NCBI RefSeq assembly: GCF_003019035.1
Contig: NZ_CP027447.1
Direction: 5' to 3' (one strand)
DNA length: 64,000 nucleotides
Origin: Escherichia coli
GTDB taxonomy: Bacteria > Pseudomonadota > Gammaproteobacteria > Enterobacterales > Enterobacteriaceae
In this document: in pieces, positions 1 to 64,000 of the stretch
How the letters are laid out: each line of letters starts with the position of its first letter
Position numbering within the stretch: position 1 is the first letter of the stretch
Translations under genes and position numbers: made by a program
The notes under the pieces: generated by a model
Database searches by the model: none
Seen by the model: the letters and a program-made list of their open reading frames with translations, nothing else
What the model was told of the DNA's origin: nothing

Positions 1-434
1 TCCGTCTTCACATTGTTTGCGATGTCCCTGATGAACTTATTGATTTCACGTTTGAATGGAAAGGTCTGAAGAAATTATGCGTGGCAGTCTCCTTTCGGTC
101 AATAATAGCAGAACAAAAGAAAGAGCCCGAAATGACGGTCAGATATTATATCAGTTCTGCTGATTTAACCGCAGAGAAGTTCGCCACAGCAATCCGAAAC
201 CACTGGCACGTGGAGAATAAGCTGCACTGGCGTCTGGACGTGGTAATGAATGAAGACGACTGCAAAATAAGAAGAGGAAATGCAGCAGAATTATTTTCAG
301 GGATACGGCACATCGCTATTAATATTTTAACGAATGATAAGGTATTCAAGGCAGGGTTAAGACGTAAGATGCGAAAAGCAGCCATGGACAGAAACTACCT
401 GGCGTCAGTCCTTGCGGGGAGCGGGCTTTCGTAA
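1..434 (+). mobile_element. C-terminal part of an ISAs1-family / H-repeat-associated transposase-like protein; reading frame is open to position 1, so the gene is cut by the window edge (K-12 has a yafF H-repeat pseudogene here)
   Basis: ORF translation ...[39 protein letters not shown]... typical of H-repeat/ISAs1 transposase C-termini; no stop in frame between 3 and 80. Confidence 0.6.
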
Positions 435-482
435 TCTTGCCCTGACCCGTAGTCTTACCCCGGCCCTAAACACAACCCCCAC

Positions 483-1262
483 TCACCACAACCTAAACTC
501 ATCCGCATCCTGCCATGCCGGAAACTTTTCTCTATATTCCCGCAATGCCATCATCGACAGCTCCGCATCAATGCGCGTTGCCTGATGCGCGTCGGCGGTG
601 GCAATAATCTCGCCTTGTGGATTAATCACCCGGCTGTCACCGCGATAATGGCAGCCGTTGCCATCGCTGCCGACGCGATTGCATCCCGCCACATACGCCT
701 GATTCTCAATCGCGCGGGCTGTCAGCAATGCCTGCCAGTGCAGAGAGCGCGGAGCAGGCCAGTTGGCGACGTACAGGGCGAGGTCATAATCGTTGAGATT
801 GCGCGACCACACAGGAAAACGTAAGTCGTAGCACACCAGCGGCAAAATACGCCAGCCGCGCCATTCCACAATTACTCGCGCATTGCCCGCTTTATAATGC
901 AGATGCTCATCTGCCATGCGGAACAGATGACGCTTATCATAAAAATGTACCGTGCCGCCCGGCTCAACCAGCAAAAAGCGGTTAACCGAACCAGACTCCG
1001 TTTGTAATGCAACACTGCCTGCAATCAGCGCATTGCACTGCTGCGCTTTAGCTGTCATCCAGTTCACTACGTCATTTTGTGCTAGCGACGAAGCTGCCGC
1101 TTCCATGGCAAAGCCGCTGGTAAACATCTCCGGTAGAACGATCACATCGCGCCCGGTAATACCTTCCAGTTGACGATCAAAATGGCGCAGGTTGGCAGGG
1201 CCATCCATCCACACCAGTGGTTGCTGCAAAAGCGTAATCTTCAAACCAGGCACGGTGTACAA
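483..1262 (-). CDS. yafV: Carbon-nitrogen hydrolase family amidase (omega-amidase YafV)
   Basis: 259-aa ORF with nitrilase-superfamily features (catalytic Cys context ...LPLVCYDLRFP...); conserved position next to ivy. Confidence 0.85.
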   Translation of the reverse strand: MYTVPGLKITLLQQPLVWMDGPANLRHFDRQLEGITGRDVIVLPEMFTSGFAMEAAASSLAQNDVVNWMTAKAQQCNALIAGSVALQTESGSVNRFLLVEPGGTVHFYDKRHLFRMADEHLHYKAGNARVIVEWRGWRILPLVCYDLRFPVWSRNLNDYDLALYVANWPAPRSLHWQALLTARAIENQAYVAGCNRVGSDGNGCHYRGDSRVINPQGEIIATADAHQATRIDAELSMMALREYREKFPAWQDADEFRLW

Positions 1263-1406
1263 CTCCTTTATGCGAAGGGTTTTATAACTCTAACACCTTA
1301 TCAGGCAGTTGCCTTAGCGCAGAATAAATTGATAACAAATGCTGATATTGGAAATATCTGATTTGCAAATTATCGTGTTATCGCCAGGCTTTAGGAGGTT
1401 AATAAC

Positions 1407-1880
1407 ATGGGCAGGATAAGCTCGGGAGGAATGATGTTTAAGGCAATAACGACAGTCGCCGCTCTGGTCATCGCCACCAGTGCAATGGCGCAGGATGATT
1501 TAACCATTAGCAGCCTTGCAAAGGGCGAAACCACCAAAGCTGCGTTTAATCAGATGGTGCAAGGGCATAAGCTGCCTGCCTGGGTGATGAAAGGCGGTAC
1601 TTATACCCCTGCACAAACCGTAACGTTGGGAGATGAGACGTATCAGGTGATGAGCGCGTGCAAACCGCATGACTGTGGCTCGCAACGTATCGCTGTGATG
1701 TGGTCCGAGAAATCTAATCAGATGACGGGGCTGTTCTCGACCATTGATGAGAAAACGTCGCAAGAGAAACTCACCTGGTTGAATGTGAACGATGCGCTTT
1801 CTATTGATGGTAAAACGGTGCTGTTCGCGGCGTTGACCGGCAGCCTGGAAAACCATCCGGATGGCTTTAATTTTAAATAA
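1407..1880 (+). CDS. ivy: Inhibitor of vertebrate lysozyme (periplasmic)
   Basis: 157-aa ORF with signal peptide and CKPHDCG loop motif characteristic of Ivy. Confidence 0.9.
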   Translation: MGRISSGGMMFKAITTVAALVIATSAMAQDDLTISSLAKGETTKAAFNQMVQGHKLPAWVMKGGTYTPAQTVTLGDETYQVMSACKPHDCGSQRIAVMWSEKSNQMTGLFSTIDEKTSQEKLTWLNVNDALSIDGKTVLFAALTGSLENHPDGFNFK

Positions 1881-1895
1881 TTAGCGGATAAAGAA

Positions 1896-1916
1896 ACGGA
1901 GCCTTTCGGCTCCGTT
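1896..1916. terminator. Bidirectional hairpin terminator between convergent ivy and fadE
   Basis: Perfect palindrome ACGGAGCC-TTTC-GGCTCCGT immediately after both stop codons, flanked by A/T runs. Confidence 0.6.
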
Positions 1917-1922
1917 ATTCAA

Positions 1923-4367
1923 TTACGCGGCTTCAACTTTTCGCACTTTCTCCGGCAACTTTACCGGCTTCGTCGCCAGCTCTTCCGGATCAAAGTCATC
2001 AACATTAATACTGCGCAGACGGCTTTCTTCAGCTTTCACAAGAATAGCGGCTTCATCTTTATCAATCAGCCCCTTCGCCAGCGCGTTATGCGCCAGTTCA
2101 TCCAGACGGGTAAATGGCAGGTTTTTACCCAGCTCTTTACAGATCCTCTGATGAATTGGGTCGGCGGCAATCACATCCACCAGTGCCTCTTCCAGTAAAC
2201 CAACCGGGTTATGCTCGCTCGGCGTCAGGTACTGACCGCGGCCAATACGTGAGCGGGTGGCGTTTGGCACTTGTAAAATCTTCGCCACTTTATGATCCAG
2301 CTTGTCAGACGGTGCCAGATAATGACGTCCGGTCGGGAAGATCACCACATTCAGCAGCCCGGCAACCACGCGGTTCGGGAAGTTTTGCAGTAAATCGTCC
2401 ATCGCCTGCTCTGCCTGATACAGCGCATCCTGTACGCCCCAGTGCACCAGCGGCAGGTCGGCTTCATTACGGCCTTCGTCGTCATAACGCTTCAGAACGG
2501 CAGAGGCGAGGTAAAGCTGGCTTAAAATATCCCCCAGACGTGCCGAGATGCGCTCGCGACGTTTCAGGCTGCCGCCCAGCACCGCCATCGAGACATCAGA
2601 AAGCAGGGCGAGGTTGGCGCTCAGGCGGTTAAGATGCTGATAGTAGCGTTTAGTGGCATCGCCGGTTGGCGTGCTGCTGGTTAAACCGCGCGTCAGGCCC
2701 AGCCAGAAGCTGCGAACTTTGTTGCTACCGACGTGACCGATATGTTTGAACAGCAGTTTATCGAACGCGTTAACGTCATTGTTCTTCGCCGCTTCCATCT
2801 CTTCCAGCACGTACGGATGGCAACGAATCGCCCCCTGGCCGAAGATCATCATACTGCGGGTCAGAATGTTGGTCCCTTCAACGGTGATGGCAATCGGTGC
2901 GCCCTGATAAGCACGGGCCAGGAAGTTGCTCTGCCCGAGCATAATGCCTTTACCGCCGGTAATATCCATTGCATCAATAATTGACTGCTGCCCGCGGTGG
3001 GTACAGTGATACTTAACGATAGCCGACAGCACGGCAGGTTTTTCACCGAGCATAATGCCGTAGGTAATCAGCGATGCCGCAGCATCCATCACGTAGGCAT
3101 TACCGGCAATACGCGCCAGCGGCTCTTCAATCCCTTCCATCTTACCAATAGAGATTTTGAACTGACGGCGGATGTGCGCATACGCACCCGTTGCCAGCGC
3201 TACCGATTTCACGCCGCCGGTTGAGTTGGAAGGCAGGGTGATACCGCGGCCTACCGAGAGGCACTCCACCAGCATCCGCCAGCCTTGCCCGGCCATTTTC
3301 GGCCCGCCGATGATGTAATCGATCGGCACGAAGACATCTTTACCGCGCGTCGGTCCGTTCTGGAACGGTACGTTCAGCGGGAAGTGGCGACGACCAATTT
3401 CCACGCCCGGCGTGGTGGTCGGGATCAGCGCACAGGTAATACCTAAATCTTCTGTACCGCCGAGTAATTTCTCCGGGTCGGAGAGTTTAAACGCCAGCCC
3501 AAGCACGGTCGCAATCGGTGCCAGCGTAATGTAACGTTTGTTCCAGGTCAGTCGCATCCCCAGCACCTGCTGGCCCTGCCACTCGCCCATGCAAACAATC
3601 CCGGTATCCGGAATCGCGCCCGCATCGGAACCCGCTTCGGGGCTGGTCAGTGCAAAGCAAGGGATCTCCTGACCACGCGCCAGACGCGGCAGATAGTGAT
3701 CTTTCTGCTCGTCAGTGCCGTAATGTTGCAGCAGCTCGCCCGGACCTAATGAGTTCGGCACGCCGACGGTAATCGCCAGGATCCCGCTCACGCCGGAGAG
3801 TTTTTGCAGCACGCGAGACTGGGCATAAGCCGAGAACTCCAGCCCGCCGTACTCTTTTTTGATGATCATCGCGAAGAAGCGATGCTCTTTAAGATACGCC
3901 CACAGCTCCGGCGGCAAATCCGCCAGCTCATGGGTAATCTGGAAATCATTCGCCATCCGGCAGGCTTCTTCTACCGGACCGTCGAGAAACGCTTGCTCTT
4001 CAGCGGTCAGGCGCGGCTGCGGATAGTTATGCAGCTTTTTCCAGTCCGGCTTGCCCTGGAACAAATCGCCTTCCCACCAGGTGGTGCCCGCATCAATCGC
4101 TTCTTTCTCCGTGCGCGACATCGGCGGCATCACCTTACGGAAACCGCGAAATACCGGCGCGGAAATCATCGACCTACGCATAGGCGCAAAGTTAAATGGC
4201 ACGAGGATAATGGCCAGAGGCACCAGTACCCACACCGACCACAGACCAGCGACGCCGAGGGCGGCTGTCCAGGCGAGCAAAATCAGACTGCTGATAAATA
4301 AGCTCACGCGGTGATAGAACAACGCGCCGAGCAGGACAACCGTAGCGAGAATACTCAAAATCATCAT
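1923..4367 (-). CDS. fadE: Acyl-CoA dehydrogenase FadE (start taken at the internal [10 protein letters not shown]... Met; ORF track extends 26 codons further)
   Basis: 814-aa ORF, N-terminal membrane segment plus acyl-CoA dehydrogenase domains; ATGATG at 4367. Confidence 0.9.
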
Positions 4368-4389
4368 AACGAAAAGCCCCTTACTTGTA

Positions 4390-4406
4390 GGAGGTCTGAC
4401 CACTTG
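4390..4406. promoter_or_regulatory. Candidate FadR operator upstream of fadE
   Basis: GGTCTGACC palindrome (FadR half-site pattern GGTC-N-GACC) about 25 bp upstream of the fadE start. Confidence 0.4.
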
Positions 4407-4606
4407 TGATGATATGGTTGTAGTGGATGTGAAAACATTTAGCAATGCGTTTACAATATAATTACAACAAAGCTCACATTGTTGCTGTTTTTATCCGCAC
4501 TTCAGGTCAAAAAGTCCTGGTCATAGCACCTGCCCGTACTTCTCGCTTTTGGCGGTATCCGGTACACTGCATTTTGTCTATTACATTTATGCTGAAGGAT
4601 ATCCTC

Positions 4607-5185
4607 ATGTACCAGGATCTTATTCGTAACGAACTGAACGAAGCGGCGGAAACGCTGGCTAACTTTTTAAAAGATGACGCCAATATTCACGCCATTCAGC
4701 GCGCGGCGGTCCTGTTAGCAGACAGCTTTAAAGCCGGTGGCAAAGTGCTTTCCTGCGGCAACGGCGGCTCCCATTGCGACGCTATGCACTTTGCCGAAGA
4801 GTTGACCGGTCGCTACCGTGAAAACCGTCCGGGCTACCCGGCGATTGCCATTTCTGACGTTAGTCATATTTCCTGCGTCGGTAACGATTTTGGTTTCAAT
4901 GATATTTTCTCCCGTTACGTTGAAGCGGTAGGTCGCGAAGGCGATGTACTGCTGGGGATCTCTACCTCCGGTAACTCTGCAAACGTGATCAAAGCGATCG
5001 CAGCGGCGCGTGAGAAGGGGATGAAAGTGATCACCCTGACCGGTAAAGATGGCGGCAAAATGGCTGGCACGGCGGATATTGAAATTCGCGTTCCGCACTT
5101 TGGTTATGCCGACCGCATTCAGGAGATCCACATTAAAGTGATCCATATCCTGATCCAGTTAATTGAAAAAGAGATGGTTAAGTAA
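4607..5185 (+). CDS. gmhA: Sedoheptulose-7-phosphate isomerase (phosphoheptose isomerase)
   Basis: 192-aa ORF from [13 protein letters not shown]..., SIS domain; GAAGGA RBS at 4594; ORF-track N-terminal extension discarded. Confidence 0.9.
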
Positions 5186-5192
5186 GGTCTTT

Positions 5193-5227
5193 TCTCCCTT
5201 TCAGGGAGAGGGCCGGGGTGAGGGTAA
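5193..5227. repeat. GC-rich hairpin repeat unit (CTCCCT-loop-AGGGAG followed by GGCCGGGGTGAGGG)
   Basis: Same family recurs at 8476, 14941, 24661, 24735, 33951 and 34026. Confidence 0.6.
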
Positions 5228-5300
5228 CAACCTGCACCTTTGTACTTTTTAATCAATCTTCGCCGGGGGCCATGCGCTCCCGCTGTTGTGGAGGTTACCC

Positions 5301-6068
5301 ATGTGCGAATTGCTCGGGATGAGCGCCAACGTCCCTACCGATATCTGCTTTAGTTTCACCGGACTTGTACAGCGTGGTGGTGGAACCGGGCCACATAAAG
5401 ATGGCTGGGGCATTACCTTTTACGAAGGTAAAGGCTGTCGCACATTTAAAGATCCGCAACCCAGCTTTAATTCCCCCATCGCCAAACTTGTCCAGGACTA
5501 CCCGATAAAATCCTGTTCGGTGGTGGCTCATATTCGCCAGGCGAATCGGGGAGAGGTGGCGCTGGAAAATACTCACCCGTTTACCCGCGAGTTATGGGGG
5601 CGTAACTGGACTTATGCCCATAATGGACAACTGACGGGCTACAAATCACTGGAAACCGGCAACTTCCGCCCGGTCGGTGAAACCGATAGCGAAAAAGCCT
5701 TTTGCTGGCTCCTGCATAAATTAACGCAGCGTTACCCGCGCACACCGGGCAACATGGCGGCAGTGTTTAAATATATCGCCTCACTGGCGGATGAACTGCG
5801 GCAGAAGGGCGTTTTCAACATGCTGCTTTCTGACGGGCGCTATGTAATGGCGTATTGCTCGACTAATTTACACTGGATCACCCGCCGCGCGCCGTTTGGC
5901 GTGGCAACGTTGCTGGATCAGGATGTGGAAATCGACTTCAGCTCGCAGACCACACCGAATGATGTGGTTACGGTGATTGCGACACAGCCGCTGACGGGCA
6001 ATGAAACCTGGCAAAAGATTATGCCAGGCGAATGGCGCTTATTTTGCCTCGGGGAGCGTGTAGTTTGA
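5301..6068 (+). CDS. yafJ: Class II glutamine amidotransferase domain protein
   Basis: N-terminal MCELLGM (Cys2 nucleophile) typical of class II GATase; GGAGG RBS at 5290. Confidence 0.85.
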
Positions 6069-6779
6069 TGCCAGCTGTGGTTGCACAACTTCGTGGCTTA
6101 ACGGCTTGCTGACCACGTAACGGCCATTGACCACAGAAACGGTCGGTGGCTTACGGGTTTGCTCAAAGTAGTCGTAACCTGGCTTCAGCTGCTCCCAGAA
6201 GTCCTTAAAGTTGGAATATTTATGGCGCTTCATATTGGCGTCGGTCATGCGGAACGGGTAAATACTCACTTGCACGCTCGGCTGACCAAAAACCAGCGCA
6301 CCAGTAACGAACTGGAAGATCTCATCAATACCCTGATTGGTCATCGCGTAGCAGCCGATGGAAACACAATCGCCGTGGATCATCAGATATTTCCCTTCAT
6401 AACCATGCGCACGGTCATAGGCATTGGGGAATCCAATATTAATCGCTTTGTAGTAACGGCTGTCTGGTTTTAACTGATTACGCTGGACGCTATAAAACCC
6501 TTCCGGGCTTTTGAAATCGCCCTGACGCTGTTTTGGCCCTAAGCCGCCGGAATATTTACAGATTTTATAGCTGTCGAGCAGTTGATATTGCTCGCCCATT
6601 TTGACGTAGAGATCGAGCGTACGTTCTTCCTTGAAGATCTGGATGTAGACAGGGGATCCCATCAACTGCTGCTTATACTCTTTGCTCACTGGCGTGGTCG
6701 AGCTACTGCTGCCCAGCAAACCGGCAAACGAAACGCACGGGATCAACAACATCGCAAGAATTAATGCGATTTTACGCAT
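6039..6779 (-). CDS. yafK: L,D-transpeptidase family periplasmic protein (YkuD domain)
   Basis: 246-aa ORF with signal peptide and YkuD-like HGxxxxxxxSxGC motif (...[14 protein letters not shown]...). Confidence 0.85.
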
Positions 6780-6934
6780 ACTGCTTATTCCTTGATAAAA
6801 CGGTTACACACGCCAGGACGGCAAAATGGATCCCAAATCGGAATAGTCTGGATTGGGAAGGCTCACATTATCACCAAAAGAGTTTTACGCAAGCCTGTCG
6901 GCGCAGGGTTTACAAATTTCATCGGCAGCGGGCT

Positions 6935-7213
6935 TTACCCAAAGAGCGCCGCGTGAGTTCCAGTTCTCTCAAATCGTAAAAGTTTATCGGTAAGTTTGTA
7001 AATCAGGATCCAGTCCGGTTCGACATGAGCATCGCGATAACCTTTCCATGAACCTTGCAGCGGGTGGTCTTTATAAACAGCTGGAAGCAGTAAAGTATTA
7101 TTGATAAGAAGCGTCATAAGATATTTCAATTTATTCATATCCTTATGACGCTTTTGTGCAAGTTTTACATCCTTTGAAAATTGTCCCGAGTATTCAATAT
7201 CCCTTTGAATCAT
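6935..7213 (-). CDS. yafQ: RelE/YafQ family toxin (mRNA interferase)
   Basis: 92-aa ORF immediately downstream of the antitoxin gene, RelE-like sequence. Confidence 0.85.
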   Translation of the reverse strand: MIQRDIEYSGQFSKDVKLAQKRHKDMNKLKYLMTLLINNTLLLPAVYKDHPLQGSWKGYRDAHVEPDWILIYKLTDKLLRFERTGTHAALFG

Positions 7214-7215
7214 AT

Positions 7216-7476
7216 TTAAATTCCTAATTTATCAAATAAATCATCGGCGTCTTTGGCCTTATGAACACCAACGCCAGCTTCGCTGTTTTTGATTGATTGA
7301 ATAGTTAATTGATTAGGCTCGCGTAAATCAAACGGCAATGCCTTTTCACGCGCGACTTTTGTGAGGGTTATGCGAACCAGGTCAGAGATGGTCAGCCCCA
7401 TCCCGGCCAGTACGTCCGCCGCCTGATTCTTCAGATCTTCATCGATTCGGGCGCGAACAAACGCGTTAGCAGCCAT
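7216..7476 (-). CDS. dinJ: DinJ antitoxin (RHH fold)
   Basis: 86-aa ORF, 2-bp gap to yafQ, LexA box just upstream. Confidence 0.85.
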   Translation of the reverse strand: MAANAFVRARIDEDLKNQAADVLAGMGLTISDLVRITLTKVAREKALPFDLREPNQLTIQSIKNSEAGVGVHKAKDADDLFDKLGI

Positions 7477-7492
7477 TGGGGTATCTCCTGTG

Positions 7493-7508
7493 CTGTATAT
7501 TTATTCAG
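7493..7508. promoter_or_regulatory. LexA (SOS) box upstream of dinJ-yafQ
   Basis: CTGTATATTTATTCAG matches CTG-N10-CAG consensus, 17 bp upstream of the dinJ start. Confidence 0.7.
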
Positions 7509-7661
7509 CTTGAATTGTAGCTCAAATGAGCAACAGCGACAATCCATGAGTAATTTAATAAACGGATGTTTTTACATAATTAACTGAAATATATTTATTA
7601 ATTTTATAATAATGGTTTATTAAGTTTGTTCAGGTACGGGCCGGGATACACTGCAACATCA

Positions 7662-8435
7662 ATGCATGACCAGCCATTATTGAGAATGTCTTTGCCGTCG
7701 ATTCCCTCTTTTGTGTTGTCGGGATTATTGTTGCTTTGCTTGCCGTTTTCTTCATTTGCCAGCGCCACCACATCACATATCTCTTTCAGCTACGCCGCCC
7801 GCCAGCGGATGCAAAACCGTGCGCGTTTATTAAAACAGTACCAAACCCATCTGAAAAAACAGGCCAGCTATATTGTGGAAGGCAATGCCGAAAGCAGAAA
7901 GGCGCTGCGCCAGCACAACCGCGAACAGATAAAACAGCATCCAGAATGGTTTCCTGCGCCGCTCAAGGCGAGTGACAGACGCTGGCAGGCGCTGGCGGAG
8001 AACAACCATTTCTTAAGCAGCGACCATCTACACAACATCACCGAAGTGGCGATTCACCGCCTGGAGCAGCAGCTTGGCAAGCCTTACGTCTGGGGCGGCA
8101 CGCGGCCCGATCAAGGCTTCGACTGTAGCGGGTTGGTTTTTTATGCCTACAACAAGATCCTCGAGGCGAAACTCCCGCGCACGGCTAATGAGATGTATCA
8201 CTACCATCGGGCAACGATTGTGGCGAATAACGACCTGCGCCGGGGAGATTTGCTGTTTTTCCATATTCACAGCCGCGAGATAGCCGATCATATGGGGGTG
8301 TATCTGGGAGACGGTCAGTTTATCGAGTCACCACGTACCGGCGAAACCATTCGGATAAGCCGGTTAGCTGAACCTTTCTGGCAGGATCATTTTTTAGGCG
8401 CGCGGCGGATTTTGACGGAAGAGACGATTTTGTAG
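7662..8435 (+). CDS. yafL: NlpC/P60 family peptidoglycan endopeptidase-like lipoprotein
   Basis: Signal peptide, then NlpC/P60 core (...YVWGGTRPDQGFDCSGLVFYAY...HMGVYLGDGQFIES...). Confidence 0.85.
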   Translation: MHDQPLLRMSLPSIPSFVLSGLLLLCLPFSSFASATTSHISFSYAARQRMQNRARLLKQYQTHLKKQASYIVEGNAESRKALRQHNREQIKQHPEWFPAPLKASDRRWQALAENNHFLSSDHLHNITEVAIHRLEQQLGKPYVWGGTRPDQGFDCSGLVFYAYNKILEAKLPRTANEMYHYHRATIVANNDLRRGDLLFFHIHSREIADHMGVYLGDGQFIESPRTGETIRISRLAEPFWQDHFLGARRILTEETIL

Positions 8436-8475
8436 GACGGCAATACTGCGAAAAAGTTAAAGTCGTACACGTTTT

Positions 8476-8505
8476 TCTCCCTCGCCCCAAAGGGGCGAGG
8501 GGACA
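8476..8505. repeat. GC-rich hairpin repeat unit (CCTCGCCCC-AAA-GGGGCGAGG) at the left edge of the Flag-2 locus
   Basis: Perfect 9-bp stem; member of the repeat family listed at 5193. Confidence 0.6.
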
Positions 8506-8532
8506 GTCCGAGACCTTATATAGTCTCCCCCA

Positions 8533-10626
8533 TCAACTCAACGCCCCCATAATCTTCAACTCCAGCTCGTCCGGCACTTCGTTATACGACAGCACATGCA
8601 GCCCCGGCGCAAACAATCTCGCATAGCGCGCCAGCAAAGGGCGCAACTGCGGTGGCACCAGCAGCACAGGGTCTTTCCCCGCCGCTTTCATCTGCTCCTT
8701 CACTTGCGGCATCGTACTCTGGAACTGGTTGAGCATATTCGGGTCAACCGGCACGCTGTCGAGCATCACTTTGCCGGCCTGTTGCGCCTGATTCACCACG
8801 TTGGTCAGCAGATTTTCCAGCTCATTATTCAGCGTATACACCGTCAGCTCCTGCTTGCGAACGAACGGATGGGTAATGCTGCGCCGCAGCGCCAGGCGCA
8901 CATCTGCCGCCAGCAGAATATGATCTTTGGTCACCGCACTACTGGCGACAAGCACGGTGGCGATGGTGACGATATCGCGCAGGGAAACGCCTTCAGTCAG
9001 CAGCGCCCGGTACACTTTCAGCAACTGGCTGTAATTCAGCGCCGCGCTCAAATCCTCCGCCAGGCGCGGTGCCATCGACGACAAACGGTTATGCAGCTGA
9101 GTAATATCGTCATAGTTAAACAAATCAGGAATATAGCTGCGCACAATCTTATTCACATGTGTGGCAATTACGCTGGCGCTGTCGATCACCTGATACCCCA
9201 TATTCAGCGCCTTCGCCTTCTGCGCGGGCTGGATCCAGGTGACCGGCATCCCATATGCCGGGTCATTCCCCAGTACGCCGTCAATCTCGCCGTAGGTTTC
9301 GCTGGAGGGCAGGGCCATCAGTTTATCCGCCGGAATATCCGCTTCATCAGCCTTAATGCCGTTGATGAAAATGGCGTACTGGCTGGGCTTGAGACGGAAG
9401 TTTTCCCGAATACGGATCTCCGGCAGCAGCACGCCGTTACCGTCGGATATCACCTGCCGCACGCCGCGAATCCGCTGGGTGAGCGGGTTCCCCTGCGCTT
9501 TGTCCACCAGCGCCACCAGCTTGTAGCCGAGGCTTAAGCTGATGGGCTCGATCAGCGGAATGGTTTCCCAACTGACCTGTTGCTCGCTGGTTTCGGTGAT
9601 GGTTCGGGTCAGCGTTTCGAGGCTTTTCTCCTCCGCCTCCGCCGCCTGCGGGCGTTTGCTCATCCGCCAGCCGGTAAAGCCAAGCAGGGCGCTGAACAGC
9701 AAAAATGGCAGATGCGGCATCCCCGGCACCACCGCCAGCACAAACATGATCCCGGTGGCGGTGTAGAGCACCGACGGACTTGCCAGCAGCTGGTGGCGCA
9801 CGTCATGGGCGATATCGCCGTTGTCGCTGACGCGGGTGACGATAATTGCCGCCGCGGTGGAGAGCAGCAGGGACGGGATCTGCGCCACCAGCCCGTCGCC
9901 GATGGTCATCAGCACATATTGCTGGAAGGCGGCGTCGGCGCTCAGGTTGTATTTGAAGATCCCGATACAGACGCCGCCGATCAGGTTGATCGCCAGAATC
10001 ATCATCCCGGCGATGGCATCGCCGCGCACAAACTTCGATGCCCCGTCCATCGCGCCGTAGAAATCGGCCTCGCTGGCAACATCTTTACGCCGGGTTTGCG
10101 CCTGCGCCTGGTTGATCAATCCGGCGTTAAGATCGGCGTCAATCGCCATCTGCTTGCCGGGCATCGCGTCCAGGGTAAAGCGGGCAGAAACCTCGGAAAT
10201 ACGCTCGGCCCCTTTGGTGACGACGATAAAGTTGATGATCATCAGGATGATAAACACCACAAAGCCGACGACAAAGTTGCCGCCAATCACCACCTGACCA
10301 AATGACTCAATCACCTTACCCGCCGCGCCTGCGCCGAGATGCCCGTGCAGCAGCACCACGCGCGTAGAAGCAACGTTAAGCGTCAGGCGCATTAGGGTGG
10401 TGATCAGCAAAATGGTCGGGAACAGGCTGAATTCCAGCGGTCGTTTCGCCGACACCGCCACCAGCAGCACCATCACCGCCAGCACAATGTTGAAGGTGAA
10501 CAGAATATCCAGCAACGCAGGCGGCAGCGGCAGAATAACCATCGCCAGAATACACAGGATCACCAGCGGCACGCCGAGATTGCCGCCGCGCAGCAGCGCG
10601 AGGAACGATTTAGTTGTTTTCGCCAT
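8533..10626 (-). CDS. lfhA: Flagellar export apparatus protein FlhA homologue
   Basis: 697-aa ORF; N-terminal TM region and FHIPEP motifs. Confidence 0.9.
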   Translation of the reverse strand: MAKTTKSFLALLRGGNLGVPLVILCILAMVILPLPPALLDILFTFNIVLAVMVLLVAVSAKRPLEFSLFPTILLITTLMRLTLNVASTRVVLLHGHLGAGAAGKVIESFGQVVIGGNFVVGFVVFIILMIINFIVVTKGAERISEVSARFTLDAMPGKQMAIDADLNAGLINQAQAQTRRKDVASEADFYGAMDGASKFVRGDAIAGMMILAINLIGGVCIGIFKYNLSADAAFQQYVLMTIGDGLVAQIPSLLLSTAAAIIVTRVSDNGDIAHDVRHQLLASPSVLYTATGIMFVLAVVPGMPHLPFLLFSALLGFTGWRMSKRPQAAEAEEKSLETLTRTITETSEQQVSWETIPLIEPISLSLGYKLVALVDKAQGNPLTQRIRGVRQVISDGNGVLLPEIRIRENFRLKPSQYAIFINGIKADEADIPADKLMALPSSETYGEIDGVLGNDPAYGMPVTWIQPAQKAKALNMGYQVIDSASVIATHVNKIVRSYIPDLFNYDDITQLHNRLSSMAPRLAEDLSAALNYSQLLKVYRALLTEGVSLRDIVTIATVLVASSAVTKDHILLAADVRLALRRSITHPFVRKQELTVYTLNNELENLLTNVVNQAQQAGKVMLDSVPVDPNMLNQFQSTMPQVKEQMKAAGKDPVLLVPPQLRPLLARYARLFAPGLHVLSYNEVPDELELKIMGALS

Positions 10627-11749
10627 CCAGTTTAAGCACCTCTTTGGGAATGGAAATATGTCTGTTCAGAGCCGGGCGCGGCTGTGCGCCCTCGCGCCAG
10701 TGTTTCATTTGCAGGACGTAGGTCAGAACGTGGGCGATAGCCCGGTAAAGCTGAAACGGAATTTGCTGGTTCACCTGGGTGGTGTAGTAAACCGAGCGCG
10801 CCAGTCGCGGGAACTCGACCACTTCCACCTGATTCTCAGTGGCGACCTGGCGAATATAGAGGGCGATTTCATCGGTGCCTTTCGCCACCACAAACGGCGC
10901 GGCGGCGCGAGACTGGTCATACTGCAACGCCACGGCGTAGTGGATCGGGTTGGTGATCACCACGTTGGCTTTCGGCACCACTTTGCGAATTTGCCCCATC
11001 GCCAGTTGCCGTTGCAGCCGCCGCACGCGCGCCTTCACTTCCGGCTTGCCTTCCTGATTTTTGTACTCTTCTTTCAGCTCCTGTTTGGTCATCTTCAGCC
11101 CTTTGGTAAACAGGGCTTTCGCCAGCGGTACGTCGATCAGCGCGAAGAAGATAAACAGGATGACAAAGTTGCGCATCACGCTGGCGTAGAGCGATAAACC
11201 ATCGTTAATTGCCAGTTTGAACGGCAGCGCCTGCAGGCCGAGAAAGGCGGCAAAGTTATTGCGCAGGCTTACCCACAGCATCACCAGTATCACCACCGAC
11301 TTCACCGTCATCTTTCCCGTTTCCGCCAGATGCTCGCTGGAAAACAGCCGCCCAATCCCTTTTAACGGACTGATTTTGCTGAAATCAGGGAGGATTTTTT
11401 TCGGCAGAAACAGCCAGCCGCCAGGCACCAGCGAGGAGAGCAGTGCGGCGGCGGGCATCGGCAGCAAGGTAAGAATAAACTTGCCGAGAATTAACAGGTG
11501 ATGGCGCAGAAACTGGCCGATCACATCCGGGTTATTAATCTCCTGCGCGTACTGATGCACGCTGATAAAACTCTCGCGCACAAAATCGGCATACCACGGG
11601 AAGCTGCTGGAGATCACCACAAATGCCGCAAACAGGCTCGCCGCCAGCCCCATATCCTTCGAGCGCGGCAGTTGCCCCTCTTCACGCGCTTTACGCAGCT
11701 TTTGCGCCGAGGGTTTCTCTGTTTTTTCTTCGCTGCTGCTATCCGCCAT
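10610..11749 (-). CDS. lfhB: Flagellar export apparatus protein FlhB homologue
   Basis: 379-aa ORF; N-terminus ...EKTEKPSAQKLRKAREEGQ... and NPIH(Y) autocleavage-type motif. Confidence 0.9.
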   Translation of the reverse strand: MADSSSEEKTEKPSAQKLRKAREEGQLPRSKDMGLAASLFAAFVVISSSFPWYADFVRESFISVHQYAQEINNPDVIGQFLRHHLLILGKFILTLLPMPAAALLSSLVPGGWLFLPKKILPDFSKISPLKGIGRLFSSEHLAETGKMTVKSVVILVMLWVSLRNNFAAFLGLQALPFKLAINDGLSLYASVMRNFVILFIFFALIDVPLAKALFTKGLKMTKQELKEEYKNQEGKPEVKARVRRLQRQLAMGQIRKVVPKANVVITNPIHYAVALQYDQSRAAAPFVVAKGTDEIALYIRQVATENQVEVVEFPRLARSVYYTTQVNQQIPFQLYRAIAHVLTYVLQMKHWREGAQPRPALNRHISIPKEVLKLDGENN

Positions 11750-12521
11750 AGTGACCTTTCAGCGCGTCGAGTTGCTGCAACACAAAATTCGCCAGATGCA
11801 GATAGTGATCCGGCAGGTTGTAGAGCAGGGTGGCGAAGCAAACCAGCCCCGCCAGCATGTTGATGGGAAAGCCGAGCGAAAAAAGGTTCAGCGGCGGCGC
11901 AATGCGGTTAAGCAGGCCAAAGCAGCCCTGCACAATCAGCATGATAAAAGTGGTCGGCAGCGCCAGCAGTGATGCGGACGCCAGTACCCAGCTAAAGGCC
12001 AGCGCGATGGTGCGCAGGGTTTGCGGATGCAGCGCGTTGCCAATCGGCCAGTAGGTGAAGCCCTTATACAGCACGCTTACCAGCAGCAGATGCCCGTCCA
12101 TGGCAAAAAACAGCAGGATCGCGTAGACGTTAATTAATTCCGCCAGCACGGTTGTTGATGCGCCGCTGCTCGGGTCGTTCATCACCGCCATGCTCATCCC
12201 CATATTGAACGAGAGAATTTGCCCGGCCAGTTGCAGCGCCAGAAACAGAAACTGAAACATCAGCCCGAACAACATGCCCCATAAGATTTGCTCCACCGTC
12301 AGGATCAAACTGTTGAGCGAGAGCAAATCATGGGGAATGGGATGGGGGATCAACGGCGTGATGATGATTGCCAGCGCCAGCGACAAAATAATCCGCACGC
12401 GCACGGTCAGGGCGCTGTTATCCAGCACCGGCACATAGCGCAGAAACGCCATAATGCGCACGAAGGGAAACCACAGCCCCAGCGCCAGATCCATCAGTTG
12501 CGTAACGTCGCTTGTGCGCAT
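11739..12521 (-). CDS. lfiR: Flagellar export apparatus protein FliR homologue
   Basis: 260-aa polytopic membrane ORF; start set at the Met immediately after the lfiQ stop. Confidence 0.85.
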   Translation of the reverse strand: MRTSDVTQLMDLALGLWFPFVRIMAFLRYVPVLDNSALTVRVRIILSLALAIIITPLIPHPIPHDLLSLNSLILTVEQILWGMLFGLMFQFLFLALQLAGQILSFNMGMSMAVMNDPSSGASTTVLAELINVYAILLFFAMDGHLLLVSVLYKGFTYWPIGNALHPQTLRTIALAFSWVLASASLLALPTTFIMLIVQGCFGLLNRIAPPLNLFSLGFPINMLAGLVCFATLLYNLPDHYLHLANFVLQQLDALKGHYGG

Positions 12522-12522
12522 C

Positions 12523-12795
12523 TTAATGCACCAGCAGGGCGGCCTGGGTAAACAGGTGAATGCAGAGATCATGCAACTGGATAATCATCCATTTGCCGCA
12601 CACGCCCAGCACCACCAGCGTGACAATCAGCCTCGGCAAAAAGCTCAGGGTCTGTTCGTTAATCTGCGTCACCGCCTGGAACACGCTCACCAGCAGGCCG
12701 ACCAGCAGGCTTGGCACCACCAGTACCGAAACCAGCAAAATCACTACTTTAATGCCGCTGGCGACAATGTCGGCGGCTACGTCTACGGTCAACAT
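12523..12795 (-). CDS. lfiQ: Flagellar export apparatus protein FliQ homologue
   Basis: 90-aa two-TM ORF in conserved fliPQR order. Confidence 0.85.
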   Translation of the reverse strand: MLTVDVAADIVASGIKVVILLVSVLVVPSLLVGLLVSVFQAVTQINEQTLSFLPRLIVTLVVLGVCGKWMIIQLHDLCIHLFTQAALLVH

Positions 12796-12797
12796 AA

Positions 12798-13550
12798 TCA
12801 GCCCAGCCCCAGCCCGCGAATGCTGGTGGTGAGCGTGCCGATGGTCAGCGACCAGCCGTCAATCAGCACAAACAGCATCAGTTTAAAGGGCAGCGAAACA
12901 ATCAGCGGCGACAGCATCATCATCCCCATCGCCATCAATACGCTGGCGACAATCAGGTCGATAACCAGAAACGGGATGTAAATCATAAAGCCAATCTGGA
13001 AAGCGGTTTTCAGCTCGCTCAGTACATAGGCGGGCACCACGATGGAGAGATCCTGGTCGGCGGCATTGCCCTTCGCGCCGCCGATGGTCATGATTTGCGC
13101 CATCGCTTTTTTGTCGGTCTGCGCCAGCATAAAGCGTTTTAGCGGCGTCGCGGCGGTGCTTAACGCATCGGTCAGGGTAATCCGATCGTTTTCGAACGGC
13201 ACCACCGCGTGGTCGTAAATATTGAGCCAGATGGGGCGCATCACCAGCAGGGTGAGTGAGAGCGCAATACCTATCAGAATGCGGTTCGGCGGCGTTTGTT
13301 GCAGCCCCAGCGCCTGGCGCAGCAGCGACAGCACGATAATAAAGCGCGTAAAGCAGGTCATCATCAGCACCATCGTCGGCAGCAAACCGACGAGGGTCAT
13401 CAGAATCAGTACCTGAATTTTGACGCTGTACTCCTGAGTGTTGCCGTGGGTCACCACGTTAAGTAGCGCAATATCGCCACCCTGGGCCAACGCCAGCGGC
13501 GCAAGCGCCAGCAGCCCAAGGCCCAGCGCCAGTTGAGTGCGGCGTTTCAT
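12798..13550 (-). CDS. lfiP: Flagellar export apparatus protein FliP homologue
   Basis: 250-aa ORF with signal peptide and FliP family membrane core. Confidence 0.9.
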   Translation of the reverse strand: MKRRTQLALGLGLLALAPLALAQGGDIALLNVVTHGNTQEYSVKIQVLILMTLVGLLPTMVLMMTCFTRFIIVLSLLRQALGLQQTPPNRILIGIALSLTLLVMRPIWLNIYDHAVVPFENDRITLTDALSTAATPLKRFMLAQTDKKAMAQIMTIGGAKGNAADQDLSIVVPAYVLSELKTAFQIGFMIYIPFLVIDLIVASVLMAMGMMMLSPLIVSLPFKLMLFVLIDGWSLTIGTLTTSIRGLGLG

Positions 13551-13918
13551 GGTGCCAGGTCGTTGATATCGCGGGTGTTAAACTCCAGCACGCGCAGGCC
13601 GTACTTCTCGTTGACCACCACCACTTCCGCTTTGCCCAGCAGGATATTGTTCACTTTGATATCCAGCGGCTCCCCGGCGAGCTTATCCAGCTCAATCACC
13701 GTGTCGTCGTCGATGTTAAGCAGGTCGGCTAACATAATTTCCACCGACGACACTTCCAGCGTTAAGGTCACCGGAATGCGTTTCAGCAGCGTCATCGAGT
13801 CGGAAAAGCGGTCTTCCAGGCGGGTGACCAGCGTTTCGGCGTCGGCGGATTTCGTGACAGGCGCAACTTCATCGGCGAGGCCAAAATCCCCGGCTAAAAT
13901 ATCGTCTTGTTTACTCAT
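13547..13918 (-). CDS. lfiN: Flagellar motor switch protein FliN homologue
   Basis: SpoA/FliN C-terminal domain (...TLTLEVSSVEIMLADLLNIDDDTVIELDKLAGEPLDIKVNNILLGKAEVVVV...); start at the Met after the lfiM stop. Confidence 0.85.
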   Translation of the reverse strand: MSKQDDILAGDFGLADEVAPVTKSADAETLVTRLEDRFSDSMTLLKRIPVTLTLEVSSVEIMLADLLNIDDDTVIELDKLAGEPLDIKVNNILLGKAEVVVVNEKYGLRVLEFNTRDINDLAP

Positions 13919-14762
13919 GGCTATTCTCATTCTTGCCCGCCAGCTCCGACAAAAACAGTTTGTCTTTGTCTTCCACAATCAGGGCGCTAAATAATTCAGA
14001 TTGCCCAATCGCCACCGGGAACGTTTCTCCCAGCGAGATGGGTAAAATATCCCCGGCTTTTATCTGCGCCAGATCGGCGACATTCATCGATAGCTCGGCG
14101 ATTTTGACGTTCAGGGTCAGCGGCAGGGAGCGGATGATTTCTTTAATCAGGGCCGGTTTATTAACGGATTTCGCCACCTGCTGCGGTTTACTGTGCTCGC
14201 TGTGGCGGATCAGATTCAAAATAAAATCGGTGTGGGCGTCGTCGAGCAAAATACGAAAACTGCTCTCTTCATCGCCCGCAAGGGTAAAGGTTAATTGATA
14301 CGCCCAGTGGGTAATCACCGTGCTGCTGTCCAGTTTTAATTTCAGCGCAATACCGGAGGTTTGCAGATTAAAGATCAGCGTGCAGATATCCAGCGCGAGT
14401 CGGTTCTTTAACCGCGTTTCGGTTTTGGTCGGCAGCCCGTTATGCGCTTTCGCCTCTTCAAGAGAGGACTCCAGACCATAAAAATTGCCCAGCAGCATTA
14501 ACAGCAAGGAGCGATCAATATCAAACGCCAGATGCCCGACCTGGGAAACCATCAGTTCGGCGTTTTTATTAATAATATCCATTTCGCAGCCAATCTTTTT
14601 TAAGGTGATATTGCTGCGATGCTTTTTGAGAAAGTAGCTGCCAAGATGCGAATCAATCACGTCAAAATTCCCCGTAAACAGGGTCGGCAGGCGATGGTAG
14701 GGGCGTCCGAGCCGATTACCTTCTAATTTAAAGATGCCTGGCGTTTTACTGTACTTCAGCAT
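13911..14762 (-). CDS. lfiM: Flagellar motor switch protein FliM homologue
   Basis: 283-aa ORF directly upstream of lfiN, FliM-like. Confidence 0.8.
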   Translation of the reverse strand: MLKYSKTPGIFKLEGNRLGRPYHRLPTLFTGNFDVIDSHLGSYFLKKHRSNITLKKIGCEMDIINKNAELMVSQVGHLAFDIDRSLLLMLLGNFYGLESSLEEAKAHNGLPTKTETRLKNRLALDICTLIFNLQTSGIALKLKLDSSTVITHWAYQLTFTLAGDEESSFRILLDDAHTDFILNLIRHSEHSKPQQVAKSVNKPALIKEIIRSLPLTLNVKIAELSMNVADLAQIKAGDILPISLGETFPVAIGQSELFSALIVEDKDKLFLSELAGKNENSHE

Positions 14763-14940
14763 GGCTTACTTTCTCTGCTGTAATGGTATGGGTGTTTCTG
14801 TGCACGCAAATCCGGCTGTGACACAAGGTGAGGTATTAAATAGAGGGGGAGTGAAAGGGGCAAATTATTAATAGGGTGAAAAAATAATTAATCGATTAAT
14901 TGCTTAATGGGAGTTATTTTCGCCAATCAGTCTGCGGTCT

Positions 14941-14981
14941 GTCCCCTCGCCCCATCCGGGGAGAGGGTTAGGGTGAGGGGG
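14941..14981. repeat. GC-rich hairpin repeat unit in the lfiM-lafK divergent intergenic region
   Basis: CCCCTCGCCCCATCCGGGGAGAGGGTTAGGGTGAGGGG; same family as 5193 and 8476. Confidence 0.6.
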
Positions 14982-15134
14982 CATCACAGATGTCGAAATT
15001 AACAGTATTAATATCTAACTAATTGTTTACCATCAAATAATATTTTTATTATCGTTTAATTCGAACTTGTTAATCCCGCCGGTGATACGCTTCAGAACAT
15101 CCTGTTTTCTGTCGCTACTGATATCGTTCACCCT

Positions 15135-16121
15135 ATGTCTGAACTTATTGCAACTGCCGCTTCCAGCATTAACGCTTTTACTCTGGCAAAGCGTGTCGCC
15201 GCCTTTAACGTGCCGGTGCTCATTCAGGGCGAAACCGGTGCGGGCAAAGAGTGCGTGGCGAAATATATTCACACAGTCGCCTTTGGTGAAAATGAAAGCG
15301 CACCCTATGTCGGCGTGAACTGCGCGGCGATCCCGGAAAATATGCTGGAATCTACCTTATTTGGCTACGACAAAGGCGCATTTACCGGCGCAATTGCCAG
15401 CGTGCCAGGAAAAATGGAACTGGCGAATAACGGCACCTTATTACTCGATGAAATTGGCGATATGCCGCTGGCGTTACAGGCCAAAATATTACGCGTATTG
15501 CAGGAACAACAGGTTGAGCGATTAGGCAGCAACCGACAAATTAAACTCAATTTTCGCCTGATTGCCTGTACCAATAAAAACCTTGAACAGGAAGTTGCCA
15601 CCGGGCGTTTTCGTGAAGATCTCTATTATCGTCTGGCGGTGATTCCTATTACCATGCCGCCGCTGCGTGAACGTCTGAACGATATTATTCCGCTGGCAGA
15701 GTCATTTATTAAAAAATACTCCACGGTGCTGGTGAAAAATATCACCCTGTCGGAATCTACCCGCCGGGCGCTGCTCAATTACCGCTGGCCCGGCAACGTG
15801 CGCCAGCTCGAAAACGCCATTCAGCGTGGAATGATTTTAAATCGCGACGGCGTGATTTTCCCGGATGCCTTAGGCCTGCCGGAAACAGACGTTGCCGACC
15901 ACAGTGAACTGCAATGGCCTGTTCAGCCTGCCGTCCACATTGCCGAAACCAGCGATTTAGGCCAGCACGGACGAAGTGCGCAATATCAATATATCGCCGA
16001 CCTGATGCGTAAATATCAGGGCAACCGCAGCAAAATTGCCGACCTGTTAGGCATTACCCCGCGCGCACTGCGCTATCGACTGGCCTCCATGCGCAAGCAC
16101 GGTATCGAAGTTTTCTCCTGA
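15135..16121 (+). CDS. lafK: Sigma54-dependent transcriptional activator lacking an N-terminal receiver/regulatory domain (AAA+ core plus C-terminal HTH only)
   Basis: Walker A GETGAGKE 30 aa from the start, GAFTGA motif, C-terminal HTH (...IADLLGITPRALRYRL...); no in-frame upstream extension. Confidence 0.8.
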   Translation: MSELIATAASSINAFTLAKRVAAFNVPVLIQGETGAGKECVAKYIHTVAFGENESAPYVGVNCAAIPENMLESTLFGYDKGAFTGAIASVPGKMELANNGTLLLDEIGDMPLALQAKILRVLQEQQVERLGSNRQIKLNFRLIACTNKNLEQEVATGRFREDLYYRLAVIPITMPPLRERLNDIIPLAESFIKKYSTVLVKNITLSESTRRALLNYRWPGNVRQLENAIQRGMILNRDGVIFPDALGLPETDVADHSELQWPVQPAVHIAETSDLGQHGRSAQYQYIADLMRKYQGNRSKIADLLGITPRALRYRLASMRKHGIEVFS

Positions 16122-16135
16122 CCCGGAAGTTAAAA

Positions 16136-16477
16136 ATGAGCATTACCACAATCAACAGCACCATGCAGGCGCAAATCATGCAGGACGTGCAGCGGATGCA
16201 GGCCAACGCCCAGGCACCGGTGCTGCCCGCCATGACCTTCAGTTCCACCGACCCGGACGTTTCGTTTAACCGCATTATGAGCGGTGCGCTCGGTCATGTT
16301 GACCAGTTCCAGCAGGTGGCGGAGCAGCAGCAAACGGCTGTCGACACGGGCAAAAGTGATGACCTGGCAGGGGCGATGATCGCCAGCCAGCAGGCGTCGC
16401 TCTCGTTCTCCGCGCTGGTTCAGGTGCGCAACAAAATCGCCACCGGATTTAACGATCTGATGAGTATGTCGATCTAA
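16136..16477 (+). CDS. lfiE: Flagellar hook-basal body protein FliE homologue
   Basis: 113-aa ORF preceding the MS-ring gene. Confidence 0.8.
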   Translation: MSITTINSTMQAQIMQDVQRMQANAQAPVLPAMTFSSTDPDVSFNRIMSGALGHVDQFQQVAEQQQTAVDTGKSDDLAGAMIASQQASLSFSALVQVRNKIATGFNDLMSMSI

Positions 16478-16481
16478 CCCT

Positions 16482-18128
16482 ATGAATGAAAAAATAAAGA
16501 AGTTAACCCAGGTGTTTCCGGCGTTTCGACTGCGTCTTGCAGATAACAAACGCTGGGCGCTGATGGCGGGAGTGGGGCTTGCCGTGGCGGCGACGGCGAT
16601 TATCGTTAGCGTGCTGTGGACCGGTAATCGCGGCTACGTCTCGCTCTACGGACGCCAGGAAAATCTGCCCGTGTCGCAGATTGTCACCGTGCTGGACGGC
16701 GAAAAGCTCAGCTACCGCATCGACCCGCAAAGCGGGCAGATTCTGGTGCCGGAAGATGAACTGTCGAAAACGCGTATGACCCTTGCCGCGAAAGGCGTGC
16801 AGGCGATCTTGCCCAGCGGCTACGAGCTGATGGACAAAGACGAAGTGCTCGGCAGCAGCCAGTTCGTGCAGAACGTGCGCTACAAACGCAGCCTCGAAGG
16901 GGAGCTGGCGCAGAGCATTATGTCGCTGGACGCGGTGGAGAGCGCGCGGGTGCATCTGGCGCTCAACGAAGAGAGCTCGTTTGTGGTCAGCGATGAGCCG
17001 CAAAACAGCGCCTCGGTGGTGGTGCGTCTGCATTACGGCGCGAAGCTGAATATGGACCAGGTGAACGCCATTGTGCATCTGGTTTCCGGCAGCATTCCGG
17101 GGCTGCACGCCAGCAAAGTTAGCGTCGTCGATCAGGCGGGAAATCTGCTGACCGACGGCATTGGCGCGGGCGAAGCGGTTTCAGCCGCTACCCGTAAACG
17201 CGATCAGATCCTCAAAGATATTCAGGACAAAACCCGCGCCAGCGTGGCGAACGTGCTGGATTCGCTGGTCGGCAGCGGGAATTACCGCGTCAGCGTCATG
17301 CCGGATCTCGACCTCAGTAATATCGATGAAACTCAGGAACACTACGGCGACGCGCCGAAAATCAACCGCGAAGAAAACGTGCTGGACAGCGATACCAATC
17401 AGGTGGCGATGGGTGTGCCCGGTTCGCTCAGTAACCGTCCGCCGATTGCAGCGAATCAGATGACCAACGGTACGGAAGAAAACCGCTCGCCGGAAGCCCT
17501 TTCGAAACACAGCGAAAGCAAGCGCGATTACTCTTACGACCGCAGCGTCCAGCATATTCAGCATCCCGGCTTTGCGGTGAAACGCCTTAACGTGGCGGTG
17601 GTGCTCAATCAAAACGCTCCGGCGCTGAAAAACTGGAAGCCGGAGCAGACCACGCAACTGACCGCGTTGCTGAACAATGCCGCCGGGATCGACGTCCAGC
17701 GCGGTGACAATCTCACCTTATCGCTGCTTAACTTTGTGCCGCAGGCGGTGCCGGTCGAACCAATTATTCCGCTGTGGAAAGACGACAGCGTGCTGGCCTG
17801 GGTGCGGCTGATTGGCTGCGGCCTGCTGGCGCTGTTGTTGCTGTTCTTTGTGGTGCGCCCGGTAATGAAACGGCTGACGGCGGTACGTGCACCGGTTATC
17901 ACACCAGAACCGGAAGCCGTCAGCGAACCGTGGATCGCCATGCCGGAAGAGGAGCGCAAAAACGTCGATCTGCCGTCGCTACCCGGCGATGACAGCCTGC
18001 CTTCGCAGAGTTCCGGCCTCGAAGTAAAACTCGAGTTCCTGCAAAAACTGGCCATGAGCGACACCGATCGCGTAGCCGAAGTTCTCAGACAATGGATCAC
18101 CAGCAATGAGCGAATTGACAACAAATAA
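16482..18128 (+). CDS. lfiF: Flagellar MS-ring protein FliF homologue
   Basis: 548-aa ORF with N- and C-terminal TM segments. Confidence 0.9.
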   Translation: MNEKIKKLTQVFPAFRLRLADNKRWALMAGVGLAVAATAIIVSVLWTGNRGYVSLYGRQENLPVSQIVTVLDGEKLSYRIDPQSGQILVPEDELSKTRMTLAAKGVQAILPSGYELMDKDEVLGSSQFVQNVRYKRSLEGELAQSIMSLDAVESARVHLALNEESSFVVSDEPQNSASVVVRLHYGAKLNMDQVNAIVHLVSGSIPGLHASKVSVVDQAGNLLTDGIGAGEAVSAATRKRDQILKDIQDKTRASVANVLDSLVGSGNYRVSVMPDLDLSNIDETQEHYGDAPKINREENVLDSDTNQVAMGVPGSLSNRPPIAANQMTNGTEENRSPEALSKHSESKRDYSYDRSVQHIQHPGFAVKRLNVAVVLNQNAPALKNWKPEQTTQLTALLNNAAGIDVQRGDNLTLSLLNFVPQAVPVEPIIPLWKDDSVLAWVRLIGCGLLALLLLFFVVRPVMKRLTAVRAPVITPEPEAVSEPWIAMPEEERKNVDLPSLPGDDSLPSQSSGLEVKLEFLQKLAMSDTDRVAEVLRQWITSNERIDNK

Positions 18129-19116
18129 GAGCAACAGCTACCTGGAACAGGCGGCGATCCTGCTACTGTGCCTTGGCGAAGAAGCGGCGGCGACGGTGAT
18201 GCAAAAACTCAGCCGCGAAGAAGTGGTGCGCCTGAGCGAAAACATGGCGCGGCTTTCCGGTGTCAAAACCAGCATGGCGCGCAAAGTGATCAACAACTTC
18301 TTTGATGAGTTCCGCGAACAGAGCGGGATCAACGGCGCGTCGCGATCTATGTTGCAGGGCATTCTCAACAAAGCGCTAGGCACCGAGATCGCCAGCAGCG
18401 TGATCAACGGCATCTACGGCGATGAGATCCGCTCGCGGATGGCGCGCCTGCAATGGGTGGAACCACGCCAGCTGGCGATGCTGATCTCCGAAGAACATCT
18501 GCAATTGCAGGCGGTGTTCCTCGCGTTTCTGACGCCGGAAATCTCGGCAGCGGTGCTTTCGTATCTCAACGAATCGGTGCAAAACGAAATTCTCTATCGG
18601 GTGGCGAAACTCAACGACGTCAACCGCGACGTGGTGGATGAACTGGACAGGCTGATCGAACGCGGCCTGTCGGTGCTTTCGGAGCACGGCTCGAAGGTGA
18701 AAGGCATCAAACAGGCGGCGGATATCGTCAACCGCTTCCAGGGCAACCAGCAGGTGATCCTCGACCAGATGCGCGAGCGCGACGAAGACGTGCTGGAGCA
18801 GTTGCAGGATGAGATGTACGACTTCTTTATTCTCAGCCGCCAGAACGAAGAGGTGCGCCGTCGCCTGCTCGACGAAGTGCCGATGGAAGACTGGGCGGTG
18901 GCGCTGAAAGGCACCGAAGCTCTGCTGCGTCGCTCCATTTACGCGGTAATGCCAAAACGTCAGGTGCAGCAACTGGAAGCGATCACTGCGCGCCTGGGGC
19001 CGGTGCCGGTCAGCCGTATCGAACAGATCCGCCGCGAAATCATGGGCATTGCCCGTGAACTGGAAGAGGCGGGCGAAATTCAGCTACAGCTCTTTGCGGA
19101 ACAGACGGCGGAGTAA
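18106..19116 (+). CDS. lfiG: Flagellar motor switch protein FliG homologue
   Basis: 336-aa ORF, 23-nt overlap with lfiF. Confidence 0.9.
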   Translation: MSELTTNKSNSYLEQAAILLLCLGEEAAATVMQKLSREEVVRLSENMARLSGVKTSMARKVINNFFDEFREQSGINGASRSMLQGILNKALGTEIASSVINGIYGDEIRSRMARLQWVEPRQLAMLISEEHLQLQAVFLAFLTPEISAAVLSYLNESVQNEILYRVAKLNDVNRDVVDELDRLIERGLSVLSEHGSKVKGIKQAADIVNRFQGNQQVILDQMRERDEDVLEQLQDEMYDFFILSRQNEEVRRRLLDEVPMEDWAVALKGTEALLRRSIYAVMPKRQVQQLEAITARLGPVPVSRIEQIRREIMGIARELEEAGEIQLQLFAEQTAE

Positions 19117-19119
19117 CCC

Positions 19120-19830
19120 ATGACCATTGAAACACTGCGCGGGCGCTATCGCCTGCATCGTTTCCCGCCGCGCCAGCGTGCGGTGACCGGAGAACCGCTC
19201 ACCGCCAGCATCAGCGCCGCCGATTACCAGCGCCAGTTGATGGACGGTTTTCAGGAAGGGCTGCAAAAAGGGTTTGCTCAGGGAATGACCGAAGGCCAGG
19301 AGCAGGGCTTTAGCGAAGGTCATCAACAAGGTTTTGCCGAGGGGCGACGCCAGGGCTACACCGAAGGCAGCCTCGCCGGGCAGCAGGAAGGGCGCAAACA
19401 GTTTGTTGACGCGGCACAGCCGCTGGAAGCCATCAGCGGAAAAGTGAACGACTTCCTCGCCCATATCGAACGTAAACAGCGGGAAGATTTGCTGCAACTG
19501 GTGGAAAAAGTCACCCGCCAGGTGATCCGCTGCGAACTGGCGCTGCAACCGACGCAGTTGCTGGCGCTGGTGGAAGAGGCACTGGCGGCCTTCCCGGCAA
19601 TGCCGGAGACCCTCCAAGTGATGCTAAGTACGGAAGAATTTAACCGCTTGCGCGACGCGGTGCCGGAAAAGGTCAGCGAATGGGGGCTGACGCCTTCGCC
19701 GGATCTGCCGCCGGGTGAATGCCGGGTGATTACCGATAAATCTGAACTGGATATCGGCTGCGAGCACCGCCTTGAACAGTGCATGACCGCGCTGAAAGAA
19801 ACACTCACGCCGGAGTCGCAGGGTGAGTGA
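19120..19830 (+). CDS. lfiH: Flagellar export ATPase regulator FliH homologue
   Basis: 236-aa ORF between fliG and fliI homologues. Confidence 0.8.
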   Translation: MTIETLRGRYRLHRFPPRQRAVTGEPLTASISAADYQRQLMDGFQEGLQKGFAQGMTEGQEQGFSEGHQQGFAEGRRQGYTEGSLAGQQEGRKQFVDAAQPLEAISGKVNDFLAHIERKQREDLLQLVEKVTRQVIRCELALQPTQLLALVEEALAAFPAMPETLQVMLSTEEFNRLRDAVPEKVSEWGLTPSPDLPPGECRVITDKSELDIGCEHRLEQCMTALKETLTPESQGE

Positions 19831-21160
19831 TTTTTCCGCTTTCGATAACGCCCTGCGCTCGCTGGAGTCGATCCCGCTGGCCCGCGTCGCCGGGCGGCTG
19901 GTGCGCCTTAATGGCATCCTGCTGGAGAGCGTCGGCTGCCCGCTAATGACCGGGCAGCTGTGTCGCATCGAAAGCGCCAATCACACGCTGATCGACGCGC
20001 AGGCCGTGGGCTTTAATCGCGACATCACTTACTTAATGCCGTTTAAACAACCGGTCGGCCTGATGGCAGGCGCGCGCGTCTTCCCGGAAGAAAAAGCCCA
20101 CGACATCCTGATTGGCGAAAGCTGGTTAGGCCGCGTGGTTAACGGCCTCGGCGAACCGCTGGATGGCAAAGGCCGCCTGAACGGCAACGACCTTCTGTCG
20201 CCGCTGCCGCCGTCGGTTAATCCCTTAACCCGCCGTTCGGTGGACGAACCGCTGGACGTGGGCGTGAAAGCGATCAACGGCCTGCTGACCATCGGCAAAG
20301 GCCAGCGTGTCGGGCTGATGGCGGGCAGCGGCGTCGGGAAAAGCGTGCTGCTGGGGATGATCACCCGCCAGACCAAAGCCGACATTGTGGTGGTCGGGTT
20401 GATTGGCGAACGCGGGCGCGAAGTAAAAGAGTTTATCGACCACTCGCTGGGCGCGGACGGGCTGGCAAAGTCTATCGTCGTCGTCGCGCCCGCCGATGAA
20501 TCGCCGCTGATGCGCCTGAAAGCCACCGAACTGTGCCACTCCATCGCTGCCTGGTTTCGCGACCGCGGGCATCACGTTTTACTGCTGGTGGATTCCCTGA
20601 CCCGTTACGCGATGGCCCAGCGGGAAATAGCTCTCTCGCTCGGCGAACCGCCCGCCACCAAAGGCTATCCGCCGTCGGCATTCGGCATGATCCCCAAACT
20701 GGTCGAGAGCGCAGGCAACAGCGAAAGCGCGGGATCGATGACCGCCATCTACACCGTGTTGGCGGAAGGCGACGATCAGCAAGATCCGATTGTCGACTGC
20801 GCCCGTGCGGTGCTGGACGGGCATATCGTATTAACCCGCAAACTGGCGGAAGCGGGGCACTATCCGGCTATTGATATCGGCCAGTCGATCAGCCGTTGCA
20901 TGAATCAGGTGACCAGCCTGGAACATCAGCAATCCGCCCGTGCGTTAAAGCAAAACTACGCCGCGTATATGGAGATCAAACCGCTGATCCCGCTCGGCGG
21001 CTACGTGGCAGGTGCCGACGCCAGCGTCGACAAAGCGGTAAAAATGTTCCCGGCTATCGAGCGTTTTTTGCGCCAGGAGATGTGCGAACCCGCCTCCCTG
21101 GAACTGGTGCAAAGCCGCCTGCAAATTCTCTTTCCTGGCGTCAAAAAGGCAGAACAGTAA
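19823..21160 (+). CDS. lfiI: Flagellum-specific ATP synthase FliI homologue
   Basis: Walker A (GSGVGKS) and F1/T3SS ATPase core. Confidence 0.9.
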   Translation: MSDFSAFDNALRSLESIPLARVAGRLVRLNGILLESVGCPLMTGQLCRIESANHTLIDAQAVGFNRDITYLMPFKQPVGLMAGARVFPEEKAHDILIGESWLGRVVNGLGEPLDGKGRLNGNDLLSPLPPSVNPLTRRSVDEPLDVGVKAINGLLTIGKGQRVGLMAGSGVGKSVLLGMITRQTKADIVVVGLIGERGREVKEFIDHSLGADGLAKSIVVVAPADESPLMRLKATELCHSIAAWFRDRGHHVLLLVDSLTRYAMAQREIALSLGEPPATKGYPPSAFGMIPKLVESAGNSESAGSMTAIYTVLAEGDDQQDPIVDCARAVLDGHIVLTRKLAEAGHYPAIDIGQSISRCMNQVTSLEHQQSARALKQNYAAYMEIKPLIPLGGYVAGADASVDKAVKMFPAIERFLRQEMCEPASLELVQSRLQILFPGVKKAEQ

Positions 21161-21162
21161 CC

Positions 21163-21597
21163 ATGCGACAAATCATCGACACCCTGGCGCAGTTGCAGCG
21201 CCTGCGGGATAAATCGGTCAAAGACAAAACCGTCGAGCTGGCAAAGCAAAAACAGATTTGTGCGGGTTATGACAACAATATCAAAGCATTAGGCTACCTG
21301 GTGGAGAAAACATCTGCGGGCGCGGCAGCGTCGGTGGAATCGCTGAAAAACGTCAGCGGTTACAAAGGTACGCTGCGCAAGGTGATCGCCTGGCAGGAGC
21401 AGGAAAAAACGCTAGCTAGCATCAAAGCCACGCGAATGCAGAAAAACCTCACGGCGGCGGCGTGCGAAGAGAAAGTGGTGGCCCTGACGCTGGACGACAA
21501 ACGCCGCGAGCAGCAAGAAAGTGCCACGGCGAAAGCGCAAAAAGCGGTGGATGACATCGCCGTCCAGTGCTGGCTGCGGCATAAGTTAGCGGAGTAG
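21163..21597 (+). CDS. lfiJ: Flagellar export chaperone FliJ homologue
   Basis: 144-aa coiled-coil ORF following fliI; ORF-track upstream extension discarded. Confidence 0.75.
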   Translation: MRQIIDTLAQLQRLRDKSVKDKTVELAKQKQICAGYDNNIKALGYLVEKTSAGAAASVESLKNVSGYKGTLRKVIAWQEQEKTLASIKATRMQKNLTAAACEEKVVALTLDDKRREQQESATAKAQKAVDDIAVQCWLRHKLAE

Positions 21598-21599
21598 CC

Positions 21600-22004
21600 A
21601 TGAAAACGGTCATCACCTTCGGCACCTTCGATGTGTTTCATGTCGGTCATCTGCGCCTTTTACAACGCGCCCGCACGCTGGGCGAACGGCTGCTGGTCGG
21701 CGTATCGTCCGACGCCTTAAATATCGCCAAAAAGGGCAGAGCACCGGTTTACCCTCAGGATGACCGCATGGCGATTATCGCCGGGCTGGCGTGCGTGGAT
21801 GGCGTATTTCTCGAAGAATCGCTGGAGCAGAAAGCGGAGTATTTGCGCGGGTACAGTGCGGATATTTTGGTGATGGGCGATGACTGGGCAGGGAAGTTTG
21901 ATAGCTTTGCGTATATTTGTGAGGTGGTGTATTTCCCCCGTACGCCGTCGGTGTCGACGACGGGGATTATTGAGGTGATTAGGGGGAAATCAGCAACCTA
22001 CTGA
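21600..22004 (+). CDS. Glycerol-3-phosphate cytidylyltransferase (TagD-like, makes CDP-glycerol)
   Basis: N-terminal ...ITFGTFDVFHVGH... (HxGH nucleotidyltransferase motif) and ...MGDDWAGKFD...CEVVYFPRT.SVSTTGI... closely parallel Bacillus TagD as recalled. Confidence 0.8.
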   Translation: MKTVITFGTFDVFHVGHLRLLQRARTLGERLLVGVSSDALNIAKKGRAPVYPQDDRMAIIAGLACVDGVFLEESLEQKAEYLRGYSADILVMGDDWAGKFDSFAYICEVVYFPRTPSVSTTGIIEVIRGKSATY

Positions 22005-22052
22005 TTTAATTCCCGAAGTGAGAGAAGATGATGCCGTTTGGCTATGTTAAAT

Positions 22053-22155
22053 ATGTTTAAAAAATCGCGTTTTTTCGACATATCCCCAAAACATGTCGAT
22101 GGCATAAACGTATTCCAACGACATGTTTAAAAATCGCATTTTATCGACATATCCC
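22053..22155. repeat. Two imperfect 33-bp direct repeats 70 bp apart, containing a TCGACAT/ATGTCGA inverted motif
   Basis: ATGTTTAAAAAATCGCGTTTTTTCGACATATCCCC (22053-22087) and ATGTTTAAAAATCGCATTTTATCGACATATCCC (22123-22155); second copy overlaps the stop of the minus-strand transferase gene. Confidence 0.7.
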
Positions 22156-24612
22156 TGACGATTCCTTGCCCGCCAACGTCTCCACAATCACCATCGCCGC
22201 CCGTTCTCCCGCCTTGCCATCCATAAACGCATCGCAATAGTGATGACGAATCTTCGTAAGCCGCGCCTGCACCGCACCCCAGTCAAACGCCTCTGACAAC
22301 AAATAACGCAGTTCCGCAACATCATGAGCCACCGGCAATATTTCGCGGATTCGCTGGTCGGCGCTCTCCGGCGTGGAGTAGCTTTTCTCGCCGTCGAGCA
22401 ATTCACTCATGCCCGGAAAGTCGAGCAGGATCACCCGCTTATCGACATGGATAGCATCGAAAATAAAGCCGCTGTTATCGGTCAGCACGTAATCGGCCTT
22501 TGCCAGCAGCGCCAGCGTGTGGCGGGCGGAGTCGGTGCGCTGTTTTAAATGTCTGCGCGCGAGTGCCAGCGATGCAGTTTCTTCCGGGCGCGAGCAGGTG
22601 CCGTGGTGCAGTTTGCAAATCAGGTTCACATCATCGCTTAAGCGCCCCAATTTTTCTGCCCAGTGGGGCAGGGAGCTTAATGCGCCAAACGTTGGGGCGT
22701 AGAGCACCGTAGGTTTACGGGAATCGGGTTGAATATTTTCTGGCAGAATGCGGTCAAACGTGCCGTTATGCCAGGCGTCGAAGCGCGGGTTGCCGACTGC
22801 TTTTGCATTGCCGAAATGCGCCAGCGCCCGCTGGCTGTAGTGGCTGTAACACAAAATGCGCTGATAAAAACGGTTCCAGTCGGCGTGGTTCCACGTCTCT
22901 TTGGCTAAGCCGTACATGGCGCGAACGTTCACCGCTGCCAGGCCATTGAGCGCGGGCGTGTGGTAGGGGCTGACCAGGCATTTCACCCGCTGACCGTGTG
23001 CCTGCATTTCAGATAAGCGCATTCCTTTAAGCTGCGGATCGTCGATGCTTTTTAGCGTCTCCAGCATTTCATCCAGAAACGGTTTAAACACGCGGTCATT
23101 GATCACCAGTGTGCAGCTCTGCCCCTGCGCCTGTAGAGCGGTGATGATTGGGCGATACAGCGAGTAGTGGAATGAGGTTTCCATAAAAAAGCCGATGGTG
23201 TTGGCGATGGGGAATGCGGATGGTTTTGTAACTACGGGTAACTTATTGAAATAGTGACTAATGTTGTCGGTCACTTTTTTCTCGATGTCACTAAAGCCCG
23301 GTCGCTGATAACTAAGGCTCGGGTAACAGGCCAGCCATTTGTCGGCGCGCAGCAGCGGCTGCCAGCACTCTTCCAGCGAGTGCTCACCGTTGCCCATCTG
23401 CTGTGCCAGTTGCGGGTAGTAGCGGCTGTTCACCAGATAAGCACACACTTTGCGGCAGTCCCGCGCGTGCACCAGCCCCGGCAAACTTTTTAGCATCGTT
23501 CCCTGCGAAATTTCGCCGCCAAGGATCATCACCTGCCAGGGAATTTTCGCCAGGCTCGCCAGCAGCGTGTTCAGCACCTGAATATGTTTCTCCTGCTTGA
23601 GAATAACCGCGTCATCTTCCAGCAGCAGATAGTTTTGCCAGCCGTGCTGTTGCGCCAGGCGCAGCGCCTGCAAGTGCGACAGGCGGCGGCCCCGTTGACC
23701 GTTTTCATCTTCACAGGCGGCAAGGCGGGTGATTTTCTCGGGCGGAATATGCAGCAGTGCCAGTTCTTCACGGATCTGTTGTAAGCGATCCGGGCGTTTA
23801 TCCAGATTGATCAATACGACCTGATCGATCGCCTGATGGTTGATCGCCTGGTGATGAGTGGCGTTATGCAGACTCAGATAAGCATTGCGGAGCAGCGGAT
23901 CGCGGACGATATCCGTAAGCGCCGCGTTTACTGGCGTGCTGGCCCCGAGAATAAAGTCTTTATCAAAGGTGTTGTGGCTGTGCGAGATACACAAAATCGT
24001 GCGCTCGCCGGGCAGTTGTAGCGGGTTAGCGCTGAAATTGTCGGTGAAACTTTTCTCTTCGCCTAAATTGCAATCGTCATCGTAGCGGTGCTTTTTCAGG
24101 TAGTTACGGTGATAGCAAAAGGTGCCGTTGAGGATGTTATGCGGGCCGAAGCTGCGGCTTTGAAAGATGCGATTGATGTGGCTGTACCAGATGGGGATCT
24201 GGTCGGAACCGGAGATGAGCGCCCGGTTTTTTTGCATCATAGCGATGGTGTAAGAGATTTTATCTGCCGGGTAGTAGTCGTCATCGTCCATGCAGAGGAT
24301 GTATTCGCCGCGCGCCAGTTCGTTGAGCATATTGCGTTTTTTGCCCAGCGGCAGTTTTTCCGGGTGATGGATGTAGCGGATGTTGAAGGCTTCCTGTGTG
24401 CCATTGGTCAGGCGGTCGATGATGTGTTGATGGCTTTGCGGGGAATCGTCGAGGATGATGAGTTCGCGGCGGTCTGCCGGGTAGTCCTGATAGCGGTACA
24501 TATAAAGCAGGTACGGCAGGAATGCGCTGCGGTTCCAGGTTGGCGTGACGACGCTGACGAACGGTTTTTCGCGCTGGGTGGCGAGTGTTTTGATAATGGT
24601 TGGTGTTGGCAT
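22141..24612 (-). CDS. Three-domain transferase: N-terminal GT2-like, central GT25-like, C-terminal TagF/TagB-like CDP-glycerol glycerophosphotransferase domain
   Basis: GT2-like VSVVTPTWNRSAF...ILDDS...CMDDDDYY; GT25-like VVLINLDKRPDRL; TagF-like LYAPTFG and VLTDNSGFIFDAI motifs; start set at MPTPTIIK because the longer ORF runs into a repeat. Confidence 0.75.
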   Translation of the reverse strand: MPTPTIIKTLATQREKPFVSVVTPTWNRSAFLPYLLYMYRYQDYPADRRELIILDDSPQSHQHIIDRLTNGTQEAFNIRYIHHPEKLPLGKKRNMLNELARGEYILCMDDDDYYPADKISYTIAMMQKNRALISGSDQIPIWYSHINRIFQSRSFGPHNILNGTFCYHRNYLKKHRYDDDCNLGEEKSFTDNFSANPLQLPGERTILCISHSHNTFDKDFILGASTPVNAALTDIVRDPLLRNAYLSLHNATHHQAINHQAIDQVVLINLDKRPDRLQQIREELALLHIPPEKITRLAACEDENGQRGRRLSHLQALRLAQQHGWQNYLLLEDDAVILKQEKHIQVLNTLLASLAKIPWQVMILGGEISQGTMLKSLPGLVHARDCRKVCAYLVNSRYYPQLAQQMGNGEHSLEECWQPLLRADKWLACYPSLSYQRPGFSDIEKKVTDNISHYFNKLPVVTKPSAFPIANTIGFFMETSFHYSLYRPIITALQAQGQSCTLVINDRVFKPFLDEMLETLKSIDDPQLKGMRLSEMQAHGQRVKCLVSPYHTPALNGLAAVNVRAMYGLAKETWNHADWNRFYQRILCYSHYSQRALAHFGNAKAVGNPRFDAWHNGTFDRILPENIQPDSRKPTVLYAPTFGALSSLPHWAEKLGRLSDDVNLICKLHHGTCSRPEETASLALARRHLKQRTDSARHTLALLAKADYVLTDNSGFIFDAIHVDKRVILLDFPGMSELLDGEKSYSTPESADQRIREILPVAHDVAELRYLLSEAFDWGAVQARLTKIRHHYCDAFMDGKAGERAAMVIVETLAGKESSGICR

Positions 24613-24660
24613 GGTGTTTGGGTGAGTTAATGGGTGAATGTGATGAATGTGCGTGCTGAT

Positions 24661-24770
24661 GCCCTCACCCCGACCCTCTCCCACAGGGAGAGGGAGAAAA
24701 CCAGCGCCGATTTTAACACCGTGCTCGATCGGTTCCCTCGCCCCTTTGAGGAGAGGGTTAGGGGGAGGGG
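24661..24770. repeat. Two GC-rich hairpin repeat units (24661-24696 and 24735-24770) between the transferase gene and the upstream 309-aa gene
   Basis: CCCTCTCCC-ACA-GGGAGAGGG and CCCTCGCCCC-TTTG-AGGAGAGGGTTAGGGGGAGGGG; same family as 5193. Confidence 0.6.
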
Positions 24771-24790
24771 AAAAGCGCGCACAGAGCGAC

Positions 24791-25720
24791 TCACGTCAGC
24801 AGCGAAAATGCTGACAGCAGCGGCTCTGCCGCACATAACGACTGGAGCTGCTGGCGAATCGCCGCAGCATTTTCACTCTCTCGCCAGCGTTCAAACACCG
24901 CAAAAAGGGCGAAAATATCCTCCTTCCGCAGCGGTGAACCATCCAGCGTCCATAAACTGATTAACGTGCGGATGAGATAAAAATCACACACCAGCGGGCA
25001 ATAATCTGCTCCGTCTGCCTGCCCAATCACGTCGTGATAAACGCGGTAAATCAGCCAGTTGCGCATCATCCACGGCGCGGCGGCAAAATGCTGTTGCCAG
25101 GTGGTTTGCCACTGCACCTTAAGCTGCTGTTGCAACAAAGCTTCGCTGTTGGCGTCATGCAACGTCAGCAAAGTCACCTGCAACGGTAGCGAGGCTTTGC
25201 GCGGGCTTTCCGGCAAAATCGACCAGTCAAACGCAAAACTCCCGAGCAGCGTCACCAGTTGGCGCGCCAGTTGTGGCACGGGTGGGAGTTGGGCGAACTG
25301 TGCCTGTAGCGTGCCTTTTTGTGCATGATCCCCCAGCGCCTGTGGCAGCGTTGTCAAGCGGGCAAGAATATCTCCGTCTCTGCCCGGCATTTTACTGGCG
25401 CGGGAGAGCAAAATCCCGACGGCATACAGGGAAAGCTCCGGGGTTAAATCGGGGAGCGTAAGGGTACTCAAAATTATCTGGTTGACTATCGCATCGCGCG
25501 CGGATAGCTCGGCGGCATTGTCTTCCACAGGGCGGTAGGTGAGCTGTAAATCAAAGGCCCTGGCATCGTTGAGCACCGCTTTGCAACTTTCAATATCGGT
25601 CAATGCCAGGCTCTGGCGAATCTCATTCTTCCAGACCTTGCGGACGTACAAAGGCGAATCGGGATATTGCGTCATAAAATTGCGCACGTATTCCGGTTCG
25701 TAACATTCAATAAAACTCAT
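24791..25720 (-). CDS. Hypothetical protein (309 aa) in the Flag-2 variable/modification region
   Basis: Long ORF co-oriented with lfgN and the transferase gene; no motif I can assign; start chosen at the first ATG (ORF-track start is TTG). Confidence 0.6.
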   Translation of the reverse strand: MSFIECYEPEYVRNFMTQYPDSPLYVRKVWKNEIRQSLALTDIESCKAVLNDARAFDLQLTYRPVEDNAAELSARDAIVNQIILSTLTLPDLTPELSLYAVGILLSRASKMPGRDGDILARLTTLPQALGDHAQKGTLQAQFAQLPPVPQLARQLVTLLGSFAFDWSILPESPRKASLPLQVTLLTLHDANSEALLQQQLKVQWQTTWQQHFAAAPWMMRNWLIYRVYHDVIGQADGADYCPLVCDFYLIRTLISLWTLDGSPLRKEDIFALFAVFERWRESENAAAIRQQLQSLCAAEPLLSAFSLLT

Positions 25721-25847
25721 AGGTGGCTTCCAGTCTTTATTACTTTGCGGAATGTGCAATAAGCGTGCCGGGAATTTTTGTAATCAAAAACAAGGGATTG
25801 AGAATCAGGCGGAAAATCCGTTTCCGCGATGGGGGAAGGAATTGTCG

Positions 25848-26276
25848 TTATTCCTGGTACAGAAAATCTGCTTCGCCGCCTAAAAAAGACTGAATAAATT
25901 CATACTGGCGAATCAACAGCTCGCCGTTTTTGTCGTTGTAGGCTTTGCAGCGTTCCGCTTTTTGCTCAAGGCGTTGCCACAACTGTTGTGCTGCTGCTTT
26001 TTGCACAGCCGGAAGCCAGGCAAAAACCTGCGCCAGACCGTCACGATTTACACTGACATTGAGCATTTTCAGCAGGCTGTGTCGCTGATGGCTATGCCCA
26101 TGCAACTGCTCATAGTGATGTGTTATCTCGTCGTTTACCGCCAGCAGATCTTCGCTGGCGCGGCGAATCATGCAGATCCGCTGACGCTGGAGAAGTTCGC
26201 GCAGGGAATCGTACAGTGCGTCGTCGTCACGAATGCCCTGCAACAACGCCTTCACCTGTTGTAACCGGATACTCAC
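25848..26276 (-). CDS. lfgN: Flagellar export chaperone FlgN homologue
   Basis: 142-aa helical ORF downstream of the flgM homologue. Confidence 0.75.
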   Translation of the reverse strand: MSIRLQQVKALLQGIRDDDALYDSLRELLQRQRICMIRRASEDLLAVNDEITHHYEQLHGHSHQRHSLLKMLNVSVNRDGLAQVFAWLPAVQKAAAQQLWQRLEQKAERCKAYNDKNGELLIRQYEFIQSFLGGEADFLYQE

Positions 26277-26288
26277 TTCATCGGCCTC

Positions 26289-26567
26289 TTAGTTCTGGAA
26301 AAAACTCAGCATGTCGCTGGCTAACTGTTCGGTGTCCACTTGCAGGCTGCCGGACGCCAGCATCGCTTGCATTTGCGCCACTTTGTCGCTGTCGATATCG
26401 CTCTCTTGCTGGTCGTTCAGCGTTTGCTGGGCAGACTGCAATCCCGCCTGGGTAATGTCGTCGGCGCTCAGCGTCGTGGCGGTGGTCGCCGTGCTTTTGC
26501 GCGGCTGACTGGAGCCTGCCATTGTGGCTGTCGGGCGATTGCCTGGCATCGTCGGGGTGATTTTCAT
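26289..26567 (-). CDS. lfgM: Anti-sigma28 factor FlgM homologue
   Basis: 92-aa ORF with FlgM-like C-terminal helices (...KVAQMQAMLASGSLQVDTEQLASDML...). Confidence 0.8.
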   Translation of the reverse strand: MKITPTMPGNRPTATMAGSSQPRKSTATTATTLSADDITQAGLQSAQQTLNDQQESDIDSDKVAQMQAMLASGSLQVDTEQLASDMLSFFQN

Positions 26568-26647
26568 CGCAACCTCGTCTCGGTATTTGGGTGGGTTACT
26601 CCGGTAAAGCGGTTAACAGGCGGCAAAACTTTAATCGCCTGCGCAAA

Positions 26648-27406
26648 TTACTCCGCGCTTACCGTCGTCACCACGCCGCTTTCTGCCACCATTGCGCTGA
26701 TGACCCGCTGGCTGCTGGCGTTACGTACTTTCACCATCTCGCCTTTGCGGCCATTTTTCAGCGCCACGCCGGGCATCGAGGCGGTGATCCCCGCGCTCTG
26801 GTAAACAATCATCACCGGCTCATCGCGTTCGACCAGCACTGGCGAAACCAGCTCTTCTTTGGTGATTGGTCTGCCCGGTTGCAACGCGTGCTTACTGCTG
26901 AAACCAATTGCGTCATCGAGCTCCATCAGCACATCCCGCCGCTGGGCGCTGACGTTGTAGGGCTTCAGCTCCACATCATTTGCCGTGAGCGGCGTATCGC
27001 GGGCAATCAGTGACTTTGCCATCACCACCGGCACCAGAACATCCGGGCGCACCGCGACGTTCATCTGCCAGCTTTGCGGGCAACTGACGGTGAAGTTCAT
27101 CCGGTTAAGGGCGATTTCCGCAGGCGACGTCAGCGTGACGCCGGGTGACGTTGTACAGGGCGCGGCGGTCGCAATCTGCGACGGAATATAGACCTTAAAG
27201 GTGTAGCGATAGTCATGCCATTGCCGCTGCTGCGCCAGCGATTCAATTTTTTGGCTCGCGGCATTCAGTACCTGGGCGTTGATTTGTTCCCGCGCGCTAT
27301 GTTGCACGGGATGGACGGCGGCGTAGCCCGGTAAGGCCAGCGCCAGGAGGAAATAAAACTTCCGCCTGCAAAATTGAAAACTCATAAACCCTTTCTCATC
27401 AGTCAC
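26648..27406 (-). CDS. lfgA: Flagellar P-ring assembly chaperone FlgA homologue
   Basis: 252-aa ORF with signal peptide, divergent from the flgB operon. Confidence 0.8.
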   Translation of the reverse strand: MTDEKGFMSFQFCRRKFYFLLALALPGYAAVHPVQHSAREQINAQVLNAASQKIESLAQQRQWHDYRYTFKVYIPSQIATAAPCTTSPGVTLTSPAEIALNRMNFTVSCPQSWQMNVAVRPDVLVPVVMAKSLIARDTPLTANDVELKPYNVSAQRRDVLMELDDAIGFSSKHALQPGRPITKEELVSPVLVERDEPVMIVYQSAGITASMPGVALKNGRKGEMVKVRNASSQRVISAMVAESGVVTTVSAE

Positions 27407-27414
27407 TTAAAAAT

Positions 27415-27430
27415 TGGCACAGCGATTGCA
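27415..27430 (+). promoter_or_regulatory. Sigma54 (-24/-12) promoter upstream of lfgB
   Basis: TGGCAC-AGCGA-TTGCA, exact match to TGGCAC-N5-TTGCW. Confidence 0.7.
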
Positions 27431-27466
27431 TAGCGTATGCGGATTGAAGCAGGAGTGACGCAGGAA

Positions 27467-27802
27467 ATGGGGATCAGTTTTCAGCAGGCATTGGGAGTAC
27501 ATCCGCAGGCAGTGAAGTTACGTCTTGAGAGGACCGAGCTACTGACTGCGAATCTGGCGAATGTCGATACGCCAAATTTCAAGGCTAAAGATATTGATTT
27601 TGCCAGGGAGATGCAACGGGCAAATAACGCGGCGGTGGATGTCCAGTACCGCGTGCCGATGCAGCCGTCAGAAGATGGCAACACCGTGGAACTGAACAGC
27701 GAACAGGCACGGTTTTCACAAAATAGTATGGATTATCAAAGCAGTCTGACCTTTCTGAATCTGCAAATCAGCGGCATCAGAGAGGCCATTGAAGGGAAAT
27801 AA
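27467..27802 (+). CDS. lfgB: Flagellar basal-body rod protein FlgB homologue
   Basis: ...LLTANLANVDTPNFKAKDIDF... rod-protein N-terminal motif; start set downstream of the predicted sigma54 transcription start (ORF track 27437). Confidence 0.8.
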   Translation: MGISFQQALGVHPQAVKLRLERTELLTANLANVDTPNFKAKDIDFAREMQRANNAAVDVQYRVPMQPSEDGNTVELNSEQARFSQNSMDYQSSLTFLNLQISGIREAIEGK

Positions 27803-27804
27803 GC

Positions 27805-28236
27805 ATGTCATTTACTGATATCTATCAGATTTCCGGCTCGGCGATGACGGCGCAAACGCTACGTCTGAATACCGTCGCCAGTAACCTGGCGAATGCTAAT
27901 GCACCTGCCGGCAGCGAGGCGCAGGCGTATAAAGCGCGCAGCCCGGTGTTTGCGGCGGTGTATCACCACAGCTTGCTGGTGGGTACACATCGTCATGCCA
28001 TTGATGGTGCCAGCGTGCAGGTGCAGGACGTGCTGCAAACCGGCGGGGCGGTGAAACGCTATGAACCGCATTCGCCGCTGGCGGATGCTAACGGGGATGT
28101 CTGGTATCCCGACGTCAACGTGGTGGAACAGATGGCGGACATGATGTCGGCCTCGCGCGATTTTGAAACCAATGTCGATGTGCTCAACAACGTGAAAAGT
28201 ATGCAGCAAAGCCTGCTGAAACTGGGAGAAGCCTGA
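27805..28236 (+). CDS. lfgC: Flagellar basal-body rod protein FlgC homologue (uninterrupted)
   Basis: 143-aa ORF with rod-protein N-terminal (...ASNLANANA...) and C-terminal motifs. Confidence 0.85.
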   Translation: MSFTDIYQISGSAMTAQTLRLNTVASNLANANAPAGSEAQAYKARSPVFAAVYHHSLLVGTHRHAIDGASVQVQDVLQTGGAVKRYEPHSPLADANGDVWYPDVNVVEQMADMMSASRDFETNVDVLNNVKSMQQSLLKLGEA

Positions 28237-28949
28237 TGAATACCCTGGCGCTGAATGCGCAATCGCCGCAGCCGACCGCCACGGCGGAAAGCAACAACGT
28301 GGCGGCCAGCGACACGCAAAGTAGCAGCGATAGCTCGCCCGTCGATACCTTCCTGACGCTGTTTGTCGCTGAGATCCAAAACCAGGACCCGACCGACCCG
28401 ACCGACGCCACCGAATATATCGACCAGCTTTCGTCAATGGCGCAGGTGGCGATGATGGAAGAGATGAGCGTGCAGGCGAATACCAACGCGGTGTTGATGA
28501 GCAACATTCAGGTGATGGCGCTCGGCAACCTGGTGGGCGACGACATTATGGTGCAGACCACCGCCTTGCAGGTGAGTGACCAGACCATTAACGGTCGCGC
28601 CACGCTTGACGACGCCTGTACCACCGCCGATCTCCACTTTACCGATGCCGCAGGCGATGACTATACGGTGTCGCTGATCCCGGAAGGGAGTTCGTCCGTC
28701 GGGCCAGGCCAGGTGGATTTCTCGGTGAATCCCGCGGATTACGGTATCCCGCCGGGTGATTACGACGTCTCGGTGGTCACCAACACCGGGGAAGAAGAGG
28801 TGCCGATTGAAGTCTCCGGCGAAGTGGAAGATGTGCGCATCCCGCTCGACGGCAGCTCTCCGGTGCTCAATGTTGCAGGTGTAGGCGAAGTGCCGTTCAC
28901 CATGATTAGCCAGTTTGGCGTACCCGATGCCGACAGTGATGTGGCGTAA
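28236..28949 (+). CDS. lfgD: Flagellar hook cap/assembly protein FlgD homologue
   Basis: 237-aa ORF between the flgC and flgE homologues. Confidence 0.8.
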   Translation: MNTLALNAQSPQPTATAESNNVAASDTQSSSDSSPVDTFLTLFVAEIQNQDPTDPTDATEYIDQLSSMAQVAMMEEMSVQANTNAVLMSNIQVMALGNLVGDDIMVQTTALQVSDQTINGRATLDDACTTADLHFTDAAGDDYTVSLIPEGSSSVGPGQVDFSVNPADYGIPPGDYDVSVVTNTGEEEVPIEVSGEVEDVRIPLDGSSPVLNVAGVGEVPFTMISQFGVPDADSDVA

Positions 28950-28971
28950 GAACAATTAACAGGAAGAAACA

Positions 28972-30174
28972 ATGAGTTATGAAATTGCCGCAACGGGGCT
29001 GAATGCCGTTAACGAACAGCTGGACGGGATCAGTAACAACATCGCCAACGCCGGAACGGTAGGCTATAAGTCGATGACCACCCAGTTTTCAGCCATGTAT
29101 GCCGGAAGTCAGGCGATGGGCGTCAGCGTGGCAGGCACCGCGCAAAGTATTTCGCGCGGCGGTTCGCTGGTATCCACCGGTAACGCGCTGGATCTGGCGA
29201 TTAACGACGACGGTTTTTTTGTTACCTGCGACAGCGCGGGCAACATTTCTTATACCCGCGCCGGATCGTTTGAAACCGACAAAAACGGCTATATCGTCAA
29301 CGCCTCAGGCGCTTATTTGCAGGGCTATCCGGTCGATGACACGGGCACCCTGCAAACCGGTACAGTCACCGATATCCAGATCAAAACTGGCAATATTCCG
29401 GCGCAGGCCAGCAGCAGCCTGACCTTTACCGCCAACTTCGATGCCAGCGACGACGCTATCGACCGCACTACCGTACCGTTCGACGCGACCAACAGCAGCT
29501 CGTACACCGACAGCTACACCACCACGGTGTACGACTCATTAGGCAACGAACATTCGGTATGCCAGTACTTCACCAAAACCAGCGACAACACCTGGGAAGT
29601 GCAGTACACCTTCGACGGTCAGCAGCAGACCGGCGTTCCAGCGACGACGTTAACCTTCGACCCGAACACCGGGAAGCTGACTTCGCCAACTACGCCGCAG
29701 ACCATTGAATTTCAGACCGACGCCGCCGCACCCATCGACTTAACCGTCGATTACTCCACCTGTACGCAATACGGTTCTGAATTTTCTGTCACCACCAACG
29801 CCGCCGACGGCTACGCCTCCGCGACTCAGAACGGTGTGCAGGTCGATGACGATGGCAAAGTTTACGCCACCTACAGCAACGGCGAGCGCATGTTGCAGGG
29901 CCAGGTGGTGCTGGCGACTTTCCCTAACGACGACGGCCTGCAAGCCGTAAGCGGTACCGCGTGGGTACAAACCGGGGAATCCGGCACGCCACTGATTGGT
30001 GTTCCCGGTTCCGGAACCTGCGGCACGCTCACGTCGGGAGCGCTTGAGAGCTCTAACGTCGATATTACCAGCGAACTGGTTAACCTGATGACCGCCCAGC
30101 GTAACTATCAGGCCAACACCAAAGTGATCGCCACCAGCACGCAGCTCGATGACGCGCTGTTCCAGGCAATGTAA
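28972..30174 (+). CDS. lfgE: Flagellar hook protein FlgE homologue
   Basis: 400-aa ORF with conserved axial-protein N and C termini (...LVNLMTAQRNYQANTKVI...). Confidence 0.9.
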   Translation: MSYEIAATGLNAVNEQLDGISNNIANAGTVGYKSMTTQFSAMYAGSQAMGVSVAGTAQSISRGGSLVSTGNALDLAINDDGFFVTCDSAGNISYTRAGSFETDKNGYIVNASGAYLQGYPVDDTGTLQTGTVTDIQIKTGNIPAQASSSLTFTANFDASDDAIDRTTVPFDATNSSSYTDSYTTTVYDSLGNEHSVCQYFTKTSDNTWEVQYTFDGQQQTGVPATTLTFDPNTGKLTSPTTPQTIEFQTDAAAPIDLTVDYSTCTQYGSEFSVTTNAADGYASATQNGVQVDDDGKVYATYSNGERMLQGQVVLATFPNDDGLQAVSGTAWVQTGESGTPLIGVPGSGTCGTLTSGALESSNVDITSELVNLMTAQRNYQANTKVIATSTQLDDALFQAM

Positions 30175-30911
30175 TGGATCGCTTGATTTATACCGCCCTG
30201 AGCGGGGCTTCTCAGACGTTGTATGAGCAGCAGATTAGCGCCAACAACCTGGCGAACGTCAACACCAACGGTTTTCGCGCCGATATGGCAATGGCGACCA
30301 ATGACAAGGTGAAAGGCGGCGGCTTCGACACTCGCTATATGGCGCAGGAAGGGGCCAGCGGCGTGAACGACAGCACGGGTGCGGCGGAGAAAACCGAACG
30401 CCCGCTGGACGTGGCGATTCAGGGCGCGGGTTACATTGCGGTGCAGGATAAAAACGGCAACGAAGTCTATACCCGCAACGGCAACATTCAGCAGGACGAC
30501 CAGGGGCAACTGACCATCGACGGCAATCTGGTGCTGGGGGATAACGGGCCGATCATTCTGCCGCCGAACGCTATTGCTTCGTTTGGCAGCGACGGCACGC
30601 TGTCGGTGACGCCCGATGACGGCGACGTGACCGCGACGATGGATATCGACCGCCTGAAGCTGGTGGATATTCCGGTTGCTAACCTGGCGAAAAATCCTGA
30701 AGGGATGCTGATAACGGCGGATGGCGTTCCGGCCCAGCGCGATGAAAACATCAAAGTCAGCGGCGGTTTTCTCGAAGGCAGCAACGTCTCGGCGGTGAGC
30801 GAAATGATGTCGTCCATCGCCATGAATCGCCAGTTTGAAGCGCAGATCAAGATGATGAAAACCGCCGAAGATATCAGCGACGCGGGCAACCGCTTATTGC
30901 GCGGCTCGTAA
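30174..30911 (+). CDS. lfgF: Flagellar basal-body rod protein FlgF homologue
   Basis: 245-aa rod-family ORF. Confidence 0.85.
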   Translation: MDRLIYTALSGASQTLYEQQISANNLANVNTNGFRADMAMATNDKVKGGGFDTRYMAQEGASGVNDSTGAAEKTERPLDVAIQGAGYIAVQDKNGNEVYTRNGNIQQDDQGQLTIDGNLVLGDNGPIILPPNAIASFGSDGTLSVTPDDGDVTATMDIDRLKLVDIPVANLAKNPEGMLITADGVPAQRDENIKVSGGFLEGSNVSAVSEMMSSIAMNRQFEAQIKMMKTAEDISDAGNRLLRGS

Positions 30912-30921
30912 CCGCACATCG

Positions 30922-30957
30922 TAGGCCGGATAAGGCGTTCACGCCGCATCCGGCAAC
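30922..30957. repeat. REP (repetitive extragenic palindromic) element
   Basis: GTAGGCCGGATAAGGCGTTCACGCCGCATCCGGCAA. Confidence 0.8.
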
Positions 30958-30989
30958 TGCGGCCCAAAAATAACACGGAATTTACCACC

Positions 30990-31775
30990 ATGAACGCAGC
31001 ACTATGGATCAGCAAAACCGGCCTCTCGGCGCAGGATGCTGAAATGAGCGCGATTGCCAACAACATCGCCAACGTTAACACCACCGGCTTCAAGCGCGAT
31101 CGGGTGATGTTTCAGGATCTGTTCTACCAGACCCAGGAAGCGCCGGGCGCGATGCTCGACCAGAACAACATCATGCCGACCGGGCTGCAATTCGGGAGCG
31201 GCGTACGCATTGTCGGTACCCAGAAAACCTTCACCGAAGGCAACGTTGAGACCACCGACAACGCGATGAATGTCGCCATTATGGGGCAGGGATTTTTGCA
31301 GGTGCAAAAGGCCAACGGCGATATCGCCTATACCCGCGATGGCAACTTACAGGTGAACGCCGACGGCGTACTGACCAACTCGCAGGGCTTGCCGTTGCAG
31401 CCGGAAATCGACGTTCCGGCGGGGGCGACCAACGTTGCGTTTGGTGAGGACGGCACGGTGACGGCGATCTTACCCGGCGACAGCGATGTGACCGAGTTAG
31501 GGCAACTGACACTGGTGAACTTCGCTAACCCGGCGGGGCTCTCCGCCGAGGGCGACAACCTGTATCTGGAAACCGCTGCCAGCGGTCAGCCGACCGAAGG
31601 CGTACCGGGCGAAGATGGGCTTGGCACCTTGCAGGATAACGCGCTGGAAGGATCGAACGTGGATATCGTCAACGAGATGGTGGCGATGATTACGGTGCAA
31701 CGCGCGTACGAGATGAACGCCAAAATGGTCTCGGCGGCAGACGATATGTTGCAGTACATCAGTCAGACGCTGTAA
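30990..31775 (+). CDS. lfgG: Flagellar distal rod protein FlgG homologue
   Basis: 261-aa rod-family ORF. Confidence 0.9.
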   Translation: MNAALWISKTGLSAQDAEMSAIANNIANVNTTGFKRDRVMFQDLFYQTQEAPGAMLDQNNIMPTGLQFGSGVRIVGTQKTFTEGNVETTDNAMNVAIMGQGFLQVQKANGDIAYTRDGNLQVNADGVLTNSQGLPLQPEIDVPAGATNVAFGEDGTVTAILPGDSDVTELGQLTLVNFANPAGLSAEGDNLYLETAASGQPTEGVPGEDGLGTLQDNALEGSNVDIVNEMVAMITVQRAYEMNAKMVSAADDMLQYISQTL

Positions 31776-31793
31776 GGCCGAAATGTCGGATGC

Positions 31794-31825
31794 GACGCTG
31801 ACGCGTCTTATCCGACCTACAAGAG
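31794..31825. repeat. REP-like palindromic element inside the lfgG-lfgH spacer
   Basis: GTCGGATGCGACGCTGACGCGTCTTATCCGAC. Confidence 0.7.
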
Positions 31826-31857
31826 CACATAACTCACTGTATTTAAACAGGCAGAAC

Positions 31858-32523
31858 GTGAAAAATTATCTCTGGCTGGTGGCGCTGCTTCCCCTGCTTA
31901 GCGGGTGTGAATCGCAGGCCATTCTGGTCAAAAAAGACGACGCATACTTTGCGCCACCAACCACCGAAGCGCCGCCTCCGGCAGACGGGCGTGCCGGGGG
32001 CGTGTTTGAAACCGGCTACAACTGGTCGCTAACCGCCGACCGGCGGGCTTACCGCGTGGGCGATATCCTGACGGTGATCCTCGAAGAATCCACCCAGTCG
32101 AGCAAACAGGCGAAAACCAACTTCGGCAAAAGCAACACCGTTGATATCGGCGCGCCGACCATTTTTGGGCACACCAAAGATAAGCTTTCCGGCTCTATCG
32201 ACGCCAACCGCGACTTTGACGGCAGCGCCACTTCCCAGCAGCAGAACAGCCTGCGTGGGGAGATCACTGTTTCCGTCCATGCGGTGCAGCCTAACGGTAT
32301 TCTCGAAATTCGCGGCGAGAAATGGCTCACCCTCAACCAGGGCGATGAGTACATCCGCTTAAGCGGCCTGGTACGCGCCGACGACATCCAGAACGACAAC
32401 TCGGTTTCCTCTCAGCGGATCGCCGATGCCCGCATCTCCTATGCCGGACGCGGCGCGTTAAGCGACGCCAACGCCGCAGGCTGGTTGACGCGGCTGTTTT
32501 ACCATCCTCTGTTCCCGATTTAA
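31858..32523 (+). CDS. lfgH: Flagellar L-ring lipoprotein FlgH homologue (probable GTG start; ORF-track start at 31783 lies in the REP element)
   Basis: Lipoprotein signal ...LLPLLSGC followed by FlgH family sequence. Confidence 0.8.
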
Positions 32524-32537
32524 TGCCGGAGAGTGCA

Positions 32538-33638
32538 ATGCAAAACTGGATAAAGGCCGCAGCGATCGCTGTAAGTCTGACGCTGCCCGGCGTGGCGCTG
32601 GCGCAATCGCTGGAGTCGCTGGTCAACGTACAAGGTGTGCGTGAAAACCAACTGGTCGGCTACAGCCTGGTGGTCGGCCTTGACGGCACGGGTGATAAAA
32701 ACCAGGTCAAATTTACCAACCAGACCATCACCAATATGTTGCGCCAGTTTGGCGTGCAACTGCCGAATAAAATCGACCCGAAAGTGAAAAACGTCGCCGC
32801 GGTAGCGGTGAGCGCCACGCTGCCGCCGATGTACTCGCGCGGGCAGACCATCGATGTCACTGTTTCGTCGATTGGCGATGCTAAAAGTATTCGTGGCGGC
32901 ACTTTGTTGCTGACCCAGTTGCACGGCGCGGATGGCGAAGTTTATGCGCTGGCGCAGGGCAGCGTGGTGGTGGGCGGGATGAATGCCACCGGGGCCAGCG
33001 GTTCGAGCGTAACGGTTAATACGCCAACCGCCGGGTTAATTCCTAACGGCGCAACGGTAGAGCGCGAGATCCCCAGCGATTTTCAGATGGGCGACACTAT
33101 CACCCTCAACCTGAAACGTCCGTCGTTTAAAGATGCCAACAATATTGCGGCGGCGATTAACGCCTCGTTTGGCGGCATTGCTACTGCGCAGAGCTCTACC
33201 AACGTCAGCGTGCGCGCGCCCACCAGCCCCGGCGCGCGGGTGGCATTTATGTCGCAACTGGATGATGTACAGGTGCAGGCAGAGAAAATCCGCGCCCGTG
33301 TGGTGTTTAACTCGCGTACCGGCACGGTGGTGATGGGCGATGGCGTTGCGCTGCACGCGGCGGCGGTGTCGCACGGCAGTTTGACCGTCTCGATTAACGA
33401 AACCAGCAACGTCAGCCAGCCGAATGCCTTTGCGAGTGGGCGCACGACGGTAACGCCGCAGAGCAATATCGCGGTGAATCATGCCCGTCCGGGCGTGGTG
33501 AGTTTGCCGGAGTCGAGCAGCCTGAAAACGCTGGTCAATGCGTTGAACAGTTTGGGCGCGACGCCGGACGACATTATGTCGATTTTACAGGCGCTGCATG
33601 AGGCGGGCGCGCTGGATGCCGACCTGGAGGTGATCTGA
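32538..33638 (+). CDS. lfgI: Flagellar P-ring protein FlgI homologue
   Basis: Signal peptide plus FlgI family sequence; start at MQNWIK. Confidence 0.9.
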
Positions 33639-33937
33639 TGAAAGTGAACGCCAGCGGCGGGATTGATGGCAGCGATGCGTTAATGGGGCCGAAGGTTCAG
33701 GCCAATGATATTAAGCAGGCCGCGGAGCAGTTTGAGGCGATTTTTTTACGCAACATGCTGAAAGAGATGCGTAAAACCAACGAGTTGTTCGATTCGAAAG
33801 ATAACCCATTTAACAGCGATTCGGTGCGCATGATGCAGGGGTTTTATGACGATGAGTTGTGTAACACCCTGGCGCAGCAGCACGGGATTGGGATTGCGGC
33901 GATGATTGTGAAGCAGTTGTCGCCGAAGGGGAAATGA
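33638..33937 (+). CDS. lfgJ: FlgJ-like rod-binding domain protein (99 aa, no muramidase domain)
   Basis: Matches the N-terminal rod-binding part of FlgJ (...QAAEQFEAIFLRNMLKEMR...); ORF ends before any glucosaminidase domain. Confidence 0.75.
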   Translation: MKVNASGGIDGSDALMGPKVQANDIKQAAEQFEAIFLRNMLKEMRKTNELFDSKDNPFNSDSVRMMQGFYDDELCNTLAQQHGIGIAAMIVKQLSPKGK

Positions 33938-33950
33938 GGGGCGCGCTTTG

Positions 33951-34060
33951 CCCCTCACCCTAACCCTCTCCCCAAAGGGGCGAGGGGACCGATTGAGCGC
34001 GGAGGTGAATATGGCGCAGGTTTTCGCCCTCTCCCTGTGGGAGAGGGCCGGGGTGAGGGC
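33951..34060. repeat. Two GC-rich hairpin repeat units (33951-33987 and 34026-34060) between lfgJ and lfgK
   Basis: CCCTCTCCCC-AAA-GGGGCGAGGGG and CCCTCTCCC-TGT-GGGAGAGGGCCGGGGTGAGGG; same family as 5193. Confidence 0.6.
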
Positions 34061-34142
34061 ATCAGCGCGCACCATTATCCACTTAAGAATCCCCATCTTC
34101 ACGCCGCTTTTAACCGGCACGATTTACCGGTAAGGATCCAAC

Positions 34143-35519
34143 ATGGACATGATTAACATCGGCTACAGCGGCGCATCAACCGCGCAGGTAGAGCTGAACG
34201 TCACGGCGCAAAACACCGCCAACGCCATGACCACGGGCTACACCCGTCAGGTGGCGGAGATCAGCACCATCGGCGCCAGCGGTGGTTCGCCGAACAGCGC
34301 CGGTAACGGCGTGCAGGTCGACAGCATTCGCCGCGTCTCTAACCAGTATCAGGTGAATCAGGTGTGGTATGCCGCCAGCGATTACGGCTATTACAGCACC
34401 CAGCAGGGGTATCTCACGCAACTGGAAGCGGTACTGAGCGACGATAACAGCAGCCTGAGCGGCGGCTTCGATAACTTCTTCGCCGCCCTTAACGAAGCGA
34501 CCACCAGCCCCGATGATTCCGCCCTGCGCGAACAGGTGATCAGCGAAGCCGGGGCGCTGTCGTTGCGTATCGACAACACGCTGGATTACATCGACTCGCA
34601 AAGCACGGAAATCATCAGCCAGCAGCAGGCGATGGTGTCGCAAATCAACACGCTCACCAGCGGTATCGCCAGCTATAACCAGCAAATCGCCCAGGCTGAA
34701 GCCAACGGTGATAATGCCTCCGCGCTGTATGACGCCCGTGACCAGATGGTGGAAGAGCTTAGCGGGATGATGGATGTGCAGGTCAATATCGACGACCAGG
34801 GCAACTACAACGTCACCCTGAAAAACGGTCAGCCGCTGGTGAGCGGGCAACAAAGCTCGACCATCGCGCTGGAAACCAACGCCGACGGTACGCCGACCAT
34901 GTCGCTGACGTTCGCTGGCACCACCTCGACGATGACTACCGACACCGGCGGTTCATTAGGCGCACTGTTTGATTATCAAAACGACGTGCTGACGCCGCTG
35001 ACCGACACCATCAACAGCATGGCGTCGCAGTTTGCCGATGCGGTCAACAATCAACTGGTGCAGGGCTACGATCTCAACGGTAACCCCGGCGAGCCGCTGT
35101 TTATTTACGATGCCAGCAATGCCGATGGCCCGCTGACCGTTAACCCGGATATCACCGCCGATGAACTGGCGTTCTCCAGTTCGCCGGATGAAAGCGGCAA
35201 CAGCGACAACCTCCAGGCGCTGATCAATATCTCCACCGAACCGCTGGAGATAGCCAACCTTGGCAGCGTGACGGTCGGGCAGGCGTGCTCGTCAATCATC
35301 AGCAATATCGGCATTTACAGTCAGCAAAATCAGACGGAAGTCGATGCCGCGTCCAATGTCTATTCCGCAGCGCAAAACCAGCAGAGTAGCGTCAGCGGCG
35401 TCAGCATGGACGAAGAAGCGGTGAACCTGATCACCTATCAACAAATTTATGAAGCTAATCTGAAAGTCATTTCCGCCGGGGCCGAGATTTTCGATTCGGT
35501 GCTGGAAATGTGCAGCTAA
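34143..35519 (+). CDS. lfgK: Hook-associated protein 1 FlgK homologue
   Basis: 458-aa ORF with axial-protein N-terminus (...GYSGASTAQVELNVTAQNTANA...). Confidence 0.85.
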   Translation: MDMINIGYSGASTAQVELNVTAQNTANAMTTGYTRQVAEISTIGASGGSPNSAGNGVQVDSIRRVSNQYQVNQVWYAASDYGYYSTQQGYLTQLEAVLSDDNSSLSGGFDNFFAALNEATTSPDDSALREQVISEAGALSLRIDNTLDYIDSQSTEIISQQQAMVSQINTLTSGIASYNQQIAQAEANGDNASALYDARDQMVEELSGMMDVQVNIDDQGNYNVTLKNGQPLVSGQQSSTIALETNADGTPTMSLTFAGTTSTMTTDTGGSLGALFDYQNDVLTPLTDTINSMASQFADAVNNQLVQGYDLNGNPGEPLFIYDASNADGPLTVNPDITADELAFSSSPDESGNSDNLQALINISTEPLEIANLGSVTVGQACSSIISNIGIYSQQNQTEVDAASNVYSAAQNQQSSVSGVSMDEEAVNLITYQQIYEANLKVISAGAEIFDSVLEMCS

Positions 35520-35533
35520 GCGGGAGCGCGAAA

Positions 35534-36463
35534 ATGCGAGTAACCACCCAACAAACCTACGTCTCGATGACGCAAAGTTTTAATAATCTCTCCGGCTCTC
35601 TGGCGCATGTGGTCGAGCAGATGGCAACCGGCAAGGAAATTTTGCAGCCGTCGGATGACCCGATCGCCGCCACGCGTATCACCCAGTTGAACCGCCAGCA
35701 GTCGGCGATTGAGCAGTATCAAAGCAATATTGACTCTGCGTCGGCGGGGTTAAGCCAGCAGGAGTCGATTCTCGATGGCGTCAACAACAGCCTGCTGGCG
35801 GTGCGCGACGACCTGCTGGAAGCGGCGAACGGCACCAATACCGCTGATTCGCTCGCAAGCCTCGGGCAGGATATTCAGTCGCTCACCGAATCGATGGTGG
35901 CGGCGCTCAATTATCAGGACGAAGACGGGCATTACGTGTTTGGCGGTACCATCAACGATCAGCCGCCGATTGTGGCGGTGGACGATGATGGCGATGGCGT
36001 GACCGACAGCTATAGCTATCAGGGCAACAGCGACCACCGCCAGACCACGGTGTCGAACGGCGTGGAAGTGGATACCAACGTGGCGGCGAGCGATTTCTTC
36101 GGCAGCAATTTAGATGTGCTCAACACGCTCAATTCGCTCTCTCAGGAGTTGCAAGACCCAAACGTTGACCCGGCCGATCCGCAGGTGCAGAGCGATATTC
36201 AGAACGCCGTTGATGTGGTGGACACCGCTTCGGACGATCTCAACGCCTCGATTGCGTCGCTTGGCGAGACGCAGAACACCATGTCGATGCTGAGCGATGC
36301 GCAGACCGATATTTCTACCTCTAATGATGAGTTGATTGGTTCTTTACAGGATCTCGATTACGGCCCGGCGTCGATCACCTTTACCGGACTGGAAGTGGCA
36401 ATGGAAGCTACCCTCAAGACTTACTCGAAAGTGAGTGAGTTGAATTTATTCAGCGTTCTCTAA
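35534..36463 (+). CDS. lfgL: Hook-associated protein 3 FlgL homologue
   Basis: 309-aa flagellin-like junction protein; start at MRVTTQQ. Confidence 0.8.
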   Translation: MRVTTQQTYVSMTQSFNNLSGSLAHVVEQMATGKEILQPSDDPIAATRITQLNRQQSAIEQYQSNIDSASAGLSQQESILDGVNNSLLAVRDDLLEAANGTNTADSLASLGQDIQSLTESMVAALNYQDEDGHYVFGGTINDQPPIVAVDDDGDGVTDSYSYQGNSDHRQTTVSNGVEVDTNVAASDFFGSNLDVLNTLNSLSQELQDPNVDPADPQVQSDIQNAVDVVDTASDDLNASIASLGETQNTMSMLSDAQTDISTSNDELIGSLQDLDYGPASITFTGLEVAMEATLKTYSKVSELNLFSVL

Positions 36464-36479
36464 CTCTTTCAGGAACCGT

Positions 36480-37457
36480 ATGCAGGTCGGACTTACTTCT
36501 TCGTCACTCACCACCGGCGGCGCGCATAGCGCTGCGGTATCGTCGTCAACCGTTGCGCCCACTCAGGCGGTGCGGCAAAAACTCCCGGCGACGGCGAGTG
36601 AATATCCGGCCTCGCCGCTGATTACCACTCGCCCGCAGCGTTACAGTGTGCAGCTTAACGATCAGCTCACCACGTTGCAGCAGGCGGATCACTATCTCGG
36701 GCAACTGGAACAGCAGTTGCTCGATTACCGTCACAGCCAGCGTAAGGGCGGGCAGGCGCAGAGTTCAGCGCTGATGCAGATGCTGGACAAACGCACCGCG
36801 CTTTCCGGCGGCGCGGTGGACCGCCAGTTGCAGCCAGTGTTGCAGGGGGAAGCGCGGGTGACTTTTCACTCGCCGGATCTGACGAATCTGGTACACAATC
36901 CCACGCCGGGAACGCGCATGTTCAGTGTCACTGGCGGGCGGCAGACCCAGCTTTCGGCGGTGATGCTGTCTGAGGATGACAGCGCCGCGCAGTATCAGAC
37001 GCGGCTGACCAACGCTCTGCGCCGCGTGGGTGTGCAACTGCATCAGCAAGCGGACGGCATCAGCTTCTCCACCACTGAAAAACAGTGGCCCCATATCGAG
37101 CGCACCTTAAGCGTGCGCACCGATGGCGATAAGTCGGCGTTTATGCCGCTGAAAACCTTTGCCGAACCGTCACAGGCGGACCGCTTAGCGCAAAGCCTGC
37201 AACAAGGCGGGGCGGGAATTTCTCAAATGCTGGAAAACATTAATCAGCAGCGCGCGCAAATGGCGGTGCAGCAGGAAAAAGCGCGGCAGTTGATCGACGG
37301 CATGTCCCGCTTCCCGCAAACGGAAAGCGCCGTGCAGGCGTCGGAAAATCTCGGCGGCGTGCTGGATAGCGCCAATCATAACTATCAAGTTTTATTGCAG
37401 GCGGTGAACGGTCAGGCACGGATTTCCAGCCAGACGGTGAGGAGTTTATTGGGGTAG
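36480..37457 (+). CDS. lafW: Hypothetical Flag-2 protein (325 aa), no recognisable family
   Basis: Ser/Thr/Gln-rich ORF in the position given as lafW in the Flag-2 nomenclature as I recall it. Confidence 0.6.
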   Translation: MQVGLTSSSLTTGGAHSAAVSSSTVAPTQAVRQKLPATASEYPASPLITTRPQRYSVQLNDQLTTLQQADHYLGQLEQQLLDYRHSQRKGGQAQSSALMQMLDKRTALSGGAVDRQLQPVLQGEARVTFHSPDLTNLVHNPTPGTRMFSVTGGRQTQLSAVMLSEDDSAAQYQTRLTNALRRVGVQLHQQADGISFSTTEKQWPHIERTLSVRTDGDKSAFMPLKTFAEPSQADRLAQSLQQGGAGISQMLENINQQRAQMAVQQEKARQLIDGMSRFPQTESAVQASENLGGVLDSANHNYQVLLQAVNGQARISSQTVRSLLG

Positions 37458-37547
37458 TGTTATTGAAAATCAATCAAATGAGGCTGTTGTAAAAAATCAT
37501 TTCAGTGCAGAATATGCTATAACTCTACGGGTTAAAAAAGGAATGAA

Positions 37548-37691
37548 ATGACCACTCTCAAGCAACTGATGGATAAGCAAAGCCCTGAAAGTCGTAGGCG
37601 AATAATAAAAAAAGCAGAACGAATCCGGCAAACTATCATTAATAAAAAGCTAGAGTTACCAATAACTAAAACTATCAGCAATTCCGATTGA
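37548..37691 (+). CDS. Possible small ORF (47 aa, basic)
   Basis: ATG with AAGGA RBS 5 nt upstream; MTTLKQLMDKQSPESRRRIIKKAERIRQ...; AT-rich with rare codons, so may not be translated. Confidence 0.25.
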   Translation: MTTLKQLMDKQSPESRRRIIKKAERIRQTIINKKLELPITKTISNSD

Positions 37692-37710
37692 TTTCATTCG
37701 GGATTTTCGT

Positions 37711-37746
37711 TGGCCGGATAAGACGCGTTTAGCGTCGCATCCGGCA
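37711..37746. repeat. REP element
   Basis: GGCCGGATAAGACGCGTTTAGCGTCGCATCCGGCAT. Confidence 0.8.
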
Positions 37747-37760
37747 TATATTGGCACTCG

Positions 37761-38603
37761 TCAGCATTTCTGCACAGTATTTAACAACTTCTCTAAATTC
37801 TGATACATCGCGCGATTAATATCGCTGTTCTGCCAGCCTTCCACATTAAAAGTTAATTGCCAGCTACCATTGCACTGGTTGCGCAGAACAATATCACTTT
37901 CCAGTCGGTTACGAACATATTTATAATAAGTTGTCATTGTCATATTATGCGCTGACAATAAATTATCGAGTTTGTCTTTTCCTGGTTCGAGGGTTTGTGA
38001 CAGTAACGGTACGGAATTATTTTCCTTTCCAGAACTAAGATGAAATATTTTTATTCTTGGACTGTTAATTGACTCTTTTACCAGTTGCGGGGCGTCAGGT
38101 GTACTTTTCAAGTGTGAATACCCCACGGTCGAGCCAATAAATATAACAGCCGCGGTCAACGCTAACCCCATCAGTCCTTTATGTTTTTTTCTAACTGGTA
38201 CAGGCGGTGTTGTCGAAGATATCTCTTCTGACACAGTTTCCTGTACCTGGTCGGTAATCATCAGCTTTTCCGCAGGCGATAACTCCGGCAAAGACACATA
38301 CTCTTTATTGCACAAGTAACCTTTCTTCGGAATTGTTTTAATAATGTTCTGTTGTTTGCCATCATCGTCGATAGCAACGCGTAACGCATGGATCGCCGTC
38401 GGCAGGCTGTTACCGCCGACTATGCGGTTCTTCCATACTTCGGCACATAAATAAGATCGCGATAAAACCACATCGGCATTTTTTGCTAATGTTTCCAGCA
38501 AAATAAAATGGTATTCGCCGAGACGACGTGTTTCACCCGTTTCGCAATGTATTAAGGCATTAAGCGACGGGTCCATCCGCCAGTTGTTGATAATAATACT
38601 CAT
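37761..38603 (-). CDS. lafZ: ToxR/CadC-like membrane-anchored transcriptional regulator (N-terminal winged-helix domain, one TM helix, periplasmic C-terminal domain)
   Basis: Winged-helix core ...LSRSYLCAEVWKNRIVGGNSLPTAIHALRVAID...; hydrophobic segment GLMGLALTAAVIFIGSTVGY; gene is markedly AT-rich. Confidence 0.75.
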   Translation of the reverse strand: MSIIINNWRMDPSLNALIHCETGETRRLGEYHFILLETLAKNADVVLSRSYLCAEVWKNRIVGGNSLPTAIHALRVAIDDDGKQQNIIKTIPKKGYLCNKEYVSLPELSPAEKLMITDQVQETVSEEISSTTPPVPVRKKHKGLMGLALTAAVIFIGSTVGYSHLKSTPDAPQLVKESINSPRIKIFHLSSGKENNSVPLLSQTLEPGKDKLDNLLSAHNMTMTTYYKYVRNRLESDIVLRNQCNGSWQLTFNVEGWQNSDINRAMYQNLEKLLNTVQKC

Positions 38604-39089
38604 AGTTGAGTTTACCTTAGCAAGGGATAAATGTTTCCTGATAGTGCTTTGCATAAAGCACAGTCTTATACGTCCCTGAGAAGATGATTTTTCTGCGTGA
38701 TAATTAATATTTTATGGTAATAGGATTATTCTTAATCACTATATGGCGTGGAAATGTAACGAAATGACAGGACAGGTACAATAGCCAAATGTGTACTATT
38801 TGCAACGCAATGTAAATTTTGGCATCAGTACATTGAGAACAAAACGCGATAATTGATGACAATCTTAACTATATCAAGCATTTGATAAAGACATATTTTG
38901 ATACCTGGCCATGTGGCAGATATTGCTAATAATCTTTTTATCTGAATTTAAACTCTGCTTTTTTTTAGCTAAAAGTGGCATCGGATAATACGTGGCGAAA
39001 AAATTTTAACGGCGATTTTAAGTTTGCTCCTGAGGTGTCGTTTTTACAGGGTATCGAAACGAAAACGATTAATCCCAAGGAGCAGTATC

Positions 39090-40004
39090 ATGTTATCTAT
39101 TAACACCAATAACGCCTCAATGGCCGCCGTTAATGCAATCAGCAAAAGCAGCTCTTCTCTGTCTACATCTATGGAACGCCTGGCAACGGGTAACCGGATT
39201 AACTCTTCTGCCGATGACGCAGCGGGCAAACAAATTGCTAACCGTCTGACAGCACAGTCCAGCGGTATGGGTGTGGCGCTGAGCAACATCAATGATGCCA
39301 CCGCGATGCTGCAAACCGCCGACAGCATGTTCGACGAAATGTCTGATGTGCTGGGTCGTATGAAAGACCTGTCAACTCAGGCAGCGAACGGCACCTACAG
39401 CGACGACGATCTACAGGCGATGCAGGACGAATACGACGAACTGGGTCAGCAGATGTCTGACATGCTGCAAAACACCACTTACGGCGGCACCAACCTGTTC
39501 GGTGTTTCCGGTACCAGCAACACCGGTACTGACGGTCTGTTCCAGAGCGCAGTAACTTTCCAGGTGGGCGCGGAATCTTCCGACACCATGACCGTGAATA
39601 TTTCAAGCCAGCTGAATACCCTGGTGACGGATCTTTCTGCTATCAGCAACTCCTTCAGTGCGGATCAGGCTGACACCACTGGCACCGCAGGCGTTTCTGG
39701 CGGTACTGAGCTGACTGCGTCTGGCTCGGCTAACCAGATGATTACCAGCATTTCGACCGCGATGGATGATGTTTCGCAGATCCAATCCAAGCTGGGTGCG
39801 TCTATTAACCGTCTGAACGACACTGCCAACAACCTGACCAGCATGCAGGACAACACCGAAGTCGCTATCGGTAACATTATGGATACCGACTACGCGACGG
39901 AAGCGTCCAACATGACTAAACAGCAGGTGCTGATGCAGACCGGCATCACCATGCTGAAACAGTCCAACAGCATGTCCAGCATGGTTTCCAGCCTGCTGCA
40001 GTAA
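39090..40004 (+). CDS. lafA: Lateral flagellin
   Basis: 304-aa ORF with flagellin N-terminus (MLSINTNNASMAAVNAI...RLATGNRINSSADDAAG) and C-terminus (...MTKQQVLMQTGITMLKQSNSMSSMVSSLLQ); AGGAG RBS. Confidence 0.9.
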   Translation: MLSINTNNASMAAVNAISKSSSSLSTSMERLATGNRINSSADDAAGKQIANRLTAQSSGMGVALSNINDATAMLQTADSMFDEMSDVLGRMKDLSTQAANGTYSDDDLQAMQDEYDELGQQMSDMLQNTTYGGTNLFGVSGTSNTGTDGLFQSAVTFQVGAESSDTMTVNISSQLNTLVTDLSAISNSFSADQADTTGTAGVSGGTELTASGSANQMITSISTAMDDVSQIQSKLGASINRLNDTANNLTSMQDNTEVAIGNIMDTDYATEASNMTKQQVLMQTGITMLKQSNSMSSMVSSLLQ

Positions 40005-40014
40005 TGGCGGACTT

Positions 40015-40045
<31 letters not shown>

Positions 40046-40162
40046 ACGAACAACACCGCCTGCGGGCGGTGTTGTGCTTTCTGCGGCAGGCGTATTTCCG
40101 CCAGACCGGAAATGGCTTTTCCGCCTGTTTTTCAATCTATTGATTCTTCACATAAAAAATAT

Positions 40163-40177
40163 TGGCACGCCTTTTGC
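40163..40177 (+). promoter_or_regulatory. Sigma54 (-24/-12) promoter upstream of lafB
   Basis: TGGCAC-GCCTT-TTGC, about 30 bp upstream of the lafB start. Confidence 0.7.
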
Positions 40178-40209
40178 CAATAACCTGACATCGTTATCCG
40201 GAGTCATCA

Positions 40210-41526
40210 ATGATCAACCCAAGAACCATTGCGCAAGAAATCGCCTATGCGGATGTTGCCACTCAGGCGGCAAACTTGCAGGAGAAGCAGAGCGAGCTGG
40301 ATGCTGAAAGCAGCGGCCTGGACTCGCTCAGCTCAGCGTTGAGCGATTTTCAGAGCGCCGTTGACGCGCTGAACAGCGATACTGACGGCCCGGTGACGTT
40401 TGCCGCCACCAGCAATAATGACTCGGCGACCGTTTCCGCTAACTCGCAGGCACAGGCGGGAAGCTACTCGTTTTTCGTTGAGCAACTGGCGCAGGGGCAG
40501 CAAACCACGTTCAGTATGGGCGACGACGCCTTTTCCGCCACCGGCACTTTTGAACTGACGATGGGCGACAGCACCATGGATATTGATCTGTCGGCGGCGG
40601 ATCAAAACGGTGACGGCGACGGTTTTATCGACGCCAGTGAACTGGTGAATGCGATTAACGACTCTGATGACAATCCGGGCGTGTCGGCGGCACTGGTAAA
40701 AACCGACGGCACCACCACCATTATGCTCACCTCCGATAGCACCGGGGCGCAGAGCGCATTTTCGGTGAGCGTAACGGGGCATGACACCAGCAACGATAGC
40801 GCCAGCGCGCCCGTTGCCACGGATGTTTCCTCCGCTCAGGACGCGATTATTCATCTCGGCAGTGCCACAGGGCCTGAGATCACCAACAGCAGCAATACGT
40901 TTGATGATGTGATCCCCGGTGTCACCATGACTTTCACCGAAGTCAGCGATTCTGACAGCGACCTCACTACCTTTAACATTAGCGAAGATTCCAGCGCCAG
41001 CCAGGAGAAAGTGCAGACCTTTGTCGATGCCTATAACACCCTGATCGATACGGTTGATTCGCTAACCACCCACGGTGATGACAGTACCAGCGCCGGGGTA
41101 TTTGCAGGCGACGCAGGACTCAGTTCACTGGCGAACCAGCTCGATGATATCGCCCATGCCAGCTACAACGGGGTATCGATTGTTGACTATGGCATCACGC
41201 TTGATTCTCACGGCCACTTACAGATTGACTCCGACCAGTTCAACGACGAAATGGCGAAAAATCCTGACGGTCTGACCTCTATTTTCGTTGGCGACAACAG
41301 CATGGTGGCACAGATGGACGACCTGATTAACACCTACACGGACTCCAGCAACGGCATCATCACCCTGCGCCAGCAGAACATTGACGATCAGATGAGCAAA
41401 ATTCAGGACGAAGGCGATCAGCTTACTGATACCTATAACGCCAACTACGACCGTTATCTCGAGGAGTACACCAACACGCTGGTCGAGGTGTACACCATGA
41501 AAGCCAGCATGGCGGCATTCGCGTAA
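40210..41526 (+). CDS. lafB: Flagellar filament cap protein FliD homologue
   Basis: 438-aa ORF immediately after the flagellin gene. Confidence 0.8.
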   Translation: MINPRTIAQEIAYADVATQAANLQEKQSELDAESSGLDSLSSALSDFQSAVDALNSDTDGPVTFAATSNNDSATVSANSQAQAGSYSFFVEQLAQGQQTTFSMGDDAFSATGTFELTMGDSTMDIDLSAADQNGDGDGFIDASELVNAINDSDDNPGVSAALVKTDGTTTIMLTSDSTGAQSAFSVSVTGHDTSNDSASAPVATDVSSAQDAIIHLGSATGPEITNSSNTFDDVIPGVTMTFTEVSDSDSDLTTFNISEDSSASQEKVQTFVDAYNTLIDTVDSLTTHGDDSTSAGVFAGDAGLSSLANQLDDIAHASYNGVSIVDYGITLDSHGHLQIDSDQFNDEMAKNPDGLTSIFVGDNSMVAQMDDLINTYTDSSNGIITLRQQNIDDQMSKIQDEGDQLTDTYNANYDRYLEEYTNTLVEVYTMKASMAAFA

Positions 41527-41548
41527 CTCAGAAGGAATATCCCTAAAG

Positions 41549-41941
41549 ATGTACCAAGTACAGGACGGCTATTCGCAATATAAAGAGATCGATCTCGCGG
41601 CGCGTACTGCGGCGGCATCGCCTCTGGAACTGGTGCTGGTGCTGTTTTCTGGTCTGATGGACGAGCTGGAACGCGCCAAAAGCCATATTGAAGGGCGGCG
41701 TTTCGAGAAGAAAGCCCAGAGCATCAATAAATGCATCGACATTCTCAATGCGCTCACCAGTTCGCTGGAGTTTGAAACTGGCGGCGAGCTGGTGGTCAAC
41801 CTTTCGCGCCTCTATGACCACTGTGTGTATCGCTTGTATGAGGCTAGCGGCGAACTGTCGGCAGAGAAAATCGATGAAGTGATGCTGATCTTAAGCAACC
41901 TGCGTGAAGGCTGGGAAGGGCTTTCGGGCAAGCTGGGTTAA
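41549..41941 (+). CDS. lafC: Flagellin chaperone FliS homologue
   Basis: 130-aa four-helix ORF (...LELVLVLFSGLMDELERAK...). Confidence 0.85.
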   Translation: MYQVQDGYSQYKEIDLAARTAAASPLELVLVLFSGLMDELERAKSHIEGRRFEKKAQSINKCIDILNALTSSLEFETGGELVVNLSRLYDHCVYRLYEASGELSAEKIDEVMLILSNLREGWEGLSGKLG

Positions 41942-41945
41942 GACG

Positions 41946-42257
41946 ATGGAAAAACAACGCAGGCAACTTTTCGCGCTGGTTGAAGCGATGAACGAAGCCC
42001 TCGACAAGCAACGCTGGCGACGCCTTCCGGCACTGCATCAGCAGTTGATGCGCCAGTTTCACGATTACGTGGCGGCGGAAACCGACGCGGCGCAGTTGTG
42101 TGCGGTGAAGGCGCAGCTGTACGGCGCGTTTAATGCCCTGATTAAACGGCGCGAGCAGCGTGCAGAAGTGTTGACGGCGCGTATGGAACAGCATCAGCGG
42201 CATCAGGAAGGCGTACTGGCCTACTCAATTGTTAATTTACTTTCGGAGAAGTCATGA
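41946..42257 (+). CDS. lafD: FliT-like flagellar chaperone (small helical protein)
   Basis: 103-aa ORF following the fliS homologue; assignment by position. Confidence 0.55.
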   Translation: MEKQRRQLFALVEAMNEALDKQRWRRLPALHQQLMRQFHDYVAAETDAAQLCAVKAQLYGAFNALIKRREQRAEVLTARMEQHQRHQEGVLAYSIVNLLSEKS

Positions 42258-43312
42258 ATCCGGCATTGCTTGCCACGCTCGGAACACTTGCGGAAACGGC
42301 GTCGCTGAAAGCGGATATTTTACCGCCGGTGAGTAGTGAAAACGCGCCCGCGTTTACCCTGCCGAAAATGGCGGTCGCGGCGGTGGCGGAGCGCGTTCAT
42401 AGCGCAAAAACCAGTCAGCAACAGGCGACGCGCCCGCAGGAGAACGATCCGGTGGCGATGCAGGCGCTAATGGCGCTGTTACTTCCGCAACCTGCCGCGC
42501 CGCATCAGGTCACGCCGCAGCCGCGAAACGTCGCAACATCGCCGGTTATCCAGCAATTGACGAAAGCGGTGGTGCAAAACGCGCCGCAACGCCCGACGCA
42601 GCAGCAGGAATTCACGCCGTTGCCGCCGCAGTTGCAGGAGCTGATCAGTCAGTTGCCGCAGGCGAAACCCGAACAGCAGGCCAGACTGGCAATTTACGCC
42701 AGTGAAGATTTACATGCCATTGCGCCGACGCAGCCGCGCGTCTCAACACAGCCAGCTCGCCCGAAACCTGAACTAACCCGTGTGAACGCGCGCCCGCAGG
42801 TCGAGCGTAAAACGGAAAAAGTGCCGGACAGCGAACCGGTTATTGCGCGTGCGGTGTTGCAGGTTAAGACGCCGGATCTGGTCAGCGAACATCAGGAGAT
42901 TGTCGCCAAACCAGCCACGCTTTCGATGGACGAACTGGGCGAAAAACTGACGACGCTGTTGAAAGATCAGATCCACTTTCAGCTCAACAAACAACAGCAG
43001 ATCTCCACCATCCGTCTCGATCCACCGTCGCTTGGCAAGCTCGAGATCGCCGTACAACTCGACAACGGCAAACTGATGGTGCACATCGGCGCGAACCAAA
43101 GTGAAGTTTGCCGCGCGTTACAGCAGTTTAGCGACGATCTCCGCCAGCATCTGACGGCGCAAAATTTTATGGAGGTGAACGTACAGGTTTCCTCCGAAGG
43201 GCAGTCGCAGCAACAACAGTCGGGCCATCAGCAGGAAGAGGTGAGTGCCGCCTTACAGCTTGATGATGCGCCTCAATTTCAACAGAACGAATCCGTTTTG
43301 ATCAAAGTGTAA
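42254..43312 (+). CDS. lafE: Hook-length control protein FliK homologue
   Basis: Pro/Gln-rich central region and FliK-like C-terminal domain (...IRLDPPSLGKLEIAVQLDNGKLMVHIGAN...). Confidence 0.8.
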   Translation: MNPALLATLGTLAETASLKADILPPVSSENAPAFTLPKMAVAAVAERVHSAKTSQQQATRPQENDPVAMQALMALLLPQPAAPHQVTPQPRNVATSPVIQQLTKAVVQNAPQRPTQQQEFTPLPPQLQELISQLPQAKPEQQARLAIYASEDLHAIAPTQPRVSTQPARPKPELTRVNARPQVERKTEKVPDSEPVIARAVLQVKTPDLVSEHQEIVAKPATLSMDELGEKLTTLLKDQIHFQLNKQQQISTIRLDPPSLGKLEIAVQLDNGKLMVHIGANQSEVCRALQQFSDDLRQHLTAQNFMEVNVQVSSEGQSQQQQSGHQQEEVSAALQLDDAPQFQQNESVLIKV

Positions 43313-43319
43313 AGGCAAT

Positions 43320-43787
43320 ATGAAGAAAATCGTGGTGGCGGGCGTGGTCAGCGCCGTTCTGGCGTTGGTGGTCGGCGCTGGAGCTGGATGGGGTGTCTGG
43401 CATCATTATGCCGGAAAAGGAAAACCGACTGCCGTTGCGCGGACGGAAGCGGTAGAAACCCTGGATGAAAGCAAAAGCGTGTTTGTGACGCTGCCGGAAA
43501 CCATTGTCACGCTGCATGACAACAACGGCGCGGACCATTATTTGTCGGCGGAATTAGTGATGGTGGTTGCCAGTGACAAAGAAGCGGAAAAAATAAAGCA
43601 TCAGGAGCCGTTGTATCAAAGTATTGCGGTTGAATGCCTGACGGAAATGAAATTTGAAGATTTGCGGGGCATGAAAATATCTGCCATCCGCAAACTGATT
43701 TCGGATGCGTTAAAGAAAGATCTTCAGCGTCGCAAAATGAGCGCACCGTATAAGGATTTGCTGGTGAAAAAAGTGGTCTTCCAGTAA
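43320..43787 (+). CDS. lafF: Flagellar basal body-associated protein FliL homologue
   Basis: 155-aa ORF with single N-terminal TM helix. Confidence 0.8.
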   Translation: MKKIVVAGVVSAVLALVVGAGAGWGVWHHYAGKGKPTAVARTEAVETLDESKSVFVTLPETIVTLHDNNGADHYLSAELVMVVASDKEAEKIKHQEPLYQSIAVECLTEMKFEDLRGMKISAIRKLISDALKKDLQRRKMSAPYKDLLVKKVVFQ

Positions 43788-43806
43788 TCACCAGGCGGAT
43801 ATAAAC

Positions 43807-44526
43807 ATGCTACAGGACGTATTATTCGAGTCAGAAGAATTTGCTGCCGCGCCGGTATTAACCCCGCAGCAGGAGAGCCACTACTTGCAGGCCTATTTAC
43901 CACTGGTGCGTAAAGTGGTGCGGCAACTTGCCCCGCAGTGTAATTGCATTATTGATCGTCAGGATATGGAACAAACGGCGTTAATGGGGCTGCTTAATGC
44001 CATTCGCCGCTACGGGCTGCCGGACGAAGGTTTTGCGGGCTATGCCGTGCACCGTATTCGCGGCGCGATCCTGGATGAGCTGCGCGCTCTCGACTGGCGA
44101 CCGCGCCAGCTGCGACAGAAATATCATCAGATGAAAGACCTGATTCGCGAAACGCGTAAAAAACTGGGGCACGAACCGGAGTGGCAGGAGCTGGCTGAGG
44201 AAGGGATCTCGCATGAAGATTATCTCGAATATCAGCAACTGGAAGGGGCGGAAACGCTCGCCAGCCTGGACGAACTGCTGAACGGCGAAGGGCCAGGCAT
44301 TCCGCTTGCTGGCAGAGACCTGGAAGATCAGTTTGTCACGCAGAAAATGCTGCAACACGCGCTTTCACAATTAAGCGAAAAAGAGCAACTGATCCTCTCC
44401 ATGTATTACCAGCATGAGATGAATCTCAAAGAGATTGCGCTGGTATTAGGGCTAACCGAGGCCCGAATTTGTCAACTGAATAAACAGATCGCGCAGAAAA
44501 TTCGTGATTTTGTCTATCCGAATTAA
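43807..44526 (+). CDS. lafS: Flagellar sigma factor (sigma28/FliA family)
   Basis: 239-aa ORF with sigma70 region 2 and region 4 HTH (...LKEIALVLGLTEARICQLNKQ...). Confidence 0.85.
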   Translation: MLQDVLFESEEFAAAPVLTPQQESHYLQAYLPLVRKVVRQLAPQCNCIIDRQDMEQTALMGLLNAIRRYGLPDEGFAGYAVHRIRGAILDELRALDWRPRQLRQKYHQMKDLIRETRKKLGHEPEWQELAEEGISHEDYLEYQQLEGAETLASLDELLNGEGPGIPLAGRDLEDQFVTQKMLQHALSQLSEKEQLILSMYYQHEMNLKEIALVLGLTEARICQLNKQIAQKIRDFVYPN

Positions 44527-44538
44527 AGTGAAGAAATC

Positions 44539-45402
44539 ATGCAAAAAATATTAGGTTTACTGGTGGTGCTCGGCTGCGTATTTGGCGGTTATTTTGAAGC
44601 GGGCGGCCAATTAGTGGCTATCTGGCAGCCTGCAGAGATAGTTATTATTTTAGGTGCTGGTTTCGGGGCGATGATTATTGGGAACCCGAAACATGTGCTG
44701 AAAGAGATTGCCCATCAAATTAAAGGCGTGATCAGTAAAAAACAGCTCGGGCCGGAGTTTCAGCGCCAGCTATTAATGTGCCTGTATGAGTTGCTTGAAA
44801 TGGTACAAAACGGCGGTCTGCGGATGTTGGATCAGCATATTGAGCAGCCGGAAGAGAGTACCGTTTTCCAGAAATACCCGCTGGTGTTAACCCAGAAGCG
44901 GCTGGTGACTTTTATTGCCGATAACTTTCGCCTGATGGCGATGGGTAAAATCGACGCCCATGAACTGGAAGGCATTCTCGATCAGGAGCTGGACACCGCT
45001 GAAGAGTCGCTGTTAACGCCGTCACGCTCGCTGCAACGGACCGCCGAAGCGATGCCGGGATTTGGTATTTGCGCGGCAGTGCTGGGCATCATCATCACCA
45101 TGCAGTCAATTGACGGTTCTATCGCCCTGATTGGCCTGAAAGTGGCGGCAGCGCTGGTGGGGACATTTTTAGGCGTGTTTATTTGCTACTGCCTGATGGA
45201 CCCGCTCGCCAACGCCATGGAACAGCAGGCGCGGGCGGAACATTCGCTGCTGGAGTGTGTGCGTACCGTGCTGGTGGCCCAGGCGGGCGGCAAACCGACG
45301 CTGCTGGCGGTGGACGCCGGGCGTAAGCTGCTGCATCTGGCGTCCAAACCGACCTTCGCCAACCTCGATGCATGGGTGAATGCGATGCTGGAGCAAGAAT
45401 AA
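44539..45402 (+). CDS. lafT: Flagellar motor stator protein MotA homologue
   Basis: 287-aa four-TM ORF. Confidence 0.85.
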   Translation: MQKILGLLVVLGCVFGGYFEAGGQLVAIWQPAEIVIILGAGFGAMIIGNPKHVLKEIAHQIKGVISKKQLGPEFQRQLLMCLYELLEMVQNGGLRMLDQHIEQPEESTVFQKYPLVLTQKRLVTFIADNFRLMAMGKIDAHELEGILDQELDTAEESLLTPSRSLQRTAEAMPGFGICAAVLGIIITMQSIDGSIALIGLKVAAALVGTFLGVFICYCLMDPLANAMEQQARAEHSLLECVRTVLVAQAGGKPTLLAVDAGRKLLHLASKPTFANLDAWVNAMLEQE

Positions 45403-45404
45403 GC

Positions 45405-46328
45405 ATGAGAAAGACGGGCAACCGCCGCGAGCGTGGGGCAAAAACCACCATCGTCCGGCGGCAGATCAAAAAGAATCATGCCGGGCACCACGGCGGGGCG
45501 TGGAAGGTAGCGTTCGCCGACTTTACCCTGGCGATGATGGCGCTATTTATGACGCTGTGGATTGTCAATAGCGTCAGTAAATCCGAGCGTGAAAGCATTA
45601 TCGCCGCGCTGCACGGGCAGTCGATTTTTAACGGTGGTGGGCTGTCGCCGTTAAATAAAATCAGCCCGTCTCATCCGTCAAAACCTGCCACCGTGGCGGT
45701 GCCGGAAGAGACGGAGAAAAAAGCGCGCGACGTCAACGAGAAAACGGCGCTGCTGAAGAAGAAATCCGCCACCGAGCTTGGTGAGCTGGCAACCAGCATC
45801 AACACCATTGCCCGTGATGCGCATATGGAAGCGAATCTGGAGATGGAGATTGTCCCGCAGGGATTACGCGTGCTGATTAAAGACGACCAGAATCGCAATA
45901 TGTTCGAACGCGGCAGCGCGCAGATTATGCCGTTCTTTAAAACGCTGCTGGTGGAGCTCGCGCCAGTGTTCGACTCGCTCGATAACAAAATTATTATTAC
46001 CGGGCATACCGATGCGATGGCCTACAAAAACAATATCTACAACAACTGGAACCTTTCGGGTGACCGCGCGCTTTCGGCTCGTCGGGTGCTGGAAGAGGCA
46101 GGAATGCCGGAAGATAAAGTGATGCAGGTGAGCGCAATGGCGGACCAGATGCTGCTGGACGCGAAAAATCCGCAAAGCGCGGGCAACCGGCGCATTGAGA
46201 TTATGGTGCTGACTAAAAGCGCGTCCGATACGCTGTATCAATACTTTGGTCAGCATGGGGATAAAGTGGTGCAGCCGCTGGTGCAAAAGCTGGATAAGCA
46301 GCAGGTGCTTTCGCAGCGAACGCGTTAA
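45405..46328 (+). CDS. lafU: Flagellar motor stator protein MotB homologue (OmpA-like C-terminal domain)
   Basis: N-terminal TM plug region and OmpA-like domain (...TGHTDAMAYKNNIYNNWNLSGDRALSARRVL...); start at MRKTGNRRE. Confidence 0.85.
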   Translation: MRKTGNRRERGAKTTIVRRQIKKNHAGHHGGAWKVAFADFTLAMMALFMTLWIVNSVSKSERESIIAALHGQSIFNGGGLSPLNKISPSHPSKPATVAVPEETEKKARDVNEKTALLKKKSATELGELATSINTIARDAHMEANLEMEIVPQGLRVLIKDDQNRNMFERGSAQIMPFFKTLLVELAPVFDSLDNKIIITGHTDAMAYKNNIYNNWNLSGDRALSARRVLEEAGMPEDKVMQVSAMADQMLLDAKNPQSAGNRRIEIMVLTKSASDTLYQYFGQHGDKVVQPLVQKLDKQQVLSQRTR

Positions 46329-46366
46329 ATGCTGAATCTTTACGCATTTCTCAAACCCTGAAATCA

Positions 46367-46382
46367 CTGTATACTTTACCAG
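46367..46382. promoter_or_regulatory. LexA (SOS) box upstream of dinB
   Basis: CTGTATACTTTACCAG matches CTG-N10-CAG. Confidence 0.75.
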
Positions 46383-46398
46383 TGTTGAGAGGTGAGCA

Positions 46399-47454
46399 AT
46401 GCGTAAAATCATTCATGTGGATATGGACTGCTTTTTCGCAGCGGTGGAGATGCGCGACAATCCTGCCCTGCGCGATATCCCTATTGCTATTGGCGGCAGC
46501 CGCGAACGTCGGGGGGTGATCAGCACCGCCAATTATCCCGCGCGTAAATTTGGCGTACGTAGCGCTATGCCGACAGGGATGGCACTCAAATTATGCCCAC
46601 ATCTCACGCTGCTTCCAGGGCGCTTTGACGCCTACAAAGAAGCCTCAAATCATATCCGCGAAATTTTCTCGCGCTATACCTCGCGCATTGAACCGTTATC
46701 ACTGGATGAAGCCTATCTCGACGTCACCGATAGTGTGCATTGCCACGGTTCTGCGACCCTCATCGCCAAGGAAATCCGTCAGACGATCTTTAACGAGCTG
46801 CAACTGACGGCATCTGCGGGCGTTGCGCCGGTAAAGTTTCTCGCCAAAATTGCTTCCGACATGAATAAACCCAACGGTCAGTTTGTGATTACGCCGGCAG
46901 AAGTTCCGGCATTTCTGCAAACCTTACCGCTGGCAAAAATTCCCGGCGTCGGCAAAGTCTCGGCGGCAAAACTGGAAGCGATGGGGCTGCGGACCTGCGG
47001 TGATGTGCAAAAGTGTGATCTGGTGACTCTGCTCAAACGTTTTGGCAAATTTGGCCGCATTTTGTGGGAGCGTAGTCAGGGGATTGACGAGCGCGACGTT
47101 AACAGTGAACGGTTGCGAAAATCCGTCGGCGTGGAACGCACGATGGCGGAAGATATTCATCACTGGTCTGAATGTGAAGCGATTATCGAGCGGCTGTATC
47201 CTGAACTTGAACGCCGTCTGGCAAAGGTAAAACCTGATTTACTGATTGCTCGCCAGGGGGTGAAATTAAAGTTTGATGATTTTCAGCAAACCACTCAGGA
47301 GCACGTCTGGCCGCGGCTGAATAAAGCTGATCTAATCGCCACCGCGCGTAAAACCTGGGATGAACGTCGCGGCGGGCGCGGTGTGCGTCTGGTGGGGCTG
47401 CATGTGACGTTACTTGACCCTCAAATGGAAAGACAACTGGTGCTGGGATTATGA
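46399..47454 (+). CDS. dinB: DNA polymerase IV (Y-family translesion polymerase)
   Basis: 351-aa ORF beginning [22 protein letters not shown]... Confidence 0.95.
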
Positions 47455-47903
47455 ATAACATACAAATAAGAAACTATCAGCCTTGCGATTTTCAGCAACT
47501 ATGCGCTATTTTCATTAGAGCAGTTACGATGACCGCCAGTCAGCACTATTCTCCACAGCAAATTGCCGCCTGGGCGCAGATTGACGAATCTCGCTGGAAA
47601 GATAAACTCGCGAAATCACAAGTGCGGGTTGCAGTCATTAATGCACAACCGGTTGGTTTTATTTCCCGCATTGAACATTATATCGATATGTTATTTGTTG
47701 ACCCGGAATACACCCGCCGTGGGGTTGCCAGCGCTTTGTTAAAACCTTTGATTAAGTCTGAATCCGAACTTACGGTGGACGCCAGCATAACCGCAAAGCC
47801 CTTTTTTGAACGTTATGGTTTTCAGACAGTTAAGCAGCAGCGCGTTGAATGCCGGGGAGCGTGGTTTATTAATTTTTATATGCGTTATAAACCGCAACAT
47901 TAA
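47451..47903 (+). CDS. yafP: GNAT family N-acetyltransferase
   Basis: 150-aa ORF overlapping the dinB stop by 4 nt. Confidence 0.85.
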
Positions 47904-47980
47904 ATCCAGCTTGCAATGAAAATAACGCCCGCCTAGTATGTGTGCGTTTTCTTATTCCACAAACTGCAAGGAGGTAAATC

Positions 47981-48028
47981 ATGACAAATCCTTTATCAAT
48001 GACTCTTTGCAGACCTTTCCAGGATTAA
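47981..48028 (+). CDS. Possible 15-codon upstream ORF / leader peptide ahead of rtcB2-prfH
   Basis: ATG preceded by strong SD AAGGAGGT with 7-nt spacing; MTNPLSMTLCRPFQD. Confidence 0.3.
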   Translation: MTNPLSMTLCRPFQD

Positions 48029-48081
48029 TTCTTTTTTTCTTGCCCTGGATTCGTCTGCCATTTCCTGATTTTTATTCATAA

Positions 48082-49233
48082 ATGGAATGGTACATGGGCA
48101 AATATATTCGTCCCTTATCCGATGCGGTATTTACCATCGCATCTGATGACCTGTGGATCGAGAGTTTAGCGATCCAACAATTACACACCACGGCAAATTT
48201 ACCCAACATGCAACGCGTAGTAGGGATGCCAGATTTACATCCCGGACGCGGCTATCCGATTGGCGCAGCGTTCTTCTCCGTAGGCCGTTTTTACCCGGCA
48301 CTGGTCGGCAATGATATCGGCTGCGGTATGGCGCTATGGCAAACAGATATTTTCGCGCGCAAATACAACGCCGATAAGTTTGAAAAGCGATTATCTGCGC
48401 TGGATGACGTTGCTGAAGAAAGCTGGCTGGAGGAAAACCTGCCGTCAGCGTTAGCACAGCATCCGTGGCGCAGCTCGCTGGGTTCCATCGGTGGCGGAAA
48501 CCACTTCGCAGAACTGCAACAAGTTGATCAAATTATCGACGCTGAACTGTTTGCACTGACAGGTCTGGATGCGCAGCATCTGCAACTGCTGGTTCATAGC
48601 GGCTCGAGGGGGCTGGGGCAGTCTATTTTACAGCGGCATATTGCCTCGTTTTCGCATCATGGTTTGCCTGAAGGCAGTGACGACGCGCTACGGTATATTG
48701 CGGAACATGACGATGCGCTGGCGTTTGCGCGTATTAATCGCCAGATGATCGCTTTGCGCATAATGCAACAGGTTAAGGCCACCGGAAGTCCTGTTCTGGA
48801 TGTGGCGCATAACTTTGTTAGCGCCTGTCAAATCGGCGATCAACAGGGCTGGTTGCATCGTAAAGGTGCCACGCCGGATGACAACGGTCTGGTGATTATT
48901 CCCGGTTCACGCGGTGATTACTCCTGGCTGGTTAAACCTGTTGCGAACGAAAAAACACTCCACTCGCTGGCGCATGGGGCAGGGCGTAAATGGGGGCGCA
49001 CCGAGTGTAAAGGGCGTCTGGCAGCGAAATACACGGCGACGCAACTCTCGCGTACTGAACTTGGCAGTCGGGTAATTTGTCGCGATAAACAACTCATCTT
49101 TGAAGAAGCGCCACAAGCCTATAAATCGGCTGAAAGCGTGGTGCAATGTCTGGTGCAGGCCGGTTTAATTATTCCTGTCGCGCGGCTGCGTCCGGTGCTA
49201 ACGCTCAAAAACAATGGAGGGAAAAAAGGATGA
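48082..49233 (+). CDS. rtcB2: RtcB-family RNA ligase paralogue (full-length counterpart of the K-12 ykfJ pseudogene)
   Basis: RtcB motifs (...[19 protein letters not shown]...[11 protein letters not shown]...); stop overlaps the prfH start. Confidence 0.85.
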
Positions 49234-49844
49234 TCTTGCTACAACTCTCCTCAGCTCAGGGGCCGGAAGAATGTTGCCTGGCAGTGAAAAAGGCGCTGGA
49301 CAGGTTGATTAAAGAAGCTACCCGACAAGACGTCGCGGTAACGGTGCTGGAAACAGAAACGGGTCGCTACTCTGACACACTGCGTTCGGCGCTGATTTCT
49401 CTGGATGGCGATAACGCATGGGCTCTAAGCGAAAGCTGGTGTGGCACTATCCAGTGGATTTGTCCGAGTCCGTATCGGCCTCATCATGGGCGCAAAAACT
49501 GGTTTCTGGGCATTGGGCGTTTTACCGCTGATGAGCAGGAACAATCCGACGCGATCCGTTATGAGACGCTGCGTTCGTCGGGGCCGGGCGGTCAACATGT
49601 CAATAAAACCGACTCGGCGGTACGCGCCACGCATCTGGCATCCGGTATTAGCGTGAAGGTTCAGTCAGAGCGCAGTCAGCATGCTAACAAACGGCTGGCG
49701 CGATTACTGATTGCCTGGAAGCTGGAACAACAGCAACAGGAAAATAGCGCGGCGCTGAAATCGCAGCGGCGAATGTTCCATCATCAAATTGAACGTGGCA
49801 ATCCGCGACGGATATTTACCGGGATGGCTTTTGTTGCTGTGTAA
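49230..49844 (+). CDS. prfH: Peptide chain release factor homologue PrfH (GGQ-domain protein)
   Basis: 204-aa ORF with GGQ motif (...[17 protein letters not shown]...); translationally coupled to rtcB2. Confidence 0.85.
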
Positions 49845-49905
49845 TTGAGGAATGTCTCCCGCCGTTTTCTATATGAAAGCGGCGGGCAAAACGAAAGGAA
49901 TCGTC

Positions 49906-50415
49906 ATGTTTATCGGTCATCTTCCGGCTGGTTATTTAATAACTTGTACTTTAGTGAAACGCTTGCCACTGATTGCTCGTCATGCGCGCTGGGCGATGGT
50001 TATTGGCTTAGTTGGGGCCATTGCGCCCGATTTTGATCTTTTCTGGTGCTATCTGGTTGATAACGGGCAACGCCATCATCATCTTTACCCGTCTCATTGG
50101 CCATTATTATGGTTTGCTCTGCTGGCGGCGACATTAGTTTGGGCCGCAATTGCGAAGAATAAACTTCCGGCGTGGTTGGGCGTGGTGTTTTGCCTGAATG
50201 GTATCGTGCATTTATTACTCGATACGCTGGTCGGTGATATCTGGTGGTTGATGCCTTTCGTTAACCAACCCTTTGCACTCTTTCATATTACGGCGGTACA
50301 TCATCCGTGGTGGCTCAATTTTTTATTACACTGGTCGTTTTTACTTGAACTGGCATTAGTGGTTGCCGCCATTGCCATGTGGTACAGGCGTAATGCCAAA
50401 ATGGTAAATGCATGA
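49906..50415 (+). CDS. Membrane-bound metal-dependent hydrolase family protein (YdjM/DUF457-like)
   Basis: 170-aa polytopic ORF beginning MFIGHLPAGYL... with His-rich segments; AAAGGAA RBS. Confidence 0.65.
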   Translation: MFIGHLPAGYLITCTLVKRLPLIARHARWAMVIGLVGAIAPDFDLFWCYLVDNGQRHHHLYPSHWPLLWFALLAATLVWAAIAKNKLPAWLGVVFCLNGIVHLLLDTLVGDIWWLMPFVNQPFALFHITAVHHPWWLNFLLHWSFLLELALVVAAIAMWYRRNAKMVNA

Positions 50416-50690
50416 AAAAATAATTCTGACTTTAAGCGGCGTAACATGTTTCCTGGGGAAATTCTCCCGTGGCTAAGTATGTTTTCCTGACTTTGCCCCA
50501 GGCTCTGAACATATAAAAATTCTGCTTTTCACCCTTAAGTTCTTTCACGGATTCCAGCGCAAAACTTTCTTTGGTGATCAGAAACTCCCCCCATGAAATA
50601 TGGTCGCAGCTATATAAATATGCGACCTTTTCATGAGTTTCATAATGTTTTGTTATTTCGATATAGATAGCCATTGGCTTCAAACAGAAG

Positions 50691-50710
50691 TCCACGCCCG
50701 CAGGCGTGGA
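50691..50710 (-). terminator. Probable intrinsic terminator of pepD
   Basis: TCCACGCC-CGCA-GGCGTGGA hairpin 12 bp after the pepD stop, followed on the minus strand by a U-rich tract. Confidence 0.55.
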
Positions 50711-50721
50711 CATTATCGTAA

Positions 50722-52179
50722 TTACTTCGCCGGAATTTCTTTCAGCAGTTCAGTCAGCAGTGTCCAGTAATGGCCTACGCTTTCGATGTGAACTTGCTCA
50801 TCCGGAGAGTGTGGACCGGTGATGGTTGGCCCGATTGAAACCATGTCCATTTCCGGATACGGTTTTTTAAACAGACCACATTCCAGGCCCGCGTGGATAA
50901 TCTGGATGTTCGGCGTCTTGTTGAACAGACGCTGATAGGTTTCACGTACCAGATGCATCACCGGAGAATTAGCGTCCGGCTGCCAGCCAGGATATGCGCC
51001 TTTCGCTTCGGTTTTCGCGCCAGCCAGTTTACCCAGAGAATCCAGCATGCTCACCACGTAGTCTTTACCGCTGTCGATCAGAGAACGGATCAGGCAGTGA
51101 ATTTCTACGTTATTGTCAGTCATGGTCACCACACCCACGTTCAGGGAGGTTTCGACCACGCCTTTTGCCACGTCGGAGTTGCGGATCACACCGTTCGGGG
51201 TGGCGTTCAGCAGACGAATAAAGGTATCGCGAGATTTCGCAATCAGGGCAGCTTTATCGTTCGCAACAGAGTCCAGCAGCAATGCCAGATTTTTCTCTTT
51301 CTCTGCCAGCTCGTTTTTCAGGATCTCCTGATAGGTATTCACCAGAGATTTCAGTGCGTCGACTTTATCAGCTGCGACAGCAATCGTCGCAAAGGCTTCA
51401 CGCGGGATGGCGTTACGCAGTGTACCACCGTTGAAATCGATAAGGCGCAGGTCCAGCTCTTCCGCATGACCCGCCAGGAAGCGCACCAGCAGTTTGTTGG
51501 CATTACCCAGGCCAACGTGGATTTCACCGCCGGAGTGACCGCCTTTCAGACCTTTTAAGGTTAACTTGAAGGTTTCAAAACCAGCTGGAACCGCTTCACG
51601 ATCTAAATGCAGGTTGGAGGTGAAGTCGATACCCCCCGCACAACCCATGTAGATTTCACCTTCTTCTTCGGAGTCGGTGTTAATCAGAATATCAGCCTGC
51701 AACCAGTTGCTCTGTAAGCCAAAAGCACCGTCCATACCGGCTTCTTCGGTCATGGTCAGCAGCACTTCCAGCGGGCCGTGAACCACGTTTTCGTCAGCCA
51801 GAACCGCCAGTGCAGAGGCCATACCAATGCCGTTATCCGCACCCAGCGTGGTGCCGCGCGCTTTAACCCATTCGCCATCAATATAAGGCTGGATAGGATC
51901 TTTAGTGAAGTCATGCACGGTGTCGTTATTTTTCTGCGGCACCATATCGAGGTGGGCCTGCAAGACGACCGGTTTACGATTTTCCATACCTGCGGTAGCA
52001 GGTTTACGAATCAGGATATTACCTACCTGATCGCGTTCGACATGGAAACCTTTCTCTTTTGCCCAACCAACAATGTATTCAGCGAGTTGCTCTTCATGAT
52101 AGGACGGGTGAGGAATAGAACAGATTTTGGCAAAAATATCCCACAGCGGCTGTGGAGATAATTGAGACAGTTCAGACAC
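50722..52179 (-). CDS. pepD: Cytosol non-specific dipeptidase (aminoacyl-histidine dipeptidase)
   Basis: 485-aa M20-family ORF. Confidence 0.95.
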   Translation of the reverse strand: MSELSQLSPQPLWDIFAKICSIPHPSYHEEQLAEYIVGWAKEKGFHVERDQVGNILIRKPATAGMENRKPVVLQAHLDMVPQKNNDTVHDFTKDPIQPYIDGEWVKARGTTLGADNGIGMASALAVLADENVVHGPLEVLLTMTEEAGMDGAFGLQSNWLQADILINTDSEEEGEIYMGCAGGIDFTSNLHLDREAVPAGFETFKLTLKGLKGGHSGGEIHVGLGNANKLLVRFLAGHAEELDLRLIDFNGGTLRNAIPREAFATIAVAADKVDALKSLVNTYQEILKNELAEKEKNLALLLDSVANDKAALIAKSRDTFIRLLNATPNGVIRNSDVAKGVVETSLNVGVVTMTDNNVEIHCLIRSLIDSGKDYVVSMLDSLGKLAGAKTEAKGAYPGWQPDANSPVMHLVRETYQRLFNKTPNIQIIHAGLECGLFKKPYPEMDMVSIGPTITGPHSPDEQVHIESVGHYWTLLTELLKEIPAK

Positions 52180-52439
52180 GTTAAGTCTCCTTGTCGATCA
52201 CCCGCAAAACAGTATTGCAGGTCACAGGGTTAGCAGAAAATGTTGTCAACACAAGACAGGCTTGCGAGATATGTTTGAGAATACCACTTTATCCCGCGTC
52301 AGGGAGAGGCAGTGCGTAAAAAGACGCGGACTCATGTGAAATACTGGTTTTTAGTGCGCCAGATCTCTATAATCTCGCGCAACCTATTTTCCCCTCGAAC
52401 ACTTTTTAAGCCGTAGATAAACAGGCTGGGACACTTCAC

Positions 52440-52898
52440 ATGAGCGAAAAATACATCGTCACCTGGGACATGTTGCAGATCCATGCACGTAAACTCGCAA
52501 GCCGACTGATGCCTTCTGAACAATGGAAAGGCATTATTGCCGTAAGCCGTGGCGGTCTGGTACCGGGTGCGTTACTGGCGCGTGAACTGGGTATTCGTCA
52601 TGTCGATACCGTTTGTATTTCCAGCTACGATCACGACAACCAGCGCGAGCTTAAAGTGCTGAAACGCGCAGAAGGCGATGGCGAAGGCTTCATCGTTATT
52701 GATGACCTGGTGGATACCGGTGGTACTGCGGTTGCGATTCGTGAAATGTATCCAAAAGCGCACTTTGTCACCATCTTCGCTAAACCGGCTGGTCGTCCGC
52801 TGGTTGATGACTATGTTGTTGATATCCCGCAAGATACCTGGATTGAACAACCGTGGGATATGGGCGTCGTATTCGTCCCGCCAATCTCCGGTCGCTAA
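52440..52898 (+). CDS. gpt: Xanthine-guanine phosphoribosyltransferase
   Basis: 152-aa ORF with PRPP-binding motif (...[14 protein letters not shown]...). Confidence 0.95.
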
Positions 52899-52989
52899 TC
52901 TTTTCAACGCCTGGCACTGCCGGGCGTTGTTCTTTTTAACTTCAGGCGGGTTACAATAGTTTCCAGTAAGTATTCTGGAGGCTGCATCC

Positions 52990-54234
52990 ATGACACAGGC
53001 AAACCTGAGCGAAACCCTGTTCAAACCCCGCTTTAAACATCCTGAAACCTCGACGCTAGTCCGCCGCTTTAATCACGGCGCACAACCGCCTGTGCAGTCG
53101 GCCCTTGATGGTAAAACCATCCCTCACTGGTATCGCATGATTAACCGTCTGATGTGGATCTGGCGCGGCATTGACCCACGTGAAATCCTCGACGTCCAGG
53201 CACGTATTGTGATGAGCGATGCCGAACGTACCGACGATGATTTATACGATACGGTGATTGGCTACCGCGGCGGCAACTGGATTTATGAGTGGGCTACCCA
53301 GGCGATGGTGTGGCAACAAAAAGCCTGTGCGGAAGAAGATCCGCAACTCAGTGGTCGTCACTGGTTGCATGCGGCTACGTTGTACAACATTGCCGCCTAT
53401 CCTCATCTGAAAGGAGATGATCTGGCCGAGCAAGCGCAGGCTTTGTCAAACCGTGCCTATGAAGAGGCCGCCCAACGTCTGCCGGGCACGATGCGGCAGA
53501 TGGAGTTTACCGTACCCGGCGGTGCGCCCATCACCGGCTTTTTGCATATGCCGAAAGGTGATGGCCCGTTCCCGACAGTATTAATGTGTGGTGGTCTGGA
53601 TGCGATGCAGACGGACTATTACAGCCTGTATGAACGTTATTTTGCGCCGCGCGGCATTGCGATGCTGACTATTGATATGCCGTCGGTGGGCTTTTCTTCA
53701 AAATGGAGGCTCACCCAGGACTCCAGCCTGTTGCATCAGCACGTCTTAAAGGCGCTGCCTAACGTACCGTGGGTAGATCACACTCGCGTCGCGGCCTTTG
53801 GTTTCCGTTTCGGCGCTAACGTTGCCGTGCGTCTGGCATACCTTGAATCGCCGCGTCTGAAAGCGGTTGCCTGTCTTGGTCCGGTAGTTCATACCCTGTT
53901 GAGTGATTTTAAGTGCCAGCAACAGGTGCCGGAAATGTATCTTGACGTTCTGGCGAGCCGTTTGGGGATGCATGATGCTTCCGACGAAGCGTTGCGCGTG
54001 GAGCTGAATCGCTATTCATTAAAAGTGCAAGGATTGCTGGGACGTCGCTGCCCAACGCCAATGTTATCAGGCTACTGGAAGAACGATCCGTTCAGCCCGG
54101 AAGAGGACTCACGCTTAATCACCTCATCATCTGCTGACGGTAAATTGTTAGAGATCCCATTTAACCCGGTGTATCGGAATTTTGACAAAGGTCTTCAGGA
54201 AATCACCGACTGGATCGAAAAACGATTGTGTTAA
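52990..54234 (+). CDS. frsA: Esterase FrsA (alpha/beta hydrolase)
   Basis: 414-aa ORF in conserved position between gpt and crl. Confidence 0.9.
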
Positions 54235-54693
<459 letters not shown>

Positions 54694-54731
54694 GTGAAAT
54701 GTGCCGGATGCATCACATCCGGCAATATCCA

Positions 54732-55787
54732 TTAAAACTGATAGGTCATGCCAACCGCGACAATATCATCATTATTGATGTTCAGCTTATTATCGCTATC
54801 CAGTTGGTTTATTTTATAATCAACAAATGCCGACATATTTTTGTTGAAATAATACGTAGCACCGACGTCGATATAATTAACCAGATCTTCATCACCGATG
54901 CCCTCAATATCTTTCCCTTTCGATAAGACATAACCCAGCGACGGACGCAGACCAAAGTCAAACTGGTATTGAGCGACCGCTTCAAAGTTCTGTGTCTTAT
55001 TGGCAAAGCCGCCAGAGATTGGCGTCATTTTACGCGTTTCAGAATAAAAAGTTGCCAGATAAATATTATTGGCATCGTATTTCAGACCTGTTGCCCATGC
55101 TTCTGCACGCTTGCCTGTACCACGGCTTTGCAGGTTCTGCTCGTTGGTGCGATCAGAGTTGGTATAGGCTCCACTGATGGCGAAATCGCTGCCACCAAAG
55201 TCATATGTCAATGACGTGCCGAAGCCATCGCCGTTTTGCTTTTTAACGTCGCGGTTTTCGTTTTTCCCTTGATATTGCAGGGTTAAGTTCAGACCATCGA
55301 TAACGCCGAAGAAGTCGGTGTTCCTATACGTCGCCAGACCGCTGGCACGTTTGGTCATAAAGTTGTCGGTCTGTGCGGAGGAGTCGCCACCAAACTCCGG
55401 GAACATATCGGTCCAGGCTTCCACGTCATACAGCGCGCCCAGGTTACGACCATAATCGAAAGAACCCAAATCTTTATATTTCAACCCGGCAAAAGCGAGA
55501 CGCGTTTTTTGCTGTGCAGTATCACTCTCCGCTTTATTACCGGCAAACTCTGCTTCCCACCGACCATAACCCGTCAGTTGATCGTTAATTTGTGTTTCGC
55601 CTTTAAAACCAAAACGGATATAACTTTGGTCGCCATCTTTACTGTCATTATCGCTCATATAATGCATGGCTTTAACTTTGCCATAGACATCCAGTTTATT
55701 ACCGTCTTTGTTATATATTTCTGCGGCCTGTACGGATGCCGATGCCACAATGCCCATCACCACTAATGCCAGAGTGCTCTTTTTCAT
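54732..55787 (-). CDS. phoE: Outer membrane phosphoporin PhoE
   Basis: Signal peptide plus general porin family sequence ending ...VAVGMTYQF. Confidence 0.95.
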
Positions 55788-55869
55788 TTTCATTCCTGAT
55801 TTTAATTAACGCGCGAATATTCAGCGGGAGAGCCCCGTTGAAAACAGGAAAGTTTTTAACCTGAGATTG

Positions 55870-55886
55870 TTAAAGATATATTACAG
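55870..55886 (-). promoter_or_regulatory. Candidate Pho box (PhoB binding site) upstream of phoE
   Basis: Minus-strand CTGTAATATATCTTTAA resembles pho-box direct repeats. Confidence 0.4.
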
Positions 55887-56074
55887 ATTAATGATATTCT
55901 TAAAATGTGGTAATTTATTAAATCTGTAATAAAAGCGTAAACAACTGCCGCTACGCTTGCTGATCCCGCGCAACAAAACGCCATGCTTTGCTTGCAGATG
56001 GTTGGCAACCGACGACAGTCCTGCTAAAACGTTCGTTTGATATCATTTTTCCTAAAATTGAATGGCAGAGAATC

Positions 56075-57178
56075 ATGAGTGACAGCCAGACGCTGGTGGT
56101 AAAACTCGGCACCAGTGTGCTAACAGGCGGATCGCGCCGCCTGAACCGTGCCCATATCGTTGAACTTGTTCGCCAGTGCGCGCAGTTACATGCCGCCGGG
56201 CATCGGATTGTTATTGTGACGTCGGGCGCGATCGCCGCCGGACGTGAGCACCTGGGTTACCCGGAACTGCCAGCGACTATCGCCTCGAAACAACTGCTGG
56301 CGGCGGTAGGGCAGAGTCGACTGATTCAACTGTGGGAACAGCTGTTTTCGATTTATGGCATTCACGTCGGGCAAATGCTGCTGACCCGTGCTGATATGGA
56401 AGATCGTGAACGCTTCCTGAACGCCCGCGACACCCTGCGTGCGTTGCTCGATAACAATATCGTTCCGGTAATCAATGAGAACGATGCTGTTGCTACGGCA
56501 GAGATTAAGGTCGGCGATAACGACAATCTTTCTGCGCTGGCGGCGATTCTGGCGGGTGCCGATAAACTGTTGCTGCTGACCGATCAAAAAGGTTTGTATA
56601 CCGCTGACCCGCGCAGCAATCCGCAGGCAGAACTGATTAAAGATGTTTACGGCATTGATGACGCACTGCGCGCGATTGCCGGTGACAGCGTTTCAGGCCT
56701 CGGAACTGGCGGCATGAGTACCAAATTGCAGGCCGCAGACGTGGCTTGCCGTGCGGGTATCGACACCATTATTGCCGCGGGCAGCAAGCCGGGCGTTATT
56801 GGTGATGTGATGGAAGGCATCTCCGTCGGTACGTTGTTCCATGCCCAGGCGACTCCGCTTGAAAACCGCAAACGCTGGATTTTCGGTGCGCCGCCGGCGG
56901 GTGAAATCACGGTAGATGAAGGGGCAACCGCCGCCATTCTCGAACGCGGCAGCTCCCTGTTGCCGAAAGGCATTAAAAGCGTGACTGGCAACTTCTCGCG
57001 TGGTGAAGTCATCCGCATTTGCAACCTCGAAGGTCGCGATATCGCTCACGGCGTCAGTCGTTACAACAGCGATGCATTACGCCGTATTGCCGGACACCAC
57101 TCGCAAGAAATTGATGCAATACTGGGATATGAATACGGCCCGGTTGCCGTTCACCGTGATGACATGATTACCCGTTAA
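56075..57178 (+). CDS. proB: Glutamate 5-kinase
   Basis: 367-aa ORF from [16 protein letters not shown]...; ORF-track N-terminal extension discarded. Confidence 0.95.
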
Positions 57179-57189
57179 GGAGCTGGCCG

Positions 57190-58443
57190 ATGCTGGAACA
57201 AATGGGCATTGCCGCGAAGCAAGCCTCTTATAAATTAGCGCAACTCTCCAGCCGCGAAAAAAATCGTGTGCTGGAAAAAATCGCCGATGAACTGGAAGCA
57301 CAAAGCGAAATCATCCTCAACGCTAACGCCCAGGATGTTGCTGACGCGCGTGCCAATGGCCTTAGCGAAGCGATGCTTGACCGTCTGGCACTGACGCCCG
57401 CACGGCTGAAAGGCATTGCCGACGATGTGCGCCAGGTGTGCAATCTCGCCGATCCGGTGGGGCGGGTAATCGATGGCGGCGTACTGGACAGTGGCCTGCG
57501 TCTGGAGCGTCGTCGCGTACCGCTGGGGGTTATTGGCGTGATTTATGAAGCGCGCCCGAACGTGACGGTTGATGTCGCTTCGCTGTGCCTGAAAACAGGT
57601 AACGCAGTGATCCTGCGCGGCGGCAAAGAAACGTGTCGCACTAACGCGGCAACGGTGGCAGTGATTCAGGACGCCCTGAAATCCTGTGGCTTACCGGCGG
57701 GTGCCGTGCAGGCGATTGATAATCCTGACCGTGCGCTGGTCAGTGAAATGCTGCGTATGGATAAATACATCGACATGCTGATCCCGCGCGGCGGGGCTGG
57801 TTTGCATAAACTGTGCCGCGAACAGTCGACAATTCCGGTGATCACTGGTGGTATAGGCGTATGCCATATTTACGTTGATGAAAGCGCAGAGATCGCTGAA
57901 GCATTAAAAGTGATCGTCAACGCGAAAACTCAGCGACCGAGCACATGTAATACGGTAGAAACGTTGCTGGTAAATAAAAACATCGCAGATAGCTTCCTGC
58001 CCGCATTAAGCAAGCAAATGGCGGAAAGTGGCGTGACGTTACACGCAGATGCTGCTGCGCTGGCGCAGTTGCAGGCAGGCCCCGCGAAGGTGGTGGCTGT
58101 TAAAGCCGAAGAGTATGACGATGAGTTCCTGTCATTAGACTTGAACGTCAAAATTGTCAGCGATCTTGACGATGCTATCGCCCATATTCGTGAACACGGC
58201 ACGCAACACTCCGATGCGATCCTGACCCGCGATATGCGCAACGCCCAGCGTTTTGTTAATGAAGTAGATTCATCCGCTGTTTACGTTAACGCCTCTACGC
58301 GTTTTACCGACGGCGGCCAGTTTGGACTGGGCGCGGAAGTGGCGGTAAGCACACAAAAACTCCACGCGCGTGGCCCGATGGGCCTGGAAGCACTGACCAC
58401 TTACAAGTGGATCGGCATCGGTGATTACACCATTCGTGCGTAA
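57190..58443 (+). CDS. proA: Gamma-glutamyl phosphate reductase
   Basis: 417-aa aldehyde dehydrogenase-fold ORF following proB. Confidence 0.95.
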
Positions 58444-58557
58444 ATAAAACCGGGTGATGCAAAAGTAGCCATTTGATTCACAAGGCCATTGACGCATCGC
58501 CCGGTTAGTTTTAACCTTGTCCACCGTGATTCACGTTCGTGAACATGTCCTTTCAGG

Positions 58558-58633
58558 GCCGATATAGCTCAGTTGGTAGAGCAGCGCATTCGTAATGCGA
58601 AGGTCGTAGGTTCGACTCCTATTATCGGCACCA
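58558..58633 (+). tRNA. thrW: tRNA-Thr (anticodon CGU); phage attachment target
   Basis: GCCGATATAGCTCAGTTGGTAGAGCAGCGCATTCGTAATGCGAAGGTCGTAGGTTCGACTCCTATTATCGGCACCA; cloverleaf with CGT anticodon and encoded CCA end. Confidence 0.9.
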
Positions 58634-58647
58634 TTAAAATCAATAAG

Positions 58648-59811
58648 TTACACATCATTAGTACCTTCCTTATTTTTTGACTGGGACAAATTTGGGACCG
58701 ATGGGTTCAGGATCGAGTCTATTTGCCGTGCGTGTTCGGTAAGGTGATTAGGTGCAAGGTGAGCATATCGACGAACCATTTCGATAGACTCCCAGCCTCC
58801 CATTTCCTGTAACACTGACAACGGGACTCCGGCTTGAACCAGCCAACTTGCCCAGGTGTGTCTCAAGTCGTGAAATCTGAAATCATCAATACCAGCCCGT
58901 CTCAGCGCCGCTTTCCAGGCTGTGTTTGCGTCATACCGCATCTTCCTTACTGTTGGCGCTTTCGTTCCGTCTGGTTTGGTACAGCTTTCCTTGTACACAA
59001 ATACCCAACGGTGATGATTCCCGATTTGTTTTTTCAATACGCGACATGCAGTATCATTCAGCGCAACGCCAATTGCGCGGTTTGATTTACTCTCTTCCGG
59101 GTTTATCCATGCCACCCGGCGCTGCATATCTATTTGTTGCCATTCAAGGTTGATGATGTTCGAGCGTCTTAAGCCTGTTGCCAGTGCAAATTCAACAACA
59201 GACTTTAATGGCTCCGGACATTCATCAATCAGCCTTTGTGCTTCATGGGGTTCCAGCCAGCGGATCCGTTTATTCTTTGGTTGAGGCACTTTAATAATTG
59301 GTGCCTTATCCAGCATTTTCCATTCACGCTCTGCGGCTCTTAGTAGGGCCTTTATAAATGAAAGATGCGTAGCCTTCGTTGCAACGGACGCTGGTTTTGG
59401 CGTGTATTCTGGAACAGGTTTCCCTTTTTTTCTGCATGCTTCTGCCCTGAGTTTCCAGTTTTCCTCATGACGCCGGTTCGTCATTTTCTGCATTGCTGAA
59501 TAAATTTTTGATTCAGTAATGTCTCTTAGTTGCATTCCTGCGAAATGTTGAAGCCAGAATCCGATCCGGCTTTTGTCATCGTCCAGTGATTTTTTATGTG
59601 CTTTCTCTTCAAGCCACCTGACACACGCTTCCTCGAACGTTATATCAGGTATTTCACCAAGTTTGCTGACCCGCCATGCTTCGGCCTTTAGCTTGTCATG
59701 GAGTTCTGTCGCCTGCCTTTTGTCCTTTGTTCCAAGAGACTGTTTAAATCTTTTACCGTTCGGCAATGTGAAACTGGCGTACCATATTTCACCTCTGCGG
59801 AAGAGTGACAT
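58648..59811 (-). CDS. int: Phage tyrosine integrase (P22-type)
   Basis: 387-aa [27 protein letters not shown]... with catalytic ...HDLRHTWAS... and ...VRRYAHL... motifs. Confidence 0.9.
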
Positions 59812-60038
59812 TTTCTTTCCTCTGTTATGCCATCACCCGCGCTCACCTGGACAGTATGCAGCGGAGACTGAAGAGCCGCAATGCAGGCTTGTCGTGTTGT
59901 GAGGTAAGGAGATTTATTCTTAGTGGGATCTTTGCGTGTTGCCTGAAGACGCCCTGTGCGTATCCAGTTAATAGCAGTCGGTCTGGATATCTTGAGAAAA
60001 TGACAGGCCTCATCGAGTGTGAGGCTGTATGGCTCCAT
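59688..60038 (-). CDS. xis: Excisionase-like DNA-binding protein (116 aa), 3' end overlapping the int start
   Basis: HTH-like N-terminus ...[26 protein letters not shown]...; GAGGTG RBS; TAATG stop-start overlap with the upstream gene. Confidence 0.55.
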
Positions 60039-60382
60039 TATTTCACCTCTTGCTGTGACATTGTTGAAAAATGGATACCAGCTCGTTGCTGCCAGACGAT
60101 CCAACCGAGAGTCATATCCCATGCCATGTATTCGTTATCGCCGTTTTTTGCTCTCCGACGATCGACTGTTTTACCGAAACGCTTTTCCATAAATAATTCA
60201 TAGGCTACGCGTTCATCTGGCTCAACTTCCAGAGATGCCAGTGCAATCCGTGCCAGTTCTAAATCATTTTCAAGCTCAGCGCGAATCTCAGCGAATGCAC
60301 TCTGTGTTAAGGCGAACTCAATGCTCTGCACTTTATTCCGTGCGCGCTCAAGCAGTGCATGGTAGTTAATTTCGGTTGTCAT
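60038..60382 (-). CDS. Phage hypothetical protein (114 aa)
   Basis: ORF translationally coupled to neighbours on both sides. Confidence 0.6.
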   Translation of the reverse strand: MTTEINYHALLERARNKVQSIEFALTQSAFAEIRAELENDLELARIALASLEVEPDERVAYELFMEKRFGKTVDRRRAKNGDNEYMAWDMTLGWIVWQQRAGIHFSTMSQQEVK

Positions 60383-61257
60383 ACCCCTACCTCTTCGAAT
60401 TCCAATTCCAATTGATCACCCCAGATTTCACATGACTCTGAACACGAACCGGTATCGAATCGCCTGGCCTGTACCATCGCCTGATACAAATTTCTGTAGT
60501 CGCTGTTGGCAGACATTCTGGCAATTCCGTCAAGCGTCAGGTGACCACGGTACATAATGTCTTTACCTGTTCTGCGATGACCATCCCTGACGTGTTTGCC
60601 TGTAACCAGCTCATTAAAAACTCGCATCAGACCTGGTTCGTCTTTACATGCAAGCCCCAGCTTTTGCGTTGACTTTTTGATGCAGAAAACACAGTTCCCG
60701 AGATGCTCCGGGATTTGCAAATCAAAAGGTTGTTTTCGCCACCACCGGATAACATCCGACTTATCAAAATCTGACAGCTCGGCAAGATACCGGACGCCCG
60801 ATTTCGGTTTCAGCCTACGGGGTTCGTCTGCACGAATACCCAGCCATGTGATGTAATTACCTCGCCCGAAATGGTTATCGCAGTATTTCGTGAAAGGGAT
60901 GAGTTTTAGCCTGTCAGTACAGAACGCGCCGCCGATGTATGGCGTGCCGTACTTTTTAACCATGTCCATAAACGGTTTAAGCACCGGCATTCGTGTCTGA
61001 ATATCCTTTGGCTCCCATTCTGTATAACCATTTGGCTGCCCAAGCTCAGGATTTATATCGACCTGTAACACAGTTAGTGGTATGTCCCAGAACTTTACAA
61101 CCTCCCGGATAAAGCGGTATGTCAGCGGATGTTCGCAACCGGTATCCATAAAGATGTAGCAGACGTTATTGCCAGCCTTTCTTTGTTCTTCCATCAGGTG
61201 AACAAGATATGCGGATGTTCTCCCGCCAGAAAAACTAACTACATGAGTTATGCACAT
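60379..61257 (-). CDS. Phosphoadenosine phosphosulfate reductase-like (PP-loop ATPase superfamily) phage protein
   Basis: SGGRTS PP-loop motif near the N-terminus; start set at MCITHVVSFSGG (ORF track extends upstream). Confidence 0.7.
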   Translation of the reverse strand: MCITHVVSFSGGRTSAYLVHLMEEQRKAGNNVCYIFMDTGCEHPLTYRFIREVVKFWDIPLTVLQVDINPELGQPNGYTEWEPKDIQTRMPVLKPFMDMVKKYGTPYIGGAFCTDRLKLIPFTKYCDNHFGRGNYITWLGIRADEPRRLKPKSGVRYLAELSDFDKSDVIRWWRKQPFDLQIPEHLGNCVFCIKKSTQKLGLACKDEPGLMRVFNELVTGKHVRDGHRRTGKDIMYRGHLTLDGIARMSANSDYRNLYQAMVQARRFDTGSCSESCEIWGDQLELEFEEVGV

Positions 61258-61784
61258 TTGCGTAATTCCGATAACTCGTTGAAGCGTTCCATAAACATCC
61301 CGTAGGCATGGCCCGGTGCCAGTGGAATAACTTTGAACATCTCTGTTGCCGGGATACCTTCCAGTACAGGCCATAAAGAGCCATCATCAAGCCCGAGATC
61401 ACGGCGTTCGGTTGCCAGCATAATGAGATCGGCATATTTCACTGGCGTGCTCATAACAGGAGGTAACCCGTATTTCTCACGGATTACTGCATCTATTTTT
61501 TCTTCCATCCGTTTATAGTCAGGAAGAAGGCGTTTCAGTGGTGCGGGGATGTCCTGGCAATACGCTTCTGTTGCATCATGCATTAACGCTTCAAAAGCAA
61601 ATTCCTGCGGCACCAGCTGGCTGCAAAGCACCGCATGTTGGGCGACACTGTAGAAGTGAGAAAGATGACCGGCAAAGCGGCAGATATTTGAAAGGGAAAC
61701 CGCGATATCGTTAATCACGATGTCGTCTTTATTTATCTTGTCATAATAAAAATGCTTCCCGGAAAAAGTTTTAATAAATGACAT
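61248..61784 (-). CDS. HD-domain phosphohydrolase (YfdR-like 5'-deoxynucleotidase family)
   Basis: 178-aa ORF with HD motif context (...VAQHAVLCSQL...ALMHDATEAYCQDIP...); GGAG RBS. Confidence 0.7.
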   Translation of the reverse strand: MSFIKTFSGKHFYYDKINKDDIVINDIAVSLSNICRFAGHLSHFYSVAQHAVLCSQLVPQEFAFEALMHDATEAYCQDIPAPLKRLLPDYKRMEEKIDAVIREKYGLPPVMSTPVKYADLIMLATERRDLGLDDGSLWPVLEGIPATEMFKVIPLAPGHAYGMFMERFNELSELRKCA

Positions 61785-61911
61785 TTTGTTCTCCACGTAT
61801 ATGCGCTGCACCGCGCTGAATTCTGGTAAAAAGAATCCCTCACCATCCGGCGATTATTGAGTAAATTACGTTTCCATAAATGCCCCCGCAGGGGCATTTG
61901 CAGTAATGAAA

Positions 61912-62736
61912 TCAGGCGGTGAAAGTACCAATAAAGGTTTCTACTTTGCTGTCCTTGAATTTCTCAACAAGCAGATCACGAAATTCGTTAGCCATTTCTT
62001 CCTGCACCGCCTCCAGCTGAATAATGCGCAGAACCAGTACAGGACGATCTCCAGTGATAATACTGAGGCGTAATTTAAACGGACGTTCTTTCAGACCTTC
62101 AAACGGAACGCATTTAAATTCAAATGCCACTGGCATAATGTCTTTGGTCTTCGCTTCGACAGACTCCATCAGGGAGCGTTTGCCGCTGAAGTCATTATCT
62201 TCAAAATCAGCGGTCTGGTTTGCTTCAATCGTGATTTTACGGACAGCCGCAGCCGCTTTTGTTGCCTGAATAGCGTCACCATTAGCATCAAAGCCCACAA
62301 GATAGTCGGCCCAGTCTTCAATCCATTCTGCCAGTGACTTCTGGGAGTTACGCTCGCCGTTAACAGACAACAGAGCAGAGAACGGTGCTGTCTTTTTCAG
62401 TTTGAGTGTGGCGGTGTTATCTGCGTGACCTGGTTCATCAATAGTACCCAGGTTAAGCACACTGACGGCACGCATATTATCAGCATCGATAAAGCAGCGG
62501 GTGCCTTCATCTGCAAGATCTTTAGAATAACGGGTAAAGTCATCGATGCTGGCAGTGGAAAGCGCACCACGGAAACGGAAGCGATTTAAATTAAATTTTT
62601 CCAGATCATGAATGCGGAAATTCTCAGGCAATGCCACAGCATCGGCACCAATCTTACTGATAATTTCATTAACACCCTGAGCAGAAATAAGGGCATGGAT
62701 TTGATTAATTGCGGTTGCGTCTAAGTTCTGAGACAT
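61912..62736 (-). CDS. Phage-associated hypothetical protein (274 aa), resembles prophage CPS-53 YfdQ as recalled
   Basis: Long ORF in the leftward early operon; family assignment from memory only. Confidence 0.6.
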
Positions 62737-62801
62737 AATAAGTCCTCACTATATAAAGATATTCAGTGATGAGATAAATAATCAGTTAATTAAAAACGAT
62801 A

Positions 62802-63164
62802 TTAACGACCTGCTGCGCGGAGTTTTCCGTCAGGTTCACCGGCAAGAGTCAGTAACTGTCCCTGGTCTTCCTGCAGAATAGTCAGGCGACCACCGCGATT
62901 GACATACATCGGCGTTTCGGTGGTGTCTTCTTCGGAAATTTTCCCGCGGTTAGTCGGGCGAACATATGAGAGTTTGTGTTTGATTTTCACACGGTTCTCA
63001 TCAAATGGTTCGATTTCCAGGTTGAGTGAGACCTTACCTTTGGTTTTCGTGTTCATCACACCGGAAGCGACTTCACTGAGAACTGCGCCGATTTTGGTTT
63101 CAAATACGCCGCCGTCCAGCTCCCCGATAAATGCCTGCACATCAGTACTGCGTTCGCTAGCCAT
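62802..63164 (-). CDS. Phage hypothetical protein (120 aa)
   Basis: ORF with AGGAG RBS 8 nt upstream of the ATG at 63164; longer ORF-track version discarded. Confidence 0.6.
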   Translation of the reverse strand: MASERSTDVQAFIGELDGGVFETKIGAVLSEVASGVMNTKTKGKVSLNLEIEPFDENRVKIKHKLSYVRPTNRGKISEEDTTETPMYVNRGGRLTILQEDQGQLLTLAGEPDGKLRAAGR

Positions 63165-63212
63165 TTTGCTGCTCCTCATCATATCGACCCTGCAAGGCCG
63201 ATTAGTTTCTCC

Positions 63213-63301
63213 ACAAAACAGAGAAGAACACCTGCGGTGGCAGCCGCCCGGATGGATTGGGTTATGAGCCCGTCGTCCGGTGATGCTCTTCTCTGTTTTG
63301 T
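63213..63301. repeat. 15-bp perfect inverted repeat (ACAAAACAGAGAAGA / TCTTCTCTGTTTTGT) enclosing a 59-bp GC-rich spacer
   Basis: Arms at 63213-63227 and 63287-63301; a second hairpin GGTACCAGC-N17-GCTGGTACC follows at 63311-63345. Confidence 0.7.
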
Positions 63302-63601
63302 AAAAAGGACGGTACCAGCCGGAAGCAAGGGTACAAGCTGGTACCGCCAGGACTACACACAGCATAAAGTTGTGGTGCCGGGTGCCTCCCGGTGCCTGGC
63401 GAAGGTTGCACACCAGGCGGGTGGGTATCCACAGAAGGTCGACTGTCAGCCTCAACCTTAACCCGCGTGCGCTGAGCCGCATTCACCACAACGCTAAGGA
63501 TTCTCTCTGGTTGAAAATACTTAGCTGTTATGTGCCTGTCTTTTCACCACTTCAGGCTCGGTGGTATCCTTTTAAGCCCGTATACATAAAAGGAAAATCA
63601 A

Positions 63602-63847
63602 ATGACTTTTGATGAAAAAGAACTTGATAATGCAATTAATAAAATCATCGTAACGTCGCTCTTTTCCTGTCTCAGCGACACTCAGCAGAAACAGTTCTAC
63701 GAATCGGCTTTCAACATGATCGAGCGTTGTTGTTTCTGCGATGCCGACGAGTTACCTGAAAAAATCAGGAAACAGTTGGCTGATGCTCTTCGAGTGCGAC
63801 TTTCTGACCAATTTTCTGAAATGTGCTCTCCGAATTTGGACAAATAG
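63602..63847 (+). CDS. Phage hypothetical protein (81 aa)
   Basis: ORF with AAGGA RBS, rightward from the divergent intergenic region. Confidence 0.5.
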   Translation: MTFDEKELDNAINKIIVTSLFSCLSDTQQKQFYESAFNMIERCCFCDADELPEKIRKQLADALRVRLSDQFSEMCSPNLDK

Positions 63848-64000
63848 AAAAAGGCCATTTCCATTCAGGGTCTGATGGAAATACTTCAGCCTGTTCCAAA
63901 GCACGGCGTAAAGAGAACACAACTCCAGCCATAATCTGATGTTTCCCATTGGTCCAGCTATCGCCGCTCTGATCTACAGGGGCGGCTATGTCGTATGACC

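What the first reader, a model, noticed from the sequence alone, without database searches (positions are those of the whole stretch)
27415..27430. Consensus sigma54 promoter in front of the lfgB rod/hook operon
TGGCAC-AGCGA-TTGCA is an exact -24/-12 element. It places the transcription start after the ATG at 27437, so the FlgB homologue probably starts at 27467. This supports a LafK-then-sigma54 hierarchy like that of Vibrio lateral flagella.
Basis: seen in the sequence. Interest (0 to 1): 0.4.

Follow-up and report, generated by a model that had tools for sequence, protein, structure and literature searches.

The report
Sigma-54 promoter before lfgB operon
This is a real and deeply conserved sigma-54 promoter that drives the rod and hook genes of the second ("lateral", Flag-2) flagellar system of E. 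coli; it has already been noted in the literature, but it comes with a conserved upstream palindrome, probably the landing site of the activator LafK, for which I found no published description.

Summary
The motif TGGCAC-AGCGA-TTGCA is at 27415-27430 (+), the only exact match in the window (0.05 expected). The window is the E. coli Flag-2 locus. The site lies in the 81-nt lfgA-lfgB spacer and predicts a transcription start near 27441.

A -24/-12 element of at least 14 bits lies upstream of lfgB in 79 of 80 orthologous loci (the other scores 12.9) and in a Vibrio-type locus.

LfgB starts at 27467, not 27437. Homologues from about 15 genera, the NCBIfam profile and RefSeq all begin there. Only 27467 has a Shine-Dalgarno sequence.

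An intact LafK with no sensory domain is encoded at 15135-16121.

It is not new: PMC4578781 reports consensus sigma-54 sites upstream of lfgB and lafB.

What I add:
- A third sigma-54 promoter (25770-25755, minus strand) for lafV and a glycosyltransferase.
- A conserved palindrome, GCGGAAA-N5-TTTCCGC, centred at -74 to -97 upstream of all three promoters. It is probably the LafK enhancer.
- An IHF-like site between the palindrome and the promoter.

No transcription start, rpoN or lafK dependence, or LafK-DNA binding has been tested in E. coli.

The parts
27415..27430 (+). Sigma-54 -24/-12 promoter element TGGCAC-AGCGA-TTGCA (GG at 27416-27417, GC at 27428-27429)
   Evidence: Conserved in 80 of 80 orthologous loci (79 at 14 bits or more) and in a Vibrio-type locus.
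27440..27443 (+). Predicted transcription start, about 12 nt after the -12 C (inferred, not mapped)
   Evidence: Arithmetic, using the established geometry of sigma-54 promoters.
27441..27466 (+). Predicted 26-nt leader with Shine-Dalgarno AGGAG at 27451-27455
   Evidence: The gap between the promoter 16-mer and the start codon is 29-87 nt in orthologues, which implies leaders of about 19-77 nt.
27467..27802 (+). lfgB coding sequence (111 aa), first gene of lfgBCDEFGHIJ(KL)
27437..27439 (+). Upstream in-frame ATG, rejected as the start codon (lies at -4 to -2 of the predicted start, no Shine-Dalgarno sequence, extension not conserved)
27347..27365 (.). Palindrome GAGGAAA-TAAAA-CTTCCGC, candidate LafK enhancer centred at -85; lies inside codons 7-13 of the divergent lfgA
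27397..27409 (+). Weak IHF-like site CATCAGTCACTTA (2 mismatches to WATCAANNNNTTR), centred at -38
   Evidence: Stronger in other genera: 49 of 80 loci have 1 mismatch or none.
26648..27385 (-). lfgA, divergent neighbour; its own promoter was not identified
15135..16121 (+). lafK, sigma-54 activator without a sensory domain (AAA+ with GAFTGA, plus HTH_8)
40163..40178 (+). Second sigma-54 promoter, TGGCACGCCTTTTGCC, in front of lafB (lafBCDEF-lafS-lafTU; includes the sigma-28 gene)
   Evidence: PMC4578781.
40083..40124 (.). Two palindromes (40083-40101 and 40106-40124) centred at -97 and -74 of the lafB promoter
40133..40145 (-). Perfect IHF consensus AATCAATAGATTG, centred at -50 of the lafB promoter
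25755..25770 (-). Third sigma-54 promoter, CGGCACGCTTATTGCA, in front of lafV (FliB-like, 24791-25720) and the glycosyltransferase gene
25809..25827 (.). Perfect palindrome GCGGAAA-N5-TTTCCGC centred at -74 of the lafV promoter
25791..25803 (-). IHF-like site TCTCAATCCCTTG (1 mismatch), centred at -53 of the lafV promoter

Best explanation
27415-27430 is the sigma-54 (RpoN) promoter of the Flag-2 rod and hook operon lfgBCDEFGHIJ(KL). RNA polymerase carrying sigma-54 binds the GG(-24)/GC(-12) element as a closed complex. It needs ATP-driven remodelling by the locus-encoded activator LafK, a PspF-like protein with no sensory domain, so its activity is probably set by its abundance or by a partner protein. 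LafK most likely binds as a dimer or hexamer to the palindrome GGAAA-N5-CTTCC centred at -85, inside the first codons of the divergent lfgA. It reaches the polymerase by DNA looping, possibly helped by IHF binding at about -40. Transcription starts near 27441, giving a 26-nt leader with an AGGAG ribosome-binding site, and translation of LfgB starts at ATG 27467. The same promoter module drives lafB, an operon that includes the sigma-28 gene lafS, and lafV plus a glycosyltransferase gene. This gives a cascade of LafK, then sigma-54 middle genes, then sigma-28 late genes.

Shown: the motifs, their positions, their conservation, the LafK domains and the LfgB start position.

Inferred: sigma-54 and LafK dependence in E. 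coli, the exact transcription start, that LafK is the protein that binds the palindrome, and the role of IHF.
For: - The motif is unique and the best-scoring site in the window.
- A site of at least 14 bits lies 29-87 nt upstream of lfgB in 79 of 80 species loci, against about 0.3 expected. T-26, G-25, G-24, A-22, T-14, G-13 and C-12 are invariant in 79 distinct sequences.
- E. coli alleles differ only at non-critical positions.
- No sigma-70-like promoter is found nearby and no Rfam element.
- LafK is intact: Sigma54_activat, AAA lid, HTH_8, GAFTGA and Walker motifs.
- The palindrome (2 mismatches or fewer) occurs 4 times in the window against 0.61 expected, and all four copies lie upstream of the three best sigma-54 sites.
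- Within 400 nt either side of the lfgB start in 80 loci, all 65 core palindromes lie between -150 and -81. 63 of 80 loci have one between -100 and -75, against about 0.2 expected.
- Half-sites are conserved while the spacer varies. None of 25 background sigma-54 hits has a palindrome.
- The palindrome centres (-74, -85, -97) differ by 11 and 23 bp, roughly one and two helical turns.
- IHF consensus sites are concentrated between -60 and -30.
- A Vibrio-type locus carrying the published flgB2 19-mer has the same layout: palindrome at -75, IHF site at -50.
- V. parahaemolyticus flgB2 binds RpoN and is rpoN-dependent (PMC9817140).
- Start codon: and the RefSeq annotation.
Against: - There are no experimental data for E. 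coli: no mapped start, no rpoN or lafK mutant data, and expression conditions for Flag-2 are poorly known.
- In Aeromonas hydrophila many lateral flagellar clusters are reported to be LafK-independent (as reviewed in PMC4481668).
- The IHF-like site at lfgB in this window is weak (2 mismatches) and varies among E. coli alleles.
- The palindrome at lfgB overlaps lfgA codons, so part of its conservation there could be a coding constraint. At lafB and lafV it is non-coding.
- A recurrent palindrome in the lfgA-lfgM spacer of another clade has no sigma-54 partner, so the element may have a second role.
- 17 of 80 loci lack the strict core at lfgB between -100 and -75; two of these (Serpens, Pseudomonas flexibilis) carry it at -141 instead.
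Confidence: 0.88

Rival explanations
1. The match is a chance occurrence of the sigma-54 consensus with no promoter function. On this view lfgB is transcribed from an unrecognised sigma-70 or sigma-28 promoter, and the protein may start at 27437 (121 aa).
For: With 2 mismatches allowed, the pattern is no more frequent in the window than in shuffles (33 observed against 45.7 expected), so loose matches carry no information. ATG 27437 is in frame and is conserved within Escherichia alleles.
Against: The exact match is unique. It is conserved at the same position in 80 of 80 loci, with invariant GG and GC. No sigma-70-like promoter is found. The N-terminal extension is not conserved, is interrupted by stop codons in other genera, and has no Shine-Dalgarno sequence.
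Confidence: 0.02
2. The conserved block serves the divergent lfgA gene (its promoter or an operator) rather than lfgB, and its resemblance to a sigma-54 site is incidental.
For: lfgA begins only 30 nt upstream of the motif. No lfgA promoter was identified, so lfgA control elements must overlap this region.
Against: The conserved bases are exactly the sigma-54 contact positions, in the lfgB orientation and at a fixed spacing. The same module precedes lafB and lafV, which have no divergent partner. RpoN binds the Vibrio orthologue.
Confidence: 0.03
3. The sigma-54 promoter is real, but the palindrome GCGGAAA-N5-TTTCCGC is not the LafK enhancer. It could be the site of another regulator (for example LafZ, or a host factor), or an RNA hairpin or terminator. 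LafK would then act from elsewhere, or from solution.
For: LafK binding to DNA has not been tested. At lafV and lafB the palindrome sits just downstream of the preceding gene (lfgN, lafA), where a terminator hairpin could lie. A recurrent copy in the lfgA-lfgM spacer of another clade has no sigma-54 partner. Some activators, such as H. pylori FlgR, work without an enhancer (cited in PMC3162934).
Against: LafK keeps an HTH_8 DNA-binding domain. The palindrome's distance from the -24/-12 element is fixed and phased by helical turns. No run of T follows it. At lfgB it lies inside a coding region, on the non-transcribed side of the promoter. Variable spacers with conserved half-sites fit a dimeric protein site. 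lafA already has a separate strong terminator at about 40052-40076.
Confidence: 0.2

Closest known systems
Sigma-54 sites reported upstream of lfgB and lafB in E. coli Flag-2 (Liu et al. 2015, PMC4578781, which cites Ren et al. 2005, J Bacteriol 187:1430, for the Flag-2 locus)
   Same: The same locus, the same two promoters and the same consensus (TGGCAC-N5-TTGC). The paper reads them, together with an intact LafK sigma-54 activation domain, as signs of a functional LafK/sigma-54 system.
   Different: That paper gives one sentence, with no coordinates, conservation analysis, start-codon argument, enhancer, IHF site or third promoter. The Ren et al. paper was not available to me, so I cannot say how much it already contains.
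Vibrio parahaemolyticus lateral flagellar class 2 promoters (flgB2/VPA0264 and lafB/VPA1550) under LafK and RpoN
   Same: Orthologous operons with -24/-12 motifs. RpoN binds the flgB2 promoter in EMSA, and flgB2C2D2 and lafBCD are down-regulated in an rpoN mutant (PMC9817140). A Vibrio-type contig carrying the exact flgB2 19-mer shows the same arrangement of palindrome (-75), IHF site (-50) and sigma-54 element.
   Different: The Vibrio -12 element is TTGT rather than TTGC. In Vibrio, lafK and fliMN also depend on rpoN, whereas the E. coli lafK-lfiM intergenic region has no sigma-54 site of 9 bits or more. In E. coli the genes form one cluster rather than two regions.
pspA promoter with PspF (E. 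coli)
   Same: The activator has no sensory domain (AAA+ plus HTH; LafK is grouped with PspF and HrpRS as type Ic in PMC3162934). From my own knowledge of the psp system, it also has a compact upstream activating site about 80-125 bp upstream and an IHF site between that site and the promoter.
   Different: The target genes and recognition sequence are different. PspF is held in check by PspA; no equivalent negative regulator of LafK is known.
Flag-1 flgA-flgB divergent class 2 promoters (FlhDC with sigma-70) of E. coli and Salmonella
   Same: The same gene order, with divergent flgA(MN) and flgB operons sharing a short control region.
   Different: Flag-1 uses sigma-70 and the FlhD4C2 activator. 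Flag-2 uses sigma-54 and an AAA+ activator, and no FlhDC-type or sigma-70-type promoter is detected here.

Membership tests
Sigma-54 (RpoN)-dependent promoter | GG and GC dinucleotides exactly 10 bp apart within TGGCAC-N5-TTGCW | tested here: met
   exact match at 27415-27430, 16.9 of 18.1 bits.
Sigma-54 (RpoN)-dependent promoter | Located upstream of, and oriented towards, a gene, at a leader-length distance | tested here: met
   36 nt between the element and ATG 27467; 29-87 nt in 80 orthologues.
Sigma-54 (RpoN)-dependent promoter | Conservation of the contact bases across orthologous promoters | tested here: met
   T-26, G-25, G-24, A-22, T-14, G-13 and C-12 invariant in 79 distinct sequences. 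The sequences were anchored on the best-scoring site, which inflates this somewhat.
Sigma-54 (RpoN)-dependent promoter | A cognate AAA+ enhancer-binding protein with a GAFTGA loop is available | tested here: met
   LafK at 15135-16121: Sigma54_activat E 1.9e-64, GAFTGA at residues 81-86.
Sigma-54 (RpoN)-dependent promoter | An upstream enhancer (activator-binding site), often with an IHF site in between | tested here: met
   Palindrome at -85. The IHF-like site is weak in this window but common in orthologues. Binding itself was not tested.
Sigma-54 (RpoN)-dependent promoter | Transcription abolished in an rpoN mutant; start mapped about 12 nt after the GC | not testable with these tools
   Needs 5' RACE and mutants. 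Supported only through the Vibrio orthologue (PMC9817140).
LafK-dependent class 2 lateral flagellar promoter (Vibrio model) | Orthologous operon and LafK orthologue in the same flagellar gene system | tested here: met
   L086 carries lfgB to lfgL with the same promoter layout.
LafK-dependent class 2 lateral flagellar promoter (Vibrio model) | Expression requires LafK | not testable with these tools
   No expression data. Inferred from the co-occurrence of LafK, its HTH domain and the palindrome.
FlgB rod protein (correct N-terminus) | The N-terminus aligns with the family from residue 1 | tested here: met
   The 111-aa form aligns residues 1-111 to positions 1-116 of 116 in NF009328. 16 homologues start at the equivalent residue.
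Type Ic enhancer-binding protein (PspF, HrpRS, LafK type) | AAA+ sigma-54 interaction domain plus a C-terminal HTH, with no N-terminal sensory or receiver domain | tested here: met
   The AAA+ domain starts at residue 6 and HTH_8 covers 284-317 of 328 aa. The classification is from PMC3162934.

The most novel reading that the evidence does not exclude
The palindrome GCGGAAA-N5-TTTCCGC (core GGAAR-N5-YTTCC) is the LafK enhancer, for which I found no published description. Paired with an IHF site and a -24/-12 element, it defines a compact, helically phased promoter module and a minimal LafK regulon of three units: lfgB, lafB (which includes the sigma-28 gene), and the flagellin-modification genes lafV and a glycosyltransferase. 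The module is conserved from Vibrio-type loci through the Enterobacterales to Pseudomonas flexibilis and Serpens. At lfgB it is written into the signal-peptide codons of the divergent lfgA gene.
Probability: 0.6. Interest if true: 0.4.

Novelty: already known. Interest (0 to 1): 0.25.

Why it matters
The promoter itself adds nothing new. It confirms a published remark and the current RefSeq start codon.

Its practical use is that Flag-2 is carried by about a quarter of complete E. coli genomes (1279 of 5426), yet the conditions under which it is expressed are poorly understood. A defined promoter module (palindrome, IHF site, -24/-12 element) gives specific mutations and reporter fusions for testing when and how LafK switches the system on.

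It also predicts that flagellin-modification genes (lafV and the glycosyltransferase) are co-regulated with the hook and basal-body genes. The candidate LafK site would allow LafK regulons to be predicted in any genome with lateral flagella.

Tried and rejected
- **Founding papers:** I tried to read Ren et al. 2005 (by DOI and as PMC545627) and Kim and McCarter 2004 (PMC419961). None is held, so prior description of the enhancer cannot be excluded.
- **Literature on a LafK enhancer:** two searches found nothing relevant. One search was swamped by eukaryotic enhancer papers.
- **Vibrio flgB2 19-mer in metagenomes:** four of the five matches (L082-L085) were chance matches in unrelated DNA, three of them GC-rich and encoding a signal peptide. 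Only L086 was a lateral flagellar locus.
- **Rfam scan of 25600-27900:** only noise.
- **Sigma-70 and terminator scan of 27250-27600:** nothing found, so the lfgA promoter remains unidentified.
- **Loose sigma-54 matches (2 mismatches or fewer):** no enrichment over shuffles, so they were not used.
- **Palindromes without a sigma-54 partner:** those inside lfgE (codons for GGSITS) and lafW are coding coincidences. The one between lfgG and lfgH is an ordinary longer hairpin. The one in the lfgA-lfgM spacer is unexplained.
- **Sigma-28 promoter upstream of lafA:** an inspection by eye gave no convincing match to the E. coli FliA consensus, and I did not pursue it.

Full report
**Observation**

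The sequence TGGCAC-AGCGA-TTGCA lies at 27415-27430 on the + strand. An ATG sits at 27437 and a second, in-frame ATG at 27467.

The pattern TGGCAC-N5-TTGCA is unique on both strands of the 64-kb window, against 0.05 expected from shuffles. With two mismatches allowed the pattern is not enriched (33 found, 45.7 expected), so only strong matches carry information.

I scanned the window with a simple weight matrix (my own approximation of published sigma-54 frequencies). This site is the best in the window, at 16.9 of a possible 18.1 bits. The three top sites all lie in intergenic DNA and all point into flagellar genes.

**Context**

The window is the E. coli Flag-2 (secondary, lateral-type) flagellar locus. 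The region 26000-29000 is found at 90-99% identity in 1279 of 5426 complete E. coli genomes. The RefSeq annotation of strain SMS-3-5 gives the gene order lfhAB-lfiRQPNM / lafK-lfiEFGHIJ / variable region / lfgNMA / lfgBCDEFGHIJKL / lafW, lafZ, lafA, lafBCDEF-lafS-lafTU, flanked by dinB.

The motif lies in the 81-nt spacer between the divergent genes lfgA (start at 27385, minus strand) and lfgB.

**Conservation**

I fetched 80 orthologous loci, one per species. They cover Escherichia, Citrobacter, Yersinia, Enterobacter, Pantoea, Erwinia, Serratia, Rosenbergiella and others, and also Pseudomonas flexibilis, Serpens, a Lysobacteraceae MAG and Methylomonas.
- In all 80, the best sigma-54 hit in the 300 nt upstream of lfgB scores 12.9-18.1 bits and ends 29-87 nt before the start codon. 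In 79 of them it reaches 14 bits.
- Across the 1.65 Mb of all sources there are 144 hits of at least 14 bits. Eighty precede lfgB (79 loci plus the window). Only about 44 are unassigned, so roughly 0.3 would be expected by chance at lfgB.
- Anchored on the element, T-26, G-25, G-24, A-22, T-14, G-13 and C-12 are invariant in 79 distinct sequences.
- Within E. coli, alleles at 91.5-99.3% identity read ATGGCACGGCGATTGCT, ATGGCATGGCGATTGCT or ATGGCACGGTAATTGCC. All keep the contact bases.
- No sigma-70-like promoter or terminator is detected in 27250-27600. No Rfam family matches.

**Start codon**

With C27429 at -12, the start of transcription is predicted near 27441, so ATG 27437 (at -4 to -2) would not be transcribed. 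Five independent lines agree:
- LfgB homologues from about 15 genera all begin M/V-[GSA]-I-S-F at the position of 27467, and the 10-residue extension is not conserved.
- Several genera have an in-frame stop codon just upstream.
- The 111-aa form aligns from position 1 of NCBIfam NF009328.
- RefSeq annotates 336 nt.
- AGGAG lies 11 nt before 27467, and nothing resembling a Shine-Dalgarno sequence precedes 27437.

**Activator**

LafK (15135-16121, 328 aa) has a sigma-54 interaction domain starting at residue 6, an AAA+ lid domain and a C-terminal HTH_8 domain. It also has GAFTGA at residues 81-86, Walker A (GETGAGKE) and Walker B (LLLDE).

It has no receiver or sensory domain. The literature already groups it with PspF and HrpRS as type Ic (PMC3162934).

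**Additional elements found here**

- *Other sigma-54 promoters.* The second-best site (40163-40178, TGGCACGCCTTTTGCC) precedes lafB. That operon includes the sigma-28 gene lafS. The third-best (25770-25755 on the minus strand, CGGCACGCTTATTGCA) precedes a 309-aa gene and a family 2 glycosyltransferase. The 309-aa gene is a distant FliB-like lysine-N-methylase (NF038110, E 4.9e-10, below the curated cut-off). It matches the 'LafV' proteins of variable region 1 described in PMC6993521.
- *Palindrome in this window.* All three promoters are preceded by a palindrome, GCGGAAA-N5-TTTCCGC. With two mismatches or fewer it occurs four times in the window against 0.61 expected (0 of 100 shuffles reached four). 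The copies are at 25809-25827 (perfect), 27347-27365, 40083-40101 and 40106-40124. Relative to the predicted starts, their centres lie at -74, -85, -97 and -74. The differences of 11 and 23 bp correspond to about one and two helical turns.
- *Palindrome across species.* Within 400 nt either side of the lfgB start in 80 loci, all 65 occurrences of the core GGAAR-N5-YTTCC lie between -150 and -81. Sixty-three loci have one between -100 and -75, against about 0.2 expected. At lafV, 17 of 18 loci have the palindrome at about -74, most of them perfect, with freely varying spacers. Seven Tatumella and Rosenbergiella loci have it at -77 of a sigma-54 site immediately after lafA, which is the lafB promoter. 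None of 25 background sigma-54 hits has one.
- *IHF-like site.* A match to WATCAANNNNTTR (one mismatch or none) is concentrated between -60 and -30. It is present in 49 of 80 lfgB promoters, 18 of 18 lafV promoters and 2 of 2 lafB promoters. In this window it is perfect at lafB but weak (two mismatches) at lfgB.

**Link to experiment**

In V. parahaemolyticus, the flgB2 and lafB promoters carry RpoN motifs. RpoN binds the flgB2 promoter in EMSA, and flgB2C2D2 and lafBCD are down-regulated in an rpoN mutant (PMC9817140).

A metagenomic contig (L086) carries the exact published flgB2 19-mer followed by lfgB to lfgL. It shows the same architecture: palindrome GGAAGTTTGGCTTCC centred at -75, a perfect IHF site at -50, a 29-nt leader, and a protein beginning MAITFENALGVH.

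**Mechanism**

The most likely mechanism is as follows. LafK is made from a promoter that is apparently sigma-54-independent; no site of 9 bits or more lies in 14763-15134. LafK binds the palindrome and contacts sigma-54 holoenzyme bound at -24/-12, through a loop that IHF probably assists. It then opens the promoter. Transcription starts at about 27441, and LfgB is translated from 27467.

The same module switches on lafB (and with it sigma-28) and the flagellin-modification genes. The motifs, positions, conservation and protein domains are shown. Dependence on RpoN and LafK in E. coli, the exact start, LafK binding to the palindrome and the role of IHF are inferred.

**Novelty**

The promoter is already published. 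[quoted passage not shown] RefSeq already uses the 27467 start.

I found no description of the palindrome, the IHF site or the lafV promoter. However, the founding papers (Ren et al. 2005 and Kim and McCarter 2004, both tried, and Stewart and McCarter 2003, which I did not look up) were not read.

**Unexplained**

- No promoter for lfgA was found.
- A recurrent palindrome in the lfgA-lfgM spacer of the Enterobacter, Kluyvera and Lelliottia clade has no sigma-54 partner.

**Verdict**

The candidate LafK enhancer is the only part that may be new.

Noticed in passing
window 25755-25827 (- strand): A third sigma-54 promoter (CGGCACGCTTATTGCA) lies in front of a FliB-like 'LafV' gene (24791-25720) and a family 2 glycosyltransferase gene (about 22141-24585). 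It has a perfect GCGGAAA-N5-TTTCCGC palindrome at -74 and an IHF-like site. This implies that flagellin-modification genes belong to the LafK/sigma-54 class. It is conserved in 18 loci.
   Followed up: yes
window 40083-40178: The lafB sigma-54 promoter has two palindromes (centred at -97 and -74) and a perfect IHF consensus (40133-40145). It drives the operon that contains the sigma-28 gene lafS (43807-44526).
   Followed up: yes
L041, L042, L055 and others at about 9060-9090 (lfgA-lfgM spacer): About 25 loci of the Enterobacter, Kluyvera, Lelliottia and Cedecea clade carry the same palindrome core, with variable spacers, between lfgA and lfgM. There is no sigma-54 site within 160 nt. Its role is unknown. 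The window has no such copy.
   Followed up: partly
window 27386-27466 (- strand): No recognisable promoter for the divergent lfgA gene: no sigma-70-like or sigma-54-like site, and no sigma-28-like site by eye. The lfgB enhancer palindrome lies inside lfgA codons 7-13 (signal-peptide region RRKFYFL).
   Followed up: partly
window 14763-15134: The divergent lafK / lfiM control region (372 nt) has no sigma-54 site of 9 bits or more. The lafK-lfiEFGHIJ and lfiMNPQR-lfhBA operons are therefore probably not sigma-54-dependent here, unlike what is reported for Vibrio (lafK and fliMN are down-regulated in an rpoN mutant, PMC9817140).
   Followed up: partly
window 14937-14985 and 24650-24770: G-rich repeat elements of the type CCCTCGCCCC...GGAGAGGGTTAGGGTGAGGGGG (resembling E. 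coli boxC-type intergenic repeats, from memory) occur in the lafK-lfiM spacer and between lafV and the glycosyltransferase gene. They inflate the mechanical ORF at 22141-24684 beyond the RefSeq start.
   Followed up: no
window 40015-40076: A REP-like element (gccggatgcggcgtaaacgccttatccggcc) and a GC-rich hairpin followed by a short T-rich stretch (terminator-like by eye; aacaacaccgcctgcgggcggtgttgtgctttc) lie directly downstream of lafA, upstream of the lafB enhancer.
   Followed up: no
window 22004-22141, compared with L001 14478-16169: Variable region 1 differs from strain SMS-3-5. The window lacks the two hypothetical genes that lie between the cytidylyltransferase gene and the glycosyltransferase gene in SMS-3-5.
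   Followed up: no
L002 (Pseudocitrobacter vendiensis) and L005 (P. faecalis): These genomes, labelled Pseudocitrobacter, carry a Flag-2 region with an LfgB 99-100% identical to the window's and about 91-93% DNA identity over 13-17 kb. That is as close as the cryptic Escherichia species, which suggests horizontal transfer or mislabelling.
   Followed up: partly
window 27205-27220 (- strand): A fairly strong sigma-54-like match (TGGCATGACTATCGCT, 13.9 bits) lies inside lfgA, about 640 nt upstream of lfgM. It has no palindrome and is probably chance.
   Followed up: no

What the first reader, a model, noticed from the sequence alone, without database searches (positions are those of the whole stretch)
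33638..33937. FlgJ homologue has only the rod-binding domain; no peptidoglycan hydrolase is encoded in the locus
The 99-aa ORF matches the N-terminal rod-capping domain but stops before any glucosaminidase domain. I see no lytic transglycosylase or muramidase among the other Flag-2 genes. The lateral system therefore either borrows a housekeeping enzyme or uses one encoded elsewhere.
Basis: partly seen in the sequence, partly recalled or inferred. Interest (0 to 1): 0.35.

Follow-up and report, generated by a model that had tools for sequence, protein, structure and literature searches.

The report
Lateral-flagellum FlgJ without a wall-cutting domain
The second (lateral, Flag-2) flagellar gene cluster of this E. 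coli encodes a 99-residue FlgJ that keeps only the rod-capping part and has no cell-wall-cutting enzyme anywhere in the cluster, a known kind of arrangement that here is old, conserved and probably served by a housekeeping lytic transglycosylase.

Summary
ORF 33638-33937 (+) encodes a 99-aa protein whose only domain is Pfam Rod-binding (E 3e-14). It lies between lfgI and lfgK in an intact 42-gene Flag-2 locus (8533-46328).

None of the 42 products carries an SLT, GH73, NlpC/P60 or lysozyme domain. Dedicated SLT and GH73 HMMs find nothing in the six-frame translation. LafW folds like a flagellin or hook-associated protein. The 309-aa ORF is LafV, a FliB-like methylase. No gap exceeds 372 bp.

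The short LfgJ is not a recent truncation. All 27 Enterobacterales Flag-2-type loci examined have a 97-131-aa rod-binding-only protein, and dN/dS is 0.05-0.13.

The C-terminal enzyme domain varies within the lateral-flagellum family:
- GH73 in Plesiomonas.
- None in Photobacterium and Vibrio chagasii.
- An Slt70-like SLT domain in the Pseudomonas/Cellvibrionaceae clade, which is sister to Flag-2.

That fusion points to a family-1 lytic transglycosylase acting in trans; this is inferred, not shown. The adjacent yafL is a core E. coli gene, not Flag-2 cargo.

This is a new member of the known single-domain FlgJ class, of modest interest.

The parts
33638..33937 (+). lfgJ: a 99-aa single-domain FlgJ homologue (rod-binding / rod-cap domain only)
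   Evidence: ORF. Pfam PF10135 E 3e-14, no other domain. NCBIfam matches only the N-terminal part of the FlgJ models. Orthologues of 97-131 aa occur in all Enterobacterales Flag-2 loci examined. dN/dS 0.05-0.13.
32523..33638 (+). lfgI, the P-ring protein, immediately upstream and translationally coupled to lfgJ
   Evidence: Pfam FlgI E 7e-134. Its stop codon overlaps the lfgJ start.
33938..34142 (.). lfgJ-lfgK spacer (205 bp) holding a GC-rich imperfect palindromic repeat. It is not a remnant of an enzyme domain.
   Evidence: Inverted repeat 33938-33972 / 34039-34073. Copies of the element occur at 14958-14981 and 24748-24771 and are dispersed in E. coli genomes. No GH73 or SLT HMM hit in any frame.
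34143..35519 (+). lfgK, hook-associated protein 1, downstream neighbour
   Evidence: Pfam FlgK_D1 E 7e-64.
8533..46328 (.). Complete Flag-2 (lateral flagellar) locus, lfhA to lafU, 42 intact ORFs, no peptidoglycan hydrolase
   Evidence: Pfam scans. PGAP annotation of the 97.8% identical E. coli PD23 locus. HMM negatives. Gap and signal-peptide survey.
36480..37457 (+). lafW, a 325-aa axial (flagellin / hook-associated-like) protein, not a hydrolase
   Evidence: No Pfam or NCBIfam hit. AF2 model pLDDT 72. Foldseek top 11 PDB hits are flagellins, E 1e-6 to 3e-4.
24791..25720 (-). lafV, the '309-aa ORF': a FliB-like flagellin lysine N-methylase homologue, cytoplasmic, not a hydrolase
7626..8435 (+). 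yafL, an NlpC/P60 (C40) peptidase flanking the locus. It is context only, a core E. coli gene and not part of Flag-2.
   Evidence: Pfam NLPC_P60 E 3e-33. Present in 5384/5426 complete E. coli genomes against 1218 for the Flag-2 core.

Best explanation
LfgJ is the rod cap/scaffold of the lateral (Flag-2) flagellum. It is exported through the Flag-2 type III apparatus and sits on the growing rod, but it carries no enzyme. The hole in the peptidoglycan is made in trans by a Sec-exported housekeeping lytic transglycosylase encoded outside the locus. The most likely candidate is a family-1 (Slt70-like) enzyme that LfgJ and/or the rod proteins recruit or locally activate, as FlgJ does with SltF in Rhodobacter sphaeroides.

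Shown here:
- the domain content of LfgJ;
- the absence of any hydrolase in the locus;
- the conservation and purifying selection on LfgJ;
- the SLT fusion in the sister clade.

Inferred: that an enzyme is recruited at all, and which enzyme it is.
For: 1. LfgJ has only a rod-binding domain, and the locus has no hydrolase.

2. The state is ancient and maintained. Twenty-seven Enterobacterales Flag-2-type loci and many protein clusters have a 97-134-aa rod-binding-only LfgJ. dN/dS against Pseudocitrobacter is 0.05, against Citrobacter youngae 0.07, and against others 0.10-0.24.

3. In a concatenated FlgC/E/F/G/H/I neighbour-joining tree (1560 columns, 100 bootstraps), Flag-2 is sister, with 100% support, to a Pseudomonas/Saccharophagus/Cellvibrionaceae lateral clade. 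The FlgJ of that clade is Rod-binding plus SLT (PF01464, E 6e-24; motif QQESAG...GLMQLMP...AYNAGPG). This is a gene fusion linking the same rod-binding domain (47% identical to LfgJ) to a lytic transglycosylase.

4. The fused SLT domain is closest to the catalytic domains of P. aeruginosa Slt (E 5e-27) and E. coli Slt70 (E 7e-19).

5. There is precedent. Single-domain FlgJ works with the separate lytic transglycosylases SltF (R. sphaeroides) and BB0259 (Borrelia) and interacts with them (PMC7277832; PMC8517470).
Against: No experiment or interaction prediction links LfgJ to any E. coli lytic transglycosylase. The fusion argument is indirect, and the fusion could be a lineage-specific innovation.

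No separate SLT gene is found within 10 kb of lfgJ in any single-domain lateral locus. There is therefore no dedicated partner to point to.

LfgJ (99 aa) is shorter than the 151-residue minimal functional N-terminal region reported for Salmonella FlgJ (Hirano 2001, as cited in PMC6913195).

It is not established that Flag-2 builds flagella in E. coli. For strain 042 it was judged inactive (PMC6993521).
Confidence: 0.5

Rival explanations
1. No dedicated or recruited enzyme is needed. The lateral rod passes through transient openings made by general peptidoglycan turnover, and LfgJ only caps the rod.
For: No hydrolase is encoded in or near any single-domain lateral locus. The enzyme domain was lost at least twice in the lateral family without replacement, in Photobacterium and in the Flag-2 / V. 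chagasii lineages. From my memory of Hirano et al. 2001 (not re-read here), Salmonella FlgJ lacking muramidase activity still allows some flagellation.
Against: The peptidoglycan mesh is narrower than the rod, and systems with single-domain FlgJ that have been tested do depend on a lytic transglycosylase (Borrelia BB0259, R. sphaeroides SltF). The sister clade acquired an SLT domain on FlgJ, which implies selection for local lysis.
Confidence: 0.2
2. The GH73 domain of the primary (Flag-1) FlgJ, encoded elsewhere in the chromosome, opens the wall for Flag-2 rods as well.
For: E. coli strains with Flag-2 normally also carry Flag-1, whose FlgJ is dual-domain (established knowledge). The two rod-binding domains are homologous (TIGR02541 E 1e-18).
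Against: Budvicia aquatica, Pragia fontium and Tatumella ptyseos are reported to lack flag-1 yet have flag-2 and flagellar motility (PMC6993521). The Budvicia (L025, 106 aa) and Tatumella (P0274, 124 aa) LfgJ are rod-binding-only. FlgJ acts at the tip of its own rod after export through its own apparatus, and the two systems have separate regulators (LafK, LafS).
Confidence: 0.07
3. The adjacent NlpC/P60 endopeptidase YafL is the Flag-2 wall-opening enzyme.
For: yafL lies 98 bp from lfhA and has a confident NlpC/P60 domain.
Against: yafL is in 99% of complete E. coli genomes, while the Flag-2 core is in 22%. It flanks the insertion point and is present in strains that never had, or have deleted, the locus. 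It is transcribed convergently with lfhA rather than in a flagellar operon. Known flagellar wall enzymes cut glycan strands (GH73, SLT), and so does the fused domain in the sister clade.
Confidence: 0.05
4. The question is moot in E. coli. Flag-2 does not build a wall-spanning flagellum here because it is silent, decaying or used for another purpose, so no hydrolase is required.
For: Flag-2 function in E. coli is undemonstrated. Strain 042 has a frameshift in lfgC, and most E. coli have deleted the locus (PMC6993521; PMC4578781).
Against: In this window all 42 ORFs are intact, including lfgC (143 aa, full Pfam matches). The L- and P-ring genes lfgH and lfgI, which only make sense for an envelope-spanning rod, are intact. 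lfgJ is under strong purifying selection. Flag-2-only taxa are motile.
Confidence: 0.1
5. A cryptic hydrolase is hidden in one of the unassigned Flag-2 proteins (LafV, LafW, LafD).
For: LafW and LafD have no Pfam or NCBIfam family. LafV has only a sub-threshold FliB match. The LafV model has no significant solved-structure neighbour.
Against: LafW is flagellin-like. LafV aligns to FliB and has no signal peptide. LafD is a 117-aa helical protein in the position of FliT. There are no SLT or GH73 HMM hits, and none of these proteins has a Sec signal.
Confidence: 0.03

Closest known systems
Single-domain FlgJ with a separate flagellar lytic transglycosylase (R. sphaeroides FlgJ + SltF; Borrelia FlgJ + BB0259; alpha-, delta- and epsilon-proteobacteria, Nambu et al. 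2006)
   Same: FlgJ is reduced to the rod-binding/scaffold domain, so wall cleavage must come from another protein.
   Different: R. sphaeroides encodes SltF inside the flagellar flgG operon. Here no SLT gene lies in the locus or, in related loci, within 10 kb of lfgJ. The host is a gamma-proteobacterium whose primary system has the dual-domain FlgJ. LfgJ is also unusually short (99 aa).
Canonical dual-domain FlgJ of Salmonella/E. coli Flag-1 (rod-binding + GH73 beta-N-acetylglucosaminidase; TIGR02541)
   Same: Homologous N-terminal rod-binding region (TIGR02541 E 1e-18 over model positions 20-90). Same gene position between flgI and flgK.
   Different: The whole GH73 domain and the linker are absent. 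The score of 67.9 bits is far below the 193-bit cutoff.
Rod-binding + SLT fusion FlgJ of lateral-type loci in Pseudomonas (P. chengduensis, P. alcaliphila, P. indica and others), Saccharophagus and Cellvibrionaceae
   Same: It is the sister clade of Flag-2 by concatenated rod/hook/ring phylogeny (100% bootstrap). The locus type is the same, with a LafW-like gene and short FlgK/FlgL. The rod-binding domain is 47% identical.
   Different: It carries a C-terminal Slt70-like SLT domain, which LfgJ lacks.
Plesiomonas shigelloides lateral FlgJ (328 aa)
   Same: Lateral flagellar cluster with the same gene order, in an Enterobacterales host (PMC4481668).
   Different: It retains rod-binding + GH73. 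Its cluster groups with the Photobacterium lateral systems rather than with Flag-2.

Membership tests
Single-domain (rod-binding only) FlgJ | Pfam Rod-binding domain above the gathering score | tested here: met
   PF10135, 53.7 bits against 25.1, E 3e-14
Single-domain (rod-binding only) FlgJ | No C-terminal peptidoglycan-hydrolase domain (GH73, SLT, M23) | tested here: met
   The protein ends 6 residues after the domain. No GH73 or SLT signal downstream in any frame.
Single-domain (rod-binding only) FlgJ | Encoded in a flgB-L type operon between flgI and flgK | tested here: met
Single-domain (rod-binding only) FlgJ | Exported by the flagellar type III system and acts as rod cap/scaffold | not testable with these tools
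   Inferred from homology only
Dual-domain FlgJ (TIGR02541, rod assembly protein/muramidase) | Whole-protein score at or above the curated cutoff | tested here: not met
   67.9 bits against 193; only model positions 20-90 of 294 matched
Dual-domain FlgJ (TIGR02541, rod assembly protein/muramidase) | GH73 glucosaminidase domain with catalytic glutamates | tested here: not met
   No PF01832 hit; GH73 HMM negative on the window
FlgJ + SltF two-protein system (R. sphaeroides type) | A dedicated Sec-exported SLT-domain protein encoded in the flagellar locus | tested here: not met
   No SLT domain in the 42 ORFs. SLT HMM negative in six frames. No unassigned signal-peptide protein.
FlgJ + SltF two-protein system (R. 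sphaeroides type) | Physical interaction of FlgJ with the lytic transglycosylase | not testable with these tools
   Needs pull-down, two-hybrid or a complex prediction
Enterobacterial Flag-2 locus | Marker genes lafK, lafW and lafZ, and the lfh/lfi/lfg/laf gene order between yafL and dinB | tested here: met
   markers as defined in PMC6993521

The most novel reading that the evidence does not exclude
The rod-binding domain of lateral-family FlgJ is a docking module for Slt70-type lytic transglycosylases. In Pseudomonas lateral systems the two are fused. In Flag-2 the 99-aa LfgJ recruits the housekeeping Slt70 (or another family-1 enzyme) to the rod tip. If so, how single-domain FlgJ systems target wall lysis becomes directly testable with E. 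coli genetics.
Probability: 0.3. Interest if true: 0.45.

Novelty: new member of a known kind. Interest (0 to 1): 0.3.

Why it matters
How envelope-spanning machines open the cell wall locally without killing the cell is only partly understood. Single-domain FlgJ systems are the cases where the enzyme has to be found.

Flag-2 offers such a case in the best genetic model organism, where every lytic transglycosylase is known and deletable. The fused rod-binding + SLT protein in the sister clade serves as a guide to the likely partner.

The result also corrects annotation. Several database names ('peptidoglycan hydrolase', 'lateral flagellar peptidoglycan hydrolase') are attached to proteins and short NCBIfam models that contain no hydrolase domain.

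The gain is incremental, not conceptual.

Tried and rejected
- Ren et al. 2005 (the Flag-2 description) and Garcia-Ramos et al. 2018 (SltF phylogeny) are not held in the library. I could not check whether the missing domain was already remarked there. The two large Flag-2 comparative papers never mention FlgJ, peptidoglycan or a wall hydrolase.
- My first 'GH73' HMM turned out to be a mixture of GH73 and SLT C-termini. I rebuilt it as two separate HMMs.
- I tried to establish the length of V. parahaemolyticus LfgJ (VPA0272). Two word-indexed protein searches reached only Photobacterium and V. chagasii, and the literature gave no length. I make no claim about V. parahaemolyticus or Aeromonas.
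- The idea that the lfgJ-lfgK spacer is a decayed enzyme domain is rejected. It consists of dispersed GC-rich repeats, and the spacer and short LfgJ are general in Flag-2.
- No solved structure matches the rod-binding domain by sequence.
- The afdb50 fold library was unavailable.
- Rfam and the promoter/terminator scans of the spacer gave nothing.

Full report
**What is there.** The window is an E. coli chromosome segment. It is 100% identical to strain AR_0077 over 33600-34160 and 97.8% identical to strain PD23 over 30000-38000. It carries a complete Flag-2 (lateral flagellar) locus from lfhA (8533) to lafU (46328), lying between yafL and dinB.

ORF 33638-33937 (+) encodes 99 aa. Its ATG overlaps the lfgI stop codon and is preceded by GGAGG. 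Its only Pfam domain is Rod-binding (PF10135, E 3e-14, aa 42-93), and the protein ends six residues after the domain. The NCBIfam model of the dual-domain FlgJ (TIGR02541) matches only positions 20-90 of 294, at 68 bits against a cutoff of 193. PGAP already names the orthologue 'rod-binding protein'.

**No hydrolase in the locus.**
- I scanned all 42 Flag-2 products against Pfam at E<=0.01. Every one is a recognised flagellar, regulatory or flagellin-modification protein, or has no hit. None has an SLT, GH73, NlpC/P60, lysozyme, amidase or M23 domain.
- Separate HMMs built from the SLT and GH73 C-termini of related FlgJ proteins found nothing in any stop-to-stop ORF of 50 aa or more in six frames of the whole 64-kb window, even at E<=10.
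- The largest intergenic gap is 372 bp. The only products with an N-terminal signal-like segment are LfgA, LfgH, LfgI, LfiP and the known membrane proteins. No unassigned periplasmic protein is left over.

- LafW (36480-37457): an AlphaFold2 model built on 20 homologues (pLDDT 72) matches flagellins. The eleven best Foldseek PDB hits have E 1e-6 to 3e-4 and probability about 1, followed by hook-associated proteins. This agrees with the literature label 'putative hook-associated protein'.

The stated refutation condition is therefore not met.

**The short LfgJ is not a recent truncation.**
- Protein searches return about 100 clusters of 95-134-aa rod-binding-only proteins from Escherichia, Citrobacter, Leclercia, Scandinavium, Dryocola, Pseudescherichia, Buttiauxella, Tatumella and Mangrovibacter.
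- A scan of one genome per species returned 80 loci. In all 27 Enterobacterales Flag-2-type loci the gene between lfgI and lfgK encodes 97-131 aa and lacks an enzyme domain. These loci come from Pseudocitrobacter, Citrobacter, Phytobacter, Leminorella, Enterobacter, Pseudescherichia, Cedecea, Yersinia, Dryocola, Budvicia, Pantoea and one metagenomic locus.
- Pairwise dN/dS of lfgJ is 0.05 against Pseudocitrobacter, 0.07 against C. youngae, and 0.10-0.24 for more distant pairs where dS is near saturation.

The gene is maintained by selection in its short form.

**Plasticity of the enzyme domain in the lateral family.**
- The Pseudomonas, Saccharophagus and Cellvibrionaceae loci recovered in the same scan are of the lateral type. 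They have a LafW-like gene, a short FlgK/FlgL, and LfgG about 61% identical to E. coli's. Their FlgJ is a 350-400-aa fusion of Rod-binding and SLT (PF01464, E 6e-24, with the ES...GLMQ...AYNAG motifs).
- Plesiomonas shigelloides has a lateral cluster of the same gene order whose FlgJ (328 aa) is Rod-binding + GH73.
- The lateral-type FlgJ proteins of Photobacterium (156-169 aa) and V. chagasii have the rod-binding domain only.

I built a neighbour-joining tree of concatenated FlgC/E/F/G/H/I (1560 columns, 100 bootstraps). It gives:
- a lateral clade (100%);
- within it, Plesiomonas + Photobacterium (100%);
- Flag-2 (100%) as sister to the SLT-fusion clade (100% for the pair);
- the V. chagasii-type locus next to that pair (76%);
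- polar/primary outgroups that all carry GH73.

The simplest reading is a GH73-bearing ancestor, at least two losses, and one acquisition of SLT. The loss in Flag-2 predates the radiation of the locus in Enterobacterales.

The tree uses a simple distance method and lacks Aeromonas, V. parahaemolyticus and R. sphaeroides. The number of events is therefore provisional.

**How it most likely works.** By homology, LfgJ is the rod cap/scaffold. A rod with L and P rings (lfgH and lfgI are intact) has to cross the sacculus. In the single-domain systems studied, a separate lytic transglycosylase does the cutting and binds FlgJ: SltF in R. sphaeroides and BB0259 in Borrelia.

Three results here favour the same solution with a housekeeping enzyme:
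- There is no enzyme in the locus.
- The sister clade has fused this very rod-binding domain (47% identity) to an SLT domain. That domain is closest to the catalytic domains of P. aeruginosa Slt and E. coli Slt70 (E 5e-27 and 7e-19).
- Budvicia and Tatumella are reported to lack flag-1 yet be motile with flag-2, and their LfgJ is rod-binding-only. This argues against borrowing the Flag-1 FlgJ muramidase.

I give this explanation 0.5. The main rival (0.2) is that no recruited enzyme is needed at all.

YafL is unlikely to be the enzyme. It is a core gene present in 99% of E. coli genomes, against 22% for Flag-2. It is also an endopeptidase, not a glycan-strand cutter.

**Caveats.**
- At 99 aa, LfgJ is shorter than the 151-residue minimal functional fragment of Salmonella FlgJ. 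A 112-aa Liberibacter FlgJ failed to complement an Agrobacterium mutant.
- Flag-2 function in E. coli itself has not been demonstrated.

**Comparison and novelty.** This is a member of the known class of single-domain FlgJ proteins. Three things differ from the textbook cases: the host (a gamma-proteobacterium whose primary FlgJ is dual-domain), the absence of any dedicated partner gene, and the three-state variation (GH73, SLT, none) within one flagellar family.

The two comprehensive Flag-2 surveys do not discuss the point. I could not read the original 2005 description.

I rate the finding 'new member of a known kind', interest 0.3.

Noticed in passing
L030, L032, L039, L040, L042-L050, L052, L056, L062, L079 (FlgJ at about 9900-11050 of each locus): Lateral-type flagellar loci of Pseudomonas (oleovorans/mendocina-group species, P. 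indica), Saccharophagus and Cellvibrionaceae encode a FlgJ that fuses the rod-binding domain to an Slt70-like SLT lytic transglycosylase domain instead of GH73. I found no description of this in the searchable literature.
   Followed up: partly
window 33938-34073, 14958-14981, 24748-24771: A GC-rich imperfect palindromic repeat (GCCCCTCACCCTAACCCTCTCCCC...) sits in three intergenic spacers of the Flag-2 locus. It is dispersed in E. coli chromosomes (median 5 matching places per genome). The lfgJ-lfgK spacer differs between strains because of it. There is no Rfam match.
   Followed up: partly
L002 14439-14948 (-), L005 13752-14228 (-), L020 13019-13462 (-), and the same position in L006-L026 and L037: Most non-E. 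coli Flag-2 loci have a conserved 148-170-aa ORF with a signal peptide and no Pfam family (motif MGFYDL..S...E.YD in one subgroup). It lies just downstream of lafZ, between lafW and lafZ. It is absent from the window, where 37458-37760 is only 303 bp. Its function is unknown.
   Followed up: partly
L003, L004 (Pseudocitrobacter) versus the window: The Pseudocitrobacter Flag-2 genes are 92-100% identical in protein to E. coli's (LfgB and LfgG 100%, LfgJ 95-97%), but LafZ is only 62-64% identical. This suggests recent intergeneric transfer of the locus with an allelic replacement at lafZ.
   Followed up: no
window 1407-1880, 6039-6779, 7626-8435: Three cell-wall-related core genes lie just left of the Flag-2 insertion point: ivy (inhibitor of vertebrate lysozyme, Pfam E 5e-34), a YkuD L,D-transpeptidase-family gene (yafK position) and yafL (NlpC/P60). 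This is probably coincidental, since yafL at least is present regardless of Flag-2.
   Followed up: partly
NCBIfam NF009349-NF009352 (models of 97-140 positions); UniRef name of the C. rodentium LfgJ (P0023): Short rod-binding-only FlgJ families and proteins are named 'peptidoglycan hydrolase' in some databases although they contain no hydrolase domain. The annotation is misleading.
   Followed up: no
window 27805-28236 and the whole locus 8533-46328: Unlike E. coli 042, which has a frameshift in lfgC, lfgC and all other Flag-2 ORFs here are intact. There is no IS element inside the locus, whereas strain PD23 has ISAs1 and IS3 copies. This copy could therefore be functional.
   Followed up: partly
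window 81-434 and 58558-58630: A DDE transposase fragment lies at the left edge of the window (Pfam E 6e-9), and one tRNA gene lies downstream of proA (Rfam, 71.8 bits).
   Followed up: no

Follow-up and report, generated by a model that had tools for sequence, protein, structure and literature searches.

LafW, encoded directly behind flgL in the Escherichia coli Flag-2 locus, belongs to a family conserved in lateral-type flagellar clusters and has a predicted flagellin-like layout

Vibrio, Aeromonas, Plesiomonas and many enterobacteria swarm by means of lateral (Flag-2-type) flagella, whose set of parts is assumed to be that of the canonical flagellum. Few of the conserved genes lack an equivalent there, and lafW is one of them. 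The name LafW is said to originate from the description of the Flag-2 system of E. coli 042 by Ren et al. in 2005. Published work calls the protein a 'putative hook-associated protein' without a Flag-1 counterpart and uses it as a Flag-2 marker (PMC6993521, PMC7526173), and lafWZ has also been termed a putative toxin-antitoxin pair (PMC4637896); the literature searched reports no export, localisation or mutant-phenotype data for LafW. At NCBI, the Escherichia and Citrobacter members are entered as 'flagellar hook-associated protein', those of Vibrionaceae as 'flagellin', one record as 'FlhF', and those of Rosenbergiella, Tatumella and metagenomes as 'hypothetical', and no curated model attains its cutoff on the Vibrionaceae 'flagellin' homologues. 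The label 'hook-associated protein' is annotation only, and neither it nor the name 'flagellin' rests on a test: LafW is neither a demonstrated hook-associated protein nor a demonstrated flagellin.

The window analysed here, a stretch of 64,000 nt with fadE on its left flank and dinB on its right, is present in 1,275 of 5,426 complete E. coli genomes, and the closest complete genomes are 97.6% identical across it. Within it, the lafW coding sequence (36480..37457, + strand) runs from an ATG at 36480 to a TAG stop codon at 37455–37457 and encodes 325 aa, as given by the open reading frame listing, by 95–96% identity to the E. coli LafW-cluster proteins and by a dN/dS of 0.10–0.17. An AGGAA ribosome-binding site can be read directly from the sequence at 36471..36475 (+ strand). 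The stop codon of lfgL lies at 36461–36463, and since the gap to lafW is just 16 nt, lafW is probably co-transcribed with lfgKL. The short stretch separating the two genes has no terminator-like site; the closest match to a terminator consensus (36418–36441) is weak and falls inside the terminal part of lfgL, and shuffled sequences contain such sites at least as often. An Rfam scan of 33000–42000 gave no matches.

The gene is genuine, as full-length homologues are found from 96% down to approximately 20% identity and the dN/dS of 0.10–0.17 against the Escherichia, Pseudocitrobacter and Citrobacter orthologues indicates clear purifying selection, albeit 2–4 times weaker than that on lfgL (0.02–0.06) and lafA (0–0.08). 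Some E. coli lineages have truncated LafW copies of 179–263 aa, but full-length proteins make up much the largest cluster (4,363 sequences). Across its entire length (100%), the protein is 95–96% identical to E. coli entries that go by the name of 'lateral flagellar putative hook associated protein' or simply 'flagellar hook-associated protein', and the gene sits between lfgL and lafZ; the 325-aa reading frame is the orthologue of E. coli (042) LafW. This bears out an earlier note, made from the sequence alone, which had named the protein LafW and placed its gene between flgL and a divergent regulator.

The order of genes at this end of the locus is lfgK-lfgL-lafW, followed by the divergent lafZ and by lafA. 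Upstream and in the same direction as lafW lie lfgK (FlgK, HAP1; 34143..35519, + strand), with matches to FlgK_D1 (6.9e-64) and Flg_bbr_C, and the adjoining lfgL (FlgL, HAP3; 35534..36463, + strand), which matches TIGR02550 at 1.3e-57 and probably has its true start at 35534 (MRVTT...), as its homologues are 309 aa long. On the other side, lafZ (37761..38654, − strand) encodes a 297-aa ToxR/CadC-like winged-helix regulator, with Trans_reg_C at 1.4e-13 and the CadC model NF007540 at 1.6e-8, below its cutoff. Beyond lafZ follow LafA, LafB (FliD) and the remaining filament and motor genes. The locus has a FliK-type gene of its own, LafE (42254–43312), which carries the Flg_hook domain (PF02120) at 3.5e-17.

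A profile search of 1.84 billion representative sequences returned 222 LafW-family proteins at 50% clustering, mostly 330–380 aa in length and including GC-rich metagenomic members; a genome scan with a shallow alignment had yielded Enterobacterales only. Genomic context was retrieved for 36 loci with upstream sequence, which include 26 Enterobacterales genomes, five distant contexts and chromosome 2 of V. campbellii. At every locus with upstream sequence, 26/26 Enterobacterales genomes among them, a FlgL of about 300 aa directly precedes the LafW homologue, and the gap between the two is ≤89 nt in nearly all of the 36 loci, the exception (L021) being a truncated or frameshifted reading frame. 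The same arrangement was found at the five distant loci, metagenomic or genomic, where the homologue lies at the end of a lateral-type flgB-L cluster, immediately behind FlgL (about 300 aa). On V. campbellii chromosome 2, located via tblastn, FlgK (457 aa), FlgL (299 aa) and a 346-aa reading frame lie in succession, and the latter aligns with the LafW family profile at an hhalign E-value of 4.4e-23. In V. parahaemolyticus, lateral Region 1 comprises VPA0264–VPA0275 with FlgJ at VPA0272 and FlgK at VPA0273, which by gene order makes VPA0275 the LafW homologue; in the literature, VPA0275 deletions are solely part of deletions of the whole Region 1. PDB entry 3pwx had been considered as a solved LafW homologue and was rejected, as it is the lateral FlgL of V. 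parahaemolyticus (E 3.7e-127 to Vibrio FlgL); the Vibrio LafW homologue had no match in the PDB, and no solved structure of any family member was found.

The LafW family is thus a widely conserved component specific to lateral-type (Flag-2-like) flagellar clusters, extending beyond Enterobacterales. The protein is indeed found in Flag-2, as the earlier note had it, but it is not a Flag-2 peculiarity, the family being present in lateral-type clusters including those of Vibrio. In four of the distant loci (L001, L031, L033 and L035) lafZ is not linked to the lafW homologue, and because lafZ is unlinked in these most distant of the loci, the conserved partnership of LafW is with flgKL. We also reject the toxin-antitoxin reading of lafWZ, as LafW is tied to flgL and not to lafZ in the distant loci, and neither protein matches a family of that kind.

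Comparison at the sequence level gave little indication of what LafW is related to. Searches of Pfam, NCBIfam and the PDB sequences with the single LafW protein and with alignments of 30 and 119 members yielded nothing significant, and the flagellin matches obtained with a shallow profile against the PDB sequences (E 0.32–6.8) were lost with the deep profile. Flagellin_N (PF00669) matched neither LafW nor any of 119 family members at E ≤ 0.1, and neither the Flagellin_C (PF00700) region nor the conserved tail at the C-terminus of flagellins had a significant match in LafW. Pfam likewise detected none of the FlgK and FliD domains (Flg_bb_rod, FlgK_D1, Flg_bbr_C, FliD_N and FliD_C), nor the Flg_hook domain found at the C-terminus of FliK-type proteins, in LafW. 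No Maf/DUF115, glycosyltransferase or other enzyme family was found by Pfam or NCBIfam in LafW and 119 family members, in line with the statement of the earlier note that the protein has no enzymatic motif.

In profile-profile comparison, the check that the earlier note had proposed, hhalign was run without secondary-structure scoring on template profiles of limited diversity, and aligned the LafW family with the FlgL profile (33 sequences) at E 0.13 and with the LafA profile (21 sequences) at E 0.43, which is no better than the controls FlgK (0.025), FlgI (0.11), FliD (0.36) and FlgE (0.62). The FlgL, LafA and control profiles were gathered from 38 loci, because a search for FlgL homologues gave only relatives of ≥85% identity. 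The hhalign probability of the family was 1.9% against FlgK and 0.2% against FliD. Flagellin-like (FliC) termini seen by eye were likewise rejected: HMMs of the LafW tail and first helix miss LafA and FlgL among 1,526 open reading frames, and do not align with the K-12 FliC termini even at a database size of one.

A few hints of similarity to flagellins fall below significance. The best, non-significant hhalign path sets VQLNDQLTTLQQADHYL of the first helical segment on the ND1 helix of LafA, and three NCBIfam flagellin models match the family member P0195 in the same register, at E 0.002–0.012 and 14–17 bits versus cutoffs of 365–531. Pfam Flagellin_IN matches the middle domain below threshold in 5/119 members. 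These sequence hints are weak, and while they agree in register, none amounts to proof.

Two models of the structure were made, a mediocre one from a 30-sequence alignment (pLDDT 71.5) and an AlphaFold model from a 119-sequence alignment (pLDDT 85, pTM 0.72), in which pLDDT exceeds 90 for residues 55–270. The N-terminal region (aa 1–53; 36480..36638, + strand) is predicted to be disordered, with a pLDDT of 41–56 in the deep-alignment model; it is rich in Ser, Thr, Gln, Ala and Pro (5 Pro), and conservation in LafW is lowest here, averaging 1.09 bits compared with 1.85–2.26 bits in the conserved parts. The region is a candidate signal for export by the flagellar type III system. An N-terminal D0-type helix is absent from aa 1–53 in either model, and together with the lack of any axial-family sequence match this agrees with the absence of recognisable axial-protein termini asserted in the earlier note.

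The disordered region is followed by a first helical segment (aa 54–109, with helices 54–88 and 95–109; 36639..36806, + strand; pLDDT >90), which carries the motif QLN-Q----QQA--YL--L--.L and in which Q67 (99%), N60 (87%), L73 (88%) and R105 (99%) are conserved, the first helix averaging 1.85 bits. An α/β domain (aa 110–231; 36807..37172, + strand) is inserted next, with a pLDDT of 95–97 and a mean of 1.93 bits, which makes it one of the most conserved parts of the protein; R105, D114, F129, L180, G184, F196, E200 and W203 are strongly conserved within or just before it, as is a GEGxRFP-type loop at residues 214–218. The C-terminal helices (aa 232–325, with helices 232–241, 247–275, 281–313 and 317–324; 37173..37454, + strand) pack onto the first helix in the model, and the extreme C-terminal tail (residues 314–325) is the best conserved part of all, at 2.26 bits (V320, L323 and L324). 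LafW is thus predicted to consist of about 50 disordered residues followed by a bundle of one N-terminal and two C-terminal long helices with an α/β insert, a layout which in the models resembles the flagellin/HAP3 ground plan (D1 with an inserted D2) minus the N-terminal D0 helix.

Searching the PDB with Foldseek pointed the same way, as the top 13 matches of the first model and the top 10 of the second were all flagellins (E 4.5e-7 to 3e-4), with a probability of 0.98–1.00 over 280–350 aligned columns, at TM-scores of just 0.2–0.3. They include FliC of P. aeruginosa (4.5e-7), FlaA/B/D of V. cholerae (approximately 3e-5) and the flagellins of Sphingomonas and Stenotrophomonas; next after the flagellins came a Campylobacter junction complex, Legionella FlgL and E. 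coli FliD, and for the best non-flagellar protein E was not below approximately 0.08. That nothing flagellar can be recognised in LafW, as the earlier note implied, is true of the sequence, but not of the predicted fold, where the best matches of both models are flagellins.

The amino acid composition of LafW shows features of both exported and cytoplasmic proteins. Ser, Thr and Gln together make up 31.4% of residues (S 10.2, T 8.0, Q 13.2), as the earlier note had remarked, which compares with 28–34% in the exported axial proteins encoded alongside it (LfgL, LfgK, LafA and LafB), 19.5% in LafZ and 22.6% in LfgI. Across the LafW family the average is only 22%, so that this richness is a trait of the present copy and not of the family. 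Cysteine is absent from this LafW and makes up 0.16% of residues in the family, where 82/119 members are Cys-free, and is thus as rare as in exported proteins. The Lys and Arg content is approximately 9–11% (11% family-wide), similar to that of FliK or cytoplasmic proteins, as opposed to 2.6–5% in axial proteins. A Sec-type hydrophobic signal is absent. The disordered N-terminus, the lack of a Sec signal, the paucity of cysteine and the S/T/Q-richness of this copy are export-like, if indirect, traits.

We favour, tentatively and at close to an even chance, the reading of LafW as a diverged protein on the flagellin plan, which would act as a non-polymerising accessory of lateral filament assembly and be made together with the hook-associated proteins. 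As lafW is the last gene of the flgK-flgL unit, its product would be produced along with these proteins. The gene may descend from a flagellin-type gene positioned after flgL, comparable to flaC in the flgKL-flaC operon of the Vibrio polar system, and the protein could be a late substrate that leaves through the type III system of the lateral flagellum. It may be located at the junction of hook and filament or where the filament starts next to the hook, and would bind a partner through its conserved middle domain. Canonical axial polymerisation is unlikely, given the missing N-terminal D0 helix.

Several properties of LafW run against a flagellin-type accessory, namely the lack of a significant sequence match, the low Foldseek TM-scores, the missing N-terminal D0 helix, the Lys and Arg content, and a middle domain that is conserved and not hypervariable.

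More speculatively, the family may represent an ancient class of 'degenerate flagellins', which would have originated from a flagellin gene behind flgL, lost the D0 helix and turned the insert into a conserved binding domain. Such proteins would be a dedicated additional part of lateral flagella in both gamma- and betaproteobacteria, with the role of a third junction protein or adaptor, or of a checkpoint coupled to export; we consider this broader proposal doubtful, if still worth stating.

Among the alternatives, the one that survives best is a secretion-coupled regulator, which would remain cytoplasmic until the hook-basal body is completed, sequester a chaperone (LafC/FliS) or repress lafA, and then be exported. 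The timing would suit such a role, as LafW would be made with the class-2-type flgB-L unit and ahead of lafA, and so would the disordered N-terminus, the missing D0 helix and the non-axial charge. There is precedent in FljJ, the first flagellin made, which is unable to form filaments by itself and, up to its secretion, acts as a co-repressor of translation (PMC7591256), and LafW would then resemble either Caulobacter FljJ with FlbT, or FlgM. However, Flag-2 already has an anti-sigma factor (LfgM) and a sigma factor (LafS), the examined loci showed no homologue of FlbT, and the linkage to LafZ is lost in distant loci. Matches of the FliS type reflect generic helical-bundle similarity, and a regulatory role leaves the conserved α/β domain unexplained. 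We consider this reading unlikely.

Rather less probable is a co-chaperone or adaptor that stays in the cytoplasm and serves the late substrates LfgK, LfgL, LafA and LafB, with the bundle binding their termini and the middle domain docking on the export gate. A composition as basic as that of cytoplasmic proteins and the tight coupling of lafW to flgKL would fit this role, but the low cysteine content fits export, and dedicated chaperones are already present in the form of lfgN, lafC (FliS) and lafD (FliT) (PMC6993521). Known flagellar chaperones moreover measure 100–150 aa, as compared to 325–380 aa including a disordered N-terminus of 50 residues for LafW.

We give still less credence to LafW as a true axial subunit, either a third junction protein or a minor filament subunit, with an N-terminus that folds on assembly. 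The lack of an N-terminal D0 helix and the five prolines in the first 53 residues oppose this, as does the charge composition, which is unlike that of axial proteins; moreover, the termini of axial proteins are their most conserved parts, whereas the N-terminus is the least conserved part of LafW. These points have to be set against the NCBI names 'flagellar hook-associated protein' and 'flagellin', the best Foldseek matches being flagellins, and the position behind flgKL, which mirrors flgKL-flaC of the Vibrio polar system. Finally, a flagellin-modifying enzyme or Maf-like factor with a catalytic middle domain (E200, D114, R105 and W203) would draw on the conservation of that domain with its invariant charged and aromatic residues, and on the 349-aa hypothetical protein between flgL_L and lafA of Plesiomonas that was named maf-5 (15–25% identity; PMC4481668), but is highly improbable, as none of the 119 family members matches a Maf/DUF115, glycosyltransferase or enzyme family in Pfam or NCBIfam, the Plesiomonas authors state that their own maf-5 lacks the classical Maf domains (PMC4481668), no nucleotide-binding fold is predicted, and glycosylation genes are found elsewhere in the locus (a GT2 gene in VR1 at 22141–24684; PMC6993521).

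The name of the gene was already known; what is new here is the breadth of the family beyond Enterobacterales, its synteny with flgL and the flagellin-like predicted shape. The names 'hook-associated', 'flagellin', 'hypothetical', 'FlhF' and probably 'maf-5' cover one family attached to flgKL, which gives reason to correct these annotations. The model of the lateral flagellum would gain a part if LafW turned out to be a junction component or a regulator coupled to secretion, and if the class of degenerate flagellins were real, this part would have no counterpart in the textbook flagellum of E. coli and Salmonella.

With the flagellin/FlgL superfamily, as represented by P. aeruginosa FliC (4nx9), V. 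cholerae FlaA-D and Bacillus cereus FlgL (5ziy), LafW shares a late-gene position beside flgL, a low cysteine content and, in this copy, richness in Ser, Thr and Gln, and its models suggest a similar overall plan, with a long N-terminal helix, a β-containing insert and long C-terminal helices folded back onto the first. It differs in having no significant sequence or profile similarity, no D0 helix and a disordered N-terminus with prolines; furthermore, the insert, which is variable in flagellins, is conserved, the protein is neutral-to-basic instead of acidic, and the predicted monomer is a compact bundle. The Vibrio polar flaC is likewise the third gene of its flgKL-flaC unit, directly after flgL, and its 377-aa product compares with 346 aa for the Vibrio lateral LafW homologue, but FlaC is a canonical filament flagellin, whereas LafW-family proteins fail all flagellin sequence models. 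Caulobacter FljJ offers the precedent of a flagellin-type protein that is made before the main flagellins and has an export-dependent, non-structural function (PMC7591256), although it is alphaproteobacterial, can be recognised at once as a flagellin (49% identity to its paralogues, termini intact), and has FlbT as partner. The injectisome tip proteins IpaD and SipD also combine a helical bundle with a mixed α/β insert and are type III exported, with target-normalised Foldseek TM-scores of 0.29–0.35, but E-values were 0.085–0.7, sequence similarity is absent, and they belong to another secretion system and gene context. A further comparison is with 'Maf-5' of Plesiomonas (349 aa, between flgL_L and lafA), and while genuine Maf proteins carry the Maf/DUF115 domain that LafW is without, both its position and its size match the LafW family, suggesting that 'maf-5' is probably a mislabelled LafW homologue.

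In a distant metagenomic locus (L036, 4683-6096, minus strand, and L037), a divergent 151-aa ORF, which has no Pfam match, comes after the LafW homologue and precedes a 327-aa LafZ-like regulator with a Trans_reg_C domain. A LafZ-like regulator is present in this locus but absent from the more distant loci carrying LafW homologues (L001, L031, L033 and L035), and therefore the linkage of LafW with FlgL is older than that with LafZ.

Sub-threshold matches to the Pfam family PF22905 ('Hydrolase N-terminal helical domain') were detected in all five Vibrio-clade LafW homologues tested (P0401, P0417, P0479, P0489 and P0495), with E-values of 8e-5 to 8e-3 and bit scores of 17-23 (cutoff 27), and these cover residues about 60-121, corresponding to the first helical segment of these proteins. 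The Enterobacterales members of the family gave no PF22905 match in Pfam. RefSeq names near-identical E. coli lafW copies inconsistently: some are called 'hypothetical protein', others 'flagellar hook-associated protein', and the copy of a single genome, NZ_CP074052.1, carries the name 'flagellar biosynthesis protein FlhF'.

Upstream of lafW, the mechanically called ORF of lfgL begins with the GTG codon at 35510, which produces a 10-nt overlap with lfgK; since the database homologues are 309 aa in length and start at MRVTT, which corresponds to 35534, the annotated start of lfgL should be moved to that position. In VR1, the region that separates the lfi from the lfg cluster, a gene on the minus strand (22141-24684) encodes an 846-aa protein with an N-terminal GT2 glycosyltransferase domain (4.7e-18). 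About 690 residues of this protein lack any Pfam match, and it is presumably the enzyme that glycosylates the Flag-2 flagellin. Adjoining this gene on the same strand is a 321-aa ORF (24791-25759) with no Pfam match at E ≤ 0.001, located where lfgA, lfgM or lfgN, or alternatively VR1 cargo, would be expected.

Short perfect hairpins occur at 34026-34048 (GCCCTCTCCC/GGGAGAGGGC), between lfgJ and lfgK, and at 40050-40075, between lafA and lafB, and a REP-like palindrome (GCCGGATAAGACGCGTTTAGCGTCGCATCCGGC, 37713-37745) lies directly downstream of the lafZ stop codon; Rfam returned no family at any of these three positions. The spacer between lafW and lafZ is AT-rich, with a GC content of 39% versus about 58% for the locus, and includes a 47-aa ORF on the plus strand (37548-37691, MTTLKQLMDKQSPESRRRIIKKAERIRQTIINKK...); the equivalent stretch of one related E. 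coli genome is annotated by PGAP as a pseudogene, itself truncated, of a helix-turn-helix protein. This spacer corresponds to the 'VR2' integration hotspot described by De Maayer et al.

What the first reader, a model, noticed from the sequence alone, without database searches (positions are those of the whole stretch)
37548..37691. Possible 47-codon basic small protein between lafW and lafZ
An ATG with a well-spaced AAGGA RBS opens a 47-codon frame that ends just before a REP element. The peptide is Lys/Arg-rich. Rare codons and AT-richness argue against translation; it may be a gene remnant.
Basis: seen in the sequence. Interest (0 to 1): 0.25.

Follow-up and report, generated by a model that had tools for sequence, protein, structure and literature searches.

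The report
Leftover stub of an antitoxin gene
The 47-codon frame is real, but it is the decayed front end of a toxin-antitoxin gene pair that sits intact at the same spot in other E. coli strains, so it is most likely an ordinary gene remnant and not a new small protein.

Summary
The ORF exists exactly as described: 37548-37691 (+), ATG, AAGGA 5 nt upstream, 47 codons, pI 10.7, 8 rare codons, 37% GC, ending 21 nt before a REP hairpin.

It is not a chance frame. Codons 1-35 match a profile of 22 intact HigA-like HTH antitoxins (E 2e-11), and this is the only such hit in the 64-kb window.

In E. coli 042 and 71 other complete genomes, an intact Gp49/RelE-ParE toxin (113 aa) plus HTH antitoxin (99 aa) lies at this same site between lafW and lafZ. 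This is the published VR2 cargo hotspot of Flag-2. The window's RBS and ATG are the old toxin-stop/antitoxin-start junction (83.6% DNA identity).

The remnant has no toxin gene and no HTH domain. NCBI's PGAP already annotates the first 30 codons as an incomplete pseudogene.

Only 46 of about 1,275 Flag-2-positive complete genomes carry the stub. About 90% appear to have a 58-bp gap instead.

The frame is open in 20 of 21 alleles; one has a nonsense codon. One oddity remains: 10 of 20 variants are synonymous in this frame, against 2-5 in the other frames (P about 0.005-0.03). That signal comes from one branch only.

Verdict: a known, ordinary pseudogene with a small unresolved hint of constraint.

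The parts
36480..37457 (+). lafW, last gene of the lfgK-lfgL-lafW run. Its stop codon is TAG, as in alleles with the intact TA pair; 'empty' alleles use TAA.
   Evidence: ORF. 94-99% aa identity to the gene annotated between flgL and the TA pair or lafZ in E. coli genomes. Junction comparison.
37458..37547 (+). 90-nt AT-rich spacer of unknown origin. It is part of the roughly 243-bp segment that is present only in remnant-bearing alleles.
   Evidence: Alignment with an empty allele. No detectable similarity to the toxin gene or to TA promoter regions by profile HMM or short-word blastn.
37538..37591 (+). Stretch with DNA-level homology to the toxin-stop/RBS/antitoxin-start junction of the intact TA operon. 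It includes the AAGGA RBS (37538-37542) and the ATG (37548).
   Evidence: 83.6% identity to 72 E. coli genomes across the annotated junction between the RelE/ParE toxin and the HTH protein. Pairwise local alignment. 28 nt at 92.9% identity.
37548..37691 (+). The 47-codon ORF, a truncated antitoxin pseudogene. Codons 1-35 (37548-37652) are homologous to the pre-HTH, toxin-binding N-terminal part of HigA-like antitoxins, possibly up to codon 42-44. The last 5-12 codons have no detectable homology.
   Evidence: ORF. (blastp 25/44 identical, E 1e-12). (HMM residues 1-35, 30.3 bits, E 2e-11). (only hit in the window). (PGAP pseudogene over codons 1-30).
37713..37745 (.). REP (repetitive extragenic palindrome) hairpin between the convergent lafW-side and lafZ transcription units. 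It is present in both remnant and empty alleles and absent from the intact-TA allele.
37761..38654 (-). lafZ, a winged-HTH transmembrane-type regulator convergent with the ORF.
   Evidence: PGAP product names. Synteny with 042.

Best explanation
The ORF is a non-functional pseudogene stub. Shown: a type II toxin-antitoxin operon, with a Gp49/HigB-like RelE-ParE toxin upstream and a HigA-like Xre/HTH_3 antitoxin downstream, occupies the lafW-lafZ gap in some E. coli strains. This gap is the known cargo-integration hotspot VR2 of the Flag-2 lateral-flagella locus. In the window's lineage the toxin gene is gone entirely. The antitoxin gene retains only its ribosome-binding site, its start codon and roughly its first 35-44 codons. 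That is the part which, in the solved S. pneumoniae HigBA complex, contacts the toxin; the whole DNA-binding HTH domain is missing. Inferred: the 'well-spaced RBS' is simply the inherited intercistronic junction of the operon. The basic, AT-rich, rare-codon character is most simply explained by A/T-biased decay of a helix that was originally Ala/Val/Glu-rich, although a more divergent parent gene would look similar. Toxin loss probably came first, which would make the antitoxin dispensable. This is consistent with orphan antitoxins and 5'-deleted toxins seen in other genera. The stub has no promoter-like site of its own and no terminator-like site was found between it and lafW, so any transcription would be read-through from lafW that ends at or is stabilised by the REP hairpin. 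Some incidental translation is possible but has no assigned role.
For: An intact toxin (113 aa, Pfam Gp49 PF05973, E 1e-20) and antitoxin (99 aa, HTH_3 at residues 32-83) lie between lafW and lafZ in 118UI and 042 and in 72 genomes in all. The ORF is homologous to the antitoxin N-terminus: blastp E 1e-12; profile of 22 antitoxins from 10+ genera, E 2e-11; unique hit in the window. There is DNA homology across the toxin-stop/antitoxin-start junction. Remnant and intact alleles share the left junction TAG-GGTTATTG, while empty alleles differ. The ORF itself gives no HTH or other Pfam/NCBIfam hit. No toxin remnant is detectable. PGAP marks it 'incomplete; missing C-terminus'. There is no + strand promoter-like or terminator-like site. 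One allele has R18*. Diversity in the ORF (pi 0.047) equals that of the flanking spacers (0.036, 0.042), and segregating sites by codon position are 7:4:8, not significant. Residues 1-19 fall within family variation, but residues 20-35 carry changes seen in no intact member, including loss of the invariant L32 (sequences). GC of codons 1-35 is 0.37-0.40, against 0.43-0.52 in intact genes. Other genera show a decay series: toxin reduced to its last 28-36 aa (L022, L024), orphan antitoxins (L019, L025) and frameshifted antitoxins (L026, L027). VR2 is a cargo hotspot (PMC6993521). The N-terminal beta1-alpha1-alpha2 of HigA is the HigB interface in PDB 6AF4 (PMC7984235). 6AF3/6AF4 is the third-closest solved relative.
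Against: The frame, the ATG and the RBS are intact in 20 of 21 alleles, even though the flanking genes have diverged by up to about 6%. Ten of 20 variants are synonymous in the ORF frame, against a neutral expectation of 22-27% (P 0.005-0.026) and against 2-5 of 20 in the other five frames. Between the D8 group and the other haplotypes dN/dS is about 0.1. These observations hint at some constraint on the peptide. The signal rests on 8 substitutions on one branch; the remaining branches give 4 syn of 12 (P 0.26-0.43 for an excess of synonymous changes), and pairwise dN/dS among the non-D8 haplotypes is about 0.8-1.1. Whether the remnant decayed in situ from an ancestral VR2 module, or arrived separately from the 042-type module, is not resolved. 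The two differ far more in the antitoxin start than lafW and lafZ do between the same strains.
Confidence: 0.85

Rival explanations
1. The stub is a translated, selectively maintained small protein. It would be an orphan toxin-binding peptide, the N-terminal beta1-alpha1-alpha2 module of a HigA-like antitoxin without its DNA-binding domain. It could neutralise related Gp49/HigB-like toxins arriving on plasmids or by recombination (anti-addiction), or have acquired another role.
For: An intact RBS, ATG and open frame occur in 20 of 21 alleles. There is an excess of synonymous variants in this frame only: 10 of 20 against 2-5 of 20, P 0.005-0.03. dN/dS is about 0.1 on the D8-group branch. The retained segment corresponds to the toxin-binding part of HigA in PDB 6AF4. 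Residues 1-19 are entirely within the variation of functional family members. Related TA modules at 68% nt identity occur on E. coli plasmids.
Against: No cognate or closely related toxin gene was found in the window. Blastn with the full TA module matched remnant-bearing genomes only at the 55-nt junction, in the rows listed. There is no promoter of its own, and codon usage is poor. Residues 20-35 carry non-family substitutions including the invariant L32. A nonsense allele exists. Branches other than the D8-group branch look neutral: 4 syn of 12, and pairwise dN/dS among the non-D8 haplotypes is about 0.8-1.1. About 90% of Flag-2 loci appear to lack the segment altogether. The selection signal rests on about 8 substitutions and was found post hoc.
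Confidence: 0.1
2. The remnant did not decay in place from the same insertion as the 042-type module. On this view a different, more divergent member of the same TA family, or only a fragment of it, was integrated independently at the VR2 hotspot and then truncated.
For: Codons 1-35 differ from the 042/118UI antitoxin at dN 0.34-0.36 with dS saturated, while lafW and lafZ are about 95% identical between the same strains. The intact allele is at least 99.7% identical in all 35 full-length (intact-allele) hits listed (72 genomes fall in the >=99% band), suggesting a recent spread. The intact allele lacks the REP and has a different hairpin. VR2 is a recurrent integration site.
Against: Both alleles share the same left junction immediately after a TAG stop of lafW (TAG-GGTTATTG), which empty alleles lack. 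The remnant occurs on deep-branching lafW/lafZ haplotypes and has diverged about as much as its flanks (pi 0.047), as expected for an old resident.
Confidence: 0.3
3. The ORF is a chance open frame in AT-rich intergenic DNA with a fortuitous Shine-Dalgarno-like motif.
For: The frame is short and lies in AT-rich sequence. Single-sequence searches of Pfam, NCBIfam, PDB and 1.84 billion representative proteins found nothing significant other than copies of itself.
Against: There is specific homology to an antitoxin family at protein and DNA level, located at the same genomic site as the intact gene.
Confidence: 0.01

Closest known systems
The TA pair between lafW and lafZ of E. coli 042 (EC042_RS01480, RelE/ParE-family Gp49 toxin WP_000263532.1; EC042_RS01485, HTH protein WP_000212551.1)
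   Same: Same chromosomal site and same left junction. The RBS/ATG junction is homologous. The first 35-44 codons are homologous (57% identity over 44 aa).
   Different: The window has no toxin gene and no HTH domain (residues 32-83 of the 99-aa protein). The retained part is much more A/T-rich and basic. A REP hairpin follows it instead of the 042-type hairpin.
HigA-type antitoxins with a pre-HTH toxin-binding N-terminus: S. pneumoniae HigA (PDB 6AF3/6AF4), M. tuberculosis HigA2 (7EWC) and HigA3 (6LTY)
   Same: These are the nearest solved relatives of the intact parent protein (E 2e-8 to 5e-6). The stub corresponds to the N-terminal helices that form the HigB interface in 6AF4 (PMC7984235).
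   Different: The stub itself gives no significant PDB match. Its correspondence to the toxin-binding region is inferred through the intact E. coli homologue, not shown directly.
RefSeq/PGAP pseudogene 'helix-turn-helix domain-containing protein; incomplete; missing C-terminus' (e.g. HPE50_RS27795 in SCU-172, ACSAYX_RS01470 in D8)
   Same: It is the same feature, annotated over codons 1-30 of the same frame in orthologous loci.
   Different: PGAP stops at codon 30 and does not link it to the 042 TA pair. Several genomes carry the sequence with no annotation.
VR2, the lafW-lafZ variable region of enterobacterial flag-2 loci (De Maayer et al. 2020, PMC6993521)
   Same: Same location. Small size and a G+C content below that of the locus fit the published description (0.4-5.5 kb, mean deviation -4.7%).
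   Different: The paper describes VR2 cargo as mostly hypothetical proteins. A term search of its main text found no occurrence of 'antitoxin' or 'HigA'; its supplementary tables were not checked.

Membership tests
HigA-like (Xre/HTH_3) type II antitoxin paired with a Gp49/HigB-like toxin | N-terminal pre-HTH segment homologous to the family | tested here: met
   A profile of 22 intact antitoxins matches ORF residues 1-35: 30.3 bits, E 2e-11. Blastp to the 118UI antitoxin gives 25/44 identical, E 1e-12.
HigA-like (Xre/HTH_3) type II antitoxin paired with a Gp49/HigB-like toxin | Helix-turn-helix DNA-binding domain (Pfam HTH_3; residues 32-83 of the intact protein) | tested here: not met
   The intact protein hits HTH_3 at E 1e-12. 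The 47-aa ORF has no HTH hit, and no other frame of 37430-37770 matches the rest of the profile.
HigA-like (Xre/HTH_3) type II antitoxin paired with a Gp49/HigB-like toxin | Cognate toxin gene immediately upstream in the same operon | tested here: not met
   The toxin profile and tblastn find nothing in the 90-nt spacer or anywhere else in the window.
HigA-like (Xre/HTH_3) type II antitoxin paired with a Gp49/HigB-like toxin | Orthologous position to an intact module | tested here: met
   The intact pair lies between lafW and lafZ in 118UI and 042 and is present in 72 genomes in all. The left junction is shared.
Bona fide small-protein gene | Start codon with a correctly spaced Shine-Dalgarno motif and an open frame | tested here: met
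   AAGGA at 37538-37542, ATG at 37548, 47 codons.
Bona fide small-protein gene | Frame conserved across related loci | tested here: met
   The frame is open and of identical length in 20 of 21 alleles, with no indels inside it. One allele (AF3) has CGA>TGA at codon 18. However, the whole segment is absent from about 90% of Flag-2 loci.
Bona fide small-protein gene | Purifying selection on the encoded peptide | tested here: inconclusive
   Variants split 10 synonymous, 9 non-synonymous, 1 stop. P is 0.005-0.026 against the neutral expectation. The ORF frame has the most synonymous variants of the six frames. But the codon-position pattern of 7:4:8 is not significant and pi equals that of the flanking spacers. 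The signal comes from one branch, and pairwise dN/dS among the non-D8 haplotypes is about 0.8-1.1.
Bona fide small-protein gene | Evidence of transcription and translation | not testable with these tools
   No + strand promoter-like site was found. No expression data are available here.
E. coli REP element (downstream neighbour) | Imperfect GC-rich palindrome of about 35 nt matching the REP consensus and repeated in the genome | tested here: met
   Hairpin at 37713-37745, -25.1 kcal/mol, z -3.1. Partial match to the REP-derived naRNA4 model. Matches in over 1,100 E. coli genomes, including K-12-derived DH5alpha, where the match is probably outside the Flag-2 locus (inferred from prior knowledge; not checked here).

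The most novel reading that the evidence does not exclude
The stub is not dead. It would be a translated 47-aa orphan 'toxin-binding head' of a HigA-like antitoxin, stripped of its DNA-binding domain and kept under weak purifying selection in a minority of E. coli lineages. Its role could be an anti-addiction peptide that blunts related Gp49/HigB-like toxins entering on plasmids or by allelic replacement at VR2.
Probability: 0.1. Interest if true: 0.45.

Novelty: already known. Interest (0 to 1): 0.15.

Why it matters
It matters little for biology at large. The result closes a candidate 'new small protein' by showing that it is the front end of a decayed antitoxin gene, and RefSeq already flags it as a pseudogene.

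Three modest points remain useful:
- It documents three allelic states at the Flag-2 VR2 hotspot in E. coli: an intact HigBA-like pair, a stub, and a 58-bp empty gap.
- It illustrates the expected order of TA decay, with the toxin lost first and the antitoxin eroding afterwards.
- It warns that a good RBS plus an open frame next to a REP can be pure inheritance from an operon junction.

The one open thread is the excess of synonymous variation in the stub's frame. If that held up in a large sample, the stub would become a candidate natural 'DNA-binding-less' antitoxin fragment.

Tried and rejected
1. Single-sequence searches with the 47-aa peptide found only copies of itself or noise: Pfam, NCBIfam, PDB, the 5.8-billion word-indexed protein set and phmmer against 1.84 billion representatives. 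A 30-bit N-terminal match cannot reach significance in libraries of that size, so these nulls say nothing about homology.

2. tblastn against plasmids and phages found only one E. coli record, and it carries the same locus.

3. I suspected that the 90-nt spacer in the frame ending ...AEYAITLRVKKGMK*, whose TGA overlaps the ATG, was the C-terminal remnant of the toxin (compare ...SEYRKHLKK*). Neither a toxin profile nor short-word blastn supports this, so I rejected it.

4. I looked for homology between the last 12 codons or the 3' spacer and the antitoxin 3' end or its downstream region. None was found. I therefore cannot say whether the loss was an internal deletion or a 3' truncation.

5. 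An Rfam scan of 37300-37900 gave only a sub-threshold REP-derived hit. There is no sRNA or riboswitch reading.

6. The promoter and terminator scan found nothing on the + strand.

7. The metagenome scan returned four contigs, all with E. coli-type alleles. No new lineages were added.

8. Ren et al. 2005 (PMC545627) is not held. I could not check how the two CDSs between lafW and lafZ were named originally.

Full report
**Observation.** The mechanical ORF list contains 37548..37691 (+): ATG start, 47 aa, MTTLKQLMDKQSPESRRRIIKKAERIRQTIINKKLELPITKTISNSD. AAGGA lies at 37538-37542, 5 nt before the ATG. The peptide has 12 Lys/Arg against 5 Asp/Glu and a pI of 10.7. Eight of its 47 codons are rare in E. 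coli: AGG, CGA x2, CGG, ATA x3 and CTA. GC is 37% for the ORF and 34% for the surrounding 243 bp, against 60% for lafW. The stop codon is followed after 21 nt by a REP hairpin at 37713-37745. That hairpin folds at -25.1 kcal/mol with z -3.1 and gives a partial match to the REP-derived Rfam model naRNA4. The flanking genes are lafW (36480-37457, +) and lafZ (37761-38654, -). The proBA genes in the window are 100% identical to E. coli strains, so the window is E. coli.

**What it is.** The peptude alone gave nothing in Pfam, NCBIfam, PDB or two very large protein libraries. The decisive lead came from comparing the DNA with 5,426 complete E. coli genomes.

- About 1,275 genomes carry the lafW-lafZ region.
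- Only 46 carry the roughly 243-bp segment that holds the ORF.
- In those genomes NCBI's PGAP annotates codons 1-30 as a pseudogene: 'helix-turn-helix domain-containing protein; incomplete; missing C-terminus'.
- A sensitive blastn showed that window 37538-37591 is 83.6% identical to the junction between a 'type II toxin-antitoxin system RelE/ParE family toxin' and a 'helix-turn-helix domain-containing protein' in 72 other genomes.
- In strain 118UI, and in the Flag-2 type strain 042, that intact gene pair lies exactly between lafW and lafZ.

The toxin is 113 aa and belongs to Pfam Gp49/PF05973 (E 1e-20). The antitoxin is 99 aa, with an HTH_3 domain at residues 32-83. The window ORF aligns with the antitoxin N-terminus at 25/44 identities, E 1e-12.

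A scan of one genome per species found 22 full-length antitoxins in Enterobacter, Citrobacter, Kluyvera, Raoultella, Lelliottia, Leclercia and others. None of these lies in a Flag-2 context. A profile built from them matches ORF residues 1-35 at 30.3 bits, E 2e-11. It hits nothing else in a six-frame translation of the whole window (E 4.7e-9). No trace of the toxin gene or the HTH domain remains.

The ORF is therefore the 5' stub of the antitoxin gene. Its 'well-spaced RBS' is the inherited intercistronic junction...AAAAAGTAAGGAACGATAATGGCT... in the intact operon, against ...AAAAAAGGAATGAAATGACC... in the window.

**Context.** The lafW-lafZ gap is VR2, one of two cargo-integration hotspots of enterobacterial flag-2 loci. 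It is described as small, of deviant G+C, and mostly encoding hypothetical proteins (De Maayer et al. 2020, PMC6993521). E. coli shows three states there:

- *Intact TA pair:* 72 genomes; at least 99.7% identical in all 35 full-length (intact-allele) hits listed (all 72 fall in the >=99% band); no REP, and a different hairpin after the antitoxin.
- *Stub plus REP:* 46 genomes.
- *Empty:* a 58-bp gap holding only the REP. This was verified directly in four strains and inferred for the remaining roughly 1,150 from match coordinates.

Stub and intact alleles share a TAG stop for lafW followed by GGTTATTG. Empty alleles have TAA followed by TTATCGGT. Stub-bearing alleles sit on deep and diverse lafW/lafZ haplotypes, and the stub has diverged about as much as its flanks: pi is 0.047, against 0.036 and 0.042 in the adjacent spacers. 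It is therefore an old resident rather than a recent insertion.

The direction of change is not settled, because my sample of empty alleles is small and I had no outgroup. It is also unclear whether the 042-type module is the same insertion or a later replacement. The two antitoxin starts differ far more (dN about 0.35, dS saturated) than lafW and lafZ do.

**How it most likely works.** It most likely does nothing. Toxin loss removes the need for the antitoxin, which then erodes. Other genera show the intermediate stages:

- toxins cut down to their last 28-36 aa next to intact antitoxins (L022, L024);
- orphan antitoxins (L019, L025);
- frameshifted antitoxins (L026, L027).

In the stub, residues 1-19 are within the variation of functional family members. 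Residues 20-35 carry substitutions found in no intact member, including the invariant L32. GC has fallen from 0.43-0.52 to 0.37-0.40. This would account for the Lys/Arg/Ile-rich, rare-codon look, although descent from a more divergent parent gene would give a similar picture.

No + strand promoter-like or terminator-like site was found. Any transcript would therefore be lafW read-through ending at the REP; this step is inferred.

**The open thread.** Across 17 E. coli alleles and 4 metagenome contigs, the ATG, the RBS and the 47-codon length are unchanged. The single exception is a nonsense codon, R18*, in isolate AF3.

- Of 20 variants, 10 are synonymous, 9 are non-synonymous and 1 is a stop.
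- The neutral expectation for synonymous changes is 22-27%, giving P = 0.005-0.026.
- The same variants scored in the other five frames give only 2-5 synonymous.
- The signal comes from the single branch that separates the D8 group from the rest, with 6 synonymous and 2 non-synonymous changes. The remaining branches give 4 synonymous of 12 (P 0.26-0.43 for an excess of synonymous changes), and pairwise dN/dS among the non-D8 haplotypes is about 0.8-1.1.
- The codon-position pattern of 7:4:8 is not significant.

The retained segment corresponds, through the intact homologue, to the beta1-alpha1-alpha2 region that forms the HigB-binding interface of S. pneumoniae HigA. This is PDB 6AF4, the third-nearest solved relative (PMC7984235). 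A residual toxin-binding role is therefore conceivable. Against it, no close toxin homologue was detected in the window, and in the rows listed the TA-module query matched remnant-bearing genomes only at the 55-nt junction. I put this reading at about 10%.

**Comparison with the known, and novelty.** The feature works like, and derives from, a HigA-type antitoxin gene. It fails two defining features of a functional member: it has no HTH domain and no partner toxin. It is a pseudogene fragment that RefSeq already annotates as such, located in a published variable region. A term search of the main text of the one Flag-2 paper I read found no occurrence of 'antitoxin' or 'HigA', so I did not find the link to the 042 TA pair described there. 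That link is an ordinary result. Novelty: already known. Interest: low.

Noticed in passing
L004:3833-3862 (E. coli 118UI; the same arrangement in 042, L045): The intact-TA allele has no REP between the antitoxin and lafZ. It carries a different perfect 12-bp inverted repeat instead (CCGGATTAGATA-AAACGG-TATCTAATCCGG). The three VR2 states therefore differ in their 3' hairpin as well.
   Followed up: partly
L022, L024, L019, L025, L026, L027 (Enterobacter mori, Silvania confinis, Leclercia spp., Kluyvera genomosp. 3): Homologous TA modules in other genera show various stages of decay. Toxins are reduced to their last 28-36 aa beside intact antitoxins, some antitoxins have no detectable toxin, and some antitoxins are frameshifted. 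None of the 23 non-Escherichia loci lies in a Flag-2 context within +/-4 kb.
   Followed up: partly
L046:690-6900 (metagenome contig OGXH01005523.1): Directly after the REP, this contig continues into unrelated genes (no similarity to lafZ; family and taxon not checked) instead of lafZ. It looks like a chimeric assembly joined at the REP.
   Followed up: partly
window 36480-37454 vs 37764-38654: Third-codon-position diversity among 16 alleles is very high in lafW (pi 0.14) and lower in lafZ (0.078). Both exceed the intergenic diversity (0.036-0.047). The lafW and lafZ trees are not congruent, which suggests recombination within the locus.
   Followed up: partly
window 37543-37551: A minimal ORF, ATG-AAA-TGA, overlaps the ORF's start codon (AATGAAATGACC). 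It lies out of frame and shares the same AAGGA motif.
   Followed up: no
window 37631-37602 (- strand): The only promoter-like site in 37300-37900 is on the minus strand inside the ORF (TTGCCG-18-TATTAT, 9 of 12 matches). One site was found against 1.4 expected by chance, so it is probably meaningless.
   Followed up: no
NZ_CP104632.1 (100,861-bp record labelled plasmid, E. coli AHM21C2872I), about 47-49 kb: A record typed as a non-mobilizable plasmid carries lafW, the stub and lafZ. It is probably a chromosomal fragment deposited as a plasmid.
   Followed up: no
L001-L045 annotations of the lafW orthologue: PGAP names the same LafW protein family inconsistently across genomes: 'hypothetical protein', 'flagellar hook-associated protein' or 'flagellar biosynthesis protein FlhF'. 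Several Flag-2 loci carry inactivating lesions: lafW and lafZ are frameshifted in 32F4, flgL has an internal stop in FDAARGOS_943, and flgC is frameshifted in 042.
   Followed up: no
E. coli records NZ_CP101202.1, NZ_CP072981.1 (plasmids) and NZ_CP027323.1: A paralogous toxin-antitoxin pair, about 68% identical at nucleotide level to the VR2 module, occurs in seven E. coli records, most of them plasmids.
   Followed up: no
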